Of a DNA stretch of 64,000 nt, positions 1 through 64,000 are shown one piece after another. The notes below the pieces were generated by a model that was not told the DNA's origin, ran no database searches, and worked only from the letters and a program-made list of their open reading frames with translations. Source of the stretch: Minisyncoccia bacterium (GTDB taxonomy: Bacteria > Patescibacteriota > Minisyncoccia > SW-4-49-11). Where the stretch lies: the NCBI GenBank assembly GCA_044356725.1, contig JBIKVS010000005.1, positions 7,876 to 71,875 of the forward strand, given 5' to 3'. The position numbers and the translations under genes were made by a program. The stretch's first letter is position 1; each line of letters opens with the position of its first letter.

Positions 1-765
1 TAATTCTTTATCTAAATTAGCTAATTCATCTTCTAAATCAATACCAGCAAAAATCTCTCTCAAAACAGTAGATCCAGTCTGAGCCTTGAATACAGGAGCA
101 AATTTCATAGACATTAATCTATAATCAATTTCTGAGATAATATTCCATTTCTCAAGTGCATTAAGAAACTCTAAGTTCTGTTGTTTAGAATCAAACAATT
201 CTTTTAGAGCTTCTTCACTATCATTTCCACCACTAGTTAACTCTTTAAGTTTAGACTTATACTCAGCTTCTACCTGTTTGGCATAATCTTTTTTCAAGTT
301 TTCATCAACTTCAGTAATTATATAGCTAGAATAATAAACTACCTTCTCTACATCAGCTAAAGTTTGGTCTAAAACCAAAGCAATTCGACTAGGAATATTT
401 CTCAAGAACCAAATGTGTGCAATAGGTACAGCAAGTTCAATATGTCCCATTCTTTCTCTTCTTACAGAAGCTTTGGTAACTTCCACGCCACATTTATCAC
501 AGACAATTCCTTTATATCGAATTCTTCTGTATTTACCACAAGAACATTCAAAGTCACGAACTGGACCAAATATTTTCTCTGAAAATAGACCATCTTTCTC
601 AGCTTTTTGAGTACGATAGTTAATAGTTTCTGGTTTAGTAACCTCGCCATGAGACCAAGAAAGGATATCTTCAGGAGAAGCTAAATTTAATTGTATAGAG
701 TCAAAGTCAACCACATTCATAGATATGGTCTCTGGAGCATTGTTAGGTGTAAGTTGATTATTCAT
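1..765 (-). CDS. rpoC: DNA-directed RNA polymerase beta' subunit, N-terminal part (runs off window start)
   Basis: Reverse-strand translation from ATG at 765-763 gives [12 protein letters not shown]...[26 protein letters not shown], with the CX2C...CX2C zinc-binding motif and conserved beta' N-terminus. Immediately downstream of rpoB on the same strand (canonical rpoBC order). Absent from the ORF track only because it is open at the window edge. Confidence 0.85.
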
Positions 766-788
766 AGAGATATCTTATTAAATGATGA

Positions 789-3700
789 TTATTCTTGAGT
801 TTCTTCTACAGTTGTTTTGGCATTTTTCAATTTTACATTGATACCAAGACCTTTTAATTCATTTACTAACACGTGGAAAGATGAAGGAATATATGGAGCT
901 TGAATTTGCTCACCCTTAATGATAGATTCATAAGCTTTAGAGCGACCAATCACATCATCAGACTTAATAGTTAACATTTCTTGCAACATATGAGAAGCCC
1001 CATAACCTTCAAAAGCCCAGACTTCCATTTCTCCCAATCTCTGACCTCCCATTTGAGCTTTACCTCCTAGAGGTTGTTGAGTAATCAAAGAGTAAGGACC
1101 AGTAGATCTCATATGCAACTTATCTTCAATTAAATGATTTAATTTCATCACATACATAACTCCAACCGTAGTCTTCTCTCTATAAGGCTCACCAGTTTTT
1201 CCATCATAAAGCTGAATTTTTCCATCCTCCGGTAAACCAGCTTCTTTTAGGAGTTCCTTGATTTTATCCATACTAATTCCATTCAAAGCAGGAGTAGCAA
1301 CTTTCATACCAAGAGCAGCTACAGCAAGTCCTAAATGAGTTTCATAAACTTGACCTAGATTCATACGAGAAGCAATTCCAAGAGGAGTTAGAAGTATGTC
1401 TAGAGGCATACCATCAGCTGAGAAAGGCATATCTTCTTGAGGTAATATTTTAGCAATAACACCTTTATTTCCGTGCCTACCAGCTAATTTATCCCCAACA
1501 CTAACCTTTCTTAAGTGAACAACACTAACTTGAACTCTTTTAATAACTCCACTAGGAAGTTTATCCCCATTAGCACGAGTAAATATTTTAACTCCAACTA
1601 CTTTACCTTGATGACCATTAGGCATTTTAAGTGAAGAGTCCTTAACTTCTCTAGACTTTTCACCAAAGATAACTCTTAGCAATCTTTCCTCAGCAGTTAA
1701 ATCGGTCTCTCCCTTAGGGCTAATTTTACCAACCAGAATACTTCCAGCCTTCACAGTAGCTCCAATTCTTACAATACCTTCAGCATCTAAGTCCTTTAAT
1801 CTCTCCTCAGAAACATTAGGAATATCTCGAGTTACCTGCTCTTCTCCAAGACGAGTATCAGACACGTCAATTGAGAAATCTTCAATATGCACAGAAGTAA
1901 AGACATCATCTTTTACCAATCTATCTGAGATAATAATAGCATCCTCAAAGTTACTTCCCTCATAGGACATAAATCCTACTCTCAAGTTTTGCCCAAGAGC
2001 TAATTCACCATCTTGCATAGAAGAACCATCAGCTAATAGATCACCTCTCTTAACCTTTTGTCCAGGAACACATTTTACCTTTTGGTTAACGCTAGTAGAT
2101 TGGTTAGAGTTTAAGAATTTAGTCAAATCAAATCTAGTCCTTTGCTTAGATTTAGCATATTCAAATACAATATGAGAAGCATCAGCCTCAATAACAACAC
2201 CATCCTCAGGAGCCAGAATCAACTGCCCACTATAAATAGCAGCATCCTTTTCCATACCAGTTCCAACCATAGGAGAGTCGCTTTTAATAGACGGCACTCC
2301 CTGCTTTTGCATGTTTGAACCCATCAAAGCTCTAGCAGAGTCATTATGCTCTACAAAAGGAATCAAAGAAGTGGAAACAGAAATCAATTGTTTTGGAGAA
2401 ACATTAATAAATTCAATTTCATCTCTATCAGCTACAATCACATTACTGTCCTTACGAGCAATAATTCTATCATTTTGAATCATTCCCTTCTCATCAATCT
2501 CAACCACCGCAGAAGCAATAAGATAAGTTTTTTCAGTAGCAGCATCAAAATACACAACTTCATCAGTCACTTTTCCCTTTACAACTTTTCTAAAAGGAGT
2601 TTCAAGGAAACCATATTCATTAATATGAGCATAAGTCGCCAATTGACCAATCAAACCAATATTTGGCCCTTCAGGAGTTGCAATCGGACAAATTCTACCA
2701 AAAGAAGTAGGATGTACGTCACGAACCTCAAATCCAGCTCTATCACGAGCAAGACCATTTGGTCCAAGAGCAGAAACTCTTCTCTTATGCTCTAACTCAG
2801 ACAAAGTATTAATCTGATCCATGTACTGAGATAATTGGCTAGATGAGAAAAATTCATGAATAGCAGCCACAAGCGGCCTAGCATTAATCACACTAGTAGG
2901 AGTAATATTCTCAGGATCAGCAGTACTCATTCTATCCTTAATAATTTTCTCCATACGAGCAAAACCAACTCTAGCTCGCTCTTGCACCAACTCTCCAATC
3001 AATCTAACTCTTCTATTGCTAAGATTATCAATATCATCAGGCATAGCCTCAGGAGTATTATTCATTCTAATGATTTCTTTAACAATCATTACGAAATCTT
3101 CCACCTGCAGAACTCTATGTTTTGGCTCCTCACTAAGGTCAACACCTAATCTTGAATTAACCTTATATCGCCCAACCTTACCAAGATCATAACGACTAAA
3201 GTTGAAGAACATACCCTCAATCAACTGCCTAGCATTGTCATCAGTAGCTAAATCACCCGGTCGAATTCTTCTATAAACCTCCACAAAACCAGATTTCTGA
3301 TCTTTGGCAACATCCTTAGCAATAGTTTCTTTAATAAACTTAACATTGCCAGTATCAACATCAGCAAAAGTAGAAATCAAATCACTATTTTTGCTAATTC
3401 CAAAAGCTCGAAGCAAAGCAGTAAGAGCTACTTTTCTCTTTCTATCGATTTTGGCCCACATAACACCAGTTCCATCAGTCTCAATCTCAATCCAAGCCCC
3501 GCGAGTAGGAATAAGTTTAGCTCCAAAATATCTCTTATCACGAGAAATATTCTCAGTGAAGAACACACCAGGAGATCTCAAAATCTGAGCAATAATAACT
3601 CTTTCAGTACCATTAATAATAAAAGTACCTCGCTCAGTCATCATAGGAACGTCCCCTAAGAACACTTCCTGAGTAGTTTTCTTTTTAGTTTGATTATTAA

Positions 3701-3977
3701 TCAGAGTGATTTTAGCTCGTAGAGGAGCTTCGAAAGTGATATTTTTAGCTCTAGATTGAACCTCAGAGAGTTTAGGTTCATCTATTCTATAACCAGAGAA
3801 TTCCAGTCTATATTCCTGACCAGTCCAGTCCAATACAGGATAATGTTCCTCGAACAAATCTCTCAACCCTTCTTGCAAAAACCACTTATAAGAAGTTAAT
3901 TGAGGCTCAATTAGATTTGGCAACTCCAAATCAACTGATTTCTTAAAGAAAACTCTCTGATTTTTTGACATATGCAT
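789..3977 (-). CDS. rpoB: DNA-directed RNA polymerase beta subunit
   Basis: 1062-aa ORF with conserved beta-subunit blocks (GTFIINGTERVI, NMQRQ-like SNMQKQ, GEMEVWA, NVGELKGL-like C-terminus). Confidence 0.95.
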   Translation of the reverse strand: MHMSKNQRVFFKKSVDLELPNLIEPQLTSYKWFLQEGLRDLFEEHYPVLDWTGQEYRLEFSGYRIDEPKLSEVQSRAKNITFEAPLRAKITLINNQTKKKTTQEVFLGDVPMMTERGTFIINGTERVIIAQILRSPGVFFTENISRDKRYFGAKLIPTRGAWIEIETDGTGVMWAKIDRKRKVALTALLRAFGISKNSDLISTFADVDTGNVKFIKETIAKDVAKDQKSGFVEVYRRIRPGDLATDDNARQLIEGMFFNFSRYDLGKVGRYKVNSRLGVDLSEEPKHRVLQVEDFVMIVKEIIRMNNTPEAMPDDIDNLSNRRVRLIGELVQERARVGFARMEKIIKDRMSTADPENITPTSVINARPLVAAIHEFFSSSQLSQYMDQINTLSELEHKRRVSALGPNGLARDRAGFEVRDVHPTSFGRICPIATPEGPNIGLIGQLATYAHINEYGFLETPFRKVVKGKVTDEVVYFDAATEKTYLIASAVVEIDEKGMIQNDRIIARKDSNVIVADRDEIEFINVSPKQLISVSTSLIPFVEHNDSARALMGSNMQKQGVPSIKSDSPMVGTGMEKDAAIYSGQLILAPEDGVVIEADASHIVFEYAKSKQRTRFDLTKFLNSNQSTSVNQKVKCVPGQKVKRGDLLADGSSMQDGELALGQNLRVGFMSYEGSNFEDAIIISDRLVKDDVFTSVHIEDFSIDVSDTRLGEEQVTRDIPNVSEERLKDLDAEGIVRIGATVKAGSILVGKISPKGETDLTAEERLLRVIFGEKSREVKDSSLKMPNGHQGKVVGVKIFTRANGDKLPSGVIKRVQVSVVHLRKVSVGDKLAGRHGNKGVIAKILPQEDMPFSADGMPLDILLTPLGIASRMNLGQVYETHLGLAVAALGMKVATPALNGISMDKIKELLKEAGLPEDGKIQLYDGKTGEPYREKTTVGVMYVMKLNHLIEDKLHMRSTGPYSLITQQPLGGKAQMGGQRLGEMEVWAFEGYGASHMLQEMLTIKSDDVIGRSKAYESIIKGEQIQAPYIPSSFHVLVNELKGLGINVKLKNAKTTVEETQE

Positions 3978-4207
3978 TCTGTTATCTAATATAATATCAA
4001 AGAAATTAAGTAAGAACTCAAGGCATCACTAATAAACAAAAAATAAGCAAAGGGTATCCCGTTACTTTAATTATGCATTAATTACTGATATCTGTATTAT
4101 CATCAAATTTGACAATATCTTATTTAATATGAACTCACTCTCATCACTCATCCATTCTTTTGATGATAACACAGAAATATGATTGAGTCAATAGTGTATA
4201 TAGAATA

Positions 4208-5125
4208 TTAATTAGTATTTATAAAGTTATTAAATTCCGATTTTGCTTTTTGACTCTCGAATAGTGCTGTATGTCCCTCCCCATCTATTTCAACAAAGTT
4301 ACTATTTTTACAATTATTACAATTTAATATATACTCTTTAAATTTTGGCCAAGAATACATTTGAATAGCCATATCATCTAATCCTTGTATAAACAACATA
4401 TCTGCTTTAAAACCACTTGTAAAATTTAATAAGGATCTTTGATAATAAGCATTTGGATTTTCTGATGTGGTGCCATATGTATTTCTTAAATTATCACAAA
4501 CATAACTTGCTTGAGTTTTTCCATTTTCCTCTAGTTGACATCTATATACTAAATCTAAAGGTCCTGGTGCATTTGCGATTACACCATTTGTTTCATGCAT
4601 TGCGTTAAGACGAGTAACTAAATATCCTCCTTGTGAATGTCCTGCTAAGAATATTTTTTTAACTTTAATTCCTAAATCTTGACTTGCTTGATTCTTTACC
4701 CATAATAAAGCAGCCTCTGCTTGATTTATATTATCCCCAAACAGAATATCTAGCTGCGGATGTGCTACACTAACAATCATCATATCTTTACGATTGAGAG
4801 TATTTTTAAATTGATTAAGTGTAGTTTCAGCAGCAGATAATATCTTACTATCACTTTGCACAGTCCCATGATAGACAAGCAGTACATCCACTTCTTTAAT
4901 ATCTGGTTTATCAATAATCACATCGACATTAACTTTATTATATGTAATAGACTTTGTTATTTTATAAGACTTGGAGTTATTATCTATTGGGGTTGATGTT
5001 GATGAATTTGTAGATACAGTATCGGATTTTGGATTTAATGATGTTCTGTTTTTTATATTATTATACAAGAATAATAATATTACTGATACAGATAATATTA
5101 TAATAAAGCTTAATTTGTGTTTCAT
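4208..5125 (-). CDS. secreted alpha/beta-hydrolase (esterase/lipase-like serine hydrolase)
   Basis: N-terminal signal/TM segment (KLSFIIILSVSVILLF), Ser/Thr-rich linker, GHSQG nucleophile-elbow pentapeptide (GXSXG). Confidence 0.55.
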   Translation of the reverse strand: MKHKLSFIIILSVSVILLFLYNNIKNRTSLNPKSDTVSTNSSTSTPIDNNSKSYKITKSITYNKVNVDVIIDKPDIKEVDVLLVYHGTVQSDSKILSAAETTLNQFKNTLNRKDMMIVSVAHPQLDILFGDNINQAEAALLWVKNQASQDLGIKVKKIFLAGHSQGGYLVTRLNAMHETNGVIANAPGPLDLVYRCQLEENGKTQASYVCDNLRNTYGTTSENPNAYYQRSLLNFTSGFKADMLFIQGLDDMAIQMYSWPKFKEYILNCNNCKNSNFVEIDGEGHTALFESQKAKSEFNNFINTN

Positions 5126-5271
5126 ATAAAATTTATTGATGGGAACAAATTATAGTTGTAAATTTCTAATATAATTATATCATATCCTTATTATTTACTT
5201 ATTCCTTTCTTATTATATACTGTTGCATTAGATCTCTGAAGAAAAGTATATAATAATGTAATGTAAAAATT

Positions 5272-5574
5272 ATGGATACAAAAGAAATTCAAAAAATACA
5301 AGCAGAATATGATCAATTATATTGGCAACACAATAATCCAGAATTTGAAAAAATAAGACATATAACTTTACACATAACTAAATTATTAGGCAAGTTAGCA
5401 GAATATTGTGAAAAAACTGAACATGGAGATATTATTGATAAAAGTAAAATAACAGATCAGGTTATACCAGATTTAATATTCTATTCTGCACAACTATCTA
5501 ATTTATTAGAATTAGATTTAGGAGATGCTTATATGAAAAGAATTGAGGAAAATAAGAAAATTTTTGGTAATTAA
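5272..5574 (+). CDS. MazG-like nucleotide pyrophosphohydrolase domain protein
   Basis: 100-aa all-alpha protein. Pattern KLLGKLAEY...E..D resembles the small MazG/NTP-PPase family. Confidence 0.4.
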   Translation: MDTKEIQKIQAEYDQLYWQHNNPEFEKIRHITLHITKLLGKLAEYCEKTEHGDIIDKSKITDQVIPDLIFYSAQLSNLLELDLGDAYMKRIEENKKIFGN

Positions 5575-5590
5575 TTATGCCTAAATGACA

Positions 5591-5613
5591 TATAGCTACA
5601 ATCTGTGCTCCCG
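5591..5613 (-). repeat. 21-bp direct repeat identical to the 3' end of tRNA-Arg (att-like)
   Basis: ctacaatctgtgctcccgcag occurs at 5591-5613 and again at 6064-6085 (3' acceptor/T-arm end of the tRNA at 6072-6146). Confidence 0.6.
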
Positions 5614-6012
5614 CAGAGGATAGCCTAAATTTTTCAAGTGCATAATTAAATCATTAACATCTTCAGCAACATAGTCAAACCAGCAATATCCCCATTCTGA
5701 CATTTTTCTCGTTTCAGGTAGCATTATAGCATATACTTTTTTACCAATTCCTTTTGCATATCCAGCTTCTAAATATATACCACGAGTATCCGATAGTAGA
5801 ATTATAATAAAATCTGAATTATGTATCACTTCTAATTCTTTATCTAGAGTTTCTTGCATTGAAGGATATTGATTTTCTTGGGGTAAAAAAATATCAAGTC
5901 CAGAATTAATTAATGCATCTGCAATTTTTCTATTGCTTGCGAATTTATCTATTGAATGAGACCATGAATTTTTAACTTTTGTTGATGCCATTGGGCTAGC
6001 TAGATATATCAT
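5596..6012 (-). CDS. nucleoside 2-deoxyribosyltransferase-like protein
   Basis: 138 aa, MIYLASPM...FLPQE...SDTRGIYLEAGYAKGIGKKVYAI, a pattern typical of the Rcl/NDT fold. The last 9 codons are encoded by a duplicated tRNA 3' segment. Confidence 0.4.
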   Translation of the reverse strand: MIYLASPMASTKVKNSWSHSIDKFASNRKIADALINSGLDIFLPQENQYPSMQETLDKELEVIHNSDFIIILLSDTRGIYLEAGYAKGIGKKVYAIMLPETRKMSEWGYCWFDYVAEDVNDLIMHLKNLGYPLREHRL

Positions 6013-6071
6013 ACAATAATCTATTTAATATGTTATAGTTTTAGTTGTCAATGTTTATTAGTACTACAATC

Positions 6072-6146
6072 TGTGCTCCCGCAGGGGTTCGAACCCCGAA
6101 TGACGGTTCCGAAGACCGTAGTGATATCCAGTTTCACCACAGGAGC
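6072..6146 (-). tRNA. tRNA-Arg (anticodon TCG)
   Basis: Reverse complement folds as a cloverleaf: acceptor GCTCCTG/CGGGAGC, D-loop with GG, anticodon stem ACGGT/ACCGT with loop CTTCGGA, T-loop TTCGAAC, discriminator A. No encoded CCA. Confidence 0.75.
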
Positions 6147-6163
6147 AAAATAAATAAAATTAG

Positions 6164-6238
6164 TAGCCTCGACGGGATTCGAACCCGTGTTACCAGGATG
6201 AAAACCTGGCGTCCTAGACCGGACTAGACGACGAGGCC
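6164..6238 (-). tRNA. tRNA-Glu (anticodon TTC)
   Basis: Reverse complement GGCCTCGTCGTCTAGTCCGG...CCAGG-TTTTCAT-CCTGG...GGGTTCGAATCCCGTCGAGGCT. Anticodon loop and T-arm are canonical. Ends are uncertain by +/-2 nt. Confidence 0.75.
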
Positions 6239-6479
6239 AATAAAACTATAGTAAATTATAACAAAATTTTTCTTTTCGGTCAAATTTTTATAAGTATTTT
6301 TGCTTTAATGTCCTCCTTTCTACCTACGGAAGATAAATGGAGGAGGTGGCACGAAGTGCCGGTGGTGGACTGAGTTTAAATTCCCCTCTCTGCCTACGGT
6401 AGATAAATTGAGGGGTGGACTGCGTAAGCAGGACGGGGTGGAAATACACTTTATCCACCCTCTCCCCTACTACAATATC

Positions 6480-7748
6480 TTATTGATGCTTTACAAAAGT
6501 CAAAGCCCAACCAATTTTACCACCACGACCAGTACGACCAATTCTATGAATATAATCCTCCTCGGTTCTAGGTAATTCGTAGTTAATTACGTGAGTAATA
6601 TCCCCAACATCAATACCACGAGAAGCCACATCAGTACCAATCATAATCCAAGCTTCATTGTTCTTAAATTTCTTCAAAGCAATTTGGCGATGCATTTGAG
6701 TTTTGTCACCATGAATAGACTCTACATCAAAACCATGCTGTTGTAAATCTCGATACAAATTCTCAACCGCCATCTTAGTCTCACAGAAAATAAGCACCTT
6801 CTTGACCTCATCTTTATTCAAGATATCCATCAACAAGTCCATCTTATTATCATTACGAGTCACAGGCACAATGTCCTGATGCACATTGTTACTAGACACA
6901 TTCTCAGACAAAAGTACACTCACAGGATCAACCAAGAAAGTCTCCATCAATTGCTTAGTCTTACCTTCAGTAGTAGCAGAGAAGAATAATTTTTGAGTCT
7001 CCTTAGGCAATAATTCTAAGATATATCGAATCTCATCAATGAATCCCATATCCAACATTCTATCCACCTCATCCAATACAATAGTAGAGAAAGTATTCAT
7101 ATCAATAGCCTTACGATTGATTAAATCTTTGAATCTACCAGGAGTTGCAATAATAAACTGATTATGACGAGACAAACGGAACATCTGCTTACGAATAGGA
7201 GTACCACCAATACAAACAGTACTATAAATACCTCTACCACGATTAGTAATCTTATGTAGTTCTTGTTCAATTTGCAAAGCCAACTCACGAGTAGGAGCCA
7301 GAATCACAGCAGACTGTTTAGGATCTAAAGTCATCTTATGCAAAAGAGGCAAAAGGAAAGCCAAAGTTTTACCAGTACCGGTCGCAGCCAGACCAATAAT
7401 ATCCTTACCTTCCATAATCGGCTTGATAGACTGATCTTGAATCGGAGTAGGATTAATCATCCCCTTTTCAGACAAAGCCTGTTGAATCCAATCAGCAAAA
7501 CCAAAGTCAGCAAAAGTGTGAGAAATCACAACTTCAGCAGCAGGAGTAGGTTTAGCAACCTTTACAAATAAAGAGTGATTTAATTGCTTAGGACCAGCTT
7601 TTCTTCTACCATATCTACCTCCGCCTCCAGCACCACCAAATCGTGACCTAGAACCAAAAGAACCACGAGAAGAACCATTATTATTATATCTATTAGAAGA
7701 ATTAGAGCGATTAGAAAATCGACTACTACTATTATTAGAGTACGCCAT
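6480..7748 (-). CDS. DEAD-box ATP-dependent RNA helicase with N-terminal RG/S-rich tail
   Basis: Q-motif region, GTGKT (motif I), DEVDRM (II), SAT (III), HRIGRTGR (VI). Probable start is the Met at 7748 (MAYSNNSS...); the ORF is open upstream to 7793. Confidence 0.85.
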   Translation of the reverse strand: MAYSNNSSSRFSNRSNSSNRYNNNGSSRGSFGSRSRFGGAGGGGRYGRRKAGPKQLNHSLFVKVAKPTPAAEVVISHTFADFGFADWIQQALSEKGMINPTPIQDQSIKPIMEGKDIIGLAATGTGKTLAFLLPLLHKMTLDPKQSAVILAPTRELALQIEQELHKITNRGRGIYSTVCIGGTPIRKQMFRLSRHNQFIIATPGRFKDLINRKAIDMNTFSTIVLDEVDRMLDMGFIDEIRYILELLPKETQKLFFSATTEGKTKQLMETFLVDPVSVLLSENVSSNNVHQDIVPVTRNDNKMDLLMDILNKDEVKKVLIFCETKMAVENLYRDLQQHGFDVESIHGDKTQMHRQIALKKFKNNEAWIMIGTDVASRGIDVGDITHVINYELPRTEEDYIHRIGRTGRGGKIGWALTFVKHQ

Positions 7749-7965
7749 ACAAAAAATATGTTTAAAAAATATGATATGGAATATAGATACCAATCATATA
7801 CATACTTAGTATAAACGACATCTATTGACCACATTGTCAAATATAATAACATATCAACCTAAATTTGTCAAGCTTTAATAACACCGATTGAAGGTGTCTA
7901 TTCTGTCCTCCCTTGGGGGAGGTGGCACCGTAGGTGACGGAGGAGGACTGAGCTAATTCCCCTAA

Positions 7966-9018
7966 TTATTCATTATCTTTCAAAAATTCTTTGATCTGTT
8001 TATCAAAATCAGATTCAAACAGCCTATCTTGCACAATTCTATATTTTTCAAATTGAGTTTCTGCATAAAGTTTAGCCTCCTCACTACTAATTTTACCTGC
8101 ATTGATAAGTATATCTCTATCATTAAATTCCAAAAAAGAATCAAGCCGCCTACTCCAATCCTCCATTGTCATAGGGATATTTCTCTCAGCCTGTAGCTCC
8201 GCATAATCAAGATACATAGAAACTATTCTTTCCAAAAAATTTATTTCCTTTTCTGTAAGATAATTTTTCGCAATACTTACATCATATTTTTGAATTTTAC
8301 CATTTGGAGCATCCAACCAGCTAGTAAGCCCCATATTTTCTTTATCAGCATTAGCTCTTTTTACAATCAATTCAGGAGCTGTATGTCTATGCACCGCATA
8401 ATGCAATTTATTTTGTACAATTTGGAAAAACTTAATAGTAGTAGAAGCAGAAGAATCATAATCAACACTAGTTGCATAAATATCCGTCACTTTTTGATAA
8501 AACATTCTTTCACTAAGCCTAATTTCTCTAATCTTTTGTAATTGTCTTTCAAAAAACTCTTTATCAAATTGATTAGCTTGCTTTAACCTTTCACTATCCA
8601 TAGCCCAACCCTGAATAGTATAATCTTTTACTATTTGTCTTGCCCATTTACGAAATTGTACAGCTCTGTCATTTTCTATCTTGAATCCAACTGCGATAAT
8701 AGCTTGGAGATTATAATGGTCTATATTCCTTTTTACTTCTCTTATACCTTCTCTTTGAACTATCAAGTATTGCTTGATAGTTGCTGAATCAATTTCTTTT
8801 TTTTCTACCAAAGTAGCAATATGCTGTTGTATAGCTTGCACAGATACCCCATACATTTCCGCCATCATTTTTTGAGTCATCCAGATATTTTCATCTTCAT
8901 ATCTGACCTCTATACTTTCCGAATCATCTCCACTCGAAGATACAAAAGTCAAATACTGAGCCGTACTTGCCTGAATAAGCTCCGCTGCAGATTTTTGCTT
9001 TAGTGTTTTTTTGGGCAT
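7966..9018 (-). CDS. RhuM-family protein (putative DNA-binding/virulence-associated)
   Basis: Conserved RhuM blocks: YNLQAIIAVGFKIENDRAVQFRKWARQIV, YQKVTDIYATS.DYD, KLHYAVHRHTAPELI. Paralogous to 43215-44222 and to the N-terminal half of 44785-45762. Confidence 0.6.
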   Translation of the reverse strand: MPKKTLKQKSAAELIQASTAQYLTFVSSSGDDSESIEVRYEDENIWMTQKMMAEMYGVSVQAIQQHIATLVEKKEIDSATIKQYLIVQREGIREVKRNIDHYNLQAIIAVGFKIENDRAVQFRKWARQIVKDYTIQGWAMDSERLKQANQFDKEFFERQLQKIREIRLSERMFYQKVTDIYATSVDYDSSASTTIKFFQIVQNKLHYAVHRHTAPELIVKRANADKENMGLTSWLDAPNGKIQKYDVSIAKNYLTEKEINFLERIVSMYLDYAELQAERNIPMTMEDWSRRLDSFLEFNDRDILINAGKISSEEAKLYAETQFEKYRIVQDRLFESDFDKQIKEFLKDNE

Positions 9019-9240
9019 AATTTTTATAATCAGGATATATATATTCTATTATACTATAATAATGACCTAATTTACAATATAAATTCATAGCGGAGGGTTT
9101 TGTTTTTCTATCACTCGCCTACGATGGTGTCAATAAGTGCCGGGTGTGGGATGAGTTTAACTATAAATGATGAATTATGAATTGTAGGGAGGGACCTTTC
9201 AGTCACATGTTTAACAAACTATTGCAAAAATATAACTTAT

Positions 9241-9636
9241 ATGGTATTTATTACTGGAACTCTATTGGATTCTCTTATGGCCATTTCTCTCATTACATTA
9301 CAAGGAGAAGGTGTTGTCCCTGCTTTCTTTCGCCACAATGAGACAACATATATACTTAGTACTTTCTTTTCTTATTTACAAAAAAGGGATATTGACATAG
9401 TTATCCAAACGGAGAACTATGCTCTTAGTCTAATGGTTTACAATAAATTATGTCAATATATGCCACTAAAAGAAGACCATACACTTTTAAAGTGTATAAG
9501 TAAATTCTTAGAGTCAAATAATTCATCAGATTGCCCACATACCAAGATATGTTATATAATCCACGGATACCTTCTCTTAGTTGAAAGTGGAATAATGGAT
9601 GTTGAAGCCGCCCCTAATGATGGAGGCTTTATGTAG
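9241..9636 (+). CDS. hypothetical protein
   Basis: 131-aa ORF followed by a strong terminator. No recognisable motifs. Confidence 0.3.
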   Translation: MVFITGTLLDSLMAISLITLQGEGVVPAFFRHNETTYILSTFFSYLQKRDIDIVIQTENYALSLMVYNKLCQYMPLKEDHTLLKCISKFLESNNSSDCPHTKICYIIHGYLLLVESGIMDVEAAPNDGGFM

Positions 9637-9660
9637 TAACTCTTTTACCACATTCCCTAC

Positions 9661-9690
9661 TTATCACTATCCCCCGCCACTGCGGGGGTT
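9661..9690 (+). terminator. Rho-independent terminator
   Basis: cccccgc-cact-gcggggg followed by a T7 run. Confidence 0.7.
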
Positions 9691-9776
9691 TTTTTCTTTC
9701 TGGTAAAAACCTAATATATGATATAATTAATAATATAAATATATTCGTAAAATTATTATCAATAATTACATAAACT

Positions 9777-10508
9777 ATGTCTAATCCCGAAAAATACAAT
9801 CCAAATTCAGAGTCTAATGTTTACGAAGAAGTTAGTGCCGCAGAAATTTTTGCAAATAGAGCTCAAAGAGGAGAAAATGCAGATGTGAGGGAAACAGATG
9901 AAGGAATGGTCGAGAAAAGTGATAAGGCTGGTAAAACACCATTAATTGCTAGAGAATTCATAATTACAGATTATCTTCGTAATACCGGAGTAGTGCCAAA
10001 AGTAGATGTAGATTCCGGTTTATATGGATATCCTTTAACTTTTCAAATGGAAAAAATTAATAATGGTGCATCTTTACAAGATTGGTTATACTATTACTCA
10101 CAAAGAGACAGAGGTATTTATGTCCCCAAAGAAACTATTGCTGAAATTCTAGACAAAACTGCAGAAGCTATCAAAAAAGTTTGGGACGAAGGAGTTGTAC
10201 AAGGTGATTTACATTTGAATAATATTATTATAGGAGAAAAGAAAAGAAAGCTAGCCCCACATATTATAGATTTTGGACTATCTGTTATTGACAGGGATAC
10301 CCTCCTAGAAGCAGCTCATAGCCTGGGGATTGAAGATGAAGTAGAAGAAGCCCAAGATTCTTTTACAAGAGAAATCATCTCCTCCTATGATGATTCAGAC
10401 GGAGAAGCGGAATTTTTGATATCACATCTTGAGAGCTATATTTGTGAAGCCAATATCCCTGGGTTAAATGACTTGGTTGTTAAACTAAACAAAAGCCTAA
10501 AGTTATAA
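9777..10508 (+). CDS. protein-kinase-like fold protein
   Basis: VVQGDLHLNNIIIGE (catalytic-loop-like HxDLxxxN) followed by IIDFGLSV (DFG). Confidence 0.4.
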   Translation: MSNPEKYNPNSESNVYEEVSAAEIFANRAQRGENADVRETDEGMVEKSDKAGKTPLIAREFIITDYLRNTGVVPKVDVDSGLYGYPLTFQMEKINNGASLQDWLYYYSQRDRGIYVPKETIAEILDKTAEAIKKVWDEGVVQGDLHLNNIIIGEKKRKLAPHIIDFGLSVIDRDTLLEAAHSLGIEDEVEEAQDSFTREIISSYDDSDGEAEFLISHLESYICEANIPGLNDLVVKLNKSLKL

Positions 10509-10566
10509 ATAATTGACATTTTGTACAATCTATGCTAACATGGGTAGCATTTTGTGAAGCTACTTA

Positions 10567-10968
10567 ATGAAAGGATCTTGGTTCATTGAGATAGATAAGG
10601 ATATTCTTAAGTTTATCAAGCCAATATACAGTCAAGTCCCTCAGAAACTTACAATTCCCTTGGGTTTTGGTGTGTTTGATGAGGATGACTACAATCTTTT
10701 CAAAACATGGTTAGATCTTGAGATCCAGATTCCGATAAATGGTATTATTGTTTTATCTCAACTAGGAGTACAGTTACTAAAATTCAATCTTTCAGAAAAC
10801 CTTCTAAGAGATTTTGCAGGATTAGATTATCCAGTAAAATCACAATGTGCTGTACTCTCTTATGAGAATCAATTTGACCCAGACATCCTTTTCCAGGATA
10901 TTGAGGGGAATACATCTAATTGCCATTTAACATCGCTTACTGGAAAAATACAATTCCAGTCTCTTTGA
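10567..10968 (+). CDS. hypothetical protein
   Basis: 133-aa ORF. A hairpin plus T-run (ccagcctgcttttaggctgg-atattttt) follows at 10976-11010. Confidence 0.3.
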   Translation: MKGSWFIEIDKDILKFIKPIYSQVPQKLTIPLGFGVFDEDDYNLFKTWLDLEIQIPINGIIVLSQLGVQLLKFNLSENLLRDFAGLDYPVKSQCAVLSYENQFDPDILFQDIEGNTSNCHLTSLTGKIQFQSL

Positions 10969-11187
10969 ACTAATCTGTCCAGCCTGCTTTTAGGCTGGAT
11001 ATTTTTATTTATATACTACCTTATTTACCTAATACTTCCCCTAAAAAATCCCCTCTTGAGGGGTGGACAGCTTCGCTGGACGGGGTGGATAATTAGTAAA
11101 AATATCTCCAAATGGAGAAAAAATCCAGATATTTGTCTTGCTCTATTCTATCCTGCAAGATAGCATATTGTAGTTGTACGTATTCAA

Positions 11188-12339
11188 TTACCGGAACCGA
11201 TACTTTTTCTGACATTTTTTCCAATAACTCATAAATGAACCATAATATGAATTAATCTCAGGATACATATAATCAATTGGTATAAAATTAATGTTAGGTA
11301 TCACATTCCAATGCTCAATCGCAGGATATTGTCTTGCTGTGATGGTTTTATAGTTACTAAGGTCTAAATCACCTATTTCACCCACAAATACCTGGAGATT
11401 ATCGATATTGGAGGCAAGATCAAGTATAAAATTAATTCGCTTTTGAGACATTGGAAACTTAACAAAATGACTTGGTTCTAGAATTAATATTCTATCAGAT
11501 TGAGAGATATGGCTAGCAAATGTTGGATCTAGACTCCAAGGATGAAACAATATAAGGTTTTCTGACTGTACGCCATTATGTTGATATAATTTCATAGCTG
11601 AATCTTGCTCCTGGTACTCCTCTATCCATATATTGAGGAGACATACCAAATCCAAATTCACTGTCTTAACAAGAACATCCGGTGTCTTTAATATTGCTAA
11701 TTCCTCATAAGACACATCAAGAAAGGTGTTATATTGATTTGTCTTAGAATACTTGTTGATATTTTCTTGATTTGCAAAATACTTTTTGGAACTAAATGTC
11801 CCTGATACCCATTGCCATGACAAAGTATTGGAGGCTATATCTCCATCTAGTAGATGATAATACATCCATTGACTTGGGATTTTCCAATATGATTTAGCGA
11901 TATTAGTGACTAGAGAAGCCGTCCACATTCTTGCATGATTATGCATATATCCAGTCTGGTAGAGTTCTTCAATGGCTGAGTCTATAGTATTGATACCAGT
12001 ATTAGCATCCACTATATTTAAGGAGATTTGAGTATTAGAATAAGATGCTGGATGTTTTAGGTCAGTCCAAATATCATCCATTTTATTTTCCCACACTCTA
12101 AGAAAATACTCCTTCCACGCAAGTTCAAATAGCAGCTTTTCTATCTTTTCAGATGAATAATTAGTTTCTAAAAAAGTTTTGACTTGATTTAGACCTATCA
12201 CCCCATGAGTAAGATAGGGCGATAAACGCGTCACATTTCCATCAAGAAAATCACGAGATTTAGAATAAGAAACTGGATCTATGTTGCTTATCAGGTCAAT
12301 TATTTGGCTATACTGAGTAGTAAATTGATTATCCCTCAT
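11188..12339 (-). CDS. cryptochrome/photolyase-family protein with permuted domain order (FAD-binding domain first, alpha/beta domain second)
   Basis: N-terminal half carries TRLSPYLTHG, QTGYMHNHARMWTASL and LLDGDIASNTLSWQWVSG, all hallmark FAD-binding-domain motifs. C-terminal half (LILFHPWSLD...) resembles the photolyase N-terminal alpha/beta domain. The start overlaps the stop of the upstream gene (TAATG). Confidence 0.6.
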   Translation of the reverse strand: MRDNQFTTQYSQIIDLISNIDPVSYSKSRDFLDGNVTRLSPYLTHGVIGLNQVKTFLETNYSSEKIEKLLFELAWKEYFLRVWENKMDDIWTDLKHPASYSNTQISLNIVDANTGINTIDSAIEELYQTGYMHNHARMWTASLVTNIAKSYWKIPSQWMYYHLLDGDIASNTLSWQWVSGTFSSKKYFANQENINKYSKTNQYNTFLDVSYEELAILKTPDVLVKTVNLDLVCLLNIWIEEYQEQDSAMKLYQHNGVQSENLILFHPWSLDPTFASHISQSDRILILEPSHFVKFPMSQKRINFILDLASNIDNLQVFVGEIGDLDLSNYKTITARQYPAIEHWNVIPNINFIPIDYMYPEINSYYGSFMSYWKKCQKKYRFR

Positions 12340-13643
12340 TACTCTTCGCTCTTAGCATTAGCAGGAAGTTCCGCAAACATTAATTGCATAGTAGAGTTAT
12401 CACGAGTTAATCTCTTGATCGTGAGGTCCTCTGCTTTATTATTAGCTAATCTTAGATTATTCTCAGAAGACAAGAGAGCATCTTTTGTTTTTTGTAAATG
12501 GTCGATAGTTTTATCTATCTCTTCAATAGCAGTTTTAAATTTACGACTAGCAAGGTCATAATTTTTAGCAAAGCCTTCTTTGAATTTATTTATATTATCC
12601 TCAAAGTTTGTAATATCAATATTTTGACTTTTTACCAAAGCAAGTTCTGCTTTATACTCCAAAGAATTCATAGCCGCATTGCGTAACAAAGTAATAATTG
12701 GAATAAAAAATTGCGGACGAACAACATACATTTTAGAAAACCGATGAGACACATCAACAATTCCAGAATTATACAGTTCATTATCAGCTTCCAACAGTGA
12801 CACAAGTACAGCATATTCACATTTCTTTTCTGTACGGTCCTTATCCAATTCTCGTAAAAAATCTTCATTTCGCTTTTTTGTAGCAGTTCCGTCTCCCTCA
12901 TTCTTCATTTCAAACATAATTGAGATAATCTCATTACCTGCTTGGTCTGTCTCACGATAAATAAAGTCACCCTTGCTACCAGTTTTAGAGTCATTATCTT
13001 TCTCAAAATAAGCATTCTGAAAAGCAGTCGCACGAAGTTTATTGAATTCTGTCTCACAATGCTGTTCCAGAGTTTCACCAACCATTTTGGTAGATAGTTT
13101 GAGCTTCATATCTTTACGAAGAGCAATTTCATCATCTTTCATTTTTATAATATCATCCTTTGTCTTCAGTTCAGATGCAAACTTCTCATATAGAGATTTC
13201 TCTAATAATTGTTTTTCAGTTTCCTTATTTTTCAAATTATGAGCCAAATCATCTCGCTCTTTTTCAATCCTTTTGACAGCCTCAGTAACACTAAGTTTTT
13301 TCTCTATCTCGGACTTATCAATTTTAGACTTCATCTCAGCTAGTTCAGCCTCTTTCTTTGCCAATTGCTCAGCTAATTTCCGATCCTTTTCAGCCTTTAA
13401 GTCTAATAAATCTCTATCCTTCTTGGCTAATTCCTCTTGTAATTTATTTTTTAAGTTAGATTCAGCTAATTTGACAGCAATTTCTTTTTCTTTCTCAGCA
13501 ATAGATAATCTCTCTCTTAATTCCTCCTCGAATTTATGGTCGCGAACCTGTTTAATAATATCCGCAAAACCAGCCTCATCAACTTTGAAAGCTTTTTTAC
13601 AATTTGGACAAATAATATCGTTCATAATTTTATTCTTATTCAT
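12339..13643 (-). CDS. DUF2130-like protein: N-terminal zinc ribbon, long coiled coil, C-terminal PD-(D/E)xK-like region
   Basis: [33 protein letters not shown], then about 200 aa of heptad-rich E/K sequence, then ...[22 protein letters not shown]... Translationally coupled to the photolyase-like gene. Confidence 0.45.
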
Positions 13644-13701
13644 TCAATATATTTATAAAACACCTCGTAGATAATAAATTCCCTACGAGGTGTTGATGTG
13701 T

Positions 13702-14886
13702 TTACAAAACCTGTCTCAAGACTTCGTTTTCAACTTTATCGTAACAACTTTGCCACACATGTTTATTTTTACCTAACTTATTTGCACTCTTTGCTTCCTT
13801 AAGATGATCAATTACTCTTGTAACTAACTCTGTTTTCATTTCATGAAACATTAAAATTGGATCTGTCTTCCATTTGCATAATCCATCTTTAATCTCAACT
13901 AAGTTCCTAAAAGAGGCAAGTATTGGTAGAATAAATGACGATGGAATAATATATTCTGAATATCCTTCAATAAATTCTAATTCAATTTGCTTCGTTCTTT
14001 TCTTGTTAGCAAGATACATAATACCTTCAAGTTTTCCAAATTTACCTCCCGTTGAATTCCATGTATCTGGCATTTCTTGGTAAATAATATTTTTTAGTTC
14101 AAGAATCTTAGGTAATAATGGTAAATACTTATTCAGCTTATCTCTATGATTTTTAAAATGATTTAGTACTCCAGCCTTACTGCTATAGGCCATTATAGGA
14201 TGACTATTATTATCAAAAGATTCTATGTCAAAACAAATTAAATATGATAATATATCTTTTATATCAATATCCTTTTTGGATCCATCATCATCAAACTCTG
14301 TTTCTTTATAGGCAATTCGATTTGCATAAGTTTCAGAACTCAAAATGTTTTTGATTAAATCAAAGTTACCATATAAATCTTCAATTCCCTGATCTTTCAC
14401 AGCTGCAGACTTATTGCGAGCATATACAATATTGACAGCTTCCTCTTTATCAGTAAATCCACTCAAAATTTCTATTCTCAGATATGCCTCATCAAATGTT
14501 ATACCATCCCCAAGATCTAGTTCATCTAAAAGATATCGTATCACTGTATATGTATGACCTCCATCTAAAATTCCATGTAGATCTGATTGAACCAATTCGA
14601 GATACATATCTTTAGTATTAGTTTTAAAGTCAACCTTATCTACAAGTAATGTAATTCCTCTATTTTTAAAGAAGAATTCTTTTGGGGCATCAGTTAAAGA
14701 TTTTGAAATAATTTTAGAAACTCCAGTTTTTTCTGTAGCTTCTCTAGGATTTATTTTTTTCCATTCTTGTAATTCCTTGGGTACATTTTCAACTTTTACC
14801 ACAGCAATATACATTTGTTTTCCTTCTTGTTCAAGAGGGTTAGGAATACGGCGAAATGATTCTACAGGGACTTTAATAATTTCCAT
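13702..14886 (-). CDS. ParB/Srx-superfamily (DGQHR/DUF262-like) protein, putative defence component
   Basis: GILDGGHTYTVIRYL resembles the DGQ(Q/H)R signature of DUF262/DndB-type ParB-like domains. 394 aa, lies inside the defence island. Followed by a 10-bp-stem hairpin at 13663-13698. Confidence 0.3.
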   Translation of the reverse strand: MEIIKVPVESFRRIPNPLEQEGKQMYIAVVKVENVPKELQEWKKINPREATEKTGVSKIISKSLTDAPKEFFFKNRGITLLVDKVDFKTNTKDMYLELVQSDLHGILDGGHTYTVIRYLLDELDLGDGITFDEAYLRIEILSGFTDKEEAVNIVYARNKSAAVKDQGIEDLYGNFDLIKNILSSETYANRIAYKETEFDDDGSKKDIDIKDILSYLICFDIESFDNNSHPIMAYSSKAGVLNHFKNHRDKLNKYLPLLPKILELKNIIYQEMPDTWNSTGGKFGKLEGIMYLANKKRTKQIELEFIEGYSEYIIPSSFILPILASFRNLVEIKDGLCKWKTDPILMFHEMKTELVTRVIDHLKEAKSANKLGKNKHVWQSCYDKVENEVLRQVL

Positions 14887-15135
14887 AAAATTTAGTTAAG
14901 TTAATAAGTACATAGGACGATATTGTCGTATAAGAATGCTACATATATTTGATAATTAAACTAATTCATAACACAAAAAAGTGCGGTATATGCGCACTTA
15001 GAATTATCAAAACTTATTTTATAATTGTATTATATTAAGTACTAGATATAATCTAAGCACCTTTCTGAGCCTTAGCTACAGACACTGTAGAATGGGTAGA
15101 CCAAAAGTCATTCACTCTACCAGAGACCAACGCGC

Positions 15136-15185
15136 ATAGCAGTCGGTTAGGTTGTTTTTAATATAGCACAATTGATTAAGTTTGT
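15136..15185 (-). promoter_or_regulatory. sigma70-type promoter (TTGACA-17-TATATT) on minus strand
   Basis: Reverse complement of 15145-15185 reads ttgaca aacttaatcaattgtgc tatatt. It drives transcription towards 14886 through a structured leader. Confidence 0.45.
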
Positions 15186-15197
15186 CAAACTATAACA

Positions 15198-18100
15198 TTA
15201 TTTCACAATTTCTCGCTCTTCGGGGGTGAGTTGGTATAAGTCCATTACGAGTTCGTCAATTTCGGCTTCGAGGTGGATTGTGTCGCCATCTTTATTATAT
15301 TTTTTGGCTTCTAGAATTTGGTCTACTAAAGTTTGAATTTTATTAACCATATTTTCATTGGTTTCTGAGATTTTAGGGATAGGTATTTTTTCAAGAAATA
15401 TTTTTTTATATCTATAACCAGTTTCTCCTAGTCCTCCTCCAGCATAATATTTTTTAAAAATATAAGTGACAAAGTTTGAATTTAATAAACCACAAATATA
15501 TTTAATATTATTACCTGTAATCAAAAAAGTAGTAGCCTCACAATATAACTCACCCTTATCAAAATAAAATCTTGGCTCTCTCACAATTTCTGAGTACACC
15601 ACCTTCTCCTTTTCAAATTCGCCCATATAAGCACAATCTCTGAGATTATACTTTGTTTTACCTTTATCACCTCTTTTTGAAAGTTTTGGCTCATATTGAT
15701 TTAGGTGATTTTTTATAGCAGGATACCCATCTATTTGGATTGATGGCACACCTTTATATCCATTATGTGTAGTAATAAGGTATAATCCACTCTCTTCATA
15801 TCCATATCTTTTTATATCTCTTCCTCGTAGTATTAGCTTGATTATCTCTTCACTTTTTGGATCTTCTTTGATTAGTCTTGTTCTGGTCTCTTCATCAATG
15901 ATAAAGGCTTCATTTAGTCCTGTTAGAACTCCTCTATAAATATTTACATCCCAATTTTTGAGTGGTTTACCAAGCTTTTCAATTTTTTCTTTGAGGGCTA
16001 TTTCAGCTTTAGAGCCTATAAACCAAGTGTCTTTGGAAAGTTTATCTATATTTAATGAGTTTTTAGTAATATATTCAGTCAGGTTGTCTCCTTCTTTGAA
16101 ATCATTTTTGAAATGTATAGCTTGGAGTTGGTATTCTTGGGGAGTTCCTTTTTTAGCTAGATAAATATTGGTGTCTACTGTGGCTGATTTGAAGACTTTG
16201 AAGCCTCCAAAATCAATAAGTTGTAAGGGTATGGTATGATCGGCAAAATATCCCCTCAAAGCTTCGCCATAGCCTGCCCGCATCCATTTATTGGAGGTTA
16301 TGTAGCATAATATTCCGTCTTTTCGTAGTAAATCAAAACCTCTTTCATAAAATAAGGCATAAATATCTCCTGTAGATTTGAAAGTTAGATATCCCTCAGA
16401 TTTATAGGCTTTACTTATATATTCTGGGATGAGTTTTTTGTTTTGCAATTGTATATATGGCGGATTTCCAATTACTATGTCAAATCCTTCCGTGACTCCA
16501 AACATCCACTCTGGATCGAACCAGTCTGTGGCTTGATGAATAAATGGCTCCCAGTCTGCAATTTTTTTTGACATAATGCTACTGAATAATTTATCATATT
16601 TTTTTGTTAATTGCTTTTGAATTGATACAAATTGAGTTTTCAAACTTTCTTTTTCAGTATGTTCATTAAAAAATCTAGCTCTTAATGATTTTAATTTTGC
16701 AATTAATACTTCAATTTCTGGATCAGATAATTTACCTTGTCTAGTATTATTATCTAGGGATAATAAAGTGTTAGCGGATACAAATTTGAAGTCTAGGTTT
16801 GGGAGGGCTTCTATTCCCCTATTTTCTTTATTTTCTTGTATTTCTTGGTCAACTATTAAGGATAGGAAAAACCTTAGTCTAGAGATTTCTACGGCTGATT
16901 CTTGTATATCTACTCCGAATATACTAGTTTCTATAATTCCTAGTTTTCTTATATAGTCTATAGCTGGGTTAGATCTAAGTTCATTTCTTAGAGTCTCATT
17001 AGGTAATTTAGCTGTCATTAATTCTAGCCATAGGCTATTATCTGGGTCAATTTTTTGTAATATTATGAATATCTGTTGCAATATTCCCATTGGATAAGCT
17101 CCTGATCCACAGGCGGGGTCTAGGATTTTGAGTGTATCAAGGGCATTGATTATTGCTATTTTATTCTCGGGTGAAATATTGGATTCTTTATCAAAATTTT
17201 CAAAGCATAGGTCATCTAATATTTCTTTATTGATAGAAGTTTTATCTGCTAGATATTGTATGATTGTCTGTCTAACCATATATTCTACGATTGATCTTGG
17301 GGTATAAAAACTTCCTGTAGATTTGCGGGCTGTATCCCCTGTTTCTGGGTTTATCTCTCCTAGAAGATTTTCAAAGATTCTTCCGAGCATTTCTGGGTCT
17401 ACTGAGACTTCTACATCGGTAGTGCTATTCTCATCTATGGTAAAGTTATATCTTTCTAAAATTTGGAATATATCTTCAAAAAGAGAGTTATCTATTATTA
17501 GATTATTTTGATGTAATGAATATCCAGAAAAATTATCTAATTCATAGTAGTCTTGATTTATAGCTTCGAATAATCCTCCATTAAGATATGGTATTTGTTG
17601 AGAATACTTCAAACATTGACCTAGTGCATTATCGTCACGAGATCTAATTTTTTTATTAAGCATTTCAAAAAACACTTTTTCTAGTATTTGGTGATAATAG
17701 TCTGTATAATTCTGAACTGCTTTGGTAGAAATTAGTTCATCTGGGATTAAGCCTTTGCCTTGATTGTCTTTTTTGAATTTGAGAAACCAGACAAAAACTA
17801 ATCTTCCAATAAGTCTGACTGCAAAATCTTGATATATCTTGTGTCCTGTAATTGGATCTGTTGATGGTAATTTGAAAGCTGTATCATATTGTGCTTTAGC
17901 TGTTTTAGCTCCGACGAATTTATGAAACCAAGTGGCTATTTCCTTATAAAAGGCTTCGTTGACTTTCTCTACTGAAAAGGCTTCTATGATTTCGGCTAAA
18001 TTGATGTAGTTTAATTGTGAAATTCTATCTAGGAAGGTTTTATTGCTTTGTTCTCTATCTACAAAGTAGGTATATCTTTTGAAATTATTGTATTTTCTTT

Positions 18101-18482
18101 TATCATCTTGAATGTAGTTATAGATAAAGCTAAATCTGAAGTTAAAGTTGGAGTCATAGAATAAAAAGATTCCGTATTCAAATTGTTGTTGATTTTCTCG
18201 GATGAGATTTTTGGCTAAATCGTATTGTGCTTTCTTACCTGTTTTTTCGGATAGACTTCCATTGACTTTGACACTGATAAATCCTATTTTTTTATTATCT
18301 TCTAATACTTTGATTGCATATAAATATGGCTCAGAGAATTGGTTTTTGTCTATATTATATGTATATAATTCTTGCACTTGTATCATTGTGATACCTGGTA
18401 TATGACTGATATACTCTTCAAATGTATTATGAATTGAGTTTTCTGTCTGAGCCTGTATTATTTCTTGTAATAGGTGTTTCAT
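15198..18482 (-). CDS. Eco57I/MmeI-like N6-adenine DNA methyltransferase with TaqI_C-type specificity domain (Type IIG/IIL-like R-M protein)
   Basis: LDPACGSGAYPM (motif I), VIGNPPYIQ (motif IV, NPPY), C-terminal LTGLNEAF...RGRDIKRY target-recognition motif. 1094 aa. Confidence 0.75.
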   Translation of the reverse strand: MKHLLQEIIQAQTENSIHNTFEEYISHIPGITMIQVQELYTYNIDKNQFSEPYLYAIKVLEDNKKIGFISVKVNGSLSEKTGKKAQYDLAKNLIRENQQQFEYGIFLFYDSNFNFRFSFIYNYIQDDKRKYNNFKRYTYFVDREQSNKTFLDRISQLNYINLAEIIEAFSVEKVNEAFYKEIATWFHKFVGAKTAKAQYDTAFKLPSTDPITGHKIYQDFAVRLIGRLVFVWFLKFKKDNQGKGLIPDELISTKAVQNYTDYYHQILEKVFFEMLNKKIRSRDDNALGQCLKYSQQIPYLNGGLFEAINQDYYELDNFSGYSLHQNNLIIDNSLFEDIFQILERYNFTIDENSTTDVEVSVDPEMLGRIFENLLGEINPETGDTARKSTGSFYTPRSIVEYMVRQTIIQYLADKTSINKEILDDLCFENFDKESNISPENKIAIINALDTLKILDPACGSGAYPMGILQQIFIILQKIDPDNSLWLELMTAKLPNETLRNELRSNPAIDYIRKLGIIETSIFGVDIQESAVEISRLRFFLSLIVDQEIQENKENRGIEALPNLDFKFVSANTLLSLDNNTRQGKLSDPEIEVLIAKLKSLRARFFNEHTEKESLKTQFVSIQKQLTKKYDKLFSSIMSKKIADWEPFIHQATDWFDPEWMFGVTEGFDIVIGNPPYIQLQNKKLIPEYISKAYKSEGYLTFKSTGDIYALFYERGFDLLRKDGILCYITSNKWMRAGYGEALRGYFADHTIPLQLIDFGGFKVFKSATVDTNIYLAKKGTPQEYQLQAIHFKNDFKEGDNLTEYITKNSLNIDKLSKDTWFIGSKAEIALKEKIEKLGKPLKNWDVNIYRGVLTGLNEAFIIDEETRTRLIKEDPKSEEIIKLILRGRDIKRYGYEESGLYLITTHNGYKGVPSIQIDGYPAIKNHLNQYEPKLSKRGDKGKTKYNLRDCAYMGEFEKEKVVYSEIVREPRFYFDKGELYCEATTFLITGNNIKYICGLLNSNFVTYIFKKYYAGGGLGETGYRYKKIFLEKIPIPKISETNENMVNKIQTLVDQILEAKKYNKDGDTIHLEAEIDELVMDLYQLTPEEREIVK

Positions 18483-18545
18483 ATATTAGGTTATTACCTA
18501 TAATATTCTCACTTTTATGATATATTGTCAATTTAATATTTTATG

Positions 18546-18656
18546 ATTTCTATCGACAAAAATTGTCGATAGAAATTTATTACCCGCTATATTGGCTTAT
18601 TTATAAGCTTTTTCTATCGACAATTTTTGTCGATAGATTGTCGATAGAAATTATTC
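18546..18656. promoter_or_regulatory. conserved operator-like module with perfect palindrome ATTTCTATCGACAA-AAA-TTGTCGATAGAAAT plus two further half-sites
   Basis: 31-bp perfect inverted repeat at 18546-18576. Second inverted repeat ctatcgacaa-ttt-ttgtcgatag at 18615-18637. Extra half-site ttgtcgatagaaat at 18640-18653. The same roughly 115-bp module recurs at 40965-41080. Confidence 0.5.
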
Positions 18657-20102
18657 ATCTAAAAATTTAGGGTTTAGATAATATCTAGTGTATCGATTCT
18701 CTCCTTGTTTTATTAGAATATCATTTTCAACTAGCATCGTAATTTCATATCGTGCCTTTCTATCATCTCCTTTCTTTTCCATATTATTGAGTTTACAATA
18801 TTCAGGATTTGATAATCCTTTGGCTGGATTATGTTTTAATTCCAAAAGAGCAACTAATTGAGTATCTTTCAATTTATATTTTTTTCTAAACTGAGCCAAC
18901 CAATTATGATCATTTTCCTGAACAAATGCCGATGTAAATAATGTTGTTTTGAATATTTCTCCGTTATTTTCAAATTTTGGCATAGGTAATCCTGAATCTT
19001 TTGTAGCATTTAATATGGTTCGTATTCCTCTACCTCTTGTCTCGGTAATACTATAATCTCGAAGGAATTTAATAAGTAAAGGATTTCTTGATTGTGGTGT
19101 TGCATTATCTATATTCTCTATTGGTACAAGACTTCTACCAGGATTTGCAAATTCTACTCTATCAGAGTAAATATCTATCTGTATTCTAGCGGTACGATTA
19201 GTATAATCTCTATGTGCGATTGCATTAGCTAAGGTTTCACGAATAGCAATTTCGGGAATTGCTAAATATTCTTTTCGTTTCAATTCTGTACTGATTTCAC
19301 TATGTACTGGTAGTTTGGAAATAATAAATTTAAGTGCATTATCAAATTGCTCGAGAACTGTCCCATTGAACTCTTTATCATCAATACTAACTTCCTCAAT
19401 ATTTTGTGATACTTTAGATACTCCTCTATATTGAGTGACTGCTATATTAAATGTAGGTGATCCTATATCTTGTAATGCTTCTTGTTTTGAAAATACTAAT
19501 AGCCCCAATAACGTAGGTTTATTATCTTTAATTACCTGCATCTTAGTTAGAATTTGATTAGGAGTAAAATCTTGATATATATTATATCTTTTTTTATTTA
19601 CTACTTTTATATAATCTAATACTTTTGTATTATCTATTGATTCTTCTATTGAGTTATCTAAAATTTTTAATTCTGCACCTCCTTCATTTGCTAATGCAAA
19701 TCTACGAATATGATCATCTGTTATTTGAGCATTTGTAGTCCCAGCTCTAATTCTTGCTCCTCGAGGGACACCTCGCTTTTTAGAATATATTGGTCGATGA
19801 TATGTAGGAGCTGGAGGTATATAAATTTGTATTATAGAATCTTTTGTAACTTTTACATCAGGAATAATCTCCACATTAAATACTGATTTACATATACTAT
19901 ATACACTCTGTTGTAATGTATCTAAATATTTGTTCTCAATACCATGTATAACACCATTCGTATCTATACCTAAATAGATAGTACCTCCATCTAAATTAGA
20001 AAAGGCTGAAATAGTTTCCCATAAAGCATCTGGTAATTTATCTTTTGTTATGAATTTAAACTCAACTGTGTCAGTTTCTATATTAGGGTATAAAGTATTC
20101 AT
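18651..20102 (-). CDS. AlbA_2 (Schlafen-like divergent AAA) + HATPase_c_4 domain protein (putative DNA-binding regulator/defence-associated)
   Basis: N-terminus TVEFKF...ISAFSNLDGGTIYLGIDTNGVIHGIEN (AlbA_2 signature). C-terminus RETLANAIAHRDY...IDIYSDRVEFANPG (HATPase_c_4). The start overlaps the stop of the upstream PLD-SNF2 gene. Confidence 0.65.
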   Translation of the reverse strand: MNTLYPNIETDTVEFKFITKDKLPDALWETISAFSNLDGGTIYLGIDTNGVIHGIENKYLDTLQQSVYSICKSVFNVEIIPDVKVTKDSIIQIYIPPAPTYHRPIYSKKRGVPRGARIRAGTTNAQITDDHIRRFALANEGGAELKILDNSIEESIDNTKVLDYIKVVNKKRYNIYQDFTPNQILTKMQVIKDNKPTLLGLLVFSKQEALQDIGSPTFNIAVTQYRGVSKVSQNIEEVSIDDKEFNGTVLEQFDNALKFIISKLPVHSEISTELKRKEYLAIPEIAIRETLANAIAHRDYTNRTARIQIDIYSDRVEFANPGRSLVPIENIDNATPQSRNPLLIKFLRDYSITETRGRGIRTILNATKDSGLPMPKFENNGEIFKTTLFTSAFVQENDHNWLAQFRKKYKLKDTQLVALLELKHNPAKGLSNPEYCKLNNMEKKGDDRKARYEITMLVENDILIKQGENRYTRYYLNPKFLDE

Positions 20103-23100
20103 TATTGTTTCTTATTTTCTATTGCAATTATTATATCTACGGATATTTTATCTGTTTCTTGTCTGATATTATTGAGATAATTTTCACTTAAATAGGATTT
20201 TAATTTGGTCAAAATATCTGTAAGTTCATCTATATTTTGAACTTTAGTGATTTTGCGAGCGGTTTCATCTGAAGTTGTTCCATAGGAGATTATATCTTCT
20301 CTGAGTTCTCTTGCGATTGTTTCTAGGTTTTTAGGTATTTGAAAATTATCTAAGTATTTATCTAAGACGGTAAGGGCTTTATCTTGTACGGTTTGGCTGG
20401 ATGTTCTGAGGGGTTTTTTACTTATAAACTTCTTTTGTAATTCTGGGTAATGTTGCCAAAAATTATTAGATAATTCAACAGCTTTATCGTCTGGATTGGC
20501 TTTAATATTATCTATTATTGATTCTATGGTTGGATCTTCTATTGTACTATCTGGTTCATAATTGGTTGATCTTACCTGGAAGGCTTTGCCTTTTTTGAGG
20601 AATACATATAGATTGTCTTGAGTACCTGTTTTGGCTACTTTTATTCTATCTGGTAGTCTTATGATTTTTTGGTATAGTTCTGGATGTTGTGATTGAAATT
20701 CAAAAAATTCTTTTCTAATTTTAGTTAGGAAGCTGGAGCTTTCTTCTTGTTCCGGATTGGTGGTGAGTCTTGTATATAGTCCTGCTGGAGTTGGTTGTTC
20801 GTCTATGTCAAAGATCTTAGCATCTTCTCCTAAGATTGTGTGTATCATAAACATTTTGTTGGTGGCGATTTCTTTGCTTTTGAGAATATTATTTCCTTTA
20901 TCTGTTGGGAAATAGTTATAAATATATAGTTTTTCGAATACTTTTGCACTGAGTCTGTTGATTCTTCCTACTCTTTGGATTACTCTTGTTGGATTCCATG
21001 GGATATCGTAGTTGATGACTATTCCTGCTCGATTGAGGTTGAATCCTTCTGAGATACGATCTGTTCCAAGTATAATATCATAATCATTGGCTTGTTCAGA
21101 TAATGATACTGAAGCGTCAAAATTAGTTTGAATTTTTTTATTTATATTATTATCTATACCTTTGTTAATTACTAAAACTCTGTTTGGGAAATACTTTTCT
21201 AATAATGGCTTAATGTATTCCAATGTATCTAAAAACTCTGTAAAAATTACTGTTTTACGATTTGGTTCTTTGTGTAATGACGATTTTATGGATTCTATTA
21301 GTTTTTGGGCTTTTGGATCTTGGTTGACTTGATTTAGCGATAATTCTTCAATTTCACTTTTGATGTGTTTTAATAATTCTATATCTGCTTTGATATTATT
21401 GATAAAGTCATTTTTTTGTAAGAATGCTTTACTGTATAGGTTGTATACTGATTTCTTAGTTTTAACTTTATTTATATCTTTTTTTGATTCTTGTTCTAAT
21501 CTTTCGATTTCTTTTCTAATTTCATTGAAATCTAGGTCTTCATCATCTTGGAATTTATCGAATAATTCTCTAGCGAAGATGTATTTTCCTGTTTCATCTA
21601 TAACTTTATCTACAAATTCGTATAATTTGAGTGTATTTATAATACTTTGATAAAATGAACCGAAGGAACTTTCAAATCTTTTGACTAAATGTCTAGTCAT
21701 AAAGTCAAAAAGATTGTTCTGAGCTTGGTATTCAAAGTTTTCTGCAAGTCCTGTTATTTTCTCGGGGGACTTTTTATAATTACCAGCTTCATATACTACT
21801 GGTCTATATATTGCTCCAGTGAATTTGCCTTCTCTTCCAAAATATCTTTGTATAACATTGTCATAAAATTCAGATTGCTCAGGGTCTAGTTCAAATAACT
21901 GAGCTTCTGGATCTTGAACTTGTGACATATCTGGGATGTCTTTTTGATAGACTGGATCTTGTTCTAAATCTTTACGATTTCTTCGGATTAGGACGGGTTC
22001 TATAATTGATCTTACTTGATCTGATAGGTATCTAGCTCTAATATTGAGATGTTCTATGTCTATTTTGTCTACTTTTTTTCCTATCAAAGACTGATAATCT
22101 TGCAATGCTCTTTGTTGTTTGAGAGGGTCTGGCGATTTATAATTTTTACGGATGTCTGAGATTCTCTTGAAATCATTTTCAAATACTCTGAATTGGTATT
22201 CTAAATTACCATCTATTGAAATCCTTGATTGTTTTGGTATATCAAATAACTTAACCATTGAGAAAAAGTCAGATGGTGAGTTGTTAAAAGGGGTTGCTGT
22301 TAATAAAATTACTTTGCGGTTTTTACAAAGAATATTGAGGGCTTCATATTGTGAGGTATTTTCATTACGAAATCTATGTGCCTCATCTACTAAAACATAT
22401 TCATATTTGTCTCTTAATTTGTCTGATTGGTATTTTTCTAAAAAGCCTTCTACATTTCCTGATGAAATAATATCCCAATGCTTAAAATCAAAGGTTTCTT
22501 TATAATTTGCCCAACCACTTGTATGTGCTTCTCCAATTAGTCCTGGTGGGCTGACTATTATTCCTTTGCCTAAGCCAAGTTCTCGGATTATCATACTGGA
22601 TATAACTGACTTCCCTAGCCCTACAACATCGGCAATAATTACTCCATTATAATTCTCTATTGCTGATAGTGCTTGTTGTACGGCATCTAATTGATATTGA
22701 TATGGAGTAAATCCATTTGCTCTTAGTACATCTTGTATCCCTGATGAAACTTCTTGTTGACTTTTTGACTTGATATATGTCTCCAAAACCTTCATATATG
22801 CTTCATAGGGAGTTATATTGGCAACTTGGGTTTCGTCTTGTATGGTTTCAAATAATCTTTGTTTAATGACATCATTTTCGGTAATTTCAATAGATGTGTC
22901 CCATAGGGTATCAAAATATTTTATACTTTCTTCTACTGGATGATTATCTAACAGTTGTACATTATATTCATTCTGAGTGTTTAATCCAGCTTGTGTGAGA
23001 TTACTGCTACCTGTAATTACTACACCTTTATTGACTATATTATTTTCTAATTCAAAAATGTATAATTTAGCATGATTTGGATCTAAGGTTTTGCGAATTA

Positions 23101-23500
23101 TTAATTTGTTTTCCTGTATCATTTGTAAAAAGAACTTTACTTGTTCATAAAACTCTTTGGTATCATTATTTTTATGATTTAATGACTTTTTAATGGATTG
23201 TATATAATCGTCTATATGTTGCTCTTTACTTTTTTTGATATAACCTATTCTTTCTCTCTCTTTGCGGGACTCGGGAGGAGTGACACCAAATTCCACTACT
23301 TTTTGTATGTCACTATCTATATTTAGTCCTACTAGAATCTTGAGTTGTATATTAGGTTTTTTCATTAAGCTATCGAGTAAAACCTCTATCCCGGAAAAAT
23401 AAAAAAATCCAACTAAAAATTTCAGCTCTTTACTTTGTGAAATAAGCTCTTTTACTCTAGTTTCAAGAGTTAAATTTTTATCTGAATTAGAAATAAACAT
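20102..23500 (-). CDS. PLD-family nuclease (HKD) fused to SNF2-family helicase
   Basis: N-terminus HAKLYIFE...GSSNLT (HxK...GSxN PLD motif). Helicase motifs GLGKS (I), DEAHRFRN (II), LLTATPFNN (III), QRVGRINR (VI). 1132 aa. Confidence 0.75.
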   Translation of the reverse strand: MFISNSDKNLTLETRVKELISQSKELKFLVGFFYFSGIEVLLDSLMKKPNIQLKILVGLNIDSDIQKVVEFGVTPPESRKERERIGYIKKSKEQHIDDYIQSIKKSLNHKNNDTKEFYEQVKFFLQMIQENKLIIRKTLDPNHAKLYIFELENNIVNKGVVITGSSNLTQAGLNTQNEYNVQLLDNHPVEESIKYFDTLWDTSIEITENDVIKQRLFETIQDETQVANITPYEAYMKVLETYIKSKSQQEVSSGIQDVLRANGFTPYQYQLDAVQQALSAIENYNGVIIADVVGLGKSVISSMIIRELGLGKGIIVSPPGLIGEAHTSGWANYKETFDFKHWDIISSGNVEGFLEKYQSDKLRDKYEYVLVDEAHRFRNENTSQYEALNILCKNRKVILLTATPFNNSPSDFFSMVKLFDIPKQSRISIDGNLEYQFRVFENDFKRISDIRKNYKSPDPLKQQRALQDYQSLIGKKVDKIDIEHLNIRARYLSDQVRSIIEPVLIRRNRKDLEQDPVYQKDIPDMSQVQDPEAQLFELDPEQSEFYDNVIQRYFGREGKFTGAIYRPVVYEAGNYKKSPEKITGLAENFEYQAQNNLFDFMTRHLVKRFESSFGSFYQSIINTLKLYEFVDKVIDETGKYIFARELFDKFQDDEDLDFNEIRKEIERLEQESKKDINKVKTKKSVYNLYSKAFLQKNDFINNIKADIELLKHIKSEIEELSLNQVNQDPKAQKLIESIKSSLHKEPNRKTVIFTEFLDTLEYIKPLLEKYFPNRVLVINKGIDNNINKKIQTNFDASVSLSEQANDYDIILGTDRISEGFNLNRAGIVINYDIPWNPTRVIQRVGRINRLSAKVFEKLYIYNYFPTDKGNNILKSKEIATNKMFMIHTILGEDAKIFDIDEQPTPAGLYTRLTTNPEQEESSSFLTKIRKEFFEFQSQHPELYQKIIRLPDRIKVAKTGTQDNLYVFLKKGKAFQVRSTNYEPDSTIEDPTIESIIDNIKANPDDKAVELSNNFWQHYPELQKKFISKKPLRTSSQTVQDKALTVLDKYLDNFQIPKNLETIARELREDIISYGTTSDETARKITKVQNIDELTDILTKLKSYLSENYLNNIRQETDKISVDIIIAIENKKQ

Positions 23501-23647
23501 TTAGATGTATTTATATTTATATATTATAGCATATTTTGATGTTTTGTCATATTTAATCATTAATTTATAATATAGTATTCTTTACTTTAAATTATAATAA
23601 AAGTATAATATTGATAAAATTGACTTACATTAATATTTTATAATAAA

Positions 23648-25159
23648 GTGATTCCTAAGACTAAAAATCAGCTTATACATAAGATTAGAAGGACTATATT
23701 AATAGATATCGAGTCTCAAAAACATAGTGTTCAGCTCAAAGATCTAATTAATGATGATTCTACTGTTGTTTTATTAAATGAGGCTGGTATCTTCACTATT
23801 TCTGATTTAGTGACAATAGATATATTCAAGTTAAGTTCTATTGATGAGGGTGTTCTTACTGAAATCAATAGTCAAATAAATCTTTTATCAAAAGGATTAG
23901 ATTCTAATCTGGTTATCCCTGAAAGGCAGCAAGATATTCATCCAATCAATCAAATTGAACTAAATTCTCTTGAAGAGGTTATCAATTCTATTGAAGAAAA
24001 AGATAGAAATATAATAATAGAAAGGTATGGATTGTTGGGCGAAAAGAAAAAACTGAACGAGATAGGTGAAGATTTGGGGGTATCTCGTCAAAGAGTTCAT
24101 CAAATTGTAGAGAGAAATTTAAATGATATAAATAAGAAATATGTTCCCAATCACTTTATAGAGTCTGAAAATGTATCAAAATTAGCAGATCAGGTTATAC
24201 CTATTGATGCTATTGGTAATCTTTCGAATACTTATAGTAATATTGGTTTGATTGAATTTATTATTGATGCTTTCCCATCTTTGTGGATTGTCATTTATAA
24301 TGATAAGAACTTAAAGACCGATATTTTGATTAACAAGGATTTAATTAAATCTTTGCTGAATAAGATTTCTAGGGTTAAGAGCTTTTTGAAGCAACAGAAA
24401 GAATTTGTATCAATCCAACAGATCTCTGAATTATTTGAAATCAACATTGAGGTTATAAAAATAATTGATAATACTGTGATTAAAAATGAAACTATTGCCA
24501 TTAAAACAAATAAGAATATTCCTTTTGGGATGTTTGGGATAATTTATGATGTTATTAAATCAGCTGGTAAGCCATTGAAAATCCAAGAGATTGTAAAAGT
24601 GTCTGGGTTAACTCAAAATCAGGTTAGAAGTAGACTGGATAGAGATAATGGGAAGTTTTTCATTAATGTTGGTAAAAGTATTTATGCTTTGTCAGAGTGG
24701 GGCTTTTCAAAGCTACAAACTAATGATTTGATCTATAATTATATTAAGGAGTCGAATGAACCGAAATCGATTATGGAAATTCTCAGGTTTGTACGTATGC
24801 ATAAAAGGATTAATGACTCTTCTATTATTGCTGCTATATCAATAGATCCTAGAATAGTAACTATTAGACCAAAAACATACTCCCTAATAGAATGGGGTGC
24901 TAAACCTTATCATACTAGATCTGGTACAAAATATGCTATTAATTGTTATGATGCTCTTATATCTATATTAAGTGAAGTGGATACAGATTTAACCATAAGT
25001 GAAATTTGTAATTTGTTAAATGATAAATATGGAGATGATGTAACTTCTTCTCAGACAACAATTTACGCTAACTTAAAGAAATTAAAGGAAAGTGGGAGGA
25101 TTGAATTTATTATTAATTACGGTAAACAATATTATAAATATAAATTAATTAAGGTATAG
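23648..25159 (+). CDS. putative regulator: RNAP alpha-CTD-like HhH + sigma70 region-4-like HTH + three winged-helix-like repeats
   Basis: LNEAGIFTISDLVTIDIFKLSSIDEGVLTEINSQI (alphaCTD-like). IIIERYGLLGEKKKLNEIGEDLGVSRQRVHQIVERNL (sigma r4-like). Repeated ...Y(A/S)L(S/I)EWG motifs in C-terminal tandem wH-like units. Divergent from the PLD-SNF2 operon. GTG start. Confidence 0.4.
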   Translation: MIPKTKNQLIHKIRRTILIDIESQKHSVQLKDLINDDSTVVLLNEAGIFTISDLVTIDIFKLSSIDEGVLTEINSQINLLSKGLDSNLVIPERQQDIHPINQIELNSLEEVINSIEEKDRNIIIERYGLLGEKKKLNEIGEDLGVSRQRVHQIVERNLNDINKKYVPNHFIESENVSKLADQVIPIDAIGNLSNTYSNIGLIEFIIDAFPSLWIVIYNDKNLKTDILINKDLIKSLLNKISRVKSFLKQQKEFVSIQQISELFEINIEVIKIIDNTVIKNETIAIKTNKNIPFGMFGIIYDVIKSAGKPLKIQEIVKVSGLTQNQVRSRLDRDNGKFFINVGKSIYALSEWGFSKLQTNDLIYNYIKESNEPKSIMEILRFVRMHKRINDSSIIAAISIDPRIVTIRPKTYSLIEWGAKPYHTRSGTKYAINCYDALISILSEVDTDLTISEICNLLNDKYGDDVTSSQTTIYANLKKLKESGRIEFIINYGKQYYKYKLIKV

Positions 25160-25211
25160 GTGGAAATAAAGTTTTTTTTAGGAAGTTTTGGTCAAAATTT
25201 TTGGAGGAAAG

Positions 25212-25247
25212 AAAAAAGCCTCTGCGATGCAGGGGCTTGTGGGGTTT
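25212..25247. terminator. hairpin terminator module (bidirectional)
   Basis: aaaaaagcctctgcgatgcaggggcttgtggggttt. On the minus strand the stem is followed by a T7 run. The leader aaatttttggagNaaagaaaaaagcc is shared with 41121-41168. Confidence 0.5.
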
Positions 25248-25270
25248 AGTCGATCTAGATATTTTGTGGT

Positions 25271-25456
25271 TCATATATACTCTATAGAGTGAATATAAGA
25301 TCCATCACTTAATTGATTCATTTCTTCACATATACTCTTTACCTGTTCGACGGAATCATATTCAATAATTTTTCCCTTACCTTCACTACCAGTTCCTATG
25401 TGTTTCCAGTTAACCCGGGCTTTGATTTTGTTGTGCTCCTGCATATTAGGATCCAT
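25271..25456 (-). CDS. small conserved protein (61 aa), member of a 3-copy family in this window
   Basis: MDPNMQEHNKIKARVNWKHIGTGSEGKGKIIEYDSVEQVKSICEEMNQLSDGSYIHSIEYI. Has its own terminator. Paralogues at 42540-42735 (pseudogene) and 41916-42074 (GC-rich). Confidence 0.4.
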   Translation of the reverse strand: MDPNMQEHNKIKARVNWKHIGTGSEGKGKIIEYDSVEQVKSICEEMNQLSDGSYIHSIEYI

Positions 25457-25539
25457 TTTTTAGATGAAGCTTTTGTTTACTGAATACTTATAGCATAATA
25501 TTACTACTTTGTACATAGCTTAATTCTTCTTCGATAATA

Positions 25540-25800
25540 TTAGTCCACCCTCCGCCTACTGGTACTCCCTCCGAAGGGAGACATTAGCTCAGTCCACACC
25601 CGTCGCAAATGTCCTCCTCCCCCGTCGCAAATAGGATTTGCTCCTTGAAAATCCAGGGTTTCCAACACTCGGTCTTTGACCTCTTTGCCTTCCTCCACGG
25701 TAAAACTACCGTTTTCCCGACCCCTTTCCCAAAGGCTAAAGCCTTTTTTAGGTACTCCCTCCAACTACTTACGGCAGTTAAAAAGGGAGACATAAATACA
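25540..25800. repeat. GC-rich modular intergenic repeat cluster (modules A-B-C)
   Basis: gtccaccctcc..tactccctccgaagggagacattagctcag / ccgtcgcaaat(g/a)ggatttgctcc / ttgaaaa(c/t)ccacggtttccaacactcggtctttgacct... shared with 41630-41900, 42150-42530, 42815-43150, 44350-44750. Confidence 0.8.
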
Positions 25801-25838
25801 TAGATCCATAAATTGTCCTCCTTGATTTTTTGTAAATA

Positions 25839-27635
25839 CTATAAGCTCTTATAATATTTCTTAATCTTTTCAGCCATTAGCTTTCTTCTTTGTTTCAGAA
25901 AATCATCATAATCATCAATTGTCATATCAAAGATTGATTCAGGAATGCAATTCACCTCTAAATTCTGTTTTAACTCTTCTATCGAGTTTATACTTCCATA
26001 CTTGAACTCTCCCCCATTACACTGTTCTGTAACCGCTGCAAAATATTCATTAGGGGCTTTTTTACCTATACGAATATTAATCTCGGATTGAGAATATACA
26101 AAATTAGCAATTTGATTATAATCTCCCCTTGAAGTATATTTTTGCCTTAGATACTCTTTAGGGAAAATATGATGAATATCTCCTCTATGACTAATCAAGT
26201 TCCCAACGGTTATATCATTAGACAAAAATCCCTTATCATTAGCTTTCACTTGTGCAGCAAAGAAAACACTGAGAAAAGGACTTGTTCGAACTGAACGATC
26301 TAAATTCTCAACCAACCCAATATTCCAAAAAACATCAGATAGATCAGCAGATTCAATAGATTCTAAATATTTTTCAACACCATTTTTTACAATATTTTTG
26401 ATATCAAAATCAAACCATGATTCAGGAGAACCAGAATATCTTCCCGTCAAAACAGACATCACAAACCACCGCTGAACATAGCGAGCAATCAAAGCCTCAT
26501 CCATCCCATCATCCTTTAGCTTTAAGTATAAAATATAAGCAAAATTCAAAGTCGCTTTAGAACTAATCAAATCAGAATCAATAAATCCTGATGACTTAAT
26601 AATCATAATAAATCTCTTGAAATGAGTCTGATTGACAAAATCAAGTACACTCTCACTCAAGCGATAAAAAGACCTATCCATAATTTCCTGCTCAAAAGCT
26701 CTAGTCTCAAAATTCCTACCCGATAATAAACTAACCAAGTCACTCATTCTACCTCTTTCAAACTCCTTAGTAAAACTAACCCGCAAGACATCAGAATAAT
26801 TAGGATCATATAAATCATCATTTTCATCTTTCAACCAGCCAATTTTATGATAATATGGTGTCTCTACAAAGTCTTTATCATTTTCTGTAATTTGCTTAAA
26901 GAATTTAGGCTCTTTAGCTAGGTGACAAAAATAATCAATAGCCTTACGAAGATTAACCCCAAAATTATCCTCCACATCATAAGAAGCAATCTTAGACATT
27001 GCAAAATCTGCCTGACTTAAGACCACCCCTTCAGAATTAATACGGATAAATATCTCAGTCACTGTCTCAATATCCAAACTAGAATCAAGTTCAATAAATC
27101 CAATTTGTTTATTTTTAATATCCAATAAATTCTCAATGCTTTTCTCAACAATAGCCCTATCAATATCTGGATTCTTTTCGCAATATGTATTAACCGCTTG
27201 GAATAAACCAGCACCTTTACCCATCAATTCAGAAATATCTGGGATCCAAGCCACATCTTTTTCAATAGCAGGAGTAAAAGTTGCAAACTCTTCGTTTACT
27301 GGATGAAAAGCAATTTTAACCTTTTGCTCCTTATAATCTTTATCCACAATAGGCTCACCCAATACAGCAGCTCTTAAAGCAGTAATCCTCTGCTGTCCAT
27401 CAATCAAAACCTTTTTACCACTAGAAAGAGTACCATCTTTTAGCCTTACATCTGGATTTTTCCATGCAATAATATAGCCAATAGGATAACCTTGATACAA
27501 AGAATCCATAAGGTCACGAATTTTAGTAGTATCCCACACAAAAGGCCTTTGAATCTCAGGAATAGCAATCTCTTTTTCTTGAACCCAGCTTAAAATGTTA
27601 CTAATTAGATATTGATTAACAGTATATTTTTGCAT
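25839..27635 (-). CDS. GmrSD-like Type IV restriction endonuclease (DUF262 + DUF1524)
   Basis: EIQRPFVW and VLIDGQQRITAL (DUF262 DGQQR signature). C-terminal HIHHIFPKEY (His-Me finger/DUF1524). Confidence 0.75.
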   Translation of the reverse strand: MQKYTVNQYLISNILSWVQEKEIAIPEIQRPFVWDTTKIRDLMDSLYQGYPIGYIIAWKNPDVRLKDGTLSSGKKVLIDGQQRITALRAAVLGEPIVDKDYKEQKVKIAFHPVNEEFATFTPAIEKDVAWIPDISELMGKGAGLFQAVNTYCEKNPDIDRAIVEKSIENLLDIKNKQIGFIELDSSLDIETVTEIFIRINSEGVVLSQADFAMSKIASYDVEDNFGVNLRKAIDYFCHLAKEPKFFKQITENDKDFVETPYYHKIGWLKDENDDLYDPNYSDVLRVSFTKEFERGRMSDLVSLLSGRNFETRAFEQEIMDRSFYRLSESVLDFVNQTHFKRFIMIIKSSGFIDSDLISSKATLNFAYILYLKLKDDGMDEALIARYVQRWFVMSVLTGRYSGSPESWFDFDIKNIVKNGVEKYLESIESADLSDVFWNIGLVENLDRSVRTSPFLSVFFAAQVKANDKGFLSNDITVGNLISHRGDIHHIFPKEYLRQKYTSRGDYNQIANFVYSQSEINIRIGKKAPNEYFAAVTEQCNGGEFKYGSINSIEELKQNLEVNCIPESIFDMTIDDYDDFLKQRRKLMAEKIKKYYKSL

Positions 27636-27682
27636 AGAATTGTATTATTTAAATTTATTATAGCATATTATTATATAAAATA

Positions 27683-27714
27683 ATAAAAAATCCGCAACCA
27701 AAGGGAAGCGGATA
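27683..27714 (-). terminator. Rho-independent terminator for the GC-rich ORF
   Basis: Minus strand reads atccgcttccctttggttgcggat followed by a T7 run. Confidence 0.5.
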
Positions 27715-27742
27715 AATGAGGGATGATTGGTGGAAAGCAACA

Positions 27743-28045
27743 CTAGGATTCCTTGATGTGACGAATCTCCTCTTCGAGATAATTGATGTCACGCTGAGTG
27801 TATCCCAGCATCTGTGCCGCCATGAAGACGACAAACAGTGCTGCCCCCAGCCGCTGTGGCATGGCATCAATCCCCCGCAACAGTGCGAGGAAAAAGAATC
27901 CCAAGCACACAAAGCCCCCGACGAAATAGAATGCCTGCAACACCTTCAGGAACTTCACTCCTCCCTTCAAGAGGCGCTCCTGCTCGACGGCAGGATACTT
28001 CTTGGAATTGTGAAGCATGTTTTCGGCGATGGAAAGGTAGGCCAA
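27743..28045 (-). CDS. small two-TM membrane protein encoded in an anomalously GC-rich (about 53%) segment
   Basis: 100-aa ORF with two hydrophobic helices (FYFVGGFVCLGFFFLALL, AALFVVFMAAQML). The surrounding genome is about 30% GC. Four overlapping ORFs on both strands are a GC artefact. Confidence 0.35.
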   Translation of the reverse strand: MAYLSIAENMLHNSKKYPAVEQERLLKGGVKFLKVLQAFYFVGGFVCLGFFFLALLRGIDAMPQRLGAALFVVFMAAQMLGYTQRDINYLEEEIRHIKES

Positions 28046-28125
28046 AGTTCAAAATAGGTAACTTCAATTGCAAATGTAGCACATTATTATAAAAATGTCA
28101 ATACTTATAAACTTAAATGTTTCCC

Positions 28126-31100
28126 TTACCTCATCACCTTATCCATCAAATGTTGATAGGTATCCACTACATCATATATTACAGAGTCATGTCCTAGAGC
28201 TTCAAAATGCTTTTTAGCATAGTCAATTTTTAATTTTTCCACCGTTTTGAGTTGCATACTACTCAAAGAACCTTTGGTCTCAGCAATAAAATAGATATGT
28301 TTAATATTTCTCTCATAGAATACTATTGCCCAATCTGGATTATAATTGCCAACTGGAGTCGGGATAAAGAATCCTCTTGGTAATTTTGCATAAACTAAAA
28401 CATTTTCATTGTTTTTTTCTAAATCATCAGCAAATCTATATTCAATTTCAGAATCTGTCTTAACATAAGAATAAATATGCCTCTTAACCTCTTGAATGTT
28501 TTTACCTAATTCACCTCTCAGATTATTGATAGTAAACACATCATCCTCATATATCTGACCTGTCTGATTATAAGTAATATGATTGATTAGAGTAGTAGCT
28601 TTTTGTTCTTGAATAATTCTTGAGACCTCTTTAATAAAGTGTTCTGGATTTTCTTGGAATAGCATAAATTTATGTGGACTAATCCTAGATAAAATTTTAG
28701 CTACGGTTTTTCGTGTAATATTAGCTTCTTTGGCAATTTCAGCTATTAAGTCATATTTCAAATCCCCCAAAACATTTTCTGCTTTATGCATTTGGGAAGA
28801 TAATTTAGTCATAGTAGTTTTGGTTTTTACATATTCAGTTCGTATTTCATTGACTTGCTCTCCTTTTGTCACTTGAATCATCACTCTTTGGACATTTAAC
28901 TCTCTATCAATAGCCTTTATGCTCACATCTACCAATTCTTCAGTATCAAAAGAAACCGTATAACTTGTTTTGACCTTCAATTTAGACCATAGATTTTGAA
29001 ACTCCTGTTTATAAAAGTTATCATTAGGCTTTATATTCTCTTCTTTAATATTTTGTTTTCTATCATTTTCTGTAGCTTTATAAACACTAGTATTGTATAC
29101 ACTCATCAGAATTTCAGCCAAATGCTCTTTATAAGGCTCTAAACTTTCAGGAACAGACCAATCTCCCGTACTAATACCTTGTACTAAAGTATCAGTAATA
29201 TGATAATTCTCATCAATATAATTTTCTTTGTTTAACTTCATAATTAAGTCCATAGCATCTTTAGAAGTCATAGTCATACTATCTTCACCATCTTTAGACT
29301 TTAGCAATTTACCTTCAAATAAAGGAACTTCTACTATAATTGGACGATGCGAGAGCGAGTCAAAAATTTCTCTTTGTAATTCATTGGCAAAAGTATCATA
29401 AGATTCATTAGCAATAATAGTCACCGTATTAACATCAAAAAATCTATCATCTAAGGCACTAAAATCCATTCTCTCCCCATATTGATTAACCGCAATTCTC
29501 AATCCTCGTCCAATTTCCTGCCTTTTAGAAATACTAGAACTGCTATGTCTCAAAGTACAAATTTGGAAAATATTAGGATTATCCCAACCCTCTCTCAAAG
29601 CAGAATGTGAGAAAATAAATCTAGTAGGTTCAGACAAACTCAATAATCTCTCTTTTTCCTTCATAATCAAGTTATAGGCATCAATATCATCACTCCCACC
29701 TTCGCTTTGTTTATCCTTAGAATCAATAGCTCGACCTTTTTTATCAATCGAAAAATACCCATTATGAATTTTAGAAACTTCCCATTGATTCAAATACTGC
29801 TCATATTCAGGAGCTAATAAATTCTGCTGAGACACCGCTCGGGTATATTCTCTTTCAAAAATTTCCTCATATTCAGAGCGAATAATATTCCCCGCCTCAT
29901 CATAAGCCCGATATTTAGACACTTCATCAATGAAAAACAAAGTCAAAACTTTAATCCCTAAAGCATACAATTCCTGCTCCTTCTCCAAATGCGAAGCAAT
30001 CGCCTCCCGAATTTGAATCGTACGAATATGTTTCTCATCAATATTCCCCATCACTTGTCCCACTTCCAAACTAACTCCATTAGTAAAGCTAACCGTATTA
30101 GTCAAAGCATTGATTTCCTTGACTACAAAACCTTGATACTGAGCTAATTCTCCAGAAATATCATACAAATTATCCCCTTCTCTAATTTTTTTCAAAACCT
30201 TTTTGATACCATTACCTTGTTTAGTCTCAATCTCCATCTGAATAGAAGCATTCGGATATTCTCTCGTGCTAATATTAATCCTATCCAAAAATAGATAACT
30301 ATTGGTACCAGTACTTCCCTTCGCCTCAATTCCCTTGACCCGAATTTTCTTCACCAACTTTTTATTATAGGCATCAATCGCATCCAGCCGATAAATTTTA
30401 TTAAATTCCTCTTTGTGAGTAGCACTATATCTGACAATAAATAAAGGACTAAACTCCTGCAACATAGACTCGGCAGTTTTCCCAAATCTCTGTGGTTCAT
30501 CAATAATCAAAATCGGATTAGTCTTGCGAATCAAATCAATTGGTTTTTCGGAATTAAGAGCGTCAATTTCTTGAAAAATCTTCCTATTATCCTTACCTCT
30601 ACTCCCAAAAGCCTGATAATTCATCACAATAACCTCAATCTCACTACTTTGGACAAATTTTTTAATATTCACCAGATTAGATGAATTCTTAGTATCATAA
30701 GCAAAATAACGAAGCTTTTTGCCATATAATTCTTGAAAATGATCCGATGTAATCTGAAGTGACTTCAAAACCCCCTCCCGAATTGCAATAGACGGCACCA
30801 TAATAATAAATTTATTCCAGCCATAAGCTCGATTTAATTCAAACATAGACTTGGTATAGACATAAGTCTTACCTGTACCCGTCTCCATCTCAACTGTAAA
30901 ATTATAGCCACCTTCCAGTTTTTGACTCACTGGTAAACCTTGCTCTTTTTGAATTTTTTGGAGATTAGATAAAAGTTTAGAATAATCCAAATCTAACCTT
31001 CTATTCGCAAACATATACTCATCCACCCATTGCTGGTCTAATTGTCCTTTATTATATAATTCCCGACCTAAGACTTGCTTCCCAGACTCTTTATTCTGCC

Positions 31101-31170
31101 CATCAAAAACCCTAATCAAAGCCTCTGTCGCTTCTATTTGGTATTGTTGTTGTTTGAAATGCAGTTTCAT
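28126..31170 (-). CDS. res: Type III restriction enzyme Res subunit (helicase + PD-(D/E)xK endonuclease)
   Basis: TGTGKTYVY (motif I), IIDEPQRF (motif II), C-terminal PDWAIVF...IYFIAETKG nuclease motif. 1014 aa. Confidence 0.8.
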   Translation of the reverse strand: MKLHFKQQQYQIEATEALIRVFDGQNKESGKQVLGRELYNKGQLDQQWVDEYMFANRRLDLDYSKLLSNLQKIQKEQGLPVSQKLEGGYNFTVEMETGTGKTYVYTKSMFELNRAYGWNKFIIMVPSIAIREGVLKSLQITSDHFQELYGKKLRYFAYDTKNSSNLVNIKKFVQSSEIEVIVMNYQAFGSRGKDNRKIFQEIDALNSEKPIDLIRKTNPILIIDEPQRFGKTAESMLQEFSPLFIVRYSATHKEEFNKIYRLDAIDAYNKKLVKKIRVKGIEAKGSTGTNSYLFLDRINISTREYPNASIQMEIETKQGNGIKKVLKKIREGDNLYDISGELAQYQGFVVKEINALTNTVSFTNGVSLEVGQVMGNIDEKHIRTIQIREAIASHLEKEQELYALGIKVLTLFFIDEVSKYRAYDEAGNIIRSEYEEIFEREYTRAVSQQNLLAPEYEQYLNQWEVSKIHNGYFSIDKKGRAIDSKDKQSEGGSDDIDAYNLIMKEKERLLSLSEPTRFIFSHSALREGWDNPNIFQICTLRHSSSSISKRQEIGRGLRIAVNQYGERMDFSALDDRFFDVNTVTIIANESYDTFANELQREIFDSLSHRPIIVEVPLFEGKLLKSKDGEDSMTMTSKDAMDLIMKLNKENYIDENYHITDTLVQGISTGDWSVPESLEPYKEHLAEILMSVYNTSVYKATENDRKQNIKEENIKPNDNFYKQEFQNLWSKLKVKTSYTVSFDTEELVDVSIKAIDRELNVQRVMIQVTKGEQVNEIRTEYVKTKTTMTKLSSQMHKAENVLGDLKYDLIAEIAKEANITRKTVAKILSRISPHKFMLFQENPEHFIKEVSRIIQEQKATTLINHITYNQTGQIYEDDVFTINNLRGELGKNIQEVKRHIYSYVKTDSEIEYRFADDLEKNNENVLVYAKLPRGFFIPTPVGNYNPDWAIVFYERNIKHIYFIAETKGSLSSMQLKTVEKLKIDYAKKHFEALGHDSVIYDVVDTYQHLMDKVMR

Positions 31171-31178
31171 ATAATCAG

Positions 31179-33116
31179 CTATATCACTATTATCTTAGTC
31201 TCTCTCGGAGATAAAGTCTTAAAACTAGTATCCAATTGAATGCGGTCATTCTCATTGGCAAAACTACTATCTCTGAATACAGCTGTATCAGCTCCTAGCT
31301 TAGCTAAATCATCTACAATACTAATATCCAAAACAGGATCCACACAAATAATCAAATCATTCTCCCCTACTATATAGACAGTATTCTGCTTGTACTTCAT
31401 ACTCTTAATTGGTAAATCCAAAGTCAAAGCCTTATCTAATAAAATATGAATCAAAAGATCCTCCCCCGAACGGTCAGCCTTAATTGTATCCACCAATTGC
31501 ATCAAATCTTGTTGTTTGATATTAGCTGGATGTAGCCTGATATCTTTCATATTACTGCTATCCACTCGAAAAGCTCTAAACCCAATATCCAACTCTGATG
31601 TAGTCTGGTCAGTTGTATTATCTTGTCCTCCTTTGGAGGAGGTGACCTTTAGGTCGGAGGAGGACTGCTTGGATTTCAAATCAGCTACAATCTTCTCCCC
31701 TGCTCGGCGAATTCGCTCACGAGATAATTCCGCAATAGTCTTATACCCAGCCTTATAAGCCTCTGACTTCTCATCGGTCTCCTCATCTAATTGCACCATT
31801 ATAAATTTACGATTACCAGCATCCTCAGCATTCAGTTGCATTACCGCATGAGCCGTAGTCCCAGATCCAGCGAAGAAGTCAAGGATAATGTCATTTGAAA
31901 AGGTTGATGTTTCTATAATCTTTTTGAGTAAAATAATAGGTTTAGGATAAGAAAATTCTACATTTGCACCCATTAAAATCTCAAAGTCTTTTCTACCATT
32001 TGTTGTTCCACCATAATTTAAAATTGACAATAAAAAAGCTGTTCTTCTTTCATCTGTTGGTATTATTAATCTAGGTTGTTTATGCCCATCACTTCCCCAG
32101 TATATTAAATCTTGTTCTATCAATTTATCAATTTCCTCTTTACTCCATTTCCATTGTCTCGTAAATTCATCGCCACTGTTATTTTTTATAGTAAAATAAT
32201 TTTTATGATCTATTTTTTCATTCTCTAAATTAACTGCAAGATTAGCTGTTTGCAACTCATTTTCTCTACCAACTAAAGGTTCTTTGATTTTACTAAACTG
32301 TATATTATTATAATTTCTATAGACACATAAAATATATTCATGAATTCTTCTTGTTGTAGATGTTTGTTTTAATGTTCCTGATGAACCTTCTGCCTCTTTA
32401 TTCCATATTAAGGTCTCCACATTCTCCTCCCCAAATATCTCATCACAGATTTTCCTTAGATTATGGACTTCATTATCATCTATGGAGATGAATATTACTC
32501 CATCTTCTCGGAGTAAGTCTCTGGCAATATGTAATCGTTCATACATCATAGATAGCCAATCGCTATGATATCTAGGGTTAGTTTTGAAATTCTCTTTGAA
32601 TAATTTATTTTTCTCCTCATCGTATTGACCGATTTTTTCGGCATATTCTGACTTATTTATGGTGAATTTATCCGAGTAAACAAAGTCTTTACCAGTATTA
32701 TAAGGTGGATCAATATAAATCATTTTGATTTTGCCAAGATAAGATTCTTGTAGGATTTTGAGAGCTTTGAAATTATCTCCTTCGATAAAGATATTCTGAG
32801 TATTTTCCCAATTCTTACTATTAGCTATATCTGGTCTTAAGGTCTCGGTGATAGGAGTATTAGCTTTGAGTAAAGAGGCTTTTTTACCTGGCCAATCTAG
32901 ATGATATTTTTCTCTTGGACCATCTACTAATTCTTTGGATAATAGTTGTTTTAATAAATCAAAGTCTACACCTTTAGTGATATTCCCCGCTTCATCCTCT
33001 TTTTCTATAATTACATTTGGAAAAATTGCACTGATTTTATCTATATTAAGATTAGTCAAATCCTTAGTCTGAGACTTCAGATTTAGTTTATCAAACTCCA
33101 CCTTCTCCTTTGCCAT
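31179..33116 (-). CDS. mod: Type III R-M Mod subunit (beta-class N6-adenine DNA methyltransferase)
   Basis: IYIDPPYNTG (motif IV) precedes ILDFFAGSGTT (motif I). The IV-then-I order is typical of Mod. Immediately upstream of res. Confidence 0.8.
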   Translation of the reverse strand: MAKEKVEFDKLNLKSQTKDLTNLNIDKISAIFPNVIIEKEDEAGNITKGVDFDLLKQLLSKELVDGPREKYHLDWPGKKASLLKANTPITETLRPDIANSKNWENTQNIFIEGDNFKALKILQESYLGKIKMIYIDPPYNTGKDFVYSDKFTINKSEYAEKIGQYDEEKNKLFKENFKTNPRYHSDWLSMMYERLHIARDLLREDGVIFISIDDNEVHNLRKICDEIFGEENVETLIWNKEAEGSSGTLKQTSTTRRIHEYILCVYRNYNNIQFSKIKEPLVGRENELQTANLAVNLENEKIDHKNYFTIKNNSGDEFTRQWKWSKEEIDKLIEQDLIYWGSDGHKQPRLIIPTDERRTAFLLSILNYGGTTNGRKDFEILMGANVEFSYPKPIILLKKIIETSTFSNDIILDFFAGSGTTAHAVMQLNAEDAGNRKFIMVQLDEETDEKSEAYKAGYKTIAELSRERIRRAGEKIVADLKSKQSSSDLKVTSSKGGQDNTTDQTTSELDIGFRAFRVDSSNMKDIRLHPANIKQQDLMQLVDTIKADRSGEDLLIHILLDKALTLDLPIKSMKYKQNTVYIVGENDLIICVDPVLDISIVDDLAKLGADTAVFRDSSFANENDRIQLDTSFKTLSPRETKIIVI

Positions 33117-33265
33117 AAGTTTACTGATTTTATGATTTAGCTATATATTGTATTATATCATATTATTATGTTTTTAATATAAAAATTATCTTATATTGAT
33201 AAAAGTTGAATAATTATGTAATATGTATTTAGGATATTAGATAGCAAATAATTAAATTCAATATT

Positions 33266-36200
33266 ATGGAAAATGAAAGATATTTTAGATCACAAACTGA
33301 AGAAGAAATAAAGGAATTTGATGAACTACAAGCTAAGAAAGATGAGATAATTCTATTATTGAAAAGTGGTGATATTGAGGGAGTAAAACAAATTCAGCAG
33401 GAATTTGCTCTGTCTGATGACATTATGCAATCACCAGAAGTTCAAGAAGCTGCAATAGAAGGGTTTATTGATAACTTAAAATATGCTGAGATTAGGAGTG
33501 CAAAAGAAATTCAGCAGGAATTTTCTATCTCTGATGAGATACTACAGTCTTCCGAAGTCCAAGAAGCCGCTAAGGAAGGGATAATTTATAGATTAAAAAA
33601 GGGTAATATTGATACAGTAAAAAAAATAAAAGAAGAATTTTCTATATCGGAGGAAATAATACAATCTCCAGAAGTCCAAGAAGCCGCTAAGGAAGCGATA
33701 ATTTATAGATTAAAAAATGGAGATATTAGGAGTGCAAAAGAAATTCAGCAGGAATTTTCTATCTCTGATGAGATAGTCCAAGAAACTGCAATAGAAGGGT
33801 TTATTGATAACTTAAAATATGCTGAGATTAGGAGTGCAAAAGAAATTCAGCAGGAATTTTCTATCTCTGATGAGATACTACAGTCTTCCGAAGTCCAAGA
33901 AGCTGCTGTAAAAGGGATAATATTTATTTTACAGCAGGGTGATATTTATACAGTAAAAGAAATAAAAGAAGAATTTTCTATATCGGAGGAAATAATACAA
34001 TCTCCAGAAGTCCAAGAAGCTGCTGTAAAAGGGATAATATTTATTTTACAGCAGGGTGATATTTATACAGTAAAAGAAATAAAAGAAGAATTTTCTATAT
34101 CGGAGGAAATAATACAATCTCCAGAAGTCCAAGAAGCTGCTGTAAAAGGGATAATATTTATTTTACAGCATGGTAATATCGATAAAGCTAAAGAAATAAA
34201 AGAAGAGTTTAGTATATCAGAAGAGATAAGCCAGTCTCCAGAAGTCCAAGAAGCTGCTATAAAAGGAATAATATTTATTTTACAGTATGGTAATATCGAT
34301 AAAGCTAAAGAAATAAAAGAAGAGTTTAGTATATCAGAAGAGATAAGCCAGTCTCCAGAAGTCCAAGAAGCTGCTATAAAAGGAATAATATCTCTTTTGA
34401 AGATATATATGTTGGAGGAATATCCCCATGCAGCTATCGGAATAACTAGAGAAATAATAGATGAATTTAATGTATCAGAAGAGATAATACAACAAACTCC
34501 TAAAATTCAAGAAGTAGCGAAAGAAGGAATTATTTCCCAATTGAAGAGAGGAGATATTGAGATAGCTAAAAAAATACAGGAGGTATTTTTTGTTCCAATT
34601 GGAGAGGATATGAAAAATATGATTGAAATGAGTACACTATTTTCTACCTCTACAACCACTTCTTTTCAAACAATATCCATTAATTTAGATACTTATACAG
34701 AAGAACAATTAGCAACAATGTGGTCAAAAGCTCAAGAGTATGAATCTTGGGAAGATGAACATACTGTAAAAGCTCCCTTTGAGGCAGGTGTTGAAATATT
34801 TGGATATAAAAGAATGTTGCAGTATATAAAACGAGAAGGTTTAAGTCTTCATGATGCGGTGCATACTTTTGAGGGTGTTATTGACTTATACAATGTATCT
34901 GAGCTTGGCGAATCTGAATTTTATGGACACATTCTTCAGCAAGTTATGATGGATACCCGTGAATACGATGAAGGAAATGCACATCAACACTTTAATAGAA
35001 TTGTACAAACTATGAATAAAGATATTGCTGGAGTTTTGTCAAAAGCTGAGCAATATAATGAAGTCCAAAGATTACAAGATTTGATCTTATATTTTAATAA
35101 TCCTCAAGCAGTTTTTTCTTCTTGGAGTGATTTAAAAAGATATAGTGAGATTGAGCAGTTACTTGGACAAACCGAAATCTTAGATGAGCTAAAAGCATTA
35201 AAAGCAGAGGGAAAAGAAAAATTATATACTTATATTGAGACCCTTGCCTTCCACCCAGATAGTAAAGTTAATATGCAATCAGTTATGCAATTTTGGCGCG
35301 ACCCAGATGCATTTTTAGCAGCAGATGCTTCACATACCCCATATGAAATTCATAATAGAAAAAAGCCATCAAATTATATTGATATACCTAATTTAGATTT
35401 AACAGCATCAGAACTTAGAGATGCTTTGGTTGAGGGCAAGATGGATGGACTCTCTGTATTTACCCCATTAGAAATACGTTATACTATTCCTATAGAAGAT
35501 ATAAAATCTGAACCATTTCCAGATTTAGTCAATAAAGCACTCGGGTCAAGTAAAAAAGGTATTGCAGGAGAAGCAAGGAATCCACGTAAATTATTTAATG
35601 AGCTTGGGAAATTACTCAAACCTCATGGGGTAGGAGTGATTGAATATATTCAAGGACAATCATTACCAGAAGATATACATATTGATCAACAAATTCAAGA
35701 TTTGCTATATAATCCTGAATTTGGTATGAAAAAGTTAGAAGTTAAAGCAAGAGATTTTATAGCAAAAATAAGTCAGAAAAGTGATCCTGAAGGAGCAATA
35801 GCGGGAGATGATACTGTTAACTGTATGCCTTTTGGAGATGGCAAAAATACCTTATATACATTTAACCCAAATACTTCACAATTTGTAATTAGAGCGGTTA
35901 AGGGTGATGGAAAAGAAAGGACTATAGCTCAAAGTGTGTTGACAAAAGATATTGATGTACAAAAACCAGTCCCATATATTACACAACAATTAGAGCATAC
36001 GGGTGGACATCTTGAAAGTGTGTTATCTGAAAATCTTGTAATAAATGCTCCTGTTTATCTTGCTTGTGATAATATTGAAGTAGCTCCAAATTATTCTGAT
36101 GAAAGATATAAGCAAATTATTGAGGCAATATATAAAGATTTCTTTAGAGAGTATATGACTAAATACTCATCAACTCAAAACTTAGACCCTACTAAGGTTC

Positions 36201-36973
36201 CTATAGGAATGGGTTATACCGATGCTCTTAGTACATTACAAACAGAATCTAATACCTTTATCCCACAAGCTCCTGTGAGTTATTCAGACAAAACAGGAGA
36301 ATATGTATATACACTTGATCTTAGAAATGAAGAAAATTTAAATCTTATCTTAAATAAAGCGGTGCAAGAAACAGAAGTGGAAGCTCAGGGAGAAGTCCCT
36401 ATTCCTAACATAAAAGGATTAGATTACTTAACATTTGAGGATACACTTAAAGCCTCATATCTTGAGGGCAAAGCATATTCAGATAATCAAGGACTTATGC
36501 AGTTTTTAGCTAATATGGAAAATAGTTTAATTGCCAAAGACATAAATAATGCAGCTAAAGATAGACCTAATATGAGTCTTAAATATACAGATGAGGCTGG
36601 ACGAATTAAAGGCTATATGCTTTCCTGGGAGGGACATTTAAATGATAGAAATATTCAATACGATATGCCAAATTTATCTAATGAACCTTGTATTTATATT
36701 ATGGATCTTGCAACAGATTTAGAAAGTAGTATGGCTGGGGGGAGGTTGATACAAGGTTTTATAGAGTTGTATAGACAGAATTATCTCGATAAAGGAAATC
36801 TTATGCCAATTTTCACTCAAGCAAGGGAAGCTACTTCATATAAAATTATAAAAAAACAGTTAGATAGATTAGGTCAAAGTACTGGATTTGCTTTTGAACT
36901 GGTAGAATTACCTACATATAAAGTTGGAGATGATGTAATGTATCCTGTTATTATAAGTCCAGTCTCAACATAA
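33266..36973 (+). CDS. large repeat-containing protein (about ten 39-aa tandem repeats plus an 800-aa C-terminal domain of unknown function)
   Basis: Repeat unit EFSISEEIIQSPEVQEAAVKGIIFILQQGDIYTVKEIKE. 1235-aa ORF. Confidence 0.55.
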   Translation: MENERYFRSQTEEEIKEFDELQAKKDEIILLLKSGDIEGVKQIQQEFALSDDIMQSPEVQEAAIEGFIDNLKYAEIRSAKEIQQEFSISDEILQSSEVQEAAKEGIIYRLKKGNIDTVKKIKEEFSISEEIIQSPEVQEAAKEAIIYRLKNGDIRSAKEIQQEFSISDEIVQETAIEGFIDNLKYAEIRSAKEIQQEFSISDEILQSSEVQEAAVKGIIFILQQGDIYTVKEIKEEFSISEEIIQSPEVQEAAVKGIIFILQQGDIYTVKEIKEEFSISEEIIQSPEVQEAAVKGIIFILQHGNIDKAKEIKEEFSISEEISQSPEVQEAAIKGIIFILQYGNIDKAKEIKEEFSISEEISQSPEVQEAAIKGIISLLKIYMLEEYPHAAIGITREIIDEFNVSEEIIQQTPKIQEVAKEGIISQLKRGDIEIAKKIQEVFFVPIGEDMKNMIEMSTLFSTSTTTSFQTISINLDTYTEEQLATMWSKAQEYESWEDEHTVKAPFEAGVEIFGYKRMLQYIKREGLSLHDAVHTFEGVIDLYNVSELGESEFYGHILQQVMMDTREYDEGNAHQHFNRIVQTMNKDIAGVLSKAEQYNEVQRLQDLILYFNNPQAVFSSWSDLKRYSEIEQLLGQTEILDELKALKAEGKEKLYTYIETLAFHPDSKVNMQSVMQFWRDPDAFLAADASHTPYEIHNRKKPSNYIDIPNLDLTASELRDALVEGKMDGLSVFTPLEIRYTIPIEDIKSEPFPDLVNKALGSSKKGIAGEARNPRKLFNELGKLLKPHGVGVIEYIQGQSLPEDIHIDQQIQDLLYNPEFGMKKLEVKARDFIAKISQKSDPEGAIAGDDTVNCMPFGDGKNTLYTFNPNTSQFVIRAVKGDGKERTIAQSVLTKDIDVQKPVPYITQQLEHTGGHLESVLSENLVINAPVYLACDNIEVAPNYSDERYKQIIEAIYKDFFREYMTKYSSTQNLDPTKVPIGMGYTDALSTLQTESNTFIPQAPVSYSDKTGEYVYTLDLRNEENLNLILNKAVQETEVEAQGEVPIPNIKGLDYLTFEDTLKASYLEGKAYSDNQGLMQFLANMENSLIAKDINNAAKDRPNMSLKYTDEAGRIKGYMLSWEGHLNDRNIQYDMPNLSNEPCIYIMDLATDLESSMAGGRLIQGFIELYRQNYLDKGNLMPIFTQAREATSYKIIKKQLDRLGQSTGFAFELVELPTYKVGDDVMYPVIISPVST
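33420..34560 (+). repeat. 117-bp tandem repeat array inside the CDS (some adjacent units identical)
   Basis: 33901-34017 is identical to 34018-34134. The flanking units are progressively diverged. Confidence 0.8.
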
Positions 36974-37016
36974 GTCTGCATTTAATGGTTATAATTTACA
37001 GGGAGATGTTTATTTG

Positions 37017-37637
37017 TTATAGATAACCACTATACTCCTTCTCTAATTTTCTTAATTGTTGATTTAATTCTATTCTACGGTTTAATTGGACTTCTTTACT
37101 GATTTGACTTTTTAGTTTATTGATTTCTTTTTCTAATTTTATCTTAGCTTTATGTGTATTTACTAATTCTTGTAAATTGCTCTTAGTTTGGGTAAGTGGT
37201 ATGAATTTTTTGACTAGATTTTCGTATATAATTTCTAGATTATGTCCTATAAAATTGAATTCCATTTGTTGATTCCATACACTATAATAAATGTCTCGCT
37301 CTTGTGTGGTTTTTAGGTTAATTGCATAACAATAATCTGTATCTTGATAAGTTATATAAAATAATATGGGATATGGGATGGATTTATCTATAATTTGTAA
37401 TATTTCTTTTGGGAATATTTTTTGCTTAAGTTCAATTTGAAATATTTGGATTTCTTCTATTTTTAGGGTAGCTGGGACTTGTATTGTATGTGGTGAAATT
37501 GTATGTAATATTTTAATTCTTTCAATATTATGAGTGAACGCTTCTTTGTGTTTTGTATTCAAATTATACCTTTTATAGAAGGCGTTTTTGGGTATTACAC
37601 GATTGACTTTGGTACTATTTGGTAAGTTAAAGTCCAT
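37017..37637 (-). CDS. small protein with C-terminal coiled coil (possibly DUF4391-like), partner of the downstream SNF2 gene
   Basis: 206 aa. The start lies 5 bp after the SNF2 gene stop. C-terminus KAKIKLEKEINKLKSQISKEVQLNRRIELNQQLRKLEKEY. Confidence 0.35.
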   Translation of the reverse strand: MDFNLPNSTKVNRVIPKNAFYKRYNLNTKHKEAFTHNIERIKILHTISPHTIQVPATLKIEEIQIFQIELKQKIFPKEILQIIDKSIPYPILFYITYQDTDYCYAINLKTTQERDIYYSVWNQQMEFNFIGHNLEIIYENLVKKFIPLTQTKSNLQELVNTHKAKIKLEKEINKLKSQISKEVQLNRRIELNQQLRKLEKEYSGYL

Positions 37638-37641
37638 AGAT

Positions 37642-40600
37642 TTATCTCACTACAAGGAAGCTAATCAATTCAAAATCTTCTAGTCCCTGTACATTTTGTC
37701 TAGTAAAAGTAGTTCCTCCTGGTCGGAATAGGCTATCTAGATCGGTTTCCTCTTTAAGGTTAATAATTGAGTCGATGGCTTGGTCTAATAGTTCAGAATA
37801 TTCTTGCATATTATTGCCATCATCGGTTTCTTGGTTGAATGGTTGATATACTTCTGGAATTGGAGTATTGTCATTTCTGGCTATGGCTCTCATTATATCT
37901 AGAGTTTTTTTGACATTAAGATGATTGACTACAATTTCGCCATCTTGTGAGATATATACTAGATAAAATGGGTGTAATTGATTTATATTATTGATATTGA
38001 TTTCATTACGACGATTTTTGAGTATAAAGATAACTCCTGGATTGGCATTGATTTCTGGTTTGGCCTTACAAACTGCATGCATTCCTGTGGGCATATTTTG
38101 ATAGGTTTTGAGGTCATTAGCTTTACCTATCAAATCCATTCTAAAATCATTGAGTCCTAAATCGGTGATTGAAACTCCTGTATCCATATCTTCCAAATCA
38201 ATTACTTCATTTTGTAGTTTTTGTAATTGTTTTTTACGAAATTCTAAATCAACTGAGCTATTATTTAAGACATTATCCTCTCCTGTAGATACATTCACCA
38301 TAGTCATTCTATTCTCTACTCTATTCTTAAGGTCAATATAAGAGTCTAAATCTATTGATGGCCAGAAATTTACTAATTGTATATCTTTGTTTTGAGACCC
38401 GATTCTATCTATTCTTCCAAATCTCTGAATAATTCGAACTGGGTTCCAATGTATATCATAATTTACTAGATAATCACAATCTTGAAGATTTTGTCCTTCC
38501 GAAATACAATCTGTGGCGATGAGAATGTCTATTTCTGGATAATCTTGATATTTATCTTGTCTTTTCTTCGATTTTGGGGAGAAAAATGTGAGCAAGGTAT
38601 TAAAATCTGAACCTATATTTAAGGTGGATTTATTATTACCAGAACCTATAATTTGAGCTACTTCCAAGTTTAGATTATTCTTAGCATAAACTGATATATG
38701 TTCATATAAATATTCGGCTGTATCTGCAAAAGCAGTAAAGATTAAAATCTTTTTATTATTTGGGTTAATTGGATGCTTTTGTTTATATTCAATAATATTT
38801 TTTAAGGCTCTTAGCTTACTATCTTGTTCTGGTGTGACTCTTGTCATTTCTAAAAGTATGGAGTTAATTATGGCAAGGTCAGCTTCTAAATCTCGCTTCC
38901 AAGTCAAGGTATCCATATCTTCTAATTTGATTTGGACTTTTTGTCCTATAATTGAGTCTTCGTCATCTTCTTCGGTTATAGTATTGAAACTTCCTGCTTG
39001 ACTACTATGATTTGTTTCAAATGCTGATATTTTTTGTAAATTCTCTTCAATATTTTGTTGTAAACTAGATAGAGTTAAGCGAAAAGAATGAACCGAACTT
39101 TCTAATCTTTTTAGTAAATTAGTAAATATGAGCTTTTTAAGACTCATTTCTCTAGTAGATTGCTGAAAACTAACTCTATCTGTGACTTTAGTGTCGTATA
39201 GATCACTATAATAATCTTGCTTTCCTATTAGAATATAGTTGGTGGGAGAATATACAGCTAAAGATAATTTTAATAGCTTATCTGCCACTTCTGACATATC
39301 CATAAAGTCTGGTAAATCGGTTATCTCAGGGTTTAAAGGAATTGGTTTAAGTCTATTAGGGAATTGTCCAATTTGAGACATATCATAGTATTTTTGTATA
39401 TGTTTACGACTTCTAGCTATGGTTATGCTATCTAATAATTTGAAGAAATCAAAGTGGCTACTTAGTCTATTCAATAATTCTGATGTTGTCCTCTCCTCTG
39501 CTGGTAATTTAGACCATTGATTAAAAGTTGTCTGAGCTCTTTTGATAATAGAATCTATGGAATATTTAGGGTCTATATTCTCATCAATTTGATTGGTCTT
39601 ACCTTCATAAGCTAATGCGATCTGATTTTTGAGATCTGATAATTCATTATTTACCGGAGTTGCTGAGAGCATTAAAACTTTAGTTTGAACTCCAGCTTTC
39701 ATAACGTCATCTAAAAGTTTATCATAACGAGTTTTCTTTTTGCCCTCATCTGTTGAGCTATTATTTTTATTACGAAAATTGTGAGACTCATCTATGACTA
39801 CTAAATCGTAATTCCCCCAATTAATTCTAGATAGGTCAATCTCTCCTGAGCGACCAAACTCTCTTGATAAATCAGTGTGAAATAAGACATCATAATTAAA
39901 TCTATCTTTAATAAGAGGATTGTCATAATAAGTTTTAGTATAAGTCTGCCAATTATCTCCTAACTTTTTTGGACAAAGCACTAATATATTTTGATTTCTC
40001 TCTTGATAGTATTTGATTACTCCTAATGTGGTGAATGTTTTTCCTAGACCAACACTATCTGCTAATATACATCCGTTATATCTTTCTAGTTTATTTATTA
40101 TTCCTATAACGGCATCTTTCTGAAAATCGTATAAAATATTCCAAATTTGGGATTCTTTGAAACCTGTTTTTTCATTTGGCAATTCATCTTCAATGATATT
40201 TTCTAAAAACTCATTAAAAATATTATATAGAGTAAAATAATAAATAAATGATGGTGGATTTTCTTTATATAAATTACTAATATAGTCCACTACTTCATCC
40301 GTCACATCTTTCAAAGCTTTTGGATCATTCCATAAGTTGTTGAAATTATTTAGATATTGCTGAGTTAATTCTTTACCTAATAATTTGGTTGTCCCTCGTA
40401 GAATAACTCCATCACTTTCATATCCAAAACCTGCACTACTAAATTCATCTAAAGGCAAATAAACAGTGGATTCATCCTTATTGTCTATGGCTAAATTAGA
40501 ATGTATGCCTCCATGTATATTGGATTTAAACTTTACTTTTTGCTCTATCCATTGTTTACACTCTTTGGCAATTGCCCTGCCAGTCAATTCATTTTTTAAA

Positions 40601-40881
40601 TTTATTTCAAATTCTGATCCACCAACAGATTGTTTCTTTTTATCTGATCTAATTTCAAATAACTTTTGCTCTCGTGAAGTTTTTTCAGCTTCTATAAAGG
40701 TTGGGTCTGTAAAAATAAATCTTAATTCATCAATATCGGACAACTCTTTTTTTAAGCTATTATACCCATACATTGAGAATATAGAGGCAGCAACTGAAAC
40801 CTTTGCCCCAGATTTGAGATCTTTTTTTAGTTCATCTCCAATTTTATCAGTGGTATTATTTAACAGCTTTGGAATTGACAT
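37642..40881 (-). CDS. SNF2-family helicase with degenerate PLD-like N-terminal domain
   Basis: GLGKTFT (I), VVIDESHNFRN (II), MLSATPVNN (III), QRFGRIDRIG (VI). The N-terminal 150 aa align in pattern with the PLD domain of 20102-23500 but lack an HxK. Confidence 0.65.
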   Translation of the reverse strand: MSIPKLLNNTTDKIGDELKKDLKSGAKVSVAASIFSMYGYNSLKKELSDIDELRFIFTDPTFIEAEKTSREQKLFEIRSDKKKQSVGGSEFEINLKNELTGRAIAKECKQWIEQKVKFKSNIHGGIHSNLAIDNKDESTVYLPLDEFSSAGFGYESDGVILRGTTKLLGKELTQQYLNNFNNLWNDPKALKDVTDEVVDYISNLYKENPPSFIYYFTLYNIFNEFLENIIEDELPNEKTGFKESQIWNILYDFQKDAVIGIINKLERYNGCILADSVGLGKTFTTLGVIKYYQERNQNILVLCPKKLGDNWQTYTKTYYDNPLIKDRFNYDVLFHTDLSREFGRSGEIDLSRINWGNYDLVVIDESHNFRNKNNSSTDEGKKKTRYDKLLDDVMKAGVQTKVLMLSATPVNNELSDLKNQIALAYEGKTNQIDENIDPKYSIDSIIKRAQTTFNQWSKLPAEERTTSELLNRLSSHFDFFKLLDSITIARSRKHIQKYYDMSQIGQFPNRLKPIPLNPEITDLPDFMDMSEVADKLLKLSLAVYSPTNYILIGKQDYYSDLYDTKVTDRVSFQQSTREMSLKKLIFTNLLKRLESSVHSFRLTLSSLQQNIEENLQKISAFETNHSSQAGSFNTITEEDDEDSIIGQKVQIKLEDMDTLTWKRDLEADLAIINSILLEMTRVTPEQDSKLRALKNIIEYKQKHPINPNNKKILIFTAFADTAEYLYEHISVYAKNNLNLEVAQIIGSGNNKSTLNIGSDFNTLLTFFSPKSKKRQDKYQDYPEIDILIATDCISEGQNLQDCDYLVNYDIHWNPVRIIQRFGRIDRIGSQNKDIQLVNFWPSIDLDSYIDLKNRVENRMTMVNVSTGEDNVLNNSSVDLEFRKKQLQKLQNEVIDLEDMDTGVSITDLGLNDFRMDLIGKANDLKTYQNMPTGMHAVCKAKPEINANPGVIFILKNRRNEININNINQLHPFYLVYISQDGEIVVNHLNVKKTLDIMRAIARNDNTPIPEVYQPFNQETDDGNNMQEYSELLDQAIDSIINLKEETDLDSLFRPGGTTFTRQNVQGLEDFELISFLVVR

Positions 40882-40964
40882 AAAGCTATGATCTTTTATA
40901 GAGATTTATATAATTACTAATTCATATTATACCACATTTTTGCCTTTTTGTTTAGGGTAGTGAG

Positions 40965-41080
40965 AAAATGCAAAATCTATCGACAAAAATTGTCGATAGA
41001 AATCTAAACTCCCTTATATTGGCTGATTTATAAGTATTTTTTATCTGCCAAAATTGTCGATAGATTGTCGATAGAAATTA
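40965..41080. promoter_or_regulatory. second copy of the palindromic operator-like module
   Basis: atctatcgacaaaaattgtcgatagaaat at 40965-40993, then cccttatattggctgatttataag..., then attgtcgatagattgtcgatagaaatta. About 85% identical to 18546-18656. Confidence 0.5.
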
Positions 41081-41142
41081 TTTAGTCCTGTTTGAGTTCT
41101 AAATTATGGCAAATTCGCTATAATTAAAATTTTTGGAGTAAA

Positions 41143-41168
41143 GAAAAAAGCCACCTTGTGTGGTGGCT
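41143..41168 (-). terminator. Rho-independent terminator
   Basis: Minus strand reads gccaccacacaaggtggc followed by tttttt. Confidence 0.5.
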
Positions 41169-41187
41169 TGGGGTTGAGAGAAAATTC

Positions 41188-41556
41188 TCAGATTGGGCTT
41201 TTGGGAACAAGTCCGAGGCGCTCAACCTCAGGTTTGAGGTGGCAGACCTCTGGTTGTTCTGTTCTTTCTAACAATGGATCTCCGAGCAGAGCATACCCTG
41301 AAGTTGATGAACCCCCACTGTAGTAGGGAGCACAGTTAATGGGGCGGGATGCCCTGATCTGATCTCGAGCATCAGAGGCTGCGGCTATGTGAAGCATAGC
41401 AGCGTGAAGCATAGCAGCAGAAGCTTCGGCTCTGTGAAGCCTTGGAAGGAAGTAAATACTTGGTGTAGAACCAACTATTACTCCGAAAAGTAAGAAGAGA
41501 ATACGAGAGTCAGGCTTCCAAAGAGAATTTTGTTTGATAACTTCAGGTTTTTTCAT
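41188..41556 (-). CDS. small N-terminally anchored protein in a GC-rich (about 50%) segment
   Basis: 122-aa ORF with a TM segment (ILFLLFGVIVG). Contains the internal tandem 15-bp repeat gtgaagcatagcagc x2. Confidence 0.3.
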   Translation of the reverse strand: MKKPEVIKQNSLWKPDSRILFLLFGVIVGSTPSIYFLPRLHRAEASAAMLHAAMLHIAAASDARDQIRASRPINCAPYYSGGSSTSGYALLGDPLLERTEQPEVCHLKPEVERLGLVPKSPI

Positions 41557-41629
41557 TGAAAAATGAATTTGTTTTTCAAATAGACATTAGCACATAAAAC
41601 ACATTTTGTCAATAGTAGTCGTCAATTTG

Positions 41630-41900
41630 TAGTATGAGAGGCGATATGTCCACCCTCCGCCGTCGCAAATGGGATTTGCTCCTTGAAAACCCACGGTTTC
41701 CAACACTCGGTCTTTGACCTCGTTGCCTTCCTCCACGGAAAAACTCCCGTTTTCCCGACCCCTTTCCCAAAGTCTAAAGCCTTTTTACGGTGACACCTCC
41801 CCCAAGGGAGGACACAATACTTTTCCACCCCGTCAGGCAAAGCCTGCCACCCCTCAAGAGGGGAATTTAAAAAGCCACCGTGAGCGGGTGGCTTGGGGGG
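41630..41900. repeat. GC-rich modular repeat cluster (modules B-C-D-E)
   Basis: Shares over 85% identical blocks with 42150-42530 and 44350-44750. Ends with the gccaccgtgagcgggtggc terminator hairpin. Confidence 0.8.
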
Positions 41901-41915
41901 CTATGTATGAAGGAA

Positions 41916-42074
41916 TCAGGCACGAACTGCCCAGTGGCGGATACCAGGGCACTCCTGGTCCATCTCGTCACACATACTCTTGGCTTCTTTATCAGAGGAC
42001 ATGAGGATGGGAGAGGTTCCATGACCTGTCACTCCTGTGAAGGTTGATTTCCAATGAATTACGTAACGAAACAT
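41916..42074 (-). CDS. GC-rich paralogue (52 aa) of the 25271-25456 small-protein family
   Basis: MFRYVIHWKSTFTGVTGHGTSPILMSSDKEAKSMCDEMDQECPGIRHWAVRA aligns with ...VNWKHIGTGSEGKGKIIEYDSVEQVKSICEEMNQ... The terminator hairpin sits immediately downstream. Confidence 0.3.
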   Translation of the reverse strand: MFRYVIHWKSTFTGVTGHGTSPILMSSDKEAKSMCDEMDQECPGIRHWAVRA

Positions 42075-42149
42075 GGCCTTAGAGGTCAATTTACGATATT
42101 ATATATACCATATTTTACCAATTTTGTCAATAGTAGGCGTCAATTTGTA

Positions 42150-42530
42150 GTATGAGAAGCAATGTCCACCCTCCCCCTGCGGGTACTCCCTCCGAAGGGA
42201 GACATTAGATCAGGACACAATCCCCCGTCATAAATGTCCTCCTCCGCCGTCGTAAATAGGATTTACTCCTGTCCTCACTCCGTCGTCGCAAATGGGGATT
42301 TGCTCCTTGAAAACCCACGGTTTCCAACACTCGGTCTTTGACCTCGTTGCCTTCCTTCACGGTAAAACTACCGTTTTCCCGACCCCTTTCCCAGAATTTC
42401 AGTCTAACTACGGTGACACCTCCCCCGAGGGAGGACACAATACTTTTCCACTCTGTCCAGCAAAACCTGCCACCCCTCAAGAGGGGCATTTAAAAAGCCA
42501 CCGTGAGCGGGTGGCTTGGGGTTTAGTCGA
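42150..42530. repeat. GC-rich modular repeat cluster (modules A-B-B'-C-D-E)
   Basis: See the repeat family above. Confidence 0.8.
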
Positions 42531-42539
42531 TCTAGCTAT

Positions 42540-42735
42540 TTTGTGGTTCATATATATTCTACAGAGTGAATATAAGATCCATTACTTAATTGATTCATTT
42601 CTTCACAGATACTCTCTACCTGTCCGACTGAATCATATTCAATGATTGGTCCCTTACCTTCAGTACCATTTCCCATATGTTTCCAGTTAACCCGGGCTTT
42701 GATTTTTTTGGACTCCTACATATTAGGATTCATTT
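42540..42735 (-). pseudogene. pseudogene copy of the 25271-25456 small gene (CAG to TAG at codon 6)
   Basis: About 88% nt identity to 25255-25460, including flanks. Reads MNPNM*ESKKIKARVNWKHMGNGTEGKG... Confidence 0.5.
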
Positions 42736-42814
42736 TGGAGATACAGATTGTGTTTACTCAATACTTATAGCATAATATTGTTACTTTGTACATAAATTAA
42801 TTCTTCTTCGATAA

Positions 42815-43150
42815 TATTAGTCCACCCTCCCCCTACGGGTACTCCCTCCGAAGGGAGACATTAGCTCAGTCCACACCCGTCGCAAATGTCCTCCTCCCCC
42901 GTCGCAAATGGGATTTGCTCCTGTCCTCCTCCGTCACCTTTGGTGCCACCTCCCCCGAGGGAGGACAGAATGAAATCCATCCCAGCCTTGCAGGCTTTCC
43001 CCTCCGAAGGGGGACAATAACTCAAGTTACAGAATACTTCCACCCTGTCCAGCAAAGCTGTCCACCCCTCAATTTATCGACCGTAGGTGGAGAGAGGAAT
43101 TTTAATACAAAACACAGGCGACTGTAAGGTCGCTCCTAGGAAACAAATGG
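42815..43150. repeat. GC-rich modular repeat cluster (modules A-B-D-E')
   Basis: Contains cctcaatttatcgaccgtaggtggagag...ttttaatacaaaacacaggcgactgtaaggtcgc, the same module as 44665-44745. Confidence 0.8.
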
Positions 43151-43214
43151 TGTGGCAAGAGACCTTAAGGTTTATAAATACTATTTAGATATCACAGAAC
43201 AATAGCCTATAAAG

Positions 43215-44222
43215 TTATTTTTTTATTTTCTCTACTAATTTATCAAAGTCATTTGCGTAATTTTTATCTTGAATTACTCTAAATTTATCATATTCTGCTT
43301 CAGCTTTGAGCTTAGCTTCAAGCATTGATACTTTACCGTTATCTAGCAAAATTGGATCCCCTGAAAGTTCTAAGAATTGGTGTAAGAAAATATCCCAATC
43401 TTTCATATTCATTACTTTTCTATTTCTGGCTCTACTTTCTGCTAGATCTAAATAAGCCGATACTATTCTCTCTAGTTCTTTAATATGATTTTGATCAAGA
43501 TAATTCTTAGCTATTACAACATCACTTTTTAAAATTTTACCACTGGGAGAATGTTTCCAAGTTTTTAAACCCATAAATATTTTTTTATGATCAGCCTCAT
43601 TGTATATAATTTCAGCTGCGGTCTTCCCAGTGATTGCCCAATGTAATTTATTTTGTACTGTTGCAAAAAAATGTTTAGTGATATCTGCTTGACTATCATA
43701 ATCTGCTGAAAGTGTGTATATATCTGTTATTTTCTGATATAGTCTCCTCTCACTCATTCGTATTTCACGAATTCTTTCAAGCATTTCATCAAAATAATCT
43801 TTACCAAAATGCTTGATTTGTTTCAGCTTCTCATCATCCATAGCAAAGCCTTTGATTATGTATTCTTGCAGAACTAGAGATGCCCATTTACGGAATTCTA
43901 TTGCTCTATGTGAATTTACACGATATCCAACTGCTAAAATAGCTTGCAAGTTATAATATTCTAATTTTCTTTTAACTTTTCTTTTACCTTCATTTTGAAC
44001 TATTTCCAAAATGGAAACAGTTGCCTCTTTGATAAGCTCACCTTCTGTATAAATATTATCTAAATGCTTTGAAATAGCTGGGATTTTGACCTCGAATAAC
44101 TCAGCCATCTTCTTTTGGGTAAGCCATAAGGTTTCATCTTTAAAAAAAACATCAATGTTAATCTTCCCTGAGTCTGTTTGGAATATAACGAAATTATTTA
44201 ATAGCTCTAAATCTTGGCTCAT
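43215..44222 (-). CDS. RhuM-family protein
   Basis: YNLQAILAVGYRVNSHRAIEFRKWASLVL, YQKITDIYTLSADYD, KLHWAITGKTAAEII. Confidence 0.6.
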   Translation of the reverse strand: MSQDLELLNNFVIFQTDSGKINIDVFFKDETLWLTQKKMAELFEVKIPAISKHLDNIYTEGELIKEATVSILEIVQNEGKRKVKRKLEYYNLQAILAVGYRVNSHRAIEFRKWASLVLQEYIIKGFAMDDEKLKQIKHFGKDYFDEMLERIREIRMSERRLYQKITDIYTLSADYDSQADITKHFFATVQNKLHWAITGKTAAEIIYNEADHKKIFMGLKTWKHSPSGKILKSDVVIAKNYLDQNHIKELERIVSAYLDLAESRARNRKVMNMKDWDIFLHQFLELSGDPILLDNGKVSMLEAKLKAEAEYDKFRVIQDKNYANDFDKLVEKIKK

Positions 44223-44349
44223 ACTATTATGTTTGTATATTATGTAATTTAATTATACCGCATTTTAAGATTTTTGAGGAGGGGTGAAATTATAAATTAT
44301 GGATTGTTAATTATTAAATGATAAATTAGTAGAGTCGGTGCCCTCACCG

Positions 44350-44750
44350 ACATTATTCTAGAATTCCACCCTCCCCCTACGGGTACTCCCTCCTAAGGGA
44401 GACATTAGCTCAGTACACAATCACCCGTTAAAATGTCCGACGCCGTCGCAAATTGGATTTACTCCTGTCCTCACTCCGTCGTCGCAAATGGGGATTCGCT
44501 CCTTGAAAACCCACGGTTTCCAACACTCGGTCTTTGACCTCGTTGCCTTCCTTCACGGTAAAACTACCGTTTTCCCGACCCCTTTCCCAGAATTTCAGTC
44601 TAACTACGGTGACACCTCCCCCAAGGGAGGACAAAATACTTTTCCACCCCGTCAGGTGAAACCTACCACCCCTCAATTTATCGACCGTAGGTGGAGAGGG
44701 GAGTTTTAATACAAAATACAGGCGACTGTCAGGTCTCACCTATAAATGCA
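44350..44750. repeat. GC-rich modular repeat cluster (modules A-B-B'-C-D-E')
   Basis: See the repeat family above. Confidence 0.8.
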
Positions 44751-44784
44751 AAAGCTCTCGAGAGTGAAATTTTATATTCTAGGA

Positions 44785-45762
44785 TTACTTCTTACTTAAC
44801 AATAAACTTACTAAGTCTATCATTTTATCTTTGTCTTTTGGGTTACTGGTGGCGATGAGTAGGGTTATAGCGGTTAGGGCTTCTGGGGTGATTTTGTGTT
44901 GGAATGGGATTTTAGCTTTTTGTAAAAACCAGATAAAACTAAAGGCTCCGGTTCTTTTATTACCGTCATTGAATGGATGGTTTTTGATGATTAAATACAT
45001 CAGGTTAGAGGCTTTAGCTTCGATTGTAGGATAAACATCTTCTCCAAAGGCTGTTTGGAATATATTCCCAAAGATTCCTTCTAGACTTCCTGTCTGTTTC
45101 TCTTGGGCGAATAGGTCGGTGGCTTCTCCTCTACTCTGTAATTCTTGCCTAAATGTTGTAAGGTCATGATATAATTGGTTGGATTCTAGTTGTATGCTCT
45201 TTTGTGTTTTGGACTTGGCTTTTAGTTCAGATTTATCGTAGGCGTCTAGTGAAAACCATGTTTGGCTAAAGGCTTTGATTAATTCTAATATATCATTGGA
45301 GGATAGTTGATTCTGAGATATATTTTGTATATCTGTGAGTGCTTGTTGGAATAGTTTATAATTCTTGGAGATTAGCTTTTTGTTGATGGTATAGCCTTCA
45401 GTAATGTGTTGTCTGAGGGTTTGGGTTGCCCATTGTCTGAATTGAGTTGCTATTTTAGAATTAACTCTGTATCCGACTGATATTAATACATCTAGGTTAA
45501 AATATTCTATATTCCTTTCAACTTCTCTTTCTCCTTCTTTTTGAACTGTTGCAAAAAATGCAACAGCTGAATTTCTATCTAATTCTTCTTCTTTAAAAAT
45601 ATTTTTAATATGTCTTGATATTACTGATTTATCTCGGCCAAAGACAGAGGCTATCTGATCAAGATTAGCCCAGACTGTTTCTTTACTAAAGTCTCCTTTG
45701 AGTTCTATAGCTCCATTTGGTGCTTGATAGATGATGGTATTGGGTGATTTTTTATTTTTCAT
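44785..45762 (-). CDS. RhuM-like N-terminal domain fused to Fic/Doc domain
   Basis: N-terminus FNLDVLISVGYRVNSKIATQFRQWATQTL (RhuM block). C-terminus HPFNDGNKRTG (Fic/Doc HxFx(D/N)GNKR motif). Confidence 0.6.
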   Translation of the reverse strand: MKNKKSPNTIIYQAPNGAIELKGDFSKETVWANLDQIASVFGRDKSVISRHIKNIFKEEELDRNSAVAFFATVQKEGEREVERNIEYFNLDVLISVGYRVNSKIATQFRQWATQTLRQHITEGYTINKKLISKNYKLFQQALTDIQNISQNQLSSNDILELIKAFSQTWFSLDAYDKSELKAKSKTQKSIQLESNQLYHDLTTFRQELQSRGEATDLFAQEKQTGSLEGIFGNIFQTAFGEDVYPTIEAKASNLMYLIIKNHPFNDGNKRTGAFSFIWFLQKAKIPFQHKITPEALTAITLLIATSNPKDKDKMIDLVSLLLSKK

Positions 45763-45849
45763 ATTTTAAGTTATTAATGTTAATATTATACCACATTTTT
45801 GTCTTTTTGAAAAGGGGTGGGGCTAAATTATGAATTGTGAATTGTGAAT

Positions 45850-45975
45850 AATGTCCACCCCCGCCTTGCAGGCTACCCCCTCCAACTACCTACGGGTTTA
45901 CCTCTCGTAGGGATGGAGTTAAAAAGGGAGACAATAACTCAAAGTTTCAAAAATACTCCAATCCTTCAAGAGGTA
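45850..45975. repeat. GC-rich repeat element (variant modules)
   Basis: gtccacccccgccttgcaggct...ggagttaaaaagggagacaataactcaa, related to modules in 42815-43150 and 25540-25800. Confidence 0.6.
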
Positions 45976-45979
45976 ACTT

Positions 45980-46933
45980 TTAAATATTTATTAAAATCTC
46001 TATACACTCTTCAGCTTTATTACATTGCATAAGTTGAGAGCGGATATCACTGGCTCCTGGAAAATTATTGAGATACATTTTGAAGCATTTTTTCATCACG
46101 GCAAAGTTTTTCTCTTGTCGCCAAGTTTGGTCAAAAAGTTGTATATGCTCGATGAGTTTTTGCACCTTTATCTCTGTATTAAGTGTATTGTGGTCTATAT
46201 TGGGATCGAATATCCAAGGATTATGGAATACTCCTCTTCCAATCATTATGCCGTCGACTTTATATTGTTCTGCCATTGCTAATCCCTGTTGATAGGATAA
46301 TATATCACCGTTGCCGATTATAACTGTCTCTGGACTTAGCTGATTTTTTAGTTTGACGGCTTTACCTATTTCATCCCAATGTGTCGGGTAGTCTGATAGT
46401 TCTTTGACTGTGCGTCCATGTACGGTGAGGGCGTCGAGATTATGTTGTAATAAAAATCCAATCCATTCTTCGGTTTGAATCTCACCAAATCCAATTCTAG
46501 TTTTGACACTGACTGGTATATCGCCCGCTCCCTCTTTGGCGGCTTGAATAATATCTGATGCTAAGTTTGGGTTCTTGATTAAGGCTGAGCAGGCTCCTTG
46601 TTTGATTACTTTTTTGACTGGGCAGCCCATATTGATATCTAGGCCAGCAAATCCTTGTTCTCTAGCATAAACTCCCGCCTGATAATAATGCTCTGGTGTA
46701 ATGCCCCAAATTTGGGCTACTAGGGGCTGTTCCTCTGGAGTATACTGCAATCGATGAATTACCTTTGATCTTCCAATTTCAGAGGCGAGTCCTTCAACGC
46801 TGGTAAATTCTGTCACCATCACATCAGGTCTTCCACAAGAGCTAATAATTCTCCTAAAAACAGTATCTGTGACTTCCTCCATAGGAGCTAAGACAAAAAA
46901 TGGTTTAGGTAATGTTTGCCAAAAATTAGACAT
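45980..46933 (-). CDS. dus: tRNA-dihydrouridine synthase
   Basis: FVLAPMEEVTDTVFRRI..., TIM-barrel Dus family pattern with conserved Cys (GCPVKKV) and Lys. 317 aa. Confidence 0.8.
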   Translation of the reverse strand: MSNFWQTLPKPFFVLAPMEEVTDTVFRRIISSCGRPDVMVTEFTSVEGLASEIGRSKVIHRLQYTPEEQPLVAQIWGITPEHYYQAGVYAREQGFAGLDINMGCPVKKVIKQGACSALIKNPNLASDIIQAAKEGAGDIPVSVKTRIGFGEIQTEEWIGFLLQHNLDALTVHGRTVKELSDYPTHWDEIGKAVKLKNQLSPETVIIGNGDILSYQQGLAMAEQYKVDGIMIGRGVFHNPWIFDPNIDHNTLNTEIKVQKLIEHIQLFDQTWRQEKNFAVMKKCFKMYLNNFPGASDIRSQLMQCNKAEECIEILINI

Positions 46934-47044
46934 AGATATATTTAATATACTGCTTATGTTAGCATAAAAGTAGGATATTGGCTACTAGGTTTAATGTTTA
47001 TAATATTAATAGATCGTAGACAAATTATTAGTTATGAATTATGC

Positions 47045-47170
47045 TTCGACAGGCTCAACAAACTAAGTCCTCCTCCGTCACCTACGGTGCCACCTCCCCC
47101 AAGGGAGGACACAATACTTTATCTACTAGAAAGAAAAAAGCCCCCGCTATCAGCGACGGCGGGGGTAAAT
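47045..47170. repeat. GC-rich repeat module D plus terminator hairpin
   Basis: gtcctcctccgtcacctacggtgccacctcccccaagggaggacacaatact, then gcccccgc-tatcagcgacg-gcggggg with a T-run on the minus strand. Confidence 0.6.
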
Positions 47171-47185
47171 ATCAATAATCTTAAC

Positions 47186-47584
47186 TCATTGGAGTGGAAG
47201 TATAACTTTTTTTCTATCTGCAACGTATTCTAGTATTAAATACATTATAGAAGCTACTAACCATATTGCTAAAGCAATCAATTTATCTAGGTATCCAAAT
47301 ATAGATATAATAGGTGATATTACTACTATTACTAAGATTAGCCAAGCAACGATTATCAAGATTTTTTTACTTTTAAGAATCTGAATCCACCTTTTAAATA
47401 AAAATAATTGAAGACCTATAACAGCACCTAAAATCACAATAATTATATAAATTACAAGCGCAATTAATTCAATTGCTGGTGATACTATATATTTCCCAAA
47501 TATACCAAACTTGTTTTTAAAGTATTCTGTACAAGTCTCAACAGTGTTGATTAAACCTAGACAAAACTTCAATAAGAAGTTCAC
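47186..47584 (-). CDS. small multi-TM membrane protein
   Basis: 132 aa with 3-4 hydrophobic helices. Confidence 0.35.
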   Translation of the reverse strand: MNFLLKFCLGLINTVETCTEYFKNKFGIFGKYIVSPAIELIALVIYIIIVILGAVIGLQLFLFKRWIQILKSKKILIIVAWLILVIVVISPIISIFGYLDKLIALAIWLVASIMYLILEYVADRKKVILPLQ

Positions 47585-47643
47585 TCATCATTTAAGGTGC
47601 GGGACCACAAATATATTACACCAAACACTATAAAATAGCAACA

Positions 47644-48444
47644 CTACCCCACCAATCTCTTCTTTTTACTATCTACACTTGTTAGATAATACTGATATAA
47701 TCCTTTCCATTGGGAGATAGATAATTCCTGAGGTTTAGCTTGAATATGGAATTGATGGGTTTTAGAGAGTCTTTTCCATTGCTCATAGGTAAATATTTCC
47801 TCTAAGTTCTTTCCTAAATTACTCTTTTGTTGGCTAAAGGCGTAGCTTATGAAGTTGATATAATCTTGTTTATGTTCCCAAATTGGAGTAGGTATCTTTT
47901 CTAATCTCAATAATTTCACTTCTACATTTGGTTTGGGTGAGAAATCTTCTGACTCAAAATTATAAACTATTTCACATTTATAGAGTGAATTTAGGATAAT
48001 TGAGATTATACTAGGCTCAGTTTGTCCAATTACTCTCTCAATGGCTTCTTTTTGGCCAAATATCAATGCGGCTTCCGGATTGTTCTTTGCTAGATATATT
48101 CCTTTTATTAGTTCTGAGAAAATATTAAAGGGTGGGTTAGAGATGATGTAAAATGGTGCTACTGGATATTGTATTTTACGAATATCTTGCTGTATAACTT
48201 TAGCCTTAGATCCAAATTCTTCTTGAAGTTGCTGATAAAGTTGGCTATCTAATTCGATTGCTTCAACTGTATAATTTCTCTGGATGAGTTCTCTGGTTAT
48301 AATTCCCTGCCCAGCTCCTAGGTCTAGAACTAGTGAACCTGCTGGGAGCCTAATAAAGTCTATAATATATCTGATTAAACTTGGGTTTTTGACAAAGTTC
48401 TGAGCATAGGTCTGTCTTTGCTGGGAGTTATATTCTTTGGGCAT
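47644..48444 (-). CDS. rRNA adenine N6-dimethyltransferase family protein (Erm/KsgA-like)
   Basis: AQNFVKNPSLIRYII, LDLGAGQGIIT (SAM motif), ISNPPFNI (NLPY-type motif), FSPKPNVEVKLLRL. The start lies 5 bp after the ABC-F stop. Confidence 0.6.
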   Translation of the reverse strand: MPKEYNSQQRQTYAQNFVKNPSLIRYIIDFIRLPAGSLVLDLGAGQGIITRELIQRNYTVEAIELDSQLYQQLQEEFGSKAKVIQQDIRKIQYPVAPFYIISNPPFNIFSELIKGIYLAKNNPEAALIFGQKEAIERVIGQTEPSIISIILNSLYKCEIVYNFESEDFSPKPNVEVKLLRLEKIPTPIWEHKQDYINFISYAFSQQKSNLGKNLEEIFTYEQWKRLSKTHQFHIQAKPQELSISQWKGLYQYYLTSVDSKKKRLVG

Positions 48445-48448
48445 ACAT

Positions 48449-50185
48449 TTAATTCTCTAAATGCTCTATCAAATCCATAACTTTTACCCAGATAGCTTCT
48501 TCTTTGGCTAATTTATCTATGGCTTCTGGGATGCCTAGTCTGACATCTTCTTTAAGATTAGCTATTCTTTTGTCGATTTTACTTAATTCTTTTTTCGCCT
48601 GATATAATTCTCTTTTGCGAGTTTTATCATCTCCTGTGTATTGTGTGGTTTCTTGTTGAATTTGCTGGGTATTTTGAGCTTGAGTTATGTCTGTATGTTG
48701 TTTTAGACTCCAGACATATTCCTCGTAATTCCCGTTATATTTGGTGATATTTCCATCTTTGACTTGCCAGATTATAGTGGCGAGATTATTCACAAAACTT
48801 CTATCATGGCTTACAAAAATTAAAGTTCCATTCCACTCGGATAATGAACTTCCCATAATCTCTACAGTTTCCATATCTAAATGGTTAGTTGGCTCATCCA
48901 AAATCAAGACGTCATATCCTTCTAAGAATACGGCTGCCAGTCTTAGTCTTGCTTTCTCCCCTCCAGACAATACATTGAGAGGTTTATCATGTTCTGCTTT
49001 AGAAAACAAAAAGCTACCCAATGTCTTCTTAACATCATCGTCACTGATATTAATATCTGCCACTTTGCGTAGATAATCATACACTGTGGCTTGATCTTGG
49101 GTATCAAATTCTACGCTTTGAGCAAAATACCCTACTCTTAACCCATTCCCAAATTTGAATTGACCTTCTAAAGCCTGTAGTTCTCCAGCTAGAGTTTTAA
49201 GAAGAGTCGATTTACCTTGTCCATTATCTCCTAGCACGGCAACTTTTTGTCCTCTTTCTACATATAAATTTTGTCCTTCGGCGATTTTGGTTGTACCATA
49301 ACCAATTGTAATAGTACTCACATCTAATCCCATTCCTGAGCTTTTAGGTATATGTGGTAAATGCATTCTAATTTTAGAATTTGGGGTATATATTGACTTT
49401 TTCTCTTGTTCTAGTCGCTCAATATGTTTTTGCTTAGATTTAGCTTGAGCAGCTTTGGTAGCTTTAGCTCCAAAACGATTGATGAATTCCTGTAATTGAG
49501 CTTGTTTTTTCTCTATGTTTGCATTGGTACGGATTATTTGGTTTTGTATCATTTGCTTGTATTCAAGATAATCATCTACATTGCCCGGATATAGAGTTAC
49601 CTGCCCTTGATCTACTTCAATTGTACTTGTCATTACTCGGCGTAAAAACTCTCTATCGTGAGTAATTAGCAACACGGTTCCTTTATAAGATAATAGCCAG
49701 TTTTCAAATAATAAAATTGTGGATAAATCCAAATAGTTAGTCGGCTCATCTAATAGAATTAGATTTGGTTTGGCCATTAACATCTTGACTAATTTTAATC
49801 TCATTCTATAACCTCCAGAGATATCCGCGATTGGTAAATCTAGCTTTTCTTTAGGCATATCGAACTCTAGAGCTTGCTTGACGATTTCCCAATCTTGAGC
49901 TTTAGTTTTTTCTAAGAGATAGTCTAGTCCAGTTTGAGTGAAATCAAAATCGTCTTCTTGGGCAATATAGCCAATTCGAACTGTTTTATCTAAACTTATC
50001 TCTCCATCATCAGCTTCTTCTAAACCTAAAATCATCCGAAATAGTGTACTCTTACCGGCTCCATTACGTCCTAGCACTCCATAGATTTCTCCTTCGTGTA
50101 TTGAACAGTTAGCTGTATTAAATATAACCTTGAGTCCATAATGTTTCTCAAGGTTATATATACGAATTAGTTCTTTCTTTGCCAT
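48449..50185 (-). CDS. ABC-F family ATPase (two ABC domains, no TMD; translation factor/ribosome-protection type)
   Basis: Two Walker A motifs (GRNGAGKST, GDNGQGKST), two signature motifs (ISGGYRMR, LSGGEKAR), two Walker B motifs (LILLDEPTN, VLILDEPTN), interdomain linker. 578 aa. Confidence 0.85.
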   Translation of the reverse strand: MAKKELIRIYNLEKHYGLKVIFNTANCSIHEGEIYGVLGRNGAGKSTLFRMILGLEEADDGEISLDKTVRIGYIAQEDDFDFTQTGLDYLLEKTKAQDWEIVKQALEFDMPKEKLDLPIADISGGYRMRLKLVKMLMAKPNLILLDEPTNYLDLSTILLFENWLLSYKGTVLLITHDREFLRRVMTSTIEVDQGQVTLYPGNVDDYLEYKQMIQNQIIRTNANIEKKQAQLQEFINRFGAKATKAAQAKSKQKHIERLEQEKKSIYTPNSKIRMHLPHIPKSSGMGLDVSTITIGYGTTKIAEGQNLYVERGQKVAVLGDNGQGKSTLLKTLAGELQALEGQFKFGNGLRVGYFAQSVEFDTQDQATVYDYLRKVADINISDDDVKKTLGSFLFSKAEHDKPLNVLSGGEKARLRLAAVFLEGYDVLILDEPTNHLDMETVEIMGSSLSEWNGTLIFVSHDRSFVNNLATIIWQVKDGNITKYNGNYEEYVWSLKQHTDITQAQNTQQIQQETTQYTGDDKTRKRELYQAKKELSKIDKRIANLKEDVRLGIPEAIDKLAKEEAIWVKVMDLIEHLEN

Positions 50186-50243
50186 AGTGTGTATAATATA
50201 TTTGTATACTATGCCACAAAAACTATAAATTTACAATATCAAA

Positions 50244-50570
50244 TTACTGTACAGGAGCTGGAAGAATAGTTTCATTATCTAAAATCTCACTTTCTACAGT
50301 TGATTCATCCAAGATAGTATCTGAATCTTCTACTAAAGGTAATTCATTAGTTACTTCTGGATCTGTAGTATTTGTTGGTAATTCTACTGTTTCCACTACT
50401 TCATCTAATACAGGTGCTGGTTCTTGGCTTTGTCTGTATAGCAAGAATGCTAATACTCCTCCGCCACCTAGAATTAGAATTAATAGTATAGCTATCAAAG
50501 TAGGATTATTTCCTTCTTTTTCTACTGGTTCTGGTTGCATGTTTGGTTGTCCGAATACATTACTATCCAT
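50244..50570 (-). CDS. membrane-anchored acidic protein
   Basis: TM helix (IAILLILILGGGGVLAFLLY) followed by a D/E/T-rich tail. Confidence 0.3.
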   Translation of the reverse strand: MDSNVFGQPNMQPEPVEKEGNNPTLIAILLILILGGGGVLAFLLYRQSQEPAPVLDEVVETVELPTNTTDPEVTNELPLVEDSDTILDESTVESEILDNETILPAPVQ

Positions 50571-50593
50571 AAGTTTTTACTTAATTATTAATA

Positions 50594-51079
50594 TTATGGG
50601 GATATTCTACCCATTGGTCTTGAATATAGTTCAAATATCCCTATCTCTTCAAATGGTGGTCTTCCATCTAAACCTTCTTTAACAGCTTTTGTACCGTCTT
50701 TACCACAAATTACAGACATATCACCTAAAAATCTTGAGCCTCTTCTTATAGAATCTGTTATGTCATATACTACTCCATCTATAATTGTCCAGCAAGAGTC
50801 CATATTAGAGTTAGCAAGTAATTGTTCTTGTGTAATTATAATCTCAGGGACTGGAATGTCTCCTGGATTTATGACTGGGGGGGATGATGGTTCTATTGGA
50901 GGTTGGGATACCTGTGCGATAGGTTGTTCTGATATAGTAGATTGTGCACTATTATCATTATTCTGGTTAATCAATAAAAAAGCTAAAGCACTTCCAGATA
51001 TCAAAACTAATAATATTAATATTATTGTTGATCTAGTAACTTTATTTGAATCTTGTTGAATTAAGTTTGTATTATCCAT
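50594..51079 (-). CDS. membrane-anchored cytochrome b5-like domain protein (degenerate haem motif)
   Basis: TM anchor, Pro/Ser linker, CWTIIDGVVYDIT...ICGKDGT, paralogous to 51107-51619 but lacking HPGG. Confidence 0.4.
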   Translation of the reverse strand: MDNTNLIQQDSNKVTRSTIILILLVLISGSALAFLLINQNNDNSAQSTISEQPIAQVSQPPIEPSSPPVINPGDIPVPEIIITQEQLLANSNMDSCWTIIDGVVYDITDSIRRGSRFLGDMSVICGKDGTKAVKEGLDGRPPFEEIGIFELYSRPMGRISP

Positions 51080-51106
51080 ATTTTTACGTTTATTAATGTA
51101 ATAATA

Positions 51107-51619
51107 TTACTGAAGGTCTCCTACTTTAAATCCAGAAAGAATCCTATCTACCCCACCAGTTTTATGTTGTTGGGGTTTAGAAAATAACTGACTCCCATCT
51201 TTACCACATATTTGAAGAATTTCTGATTCCCCTCCTGGGTGATTTGGTATATAAGAAGTGATATTATATACACTTCCATTTATAATTGTCCAACAAGAAC
51301 TTTTATTATTATTCTCAGCTACCTGAGCTATAGTATATACCTGTTCAAAGTTGGTATTTTCATCTACAAGAGATGTGTTATCTACTTGTGTCACTGCGTC
51401 AGAATCATTAACTTGACTAGTATCTGATTCTTGAGAAATTGGTGTAGACGAATCAATAGTATTAGTCTCATCAGCCTGATTAGTACTATACACAGAATAG
51501 GCTAGATAAGCTCCAGCTAATACAATTAGAACTATAAGAACAATTACAAGTTTAGAACTCTGTTTTTGAGTATTAGGTTGTGTAGTTTGTTCTGAGAAAG
51601 ATTGATTTTCAAAAGGCAT
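51107..51619 (-). CDS. membrane-anchored cytochrome b5-like haem-binding domain protein
   Basis: CWTIINGSVYNITSYIPNHPGGESEILQICGKDGSQLF (b5 HPGG motif). N-terminal TM anchor and S/T/D-rich linker. Confidence 0.55.
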   Translation of the reverse strand: MPFENQSFSEQTTQPNTQKQSSKLVIVLIVLIVLAGAYLAYSVYSTNQADETNTIDSSTPISQESDTSQVNDSDAVTQVDNTSLVDENTNFEQVYTIAQVAENNNKSSCWTIINGSVYNITSYIPNHPGGESEILQICGKDGSQLFSKPQQHKTGGVDRILSGFKVGDLQ

Positions 51620-51666
51620 TGATTTATATTTATAATATTTTATTATGTTTTAATTATAACATATAA

Positions 51667-52806
51667 TTATTTTTTCGTAAAGTTTAAAATTATAGTTTTA
51701 GGAATATCGTATATTTTAGCTAGAATAAAGGCTAAAATAATGCTAATGAGAGAAGTAAGAATAAAATTATGGATAAGTTTAATTGAAAGTGATAAATTTA
51801 ATTCTATAATATTGTTGAATAAAACTTGTTGAATTGGAAAATGTATCAAAAATATCCATAAGCTAATCTTACTTATTGGAGCAGAGATATTAGTTATAGT
51901 TTGAGAGCCAAATTTATGGGATTGTAGATATTGGAATAGCATAAAAATAAATCCAAATCCTAGAATTGGTTGAAAATTATAAAAATATAATAATTTAAAT
52001 GTATTTGTCGATAGATTATTATAAAGCATAGATATTATAAATATAGCATTTAGTATGGTATATATTAAAATCAGCTCTTTCCATATATTAGATATTTTTT
52101 CACTTAAAATATCTTGTCGCAACATACCATACACAAAAAATATTAGATATTGTGTAGCTAAAGGAAAATTATAAAAATACCAAGTTGCTGGTGTCAAGAA
52201 TGAAGTTATAGATACAACAAGCGATATGACTAGTAAGTATTTTGGTTTAATTCTACGGATATAGTCTAGCAGAGGATATAAAAGATAAAGTTGAAATAAA
52301 ATTGGTACGAAATAAAATGGAAGTGCCATACCGCCTGTGAGAATTAGTTCCCACAATGGATCAGAACTATTATATCCTATTTGCCACAAAACTATATTTA
52401 TTAATATAAAAGGAATTCCAATTCTTATAAACTTATCCCCGTAAAACTTAAAAATATATTTTTTCTCCCAAAAAAATGGCTTCAATAATAAACCTGAAGT
52501 AAATAAAAAAACAGGAATTGCAAAACGAGATATATTATTTATAAAATTTAAAGTTATAATCTCAAAAGTGTCATTGTATTGATAAAGTAATAAATAACTA
52601 GTATGAATAAGAATTACAGCAAGAATTGCTATTCCCCTAATAGAATCTACGCTTTTAAGTCTTTTTTTATTAGTAGGATTATGATTAGTATTTATATTCC
52701 AAAAAATCTTAGAGTATCTAGGAATAACTAATAAAATTATAAGACTAAAGATAACAAATAAATTTTCAAATATAAACTGACTGCTGTAAGATGTTAATTC
52801 CATCAA
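51667..52806 (-). CDS. acyltransferase family 3 (integral membrane O-acyltransferase)
   Basis: 10-TM pattern. SIRGIAILAVILIH near the N-terminus is typical of Acyl_transf_3. Confidence 0.55.
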   Translation of the reverse strand: MMELTSYSSQFIFENLFVIFSLIILLVIPRYSKIFWNINTNHNPTNKKRLKSVDSIRGIAILAVILIHTSYLLLYQYNDTFEIITLNFINNISRFAIPVFLFTSGLLLKPFFWEKKYIFKFYGDKFIRIGIPFILINIVLWQIGYNSSDPLWELILTGGMALPFYFVPILFQLYLLYPLLDYIRRIKPKYLLVISLVVSITSFLTPATWYFYNFPLATQYLIFFVYGMLRQDILSEKISNIWKELILIYTILNAIFIISMLYNNLSTNTFKLLYFYNFQPILGFGFIFMLFQYLQSHKFGSQTITNISAPISKISLWIFLIHFPIQQVLFNNIIELNLSLSIKLIHNFILTSLISIILAFILAKIYDIPKTIILNFTKK

Positions 52807-53243
52807 TTAATTTTCTTATATAGCTCTGGGGTGTAGGATTCAAGGGGAAATAGGTATTTTCTAGTTCCTGCTTTGATAATTAAATCATTAACTATATCCA
52901 CATTTTCATTATGTAAATTGATTAGCTCATCATATTCTTCTATAGAAATATTCAAACTATTTACCTTATCGTTATAGTCCTTCAACGATTCATTATATTG
53001 AGCAAACTTCTTATCGGTAATCAATTTATCCAGCTTAGTTTTTTCTTCATCAATGATAGTTCTTTTTCTTTTTATATCTTGTTCCTTTTCTTCTATATTG
53101 ACTCTTGCAATATTAATAGTATTACCAAGGCTTCTTATTGTTTGTGTATCTTCATAATTGATATACTCCTGATACCCCCAAAAGACTACATTGGCTATGA
53201 AGTATAGACTTAAAAATATAAATAAGTATTTTAGTATTATCAT
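52803..53243 (-). CDS. membrane-anchored coiled-coil protein
   Basis: N-terminal TM segment then a heptad-rich region. Overlaps the downstream gene start by 4 nt. Confidence 0.3.
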   Translation of the reverse strand: MIILKYLFIFLSLYFIANVVFWGYQEYINYEDTQTIRSLGNTINIARVNIEEKEQDIKRKRTIIDEEKTKLDKLITDKKFAQYNESLKDYNDKVNSLNISIEEYDELINLHNENVDIVNDLIIKAGTRKYLFPLESYTPELYKKIN

Positions 53244-53361
53244 ATAATAATATTATATATGATTTTATAATTTTATGGAAGAGTTAAAATTATGACTAAT
53301 AAATTTTTATTAAAAATTATAATATTTAAGCCTATTTACAGAGTTTTTAAGGTGTGATATA

Positions 53362-54285
53362 TTGGGATATAATTATTTTCCTAATTTAACTAATACCTCT
53401 ATGAATTCTATAGAAATAAATGTTAATTCTGAATACGGAAAGCTTAAATCTGTAATTGTTAATGATGCATCAACAATTGTATCTTTTGGTAAAAAATTAA
53501 GTTTGATAGAAAATAAGTACGAAGCTTTTTATTCTGAGAAAGAATCAAAGTATCATCCTGAAGATGGGTTGTGGGATATTAATAAATTAAAGAAACAGGT
53601 TCGTAATTTTCAAAAAATACTTCAATGTAAAGGTGTTCAATTGATTTATTCAGCTAATATCAAAGATGCATATCTTCAATTGTTTACACGTGACATAGGA
53701 TTTTCAGTAGGAGATACTTTCTATATTGGTAAAATGCGTCACAAAATTAGATCCTTGGAACAAAAAGGTATTGATACAATAAAATCGTCTTTCTCAAAAG
53801 TTATTGAATTGAATATACCATATATTGAAGGAGGAGACATATTTGTTCATCACGATAAAGTATTTATTGGGTTAAGCCGCCAAACAACTTATGATGCATT
53901 CGAAGAACTAAGGCCATATTTAGAACAACAGGGATTTAAGTGTTATTCAATTGTATGTGACGAGAGTGTTTTACATTTAGATTGTAGATTTAATATTATA
54001 AATAAAGACACGGCTTTTCTTTCTGAAGCTGGGATATCAAAAGAAGGAGTAAATATTATCAAAGAACATTTCAAGACAATACAAATAACTGATGATGAGA
54101 TAATTTCTCTTGCATCTAACTACTTTATAATAAATTCTAAAGAGGCAGTTGTTGACACAAGGAACAAAAGAATTGCCAAAATTTTAAAAAAATATGGATA
54201 TAATGTTACAGAAATTGAATGCACAGAGCTAACCAAATTATGGGGTTCACTTAGATGTGCAACTTGTCCATTATATAGAGAATAG
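53362..54285 (+). CDS. amidinotransferase-superfamily enzyme (DDAH/agmatine- or arginine-deiminase-like)
   Basis: C-terminal ...WGSLRCATCPL (catalytic Cys in a GGxxxCxT-like context). Internal EGGDIFVHHDKVFIG. 307 aa. Confidence 0.45.
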   Translation: MGYNYFPNLTNTSMNSIEINVNSEYGKLKSVIVNDASTIVSFGKKLSLIENKYEAFYSEKESKYHPEDGLWDINKLKKQVRNFQKILQCKGVQLIYSANIKDAYLQLFTRDIGFSVGDTFYIGKMRHKIRSLEQKGIDTIKSSFSKVIELNIPYIEGGDIFVHHDKVFIGLSRQTTYDAFEELRPYLEQQGFKCYSIVCDESVLHLDCRFNIINKDTAFLSEAGISKEGVNIIKEHFKTIQITDDEIISLASNYFIINSKEAVVDTRNKRIAKILKKYGYNVTEIECTELTKLWGSLRCATCPLYRE

Positions 54286-54348
54286 TTTTAGTGATAATAT
54301 TGGATCTAATATGAATGTTAGCTCAATGTATTTTTAAATAATAATTTT

Positions 54349-55173
54349 ATGAAGGTAAAAATAGCAGTAGTACAGTTTGAAATTAATCAGTATAAACCAG
54401 ATTATAATCTAATGAGAGCTGAGAAATTTATAGCCCAAGCTGCTGATTCAAAAGCGGATATTATTGTATTCCCTGAGGATTTTATTACAGGTCCGATTCA
54501 GTTAAGATTAGAAGAATTTGCAGATAATTCTCAAAAATATTGTAAACATTTTCAAAAGCTAGCTAAACAATATAAGATTAATATTGTTCCAGGTAGTATT
54601 ATTGAAAAAGCAAGTTTGGGATACTATAATACAACTTATTACATAGATTCAAAAGGTGAAGTTAAGGGGAAATATAAAAAAATCAATTTATGGCATCCAG
54701 AAAAACGATATCTTAATAGAGGTAATGAAATCAGCGTCTTTAATACAAAATTTGGTAAAATTGGGTTAATAATCTGTTGGGATCTTATGTTTCCTGAGAT
54801 ATTTAGACAAATGTTACGAAAGGGAGTCAATATTGTAATTTGTCCTAGTTATTGGACTTTTGAAGATGCTTCAATTGGTTTAAAATATGATAAAAATTCA
54901 GATGTAAATTTAGTAGACTCACTTTGTCCAGCAAGAGCTTTTGAAAATGAAATTATCTTGGTATATGCTAATGCATCAGGTAAACTTGAATTACCCAACT
55001 TCCAAGGAAAATTACTTGGACATTCTCAGATTACAACTCCATTCTTAGGTACATTAAAAAAATTAGATCATCAGAAAGAAGAAATGTTTATCCAAGAAGT
55101 AGACACCGACATACTAAAAGATGCCGAAAGGGCTTATAAAATAAGATATGATATTAAAAATAGGATACTATAA
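54349..55173 (+). CDS. carbon-nitrogen hydrolase (nitrilase superfamily; N-carbamoylputrescine amidase-like)
   Basis: Catalytic triad contexts FPEDF (Glu), KKINLW (Lys), ICWDLMFPE (Cys). Confidence 0.75.
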   Translation: MKVKIAVVQFEINQYKPDYNLMRAEKFIAQAADSKADIIVFPEDFITGPIQLRLEEFADNSQKYCKHFQKLAKQYKINIVPGSIIEKASLGYYNTTYYIDSKGEVKGKYKKINLWHPEKRYLNRGNEISVFNTKFGKIGLIICWDLMFPEIFRQMLRKGVNIVICPSYWTFEDASIGLKYDKNSDVNLVDSLCPARAFENEIILVYANASGKLELPNFQGKLLGHSQITTPFLGTLKKLDHQKEEMFIQEVDTDILKDAERAYKIRYDIKNRIL

Positions 55174-55240
55174 TGTTGTATTGATTAAAGTACAAATATC
55201 TTGTATTATAATATTTGTTGTTACTCTTTAATCTAATCTA

Positions 55241-55720
55241 ATGATTAGAAGTGATTTTATGTCGTTAGTTCTAAGCTTTATTGGTTTAAAATCATCAAGT
55301 TACAACAGAGCTAATATAGGGTCTATTGAATCAGGATTTGACTGTTCAGGGTTTGTAAACTATGTTTTGATAAAATCAGAATATAAATATTCTATACCTA
55401 GACATGCTAATGAGATGTTTGATAGATTTGGTATAACAATCCATTATGAGTCTATTTTACCAGGAGATTTAATATTTTTTAGCAATAAAGGAGGCACATA
55501 TGCAGATCATGTTGGAATATATTGTGGTAATAATAAATATATCCATTCGCCGGGTAGAAATAATTGTAAAATATGTATTAAAAATTTAGAATTCAAAGAA
55601 ATAAAACCTAGAATAAATTCTAATTATGAACAAATATATTTTATAAATCCGATAGGTTTTAAAAGGATAACAATACCAGATGAGAAAGGAAGATATAATA
55701 TAAACTTTTTAACATCTTAG
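55241..55720 (+). CDS. NlpC/P60 (C40) cell-wall peptidase
   Basis: GFDCSGFVNYVL (Cys nucleophile), ADHVGIYCG (His), YIHSPG. Confidence 0.65.
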   Translation: MIRSDFMSLVLSFIGLKSSSYNRANIGSIESGFDCSGFVNYVLIKSEYKYSIPRHANEMFDRFGITIHYESILPGDLIFFSNKGGTYADHVGIYCGNNKYIHSPGRNNCKICIKNLEFKEIKPRINSNYEQIYFINPIGFKRITIPDEKGRYNINFLTS

Positions 55721-55747
55721 ATATGCTATAGTAGAACTATAGCATTT

Positions 55748-56431
55748 TTACTTCTTATACAAAACCATACGATTTAAGTACATAAAAGGGATATCTACAA
55801 TACCTACTAGCCATTTGATAGCCATAGTCCCTACGATAATAGGCAAAAGTGGTTGTACGCCAGCAAAAGCAATAATAACAAAAATAACAGTGTCCAAAGC
55901 CATAGCTGGGATAGAGCTAAACACATTTCTCATCCAGAGATATTTTCCTTTGGTTAATTTTTTGAACCAATCAAAAATATAAGCATCTATATTCCCACTG
56001 ATTAACAAAGCCACCCAACTAGCAATCATAATTCTTGGAGTATAGCCGATGATTTGAGCAAAGTTTTCCTGCTCTGTCCAAAAAGGAGTTGGCTGTAAGG
56101 AAATTGCCAACCAGATGAAAAAAGCTATAGCAACTTGAGTGATAAAGGTAATGAATATCATCTTTTGGGTTTCTTTTATTCCAAATTTCTCATTAACTAT
56201 ATCTGTTAATAGAAAAGTGACCGCAAAGACCAAAGTCGCTGTATCAGAATAAAATTTAATAAACCCAAGATCAAACTCAGCAATTTTATAAGCTATAATA
56301 TTACTAGTCAGCACAAAAGCCACATATAATCCAACCAAAGCATCTACCCTATCATATCTACGAGCATACCAAGACCCAAATAAGGAAAAGGCTGTGATGG
56401 CTGTAATCCAAAATAAAGTTTGTGATAGCAT
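55748..56431 (-). CDS. VUT-family (DUF165/YhhQ-like) putative queuosine-precursor transporter, copy 1
   Basis: 227 aa, 6 TM, FLLTDIVNEKFG motif. About 92% identical to 59669-60352. Confidence 0.5.
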   Translation of the reverse strand: MLSQTLFWITAITAFSLFGSWYARRYDRVDALVGLYVAFVLTSNIIAYKIAEFDLGFIKFYSDTATLVFAVTFLLTDIVNEKFGIKETQKMIFITFITQVAIAFFIWLAISLQPTPFWTEQENFAQIIGYTPRIMIASWVALLISGNIDAYIFDWFKKLTKGKYLWMRNVFSSIPAMALDTVIFVIIAFAGVQPLLPIIVGTMAIKWLVGIVDIPFMYLNRMVLYKK

Positions 56432-56602
56432 AATTTTATAAATTAATTGATATTTTTATTATACACTATTTAGTGAATATATTGTAAATAATTGAATATT
56501 ATATTTTAAGTGCTGGAAACATCTAAGTTGCCTAGTAAAATTTAGTATAAATACAATAATTATGATATTATATAAATATATATTAATTTATTTATATAAT
56601 CT

Positions 56603-57142
56603 ATGTTCCCCAAAAAATTAGATAGAAAAGTTATATATAAAAGCAATTTTATAAATCTATATGTTGATAAAGTGCTTTTACCATCAGGTAAAATTATAGA
56701 GAAATATCATCAACTAGATTATCCAAAAGATTCAGTGTCTGTATTGATATTAAATCAAAAAAACGAAGTTTGTTTTATAAAATCGCTTAGATATACTACT
56801 CAAAAGGTAGAATGGGAAATACCAGCTGGACAAGTGGAAAAAGGAGAAAATATTATAGAGGCAGCAAGAAGAGAGGCTTTAGAGGAAACAGGATTTAAAG
56901 TAGAATCATTGAAATTAGTTTATTTATATAATCCAGCTAATGGAATGTCTAATCAGAATGTACATATTGTTTTTGGTAAAGTTATAGATAATGAAAATAT
57001 AAAATTTGATAAAGATGAAGTTCAAGAAATATTTTGGTTATCAAAAGCAGAAATAAAAGATTTAATATTGAATAAAGAAATCGCTGATGGTATATCTTTA
57101 TTATCAATATTATTATACTTGAATAATATTTTTTCACAATAA
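56603..57142 (+). CDS. NUDIX hydrolase
   Basis: Nudix box GQVEKGENIIEAARREALEETGF. Confidence 0.75.
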   Translation: MFPKKLDRKVIYKSNFINLYVDKVLLPSGKIIEKYHQLDYPKDSVSVLILNQKNEVCFIKSLRYTTQKVEWEIPAGQVEKGENIIEAARREALEETGFKVESLKLVYLYNPANGMSNQNVHIVFGKVIDNENIKFDKDEVQEIFWLSKAEIKDLILNKEIADGISLLSILLYLNNIFSQ

Positions 57143-57159
57143 ACTTTATAGTTAAATTT

Positions 57160-57633
57160 ATGATAGAATGTATAACATTATTCGGAGATAAAAAACTAAT
57201 CCCTAAAGAGGCTTTAATTTTTCGTCCAGCTGGATATGCAATTATTATACATAACGATAAAATATTACTTTGTAATACCAAAAGTACAGGTAAATATTGG
57301 TTTCCAGGAGGTGCTTTGGAATTAGGAGAAAATATAGAAAAAGCGATTGAAAGAGAAGTTTTAGAGGAAACTGGTATAAGAATTGAGAAAGTAAAATTTA
57401 TTTATTTTAAGGAGATATTTTTTTATTATAATCCACTTGAAACTGCATACCATAATTTTTCATTTTTCTATCTTTATAAACCATTAGATACAAAATTAAT
57501 TGACGATGATAAAGTTGATATAACGGATGAATCAAATAATCCTCGCTGGATAAATTTATCATCCTTAAAGAAAAAAGACTTTCAACCTGGTGTGGAAGAA
57601 ATTATAGATATAATATTAAATAAAAAATTATAA
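57160..57633 (+). CDS. NUDIX hydrolase
   Basis: Nudix box GGALELGENIEKAIEREVLEETGI. Confidence 0.7.
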   Translation: MIECITLFGDKKLIPKEALIFRPAGYAIIIHNDKILLCNTKSTGKYWFPGGALELGENIEKAIEREVLEETGIRIEKVKFIYFKEIFFYYNPLETAYHNFSFFYLYKPLDTKLIDDDKVDITDESNNPRWINLSSLKKKDFQPGVEEIIDIILNKKL

Positions 57634-58349
57634 TGCTACCCACCCACCAAGACATTCAACAATCCCTCAGAAAATACGCCACTATAGAGCGAAAGAGGAA
57701 AATTGAGTGGTTTTTCAAAACTGGTAAAGGTCAATATGGTGAGGGAGATCAATTCATAGGTGTCACTAATCCTGATGTTAGGAAAGTCGCTAGACAATAT
57801 CAAGATATAGACTTGCAGGAAATAGAATTTCTCTTGCACTCCCCTATTCATGAAGATAGATTATGTGCTCTCATAATACTCGTCAATCAAAATAAAAAAG
57901 CGAATTTAGCAACTAGACAAAAAATTGTAAAATTATTTCTTAATAATTTAGAATTTATAAATAACTGGGATTTGGTGGACTGTTCAGCTCATTATATTCT
58001 GGGCAGAGCCATAGCTGAAGAAGTAGAAAACATAAAAATACTAGATAAGTTGGCAAATTCTCAGACACTTTGGGAGCGAAGAATTGCAATTATCTCTACA
58101 ATGTATTTTATCTCTCAGAATAATATCACTGAAACTCTAAGAATAGCTAAAGTCTTACTGTCAGATAAAGAAGACCTGATTCATAAAGCCGTCGGCTGGA
58201 CATTAAGAGAAGCCTGGAAAAAGCAACCTCAAGAAGTTGAAAATTTTCTAAAAGACAATTATACCCAAATTCCTCGTACAACCCTCAGATACACCATAGA
58301 GCGAATGGAAGAGAGTAAGAGAAAAATGTTTTTGAGGGGGGTGTTTTAA
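57633..58349 (+). CDS. DNA alkylation repair protein (AlkC/AlkD-like HEAT-repeat glycosylase family)
   Basis: N-terminus LRKYATIERKRKIEWFFKTGKGQYGEGDQFIGVTNPDVRKVARQY matches the DNA_alkylation family start. 238 aa, all-alpha. Confidence 0.55.
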   Translation: MLPTHQDIQQSLRKYATIERKRKIEWFFKTGKGQYGEGDQFIGVTNPDVRKVARQYQDIDLQEIEFLLHSPIHEDRLCALIILVNQNKKANLATRQKIVKLFLNNLEFINNWDLVDCSAHYILGRAIAEEVENIKILDKLANSQTLWERRIAIISTMYFISQNNITETLRIAKVLLSDKEDLIHKAVGWTLREAWKKQPQEVENFLKDNYTQIPRTTLRYTIERMEESKRKMFLRGVF

Positions 58350-58359
58350 TTGCGGAGAG

Positions 58360-58450
58360 AGGTATATTACGAACTCGTCGTGAATGGGATTTGCTCCTAT
58401 CCACCCTCCCCCTTCGGGCACTCCCTCCAAAGGGAGACAAAATAAATTCC
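58360..58450. repeat. GC-rich repeat element (modules B'-A)
   Basis: cgaactcgtcgtgaatgggatttgctcc...ccaccctcccccttcgggcactccctccaaagggagac. Confidence 0.6.
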
Positions 58451-58620
58451 AACCTCAAAAAAACAATGTCTACGATGTTTCTCATCTTTTTCAGGGGTAA
58501 AAATTATAATATTTAAGGCTATTTACAGAGTTTTTAAGGTGTGATATATTGATAATCTAATTATAGATGTAAATTTACTACTCTATAATTATAGTTATCC
58601 ATACTATCGGGAGCTTCCGA

Positions 58621-59610
58621 ATGTCTCTTCAAAATCTTGTCTTACACACTGGATTTACAAATCAAATTTTCTACACTATTTTAAATAAAGTCTTAATGCT
58701 AATTCAGAATAAGATCTCAAAAGAATTAAATCAAGATGTTGATGTTGAGTCAATATTTAAAACTCATAATTTGAGTTTTGTTGAAACTAGATTTTTTCGA
58801 GAGAAGACAAATGTAATTAGAGTTAGAGATAATTCCTCTGGAAAAAATTTAATTCTTAAAATTGGTAGAATAGATCCTTTTCAATTAGAATTATTGCTGT
58901 TAGCAAAAAAAATTGAGGATAAACTTAGTTTCAAAGTTCCAGCAATATTTTTTTCTGGTGATGGGTATATTGTTATGGAAGAAATTAGAGGTCAATTTTT
59001 GAATAATTTCTATGAAAACAATATTGAGTGGTGCGTGTCTCTTAGTAAAACCGTAGCTGATAGCTATCAAGTTCTGATTGATGAGTTTATCCAATCCAAT
59101 AGCCTTGGGGACTTACAAAAAGAGGCTGAGAAATGGTTCCTTTCTAGACTTAATATGTGGAGTAAGCCAATTATAGAACAAGGGCTAATTAGTTTCCAAT
59201 TTACTCAGGATCTAGCAGATCAATTTCAATACTACTCAAGTGGAGAAAATTTCTTTTCCTGGGTTCATGGGAATACAATTGGAGATCATATTATTATAAG
59301 TGACAATCAAGTATATTTAATTGATCTAAGTGCAGAACCTAGAGCTGGAGGAAAATACTATGATTTTTTGAGATCTATTGATTTTATGATACTGAAGTCG
59401 TCTAAACCCAATTTAATCTTTGCAAATATTCCAATATGGATAAACCAATATCTCTCAGAATTTGACGAAGAAGAAATTAAATTCATCCTAACTTTTAGAG
59501 CCATTGGTGCTTTAGGATGGGATATATTGCATCACAAGGTTGAATATACCAAAGGGGATATTGAAGAAAAAAAAGCAATACTATTAAATATAATCAAGGG
59601 AGAGTATTAA
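58621..59610 (+). CDS. aminoglycoside-phosphotransferase-like (APH/ChoK family) kinase
   Basis: WVHGNTIGDHIIISDNQVYLIDLS resembles the catalytic HGDxxxxN...IDxE region. Confidence 0.45.
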   Translation: MSLQNLVLHTGFTNQIFYTILNKVLMLIQNKISKELNQDVDVESIFKTHNLSFVETRFFREKTNVIRVRDNSSGKNLILKIGRIDPFQLELLLLAKKIEDKLSFKVPAIFFSGDGYIVMEEIRGQFLNNFYENNIEWCVSLSKTVADSYQVLIDEFIQSNSLGDLQKEAEKWFLSRLNMWSKPIIEQGLISFQFTQDLADQFQYYSSGENFFSWVHGNTIGDHIIISDNQVYLIDLSAEPRAGGKYYDFLRSIDFMILKSSKPNLIFANIPIWINQYLSEFDEEEIKFILTFRAIGALGWDILHHKVEYTKGDIEEKKAILLNIIKGEY

Positions 59611-59668
59611 AATTAGGACCAAATAATCGCTCTACCCTATTATACTCCAGGCTAGCAACTTGGAGTTT

Positions 59669-60352
59669 TTACTTCTTATACAAAACCATACGATTTAAGT
59701 ACATAAAAGGTATATCTATAATCCCTACAAGCCATTTTATAGCCATAGTCCCCACTATAATAGGTAAAAGTGGTTGTGCCCCGGCAAAAGCAATAGCCAC
59801 AAAAATCACAGTATCCAAAGCCATTGCTGGGATAGAGCTAAAAGCATTTCTCATCCAGAGATATTTTCCTTTGGTTAATTTTTTGAACCAATCAAAAATA
59901 TAAGCGTCTATATTCCCACTGATTAACAAAGCCACCCAACTAGCAATCATAATTCTTGGAGTATAGCCGATGATCTTAGCAAAATTTTCCTGCTCTGACC
60001 AAAAAGGAGCCGGTTGTAAGGAAATTGCCAACCAGATGAAAAAAGCTATAGCAACTTGGGTTATAAAGGTAATAAATATCATCTTTTGAGTCTCTTTTCT
60101 CCCAAATTTCTCATTGACTATATCAGTTAAGAGGAATGTGACCGCAAAGACTAAAGTCGCTGAATCAGAATAAAATTTCGTAAACCCAAGATCAAACTCA
60201 GCAATTTTATAAGCTATAATATTACTAGTCAAAACAAAAGCCACATATAATCCAACCAAAGCATCTACCTTATCATATCTACGAGCATACCAAGACCCAA
60301 ATAAGGAAAAGGCTGTAATAGCTATAATCCACAATAAAATTTGTAATAACAT
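59669..60352 (-). CDS. VUT-family (DUF165/YhhQ-like) transporter, copy 2
   Basis: Paralogue of 55748-56431. Flanking 40 bp are also conserved. Confidence 0.5.
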   Translation of the reverse strand: MLLQILLWIIAITAFSLFGSWYARRYDKVDALVGLYVAFVLTSNIIAYKIAEFDLGFTKFYSDSATLVFAVTFLLTDIVNEKFGRKETQKMIFITFITQVAIAFFIWLAISLQPAPFWSEQENFAKIIGYTPRIMIASWVALLISGNIDAYIFDWFKKLTKGKYLWMRNAFSSIPAMALDTVIFVAIAFAGAQPLLPIIVGTMAIKWLVGIIDIPFMYLNRMVLYKK

Positions 60353-60460
60353 ATTTTATAATTTAGTTATATTTTTATTATACACTATTTATAAACTTAA
60401 ACAAGAGTGATTTTTTACCTATTTTAATAGAGCCTTTGTGTTATTATACAAAGGCTCTAT

Positions 60461-60925
60461 TTAGTGATTTAAATGTAATTTATACCAATCAAATCTAGAA
60501 TCTAGATATATAGGTATGTCTAATATTTTATCAAAATTATTTCTTTCAACTGCTATTTTATAAGTAAAAGAATTACCACTTATAGCTCTACCCCATAAGA
60601 TATTATAATTTTTGGATCTACTGTAATTTATTGCCTTCTTGATAATAGAACACCCTATATCTATATAATGTCTACTCCTTGGTTTTACGAGTAAATGGCA
60701 CATTTCAATCTCATCATTAAGTATAGTCTCTAAAGTACAAAAACCAACTATATTTCTATTTTCATCTTCTATGGAAATATAATGTATAGATTTATCTAAC
60801 CAAGCATTTAAAATATCTATAGTTAGACTATTACCATCATCACCAGAGACTCTAGCTAATGTTTGTTTAGATTTTACCCAGCTTACTATAATTAGTTTTT
60901 TTTCCAATGATAATAGTTTACCCAT
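60461..60925 (-). CDS. small protein, possibly GNAT-like acetyltransferase
   Basis: 154 aa. Weak GNAT-like pattern (IVGFCTL...HLLVKP...GCSIIKKAINYS). Confidence 0.25.
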   Translation of the reverse strand: MGKLLSLEKKLIIVSWVKSKQTLARVSGDDGNSLTIDILNAWLDKSIHYISIEDENRNIVGFCTLETILNDEIEMCHLLVKPRSRHYIDIGCSIIKKAINYSRSKNYNILWGRAISGNSFTYKIAVERNNFDKILDIPIYLDSRFDWYKLHLNH

Positions 60926-61012
60926 TGATTTTTATTAATTTTACTTCTAATTTATAACATATATACATATATTGTCAAATTATGGTATAATAAACAAAAA
61001 TAATTTATAAAT

Positions 61013-61519
61013 ATGTATAAAAAACGATTTTTCATCACATTTGCTGGAGTAATAGGAAGCTCTAAAACTCCAATAGCTCATTATTTAAGTATAAAATTGA
61101 ATTTACCAATATTTAATAATGATGCTATTCGATCAGAAGTAAAAGGAGATATTGGATTTTTGGATGAGGAAGAATATCTAAGGAGACGCGATATAAGATT
61201 GAAAGAAATATTCCATAATGGGATACCATTTATTTATGATGCCAGTATGGATAGGTCTTGGAAAGGTAAAAAAGAAGTTATTATACAAACACAATATGAA
61301 CCTTATATTATTAGCCTTGATTTTAGTAAAGAATTATTACTTCAATTATATCAGCAAACAAAATATTATGAGGCAATGCCATTACTTGATACATTTATGA
61401 AGGATCACAATAATTTTTTAGATCAATATGCAAATGATATTAATTTACATATTACAGATAAAGATTTTAAAGATAGACTAAATATTGCTTATTCTAATGT
61501 AAAAAAATATCTAGAATAA
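61013..61519 (+). CDS. small P-loop NTPase/kinase-like protein
   Basis: N-terminal Walker-A-like FAGVIGSSKTPIA. 168 aa. Confidence 0.35.
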   Translation: MYKKRFFITFAGVIGSSKTPIAHYLSIKLNLPIFNNDAIRSEVKGDIGFLDEEEYLRRRDIRLKEIFHNGIPFIYDASMDRSWKGKKEVIIQTQYEPYIISLDFSKELLLQLYQQTKYYEAMPLLDTFMKDHNNFLDQYANDINLHITDKDFKDRLNIAYSNVKKYLE

Positions 61520-61544
61520 TAAAATAAAAAACAATGCTACCCAC

Positions 61545-61856
61545 CCACCAAGACATTCAACAATCTCTCAGACACTTTGGGAGCGAAGAATTGCCATTAT
61601 ATCCACAATGTATTTTATATCTAAGAACAATATCACTGAGACTCTAAGAATATCGAAATTATTACTATCAGATAAAGAAGATCTCATGCACAAAGCTGTG
61701 GGCTGGACACTGAGAGAAGCCTGGAAAAAGCAACCTCAAGAAGTTGAAAATTTTCTAAAAGACAATTATACCCAAATTCCTCGTACAACCCTCAGATACA
61801 CCATAGAGCGAATGGAAGAGAGTAAGAGAAAAATGTTTTTGAGGGGGGTGTTTTAA
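61545..61856 (+). pseudogene. internally deleted, frameshifted copy of the AlkD-like gene
   Basis: First 12 codons (MLPTHQDIQQSL) are joined at a ctcaga microhomology to the 3' third of the gene (...SQTLWERRIAIISTMYFIS...RGVF). Out of frame across the junction. Confidence 0.6.
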
Positions 61857-61869
61857 TTGCGGAGAGAGG

Positions 61870-62075
61870 TATATTACGAACTCGTCGTGAATGGGATTTG
61901 CTCCTTGAACCCCCTCAGTTCCCTCAATCCCCCTACAACCCCATCTCGGACACCCACGGTTTTCGACATTCGGAGCAAGCTCCTTATTGCCTTCCTCTCT
62001 AGGGGTATTGATTACATCCTCCACGGGAAACTCCCGTTTCCCGACCCCTTCCCTAGTTCTAATCTCTCCCCACTA
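61870..62075. repeat. GC-rich repeat element (variant B'-C-like)
   Basis: Same start as 58360 (cgaactcgtcgtgaatgggatttgctcc), then a divergent module-C-like sequence. Confidence 0.6.
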
Positions 62076-62124
62076 CTACACATAATATAAAAAAATGGGG
62101 ATATACCCCATTTTCTATATTTAG

Positions 62125-62213
62125 CGGAGAGAGGGAGATTCGAACTCCCGATAGGTTTGACCCTATACTGCGTTTCGAATGCAGCGCAATAAACCGGACT
62201 ATGCGATCTCTCC
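62125..62213 (-). tRNA. tRNA-Ser (anticodon CGA), type II with long variable arm
   Basis: Reverse complement GGAGAGA...anticodon loop TTCGAAA...variable arm TATAGGGTCAAACCTATC...GGGAGTTCGAATCTCCC TCTCTCC G. Confidence 0.65.
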
Positions 62214-62245
62214 TTTAAGTTTTATTATATCTCTTTTTATGAAGT

Positions 62246-62938
62246 TTATTCAAGTTTTTTAGGGAATTTTATATTTCTATAAGATTTATCAGATATATAA
62301 TATTTATAGATTAAATAAATTGCTATTGTTGTAATGTAGTGAAATATTCCTCTTCCCTGTAACCAATCAGATGGAAAACAGTATAAATGTAACCCATCTG
62401 GTATCCAAAAAGCTACTCCTATCACAAATGTTAATAATCCTATTATAAAATATTTTGAATTTAAGTTGTTTCTTTTTTTGATTAAGATTATACTCTCTAT
62501 TATAATATAAAATAAAATATTTACTGCAAACCATATTTGACCAATTCTTGCTTGTACAACTAGAGCTAAAGCTAAGTATAATATTTGATTCAAAGCTAGT
62601 ATAGGTATAAGTAATTTGTGATTTTTAATAATGTTTTTTAATGATATATAAAAAAGAACATTAAGAAGTATTAACATCCCCATCAAATCAAGAATATTAG
62701 CATAAAATGTATAAGAGGCATCATATATGCTTGAGAATGTCCCAACTAATATTGAGCTAATTCCTATTAATTTAGCACTTTGATTTTTTGGTATTAGTAA
62801 AAGATATATTCCTAGTAAAATATAAGGAATATTAGATACAAAATATCCTGGTCTAGCTATAAACTGACTTGTTGCTTCTTCACAAAAATAGACACTTGGT
62901 AGTTTTGATCCAAAAATAGATTGCCAAAATGGATGCAT
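62246..62938 (-). CDS. polytopic membrane protein of unknown function
   Basis: 230 aa, about 7 hydrophobic helices. Confidence 0.35.
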   Translation of the reverse strand: MHPFWQSIFGSKLPSVYFCEEATSQFIARPGYFVSNIPYILLGIYLLLIPKNQSAKLIGISSILVGTFSSIYDASYTFYANILDLMGMLILLNVLFYISLKNIIKNHKLLIPILALNQILYLALALVVQARIGQIWFAVNILFYIIIESIILIKKRNNLNSKYFIIGLLTFVIGVAFWIPDGLHLYCFPSDWLQGRGIFHYITTIAIYLIYKYYISDKSYRNIKFPKKLE

Positions 62939-63033
62939 AAATTTATATATTAGTTGTTTGATTTATTATATCACATTATTTGATAACACTCGCCTTTTAT
63001 GCTATAATATTATTATATTACAAAATTTATAGT

Positions 63034-64000
63034 ATGAGTGAAAAAAATTCCCTAGACACCAAAAGACATACTGGAGCACATATTCTAGCTACAGCTATTT
63101 ATGATATGTTCCCTGAGGCTCAATTTGGAGTTGGTCCTACTACTGAGAATGGATTTTATTACGATGTTTTGCTACCCCGCACTCTGATTCCTGAGGATTT
63201 GGCTATTCTAGAGGATAAGATGAAAGCTATTATCAAAGCTAATCTGCCTGTTGAGAGAGCTGAGATGAATATTGATGAGGCTATTGAACATTTTAGGGAA
63301 GCTGGACAAATGTTAAAGGTTGAGTTATTGCAAGACCTTAAGACTCATGGAACTACTAATTTTACTGAGATCTATGGAGATGAGGAAGTTAACTCTAATG
63401 AGAAAGAAGTCTCTACTGTAAGTGTTTATAAAATTGGTAATTTTGTAGATTTATGTCGTGGTCCGCATATTGAATCTACTGGACAAATTGATTCTCAAGC
63501 TTTTGCTTTAGATAGTATTTCGGCTTCTTATTTTCGTGGAGACCAGAATCGTGAGAGCTTACAGAGAGTTTATGGTATTTTATTCAATTCCAAAAAAGAA
63601 TTGAAAGAATTCCTACATAATCGTGAAGAGGCAAAGAAAAGGGATCATAGAGTATTAGGGAAAAGTTTAGGTTTATTTACCTTCTCAGAATTAGTCGGTG
63701 CTGGACTACCACTCTATACTCCAGCTGGGACTACTCTTAAAAATAATATTGCAGGATTATTAAGGCAAATTAGTAAAAAATATGGTGCTCAAGAGGTATC
63801 CATACCACATATTGCCAAAAAAGAGTTATATGAGATTAGCGGCCATGCTCAAAAGTTCACAGAAGAATTGTTGAGTGTACATAGCCACTACAAACAAGAT
63901 TTTGTATTAAAGCCAGTAAACTGCCCTCATCACACTCAGCTGTTTGCATCGGAACCTCGTAGTTATAAAGATTTACCTATTCGGTATATTGAGTCTACTA
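63034..64000 (+). CDS. thrS: threonyl-tRNA synthetase, N-terminal part (runs off window end)
   Basis: TGAHILATAI (second additional domain HxxxH), KRDHRVLGK, class II catalytic-core start ...NCPHHTQLF. A TATAAT box at 63004-63009 lies upstream. Confidence 0.85.
   Translation, partial: MSEKNSLDTKRHTGAHILATAIYDMFPEAQFGVGPTTENGFYYDVLLPRTLIPEDLAILEDKMKAIIKANLPVERAEMNIDEAIEHFREAGQMLKVELLQDLKTHGTTNFTEIYGDEEVNSNEKEVSTVSVYKIGNFVDLCRGPHIESTGQIDSQAFALDSISASYFRGDQNRESLQRVYGILFNSKKELKEFLHNREEAKKRDHRVLGKSLGLFTFSELVGAGLPLYTPAGTTLKNNIAGLLRQISKKYGAQEVSIPHIAKKELYEISGHAQKFTEELLSVHSHYKQDFVLKPVNCPHHTQLFASEPRSYKDLPIRYIEST

Follow-up and report, generated by a model that had tools for sequence, protein, structure and literature searches.

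Integron attC sites and the attP hairpin of CTXphi and IMEX elements are recombined as folded sites, and Rickettsia palindromic elements (RPE), palindromic units of 100–150 bp, often lie in frame within protein genes. REP/BIME units are palindromes of 20–40 bp with an unpaired tag at one end, scattered in hundreds of copies along a chromosome that also holds a RAYT gene. In an attC site, R''/R' and L''/L' boxes are combined with AAC...GTT at the foot of the hairpin, a central spacer left unpaired, extrahelical bases and a loop that varies from 20 to 100 nt (PMC4889954). REPs bear GTAG or CGTC tags, and many of them are found downstream of genes (PMC3733652). The repeats described here come from a Paceibacteria contig (~31% GC) of a lake metagenome, in which a 64-kb stretch (hereafter, the window) was analysed.

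Related modules occur at ~13 intergenic sites of the window, recovered by self-BLAST of its four large arrays combined with repeat finding and direct reading (Table 1); the stretch 61941-62056 was detected by the covariance model only. An earlier note had listed at least 14 sites, and its list largely stands, except that 9090-9215 and 45850-45975 are related by eye only (~75% over 35–50 nt). The modules are indeed GC-rich repeats in AT-rich DNA, at 50–53% GC versus ~31% for the contig, and the repeats have 47–53% GC as compared with ~26–38% in the adjoining 1-kb intervals. Within the window, both CCGTAGG (9 observed, 0.96 expected) and the pattern of the G-rich tail (7 observed, 0.99 expected) are found above chance. 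At eight sites between 25 and 62 kb the plus strand is C-rich, which places these copies on the same strand as the minus-strand genes; three sites at 6–11 kb are inverted. All window copies are intergenic and none lies in frame inside any gene, unlike RPE, to which the repeats had been likened. The spurious ORFs noted before do span the repeats, for example 42292-42645 (+) and 44428-44739 (-); repeats of this kind account for spurious ORF calls, as well as for contig breaks, in such genomes.

All these repeats represent one non-coding composite element of ~280–400 bp, present in full, in truncated form or with internal duplications. Read on the minus strand, its modules follow a fixed order (terminator, X, D, E, C, B, B, A) rather than the shuffled mosaic proposed earlier, and identity among copies ranges from 61% to 100%, not from 85% to 95%. 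An identical order, D-E-C-B-B-A, is seen in a syntenic locus (L141), a relative in which one gene is truncated by the element, with no in-frame insertion. Module B on the plus strand combines CGTC with a 6-bp palindrome (GCAAAT-NNN-ATTTGC) and is present in nine copies, and the GTAG of CCGTAGG is located in hairpin loops, not as an unpaired 5' end tag. Compensatory changes in the hairpins of modules D, B, A/E and C back the predicted hairpin formation.

Table 1. Copies and fragments of the composite element in the 64-kb window, and the tRNA-Ser gene whose 3' end is copied among them.
Feature	Span	Strand	Extent recovered	Context, evidence and parts
Composite repeat E1	44350..44750	-	44350-44750	Between RhuM-Fic and RhuM genes; self-BLAST, repeat finding, covariance model (88.8 bits); degenerate terminator, X (tRNA-Ser 3'-like, 44691-44701), D, E, C core (44498-44590), B, B, A
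Composite repeat E2, coreless	42815..43150	-	42815-43150	Between RhuM and small ORF; terminator (43118-43133), X (43087-43097), D, extra A/E-type hairpins, B, A
Composite repeat E3	42150..42530	-	42150-42530	Covariance model (88.8 bits); terminator (42495-42517), D, E, C core (42302-42394), B, B, A
Composite repeat E4	41630..41910	-	41630-41910	Covariance model (91.2 bits); terminator (41872-41894), D, E, C core (41678-41770), B, G-rich tail
Composite repeat E5	25538..25800	-	25538-25748	Downstream of GmrSD, upstream of small ORF; covariance model (77.4 bits); A-type hairpin, C core (25640-25732, several pairs broken), B, A
Canonical tRNA-linked copy	61858..62111	-	61890-61909	Covariance model (56.7 bits); near-identical to L008; terminator (62095-62111), 5' arm = inverted copy of tRNA-Ser 3' end (62056-62079), core with enlarged P2 (61941-62056), extra hairpins, B (61883-61904), 3' arm = direct copy of tRNA-Ser 3' end (61858-61881)
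tRNA-Ser(cga)	62124..62213	-		Target gene; its 3' end is copied in the arms of 61858..62111
Coreless remnant	58352..58440	-	58400-58439	A hairpin, B, second direct copy of tRNA-Ser 3' end (58352-58374); part of 363-bp direct repeat shared with 61561-61923, bracketing 3.1-kb insert
Single E-type unit, then intrinsic terminator	47045..47170	-	47067-47120	Downstream of Dus; E-type unit at 47067-47112
Degenerate A-type modules	45850..45975	-		Between Dus and RhuM-Fic; likeness by eye to 25750-25790 and 42975-43030; missed by BLAST
Two tandem D-type units, inverted	6302..6479	+	6378-6420	Adjoin tRNA-Glu and tRNA-Arg; unit layout: C-rich X, TACGGNAGATAAAT, G-rich complement, small covarying hairpin
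E-type unit, inverted	7885..7975	+	7899-7948	Between DEAD helicase and RhuM genes
D-type unit, inverted	11020..11100	+	11049-11089	BLAST and reading
Degenerate, weakly related unit	9089..9215	+		Upstream of RhuM; by eye only, missed by BLAST

Three hairpins (P1–P3), closed by a long stem, P0, make up the core of the element, the ~92-nt module C, of which the covariance model R1 finds five copies in the window with E-values of 1e-13 to 1e-22. The alignment cells are paired in 97.2% of cases, as compared with 85.3% in shuffles and 35–63% in slid registers; compensatory double changes occupy 242 cells versus 64 in shuffles, a value reached in 0 of 500 shuffles, and eleven pairs have changed on both sides. 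An independent MAFFT/RNAalifold alignment agrees with this structure and its covariation. For the P0 duplex, the median energy is -25.4 kcal/mol, as compared with -19.5 when flanks are mispaired, and minimum-energy folds give a four-way junction with closing stems of 12–22 bp. The earlier suggestion that module C could be a conserved structured element is therefore strongly supported by covariation; no Rfam family matched it, and the motif is apparently undescribed. The loop, comprising P1–P3 and the junctions, is highly conserved in sequence, with the purine-rich junctions GGAAGGGGU and GUGGAGGAAGGCA invariant or nearly so, while P2 can be absent (L112, L208). At the tip of P0, the core stands between AAC and GTT (...TTCGAAC, core, GTTCGAA...). 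When aligned to the covariance model, the array copies of the window carry mismatches in P1, P2 and P3 and, instead of being active sites, may be remnants in decay.

The family also extends beyond the island in which it was noticed. Among the matches listed, ~200 copies of module C were collected from Patescibacteria genomes and metagenomes: a metagenome scan yielded at least 120 loci, and an exact-pattern scan of 185,579 species genomes yielded 77, nearly all in Patescibacteria MAGs. These copies come from many Patescibacteria lineages and habitats, and none was found in the 2.9 million viral contigs searched. A Lake Mendota Paceibacteria MAG that is closely related to, and possibly conspecific with, the window's genome has one copy in 8 kb (L197), and its sample also contains the window's contig.

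Most copies are tied to tRNA genes. Among the matches listed, a same-strand tRNA precedes the motif by 18–81 nt in 74 of 108 metagenome and 48 of 80 genome copies; overall, ~60–69% of copies lie at this distance behind a tRNA or tmRNA gene, and the linked targets include ~30 different anticodons and a tmRNA. On one side of the motif stands an inverted copy of the 3' end of its tRNA and on the other a direct copy, and these two copies form the strands of P0. The copied segment begins at G53 of the T-loop, where both arms terminate, and runs past the acceptor end. The 5' arm is complementary to the final 13–24 nt of the tRNA, and in three of three well-registered cases it matches the reverse complement of the tRNA 3' strand exactly, even where the tRNA has a G-U pair. 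Since the 3' arm is a direct copy of the tRNA 3' end, it forms a direct repeat with the intact tRNA, exact for up to 26 nt and 54–68 nt long when the terminator is included. The block of identity starts at G53 in 19 and at position 60/61 in 30 of 78 cases, and it ends mostly between -2 and +8 relative to the tRNA end, reaching up to +40. The arms copy the gene flank and, in 35 of the 37 cases where the tRNA gene encodes no CCA, they lack it as well; their source was therefore DNA rather than mature tRNA.

Direct repeats 12 nt or longer accompany 51% of 138 elements versus 1.2% in controls. At sites other than tRNA genes, local direct repeats likewise bracket the motif, with copies of up to 68 bp (for example, 41 nt in L018, about 32 nt in L038 and 18 nt in L080). 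In the window, CCTCTCTCCGC, the 3' end of tRNA-Ser, is found at 62124, 61859 and 58352, and the 11-mer CCYCTCTCCRC, which closely resembles this 3' end, occurs on the minus strand in every case, at the starts of E1 and E2 and again at 58352 and 61859; the E1 and E2 versions differ from the tRNA by 1–2 bases. Copies of the family behave as inserted, mobile DNA, as the earlier note had proposed, and flanking direct repeats of 13–68 bp do exist, though not target-site duplications of a short fixed length. This lack of a short fixed-length duplication, together with the absence of element-specific terminal inverted repeats and the presence of arms that vary by locus and match the adjacent tRNA, excludes the suggested MITE. 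No empty-site/filled-site pair was secured among the loci; one (L207) is suggestive only, its contig ending 11 nt past the tRNA. The link to tRNA 3' ends, with its target-copied inverted and direct repeats, had been overlooked in the earlier note.

Depending on the locus, 0 to several kb of accessory genes separate the tRNA from the motif. Six loci (L044, L143, L169, L041, L179 and L150) hold 0.4–1.8 kb of cargo between a matching tRNA or tmRNA and the motif, and a seventh (L118) holds 5.7 kb, but there the match is just 11 nt. The position between accessory genes noticed previously was confirmed in the window, where the arrays bound defence genes and, in this defence island, copies separate single-gene cassettes encoding RhuM, RhuM-Fic, small proteins and GmrSD. 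At 41.6–45.8 kb, gene-plus-element arrays follow one another in one orientation, and the window cassettes have sigma70-like promoters and terminators. Entire cassettes have been duplicated, as seen for 25240-25539 and 42517-42816 (90%) and for 55.7–58.4 kb and 59.7–61.9 kb (93%), and the 363-bp direct repeat around the 3.1-kb insert adjoins the tRNA-Ser copy.

No recombinase was found linked to the motif. In 1.29 Mb of DNA flanking 197 loci, a single tyrosine-recombinase signature was found (Xer-like, 10 kb from the motif); there was none in the window and no recombinase among the cargo ORFs. Module C loci share no conserved neighbouring protein. A Pfam scan of the window ORFs and the neighbour clusters of ~115 loci revealed no RAYT/Y1 transposase, so that the REP-like nature proposed earlier could not be tied to a REP/RAYT system, and reverse transcriptase was likewise absent from the window and the neighbours.

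The closest parallel is with CTXphi and IMEX. There, as here, inverted target-like sites lie ~90 nt apart and their stem can re-create the duplex chromosomal target, target-like direct repeats flank the integrated element, with the inverted copy, the loop and a hybrid site at one end, and the element has no recombinase of its own. Yet the CTXphi/IMEX target is dif, whereas here it is the T-loop-to-acceptor segment of ~30 tRNA isoacceptors; the loop here is a sequence-conserved three-hairpin motif, and the element can be as small as ~105–240 bp. In addition, XerC/D act there on single-stranded DNA; for the present element, both such a stage and the enzyme are putative. With integron attC sites and CALINs (PMC4889954) the family appears to share structure-defined hairpin sites at cassette 3' ends, in one orientation and often with no nearby integrase, and cassettes with accessory or defence-type genes. 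Unlike attC, the element has no R/L boxes, unpaired spacer or extrahelical bases, its AAC...GTT is at the tip and not the base of the stem, and its loop is conserved rather than variable; also, the cassettes have their own promoters and terminators, where ORFs of integron cassettes are promoter-less, and the stem is copied from the target. As in tRNA-integrating islands and CIMEs, their derivatives lacking an integrase, a second, direct copy of the tRNA 3' end lies displaced beyond the intact gene; the repeat begins in the T-loop and runs through the 3' end, the upstream copy brings its own terminator, and insertions at tRNA-Ser are serial and nested. However, there is no integrase here, whose gene such islands hold beside one att site, the unit is often just 105–240 bp, and it contains a conserved structured core and an inverted target copy that classical att sites lack.

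The small modules resemble other repeats. Like REPs, BIMEs and REPINs (PMC3733652), they are short GC-rich palindromes in intergenic mosaics downstream of coding regions, opposite-orientation pairs fold into ~100-nt hairpins, and CGTC- and GTAG-like words are present; unlike them, they come with no RAYT that could be seen, in a fixed order around a conserved core, and with locus-specific target-copied arms and long flanking direct repeats. The A/E units share with whalefall-1 (RF01762, PMC2864571) a CUCCC-tetraloop-GGGAG hairpin followed by a spacer and a 3' AGGGNGAGGAC-like tail, and both are known only from uncultured organisms. The spacer, though, is 6 nt rather than 24, and the best scores (22.3, 22.3, 21.6, 19.9 and 17.0 bits) fall below the gathering threshold of 37, leaving a resemblance only.

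How, then, might these elements move? The reading that we favour, tentatively, is that the motif forms the distal end of a non-autonomous cassette that inserts at tRNA 3' ends, its structure probably being a folded attachment site on which a recombinase acts in trans. Unlikely, yet with much in the motif that would suit it, is a structured non-coding RNA gene (an sRNA, a ribozyme or a guide- or bridge-like RNA), with arms and direct repeats as by-products of its spread and the window arrays as duplicated or decaying copies joined by REP-like hairpins. There are 59 G-U pairs on the G-rich strand versus 13 A-C mismatches, and it is therefore this strand that folds; it also has 109 C(GNRA)G tetraloops versus 42 on the other strand. 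The purine-rich, nearly invariant junctions and the strong covariation are in keeping with an RNA, as are an orientation that is usually that of the upstream tRNA and a 5' arm complementary to the target, like a guide sequence. Against this, an intrinsic terminator often stands between the tRNA and the motif, with no clear promoter between this terminator and the 5' arm in the loci inspected. The motif matches no Rfam family, it dispenses with P2 in two loci and has broken pairs in the array copies, and its sporadic distribution in the genome scan makes an essential RNA unlikely. The DNA mini-hairpin GCGAAGC, with 45 occurrences on the G-rich strand versus 2 on the other, also fits an RNA gene poorly.

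Improbable, in our view, is the proposal that the small modules are REP/BIME palindromes moved by a RAYT encoded elsewhere, with module C an unrelated passenger. It would account for short GC-rich palindromes in mosaics between unidirectional genes, for the CGTC and palindrome of module B and for the excess of CCGTAGG; however, no Y1 transposase was seen in the window or near 115 loci, GTAG lies inside hairpin loops, the modules are tied to module C in one fixed order, and target-copied repeats are foreign to REPs. We give very little credence to a retro-mobile, SINE-like unit whose 5' arm would be the site at which the tRNA 3' end binds as primer, with target-primed reverse transcription generating long, variable duplications. 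The length and variability of the direct repeats and the complementarity of the 5' arm are as such a unit would predict, but the copying of downstream gene nucleotides without CCA points to a DNA source and disfavours it, and neither a reverse transcriptase (window and neighbours) nor an A-rich or other 3' tail is present. Equally hard to credit are purely local segmental duplications of intergenic DNA in one island, with no mobility or function: whole cassettes have indeed been duplicated in the window, yet the ~200 loci from many lineages and habitats, the covariation and the target-copied repeats at ~30 tRNAs, all among the matches listed, refute this as a complete explanation.

According to the favoured reading of a folded attachment site, the hairpin would fold so that its stem re-creates the double-stranded target, and a recombinase acting in trans, possibly a Xer-like enzyme of the host or a tyrosine recombinase from a helper, would join the folded site to the T-loop region of the tRNA. 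As no linked recombinase was found, this enzyme is hypothetical, and the folded form may be either single-stranded DNA or RNA. None of the testable steps explains how the arms come to be re-matched to ~30 different tRNAs. Also weighing against this mechanism, the conserved loop is unlike attC, and single-stranded DNA accounts for the GNRA-type tetraloops and the surplus of G-U pairs no better than RNA does. In the Paceibacteria lineage, the element would have gained its additional GC-rich hairpins (D, E, B and A) and its terminators, and copies in the defence island may serve as junctions, recombination substrates and transcription stops. A bolder and rather doubtful prospect is that of a tRNA-anchored gene-capture system without its own integrase, its site programmable to any tRNA 3' end, or of a new guide- or bridge-type RNA with arms that determine where insertion takes place. 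In such a gene-capture system, the three-hairpin motif and the target-copying stem may play the part that attC plays in integrons or attP in CTXphi.

The genomes of Patescibacteria (CPR) are tiny and contain few recognisable mobile elements, yet they carry large defence islands, and, to our knowledge, the gain and loss of accessory genes in these bacteria are poorly understood. A widespread recombinase-less element at tRNA 3' ends and at the junctions of defence cassettes would give a handle on gene flow in this uncultured radiation. It would supply a sequence and structure model with which to locate insertion sites and cassette boundaries in MAGs, and possibly a new structure-specific recombination site or guide RNA.

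The GC-rich repeat family described in the earlier note is real: self-BLAST, repeat finding and direct reading recovered 11 of its 13 listed sites as clearly related, and the remaining two are weakly related. The repeats contain 47–53% GC in a window of ~31% GC that makes up most of a 75.8-kb contig (JGI lake metagenome 3300035663, Ga0335062_0000145), their words occur above chance (CCGTAGG 9 times versus 0.96 expected; a G-rich tail pattern 7 versus 0.99), and an ORF check confirmed that they give rise to the spurious overlapping ORFs. The observation thus stood, while its interpretation was supported in part. Instead of a mosaic of shuffled modules, the large copies share a common order and form one composite element. 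Read along the minus strand, which is G-rich and also carries the neighbouring genes, this element starts with the terminator of the upstream gene, followed by X, a C-rich 11-mer close to the tRNA-Ser 3' end and differing from it at 1–2 bases; D (GAGGGGUGG, a small hairpin and GACGGGGUGGAA); E (GUCCUCCC-UUGG-GGGAGG); the core, C; B (GCAAAU-CCC-AUUUGC, often in two copies); and A (CUCCCU-UCGG-AGGGAG, then GGAGGGUGGAC). A leads on to the next gene's sigma70-like promoter. The module order is identical in L141, a syntenic locus from another Paceibacterota MAG, with the same kinds of flanking genes and a different cassette set. A stop codon interrupts the RhuM-Fic gene of L141, and the gene then stops short precisely at the start of a D module; the microhomology GCCTACG at this junction suggests that the modules take part in illegitimate recombination.

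The small hairpins vary in a compensatory manner: CAGC/GCUG, AGGC/GCCU, AGGU/ACCU and CUGC/GCAG in the stem of D, GCAAAU/AUUUGC, GUAAAU/AUUUAC and GUGAAU/AUUCAC in that of B, where wobble intermediates show no strand preference, and four stem versions in the A/E hairpins. The A/E units provided the sole near match in the Rfam searches, to whalefall-1, at 17–22 bits and hence below its 37-bit threshold; to our knowledge, that motif has been reported solely from a whale-fall metagenome, and no function has been assigned to it.

Module C (hereafter, the motif) consists of three hairpins, P1–P3, linked by almost invariant purine-rich junctions, GGAAGGGGU and GUGGAGGAAGGCA. In an alignment of 107 distinct sequences fitted to its covariance model, standard pairs fill 97.2% of cells, versus 85.3% after shuffling and 35–63% in slid registers; compensatory double changes occupy 242 cells versus 64 in shuffled data, 11 pairs have changed on both sides, and none of 500 shuffles reached the observed covariation score. 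An independent MAFFT/RNAalifold analysis likewise found covariation, bearing out the suggestion that module C is a conserved structured element. G-U pairs outnumber A-C mismatches by 59 to 13, which identifies the G-rich strand as the folding strand. Of the five copies that the covariance model finds in the window, the four in arrays have a few broken pairs. The reading frame differs from copy to copy, which rules out a protein-coding remnant. In a relative of the window, L208, the motif takes a short form that lacks P2, and the B hairpin is perfectly compensated. Elsewhere, the tRNA-Lys-linked elements L011/L036 and L048 are near-identical except for an extra 58 nt within the 3' strand of P3, which is a second, nested small insertion.

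An exact-pattern scan found the motif in at least 120 metagenome loci from groundwater, sediments, lakes and bioreactors, and in 77 loci of a one-genome-per-species set, nearly all of them in Patescibacteria MAGs (Paceibacteria, Kaiser-, Taylor-, Nomura-, Zambryski-, Azam-, Berkel- and Magasanikbacteria and assemblies labelled 'Saccharibacteria'). Two scans of a viral collection found it in none of 2.9 million contigs, and a viral origin was rejected. The Rfam search proposed in the earlier note, run on the window and 16 loci with both gathering and E-value thresholds, matched no Rfam 15 family at module C. In a comparison by eye, the three-hairpin arrangement and conserved words do not fit SRP RNA, tmRNA, 6S RNA, RNase P RNA, 5S rRNA, Y-RNA-like RNAs or HDV-like, hairpin and hammerhead ribozymes, and the Rfam models for most of these gave no match. 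A full-text literature search and Rfam 15 yielded no description of the core motif and its target-copying anatomy; the kinds to which they relate, hairpin attachment sites and REP-like mosaics, are known.

Positions of repeat elements and associated features in the window and in related loci
Feature	Locus	Positions	Strand	Remarks
Motif copy	window	41678-41770	-	covariance model
Motif copy	window	42302-42394	-	covariance model
Motif copy	window	44498-44590	-	covariance model
Motif copy	window	25640-25732	-	covariance model
Motif copy	window	61941-62056	-	covariance model
A/E unit	window	42824-42861	-	whalefall-1, sub-threshold
A/E unit	window	42168-42205	-	whalefall-1, sub-threshold
A/E unit	window	44368-44405	-	whalefall-1, sub-threshold
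A/E unit	window	47067-47112	-	whalefall-1, sub-threshold
A/E unit	window	42923-42968	-	whalefall-1, sub-threshold
Small GC-rich ORF	window	41188-41556	-	no Pfam family assigned on scanning
Small GC-rich ORF	window	27743-28045	-	
Small GC-rich ORF	window	41916-42089	-	paralogue of the two AT-rich small proteins
AT-rich small protein	window	42548-42676		
AT-rich small protein	window	about 25290-25475		
ORF, 1235 aa	window	33266-36973	+	no Pfam match
Tandem repeats in this ORF	window	33359-34487		at least 9 units of 117 bp (39 aa)
Segmental duplication, copy	window	55745-58416		~93% identity
Segmental duplication, copy	window	59666-61923		~93% identity
Gene with duplicated 3' end	window	57633-58349		
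RhuM-Fic truncation at a D module	L141	2330-2440		Paceibacterota P_PACE2; syntenic with window 44.7-45.8 kb
tRNA-Ser junction	L207	2318-2418		
Short motif form	L208	1796-2065		
DUF3800-V RNA	L027	366-463	-	Rfam RF02964, 53 bits

The motif is closely linked to tRNA genes. It lies 18–81 nt downstream of a same-strand tRNA in 74 of 108 metagenome copies (among the matches listed) and in 48 of 80 genome copies, and a few copies are convergent with a tRNA; the targets, again among the matches listed, comprise about 30 anticodons and one tmRNA. A second copy is present in 10–12 of the 77 genome loci (8 kb each), and in one 13-kb locus the motif follows two of eight tRNAs, each copy matching its own. 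Immediately 5' of the motif lies an arm that is reverse-complementary to the T-loop, the 3' strand of the T-stem and often the acceptor 3' strand of the tRNA. The 3' arm, immediately after the motif, repeats this segment in direct orientation, often extending beyond the tRNA end and sometimes through the terminator; G53 is the boundary of both arms. Exact repeats between the tRNA 3' end and the 3' arm reach 26 nt, and 54–68 nt in L112 and L166. At G-U pairs of the tRNA, the 5' arm follows the 3' strand in the three informative cases, which marks it as an inverted copy rather than one taken from the tRNA 5' strands. The 3' arm reproduces bases downstream of the gene and, in 35 of the 37 cases in which the gene has no CCA, likewise has none. 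It was therefore copied from DNA, and mature tRNA and tRNA fragments were rejected as its source. Minimum-energy folds predict a four-way junction with a closing stem of 12–22 bp; all T-loop bases are paired in it, and a tRNA minihelix mimic was rejected on that account. Palindromic target duplication at the T-loop TTCGAA was also rejected as the source of the arms, because the 5' arm contains the acceptor-strand complement together with a T-loop that is inverted and not palindromic.

Copies away from tRNA genes are also bracketed by local direct repeats (41 nt in L018, about 32 in L038, 18 in L080, 15 in L006 and 13 in L106), and 51% of 138 elements have exact repeats of 12 nt or more in their flanks, versus 1.2% of controls in which flanks from different loci were paired. 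In six loci, an arm-matching tRNA or tmRNA lies 0.4–1.8 kb upstream of the motif, with accessory genes between them; in L118 a more weakly matched one is 5.7 kb upstream. The cargo of such intervals includes an ArsR-thioredoxin-permease operon, small membrane proteins and a GIY-YIG protein, and no recombinase. Across 1.29 Mb of flanking DNA, a single Xer-like signature turned up, at a distance of 10 kb from the motif. Neighbour clustering of ~115 loci revealed no protein family in more than seven of them, with sporadic genes for GIY-YIG, YraN and CCA-adding enzyme. A DUF3800-V RNA lies ~1.2 kb from the tRNA-linked copy of L027. Behind the tRNA-Ser copy of the window, a direct repeat of 363 bp (93% identity) flanks a 3.1-kb insert on both sides. 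In L207, a relative at 86% protein identity, tRNA-Ser is followed directly by AATTAAAAAGA, the sequence found after the displaced tRNA-Ser 3' copy in the window. Judging from the 11 nt that precede the contig end, this tRNA-Ser is possibly an empty site; the empty-site allele of the window would join tRNA-Ser directly to AATTAAAAC.

Site-specific integration into tRNA genes classically shows three traits: the tRNA stays intact and its 3' end recurs at a displaced position, the identity block begins in the T-loop, and the upstream copy brings a fresh terminator. The motif loci share all three. Unusually, they have no linked recombinase, the insert may measure no more than ~105–240 bp, and a sequence-conserved three-hairpin motif lies between inverted and direct copies of the target. 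As working analogies, the folded attP of CTXphi and other IMEX elements and the attC sites of integrons come closest; in both, a duplex recombination site is restored by a hairpin, and the enzyme acts in trans. By this analogy, we infer that the motif recombines as the hairpin-type attachment site of a tRNA-targeting cassette.

The main rival, that the motif acts as a structured RNA, is compatible with such a site. It draws on the G-U bias of the G-rich strand, the invariant junctions and the excess of GNRA loops (109 versus 42 on the other strand). However, terminators often intervene between tRNA and motif, no promoter was found before the motif, its distribution is sporadic, P2 is optional, and the DNA mini-hairpin GCGAAGC is in strong excess (45 versus 2). 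For a REP/RAYT identity, no RAYT gene was found in the window or among the neighbours of ~115 loci, and the target-copied arms would be left unexplained. A retro-element origin is disfavoured by the same CCA and flank test that traced the 3' arms to DNA. Local duplication cannot be the whole explanation, given how widely the motif is distributed. The window does contain a segmental duplication, which takes in a Vut_1-like gene (two 227-aa copies), the 3' end of the gene at 57633-58349, the B module and the tRNA-Ser 3' copy.

According to Pfam scans, 6–45 kb of the window is a defence island, encoding an Eco57I-type (type IIG) restriction-modification enzyme, a type III restriction-modification system, GmrSD, three RhuM proteins (one fused to Fic), AIPR, Schlafen/AlbA, an SNF2-PLD helicase and DUF4391 with SNF2; the same scans found no integrase or transposase in the window. 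The island is flanked by tRNA-Arg/tRNA-Glu on one side and by housekeeping Dus, KsgA and ABC-F genes on the other. These ~40 kb of stacked defence genes directly adjoin the two tRNAs, in a genome that is probably below 1 Mb. Contexts recovered around RhuM in the strain-variation comparison were all identical. L197, from a Lake Mendota 'Candidatus Paceibacteria' MAG, carries a near-identical tRNA-linked motif copy in the same layout behind a tRNA, which places the source of the window among the Patescibacteria (CPR). Three small ORFs of ~52% GC, each equipped with a separate sigma70-like promoter and an intrinsic terminator, have the appearance of foreign cassettes acquired recently.

With the motif as an attachment site, the arrays in the window would represent junctions of serially inserted single-gene cassettes, each made up of a promoter, a gene, a terminator and an element. 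Such serial insertion would fit the single orientation of the arrays, the tRNA-Ser-like X words at their upstream ends and the differing sets of cassettes in the window and L141.
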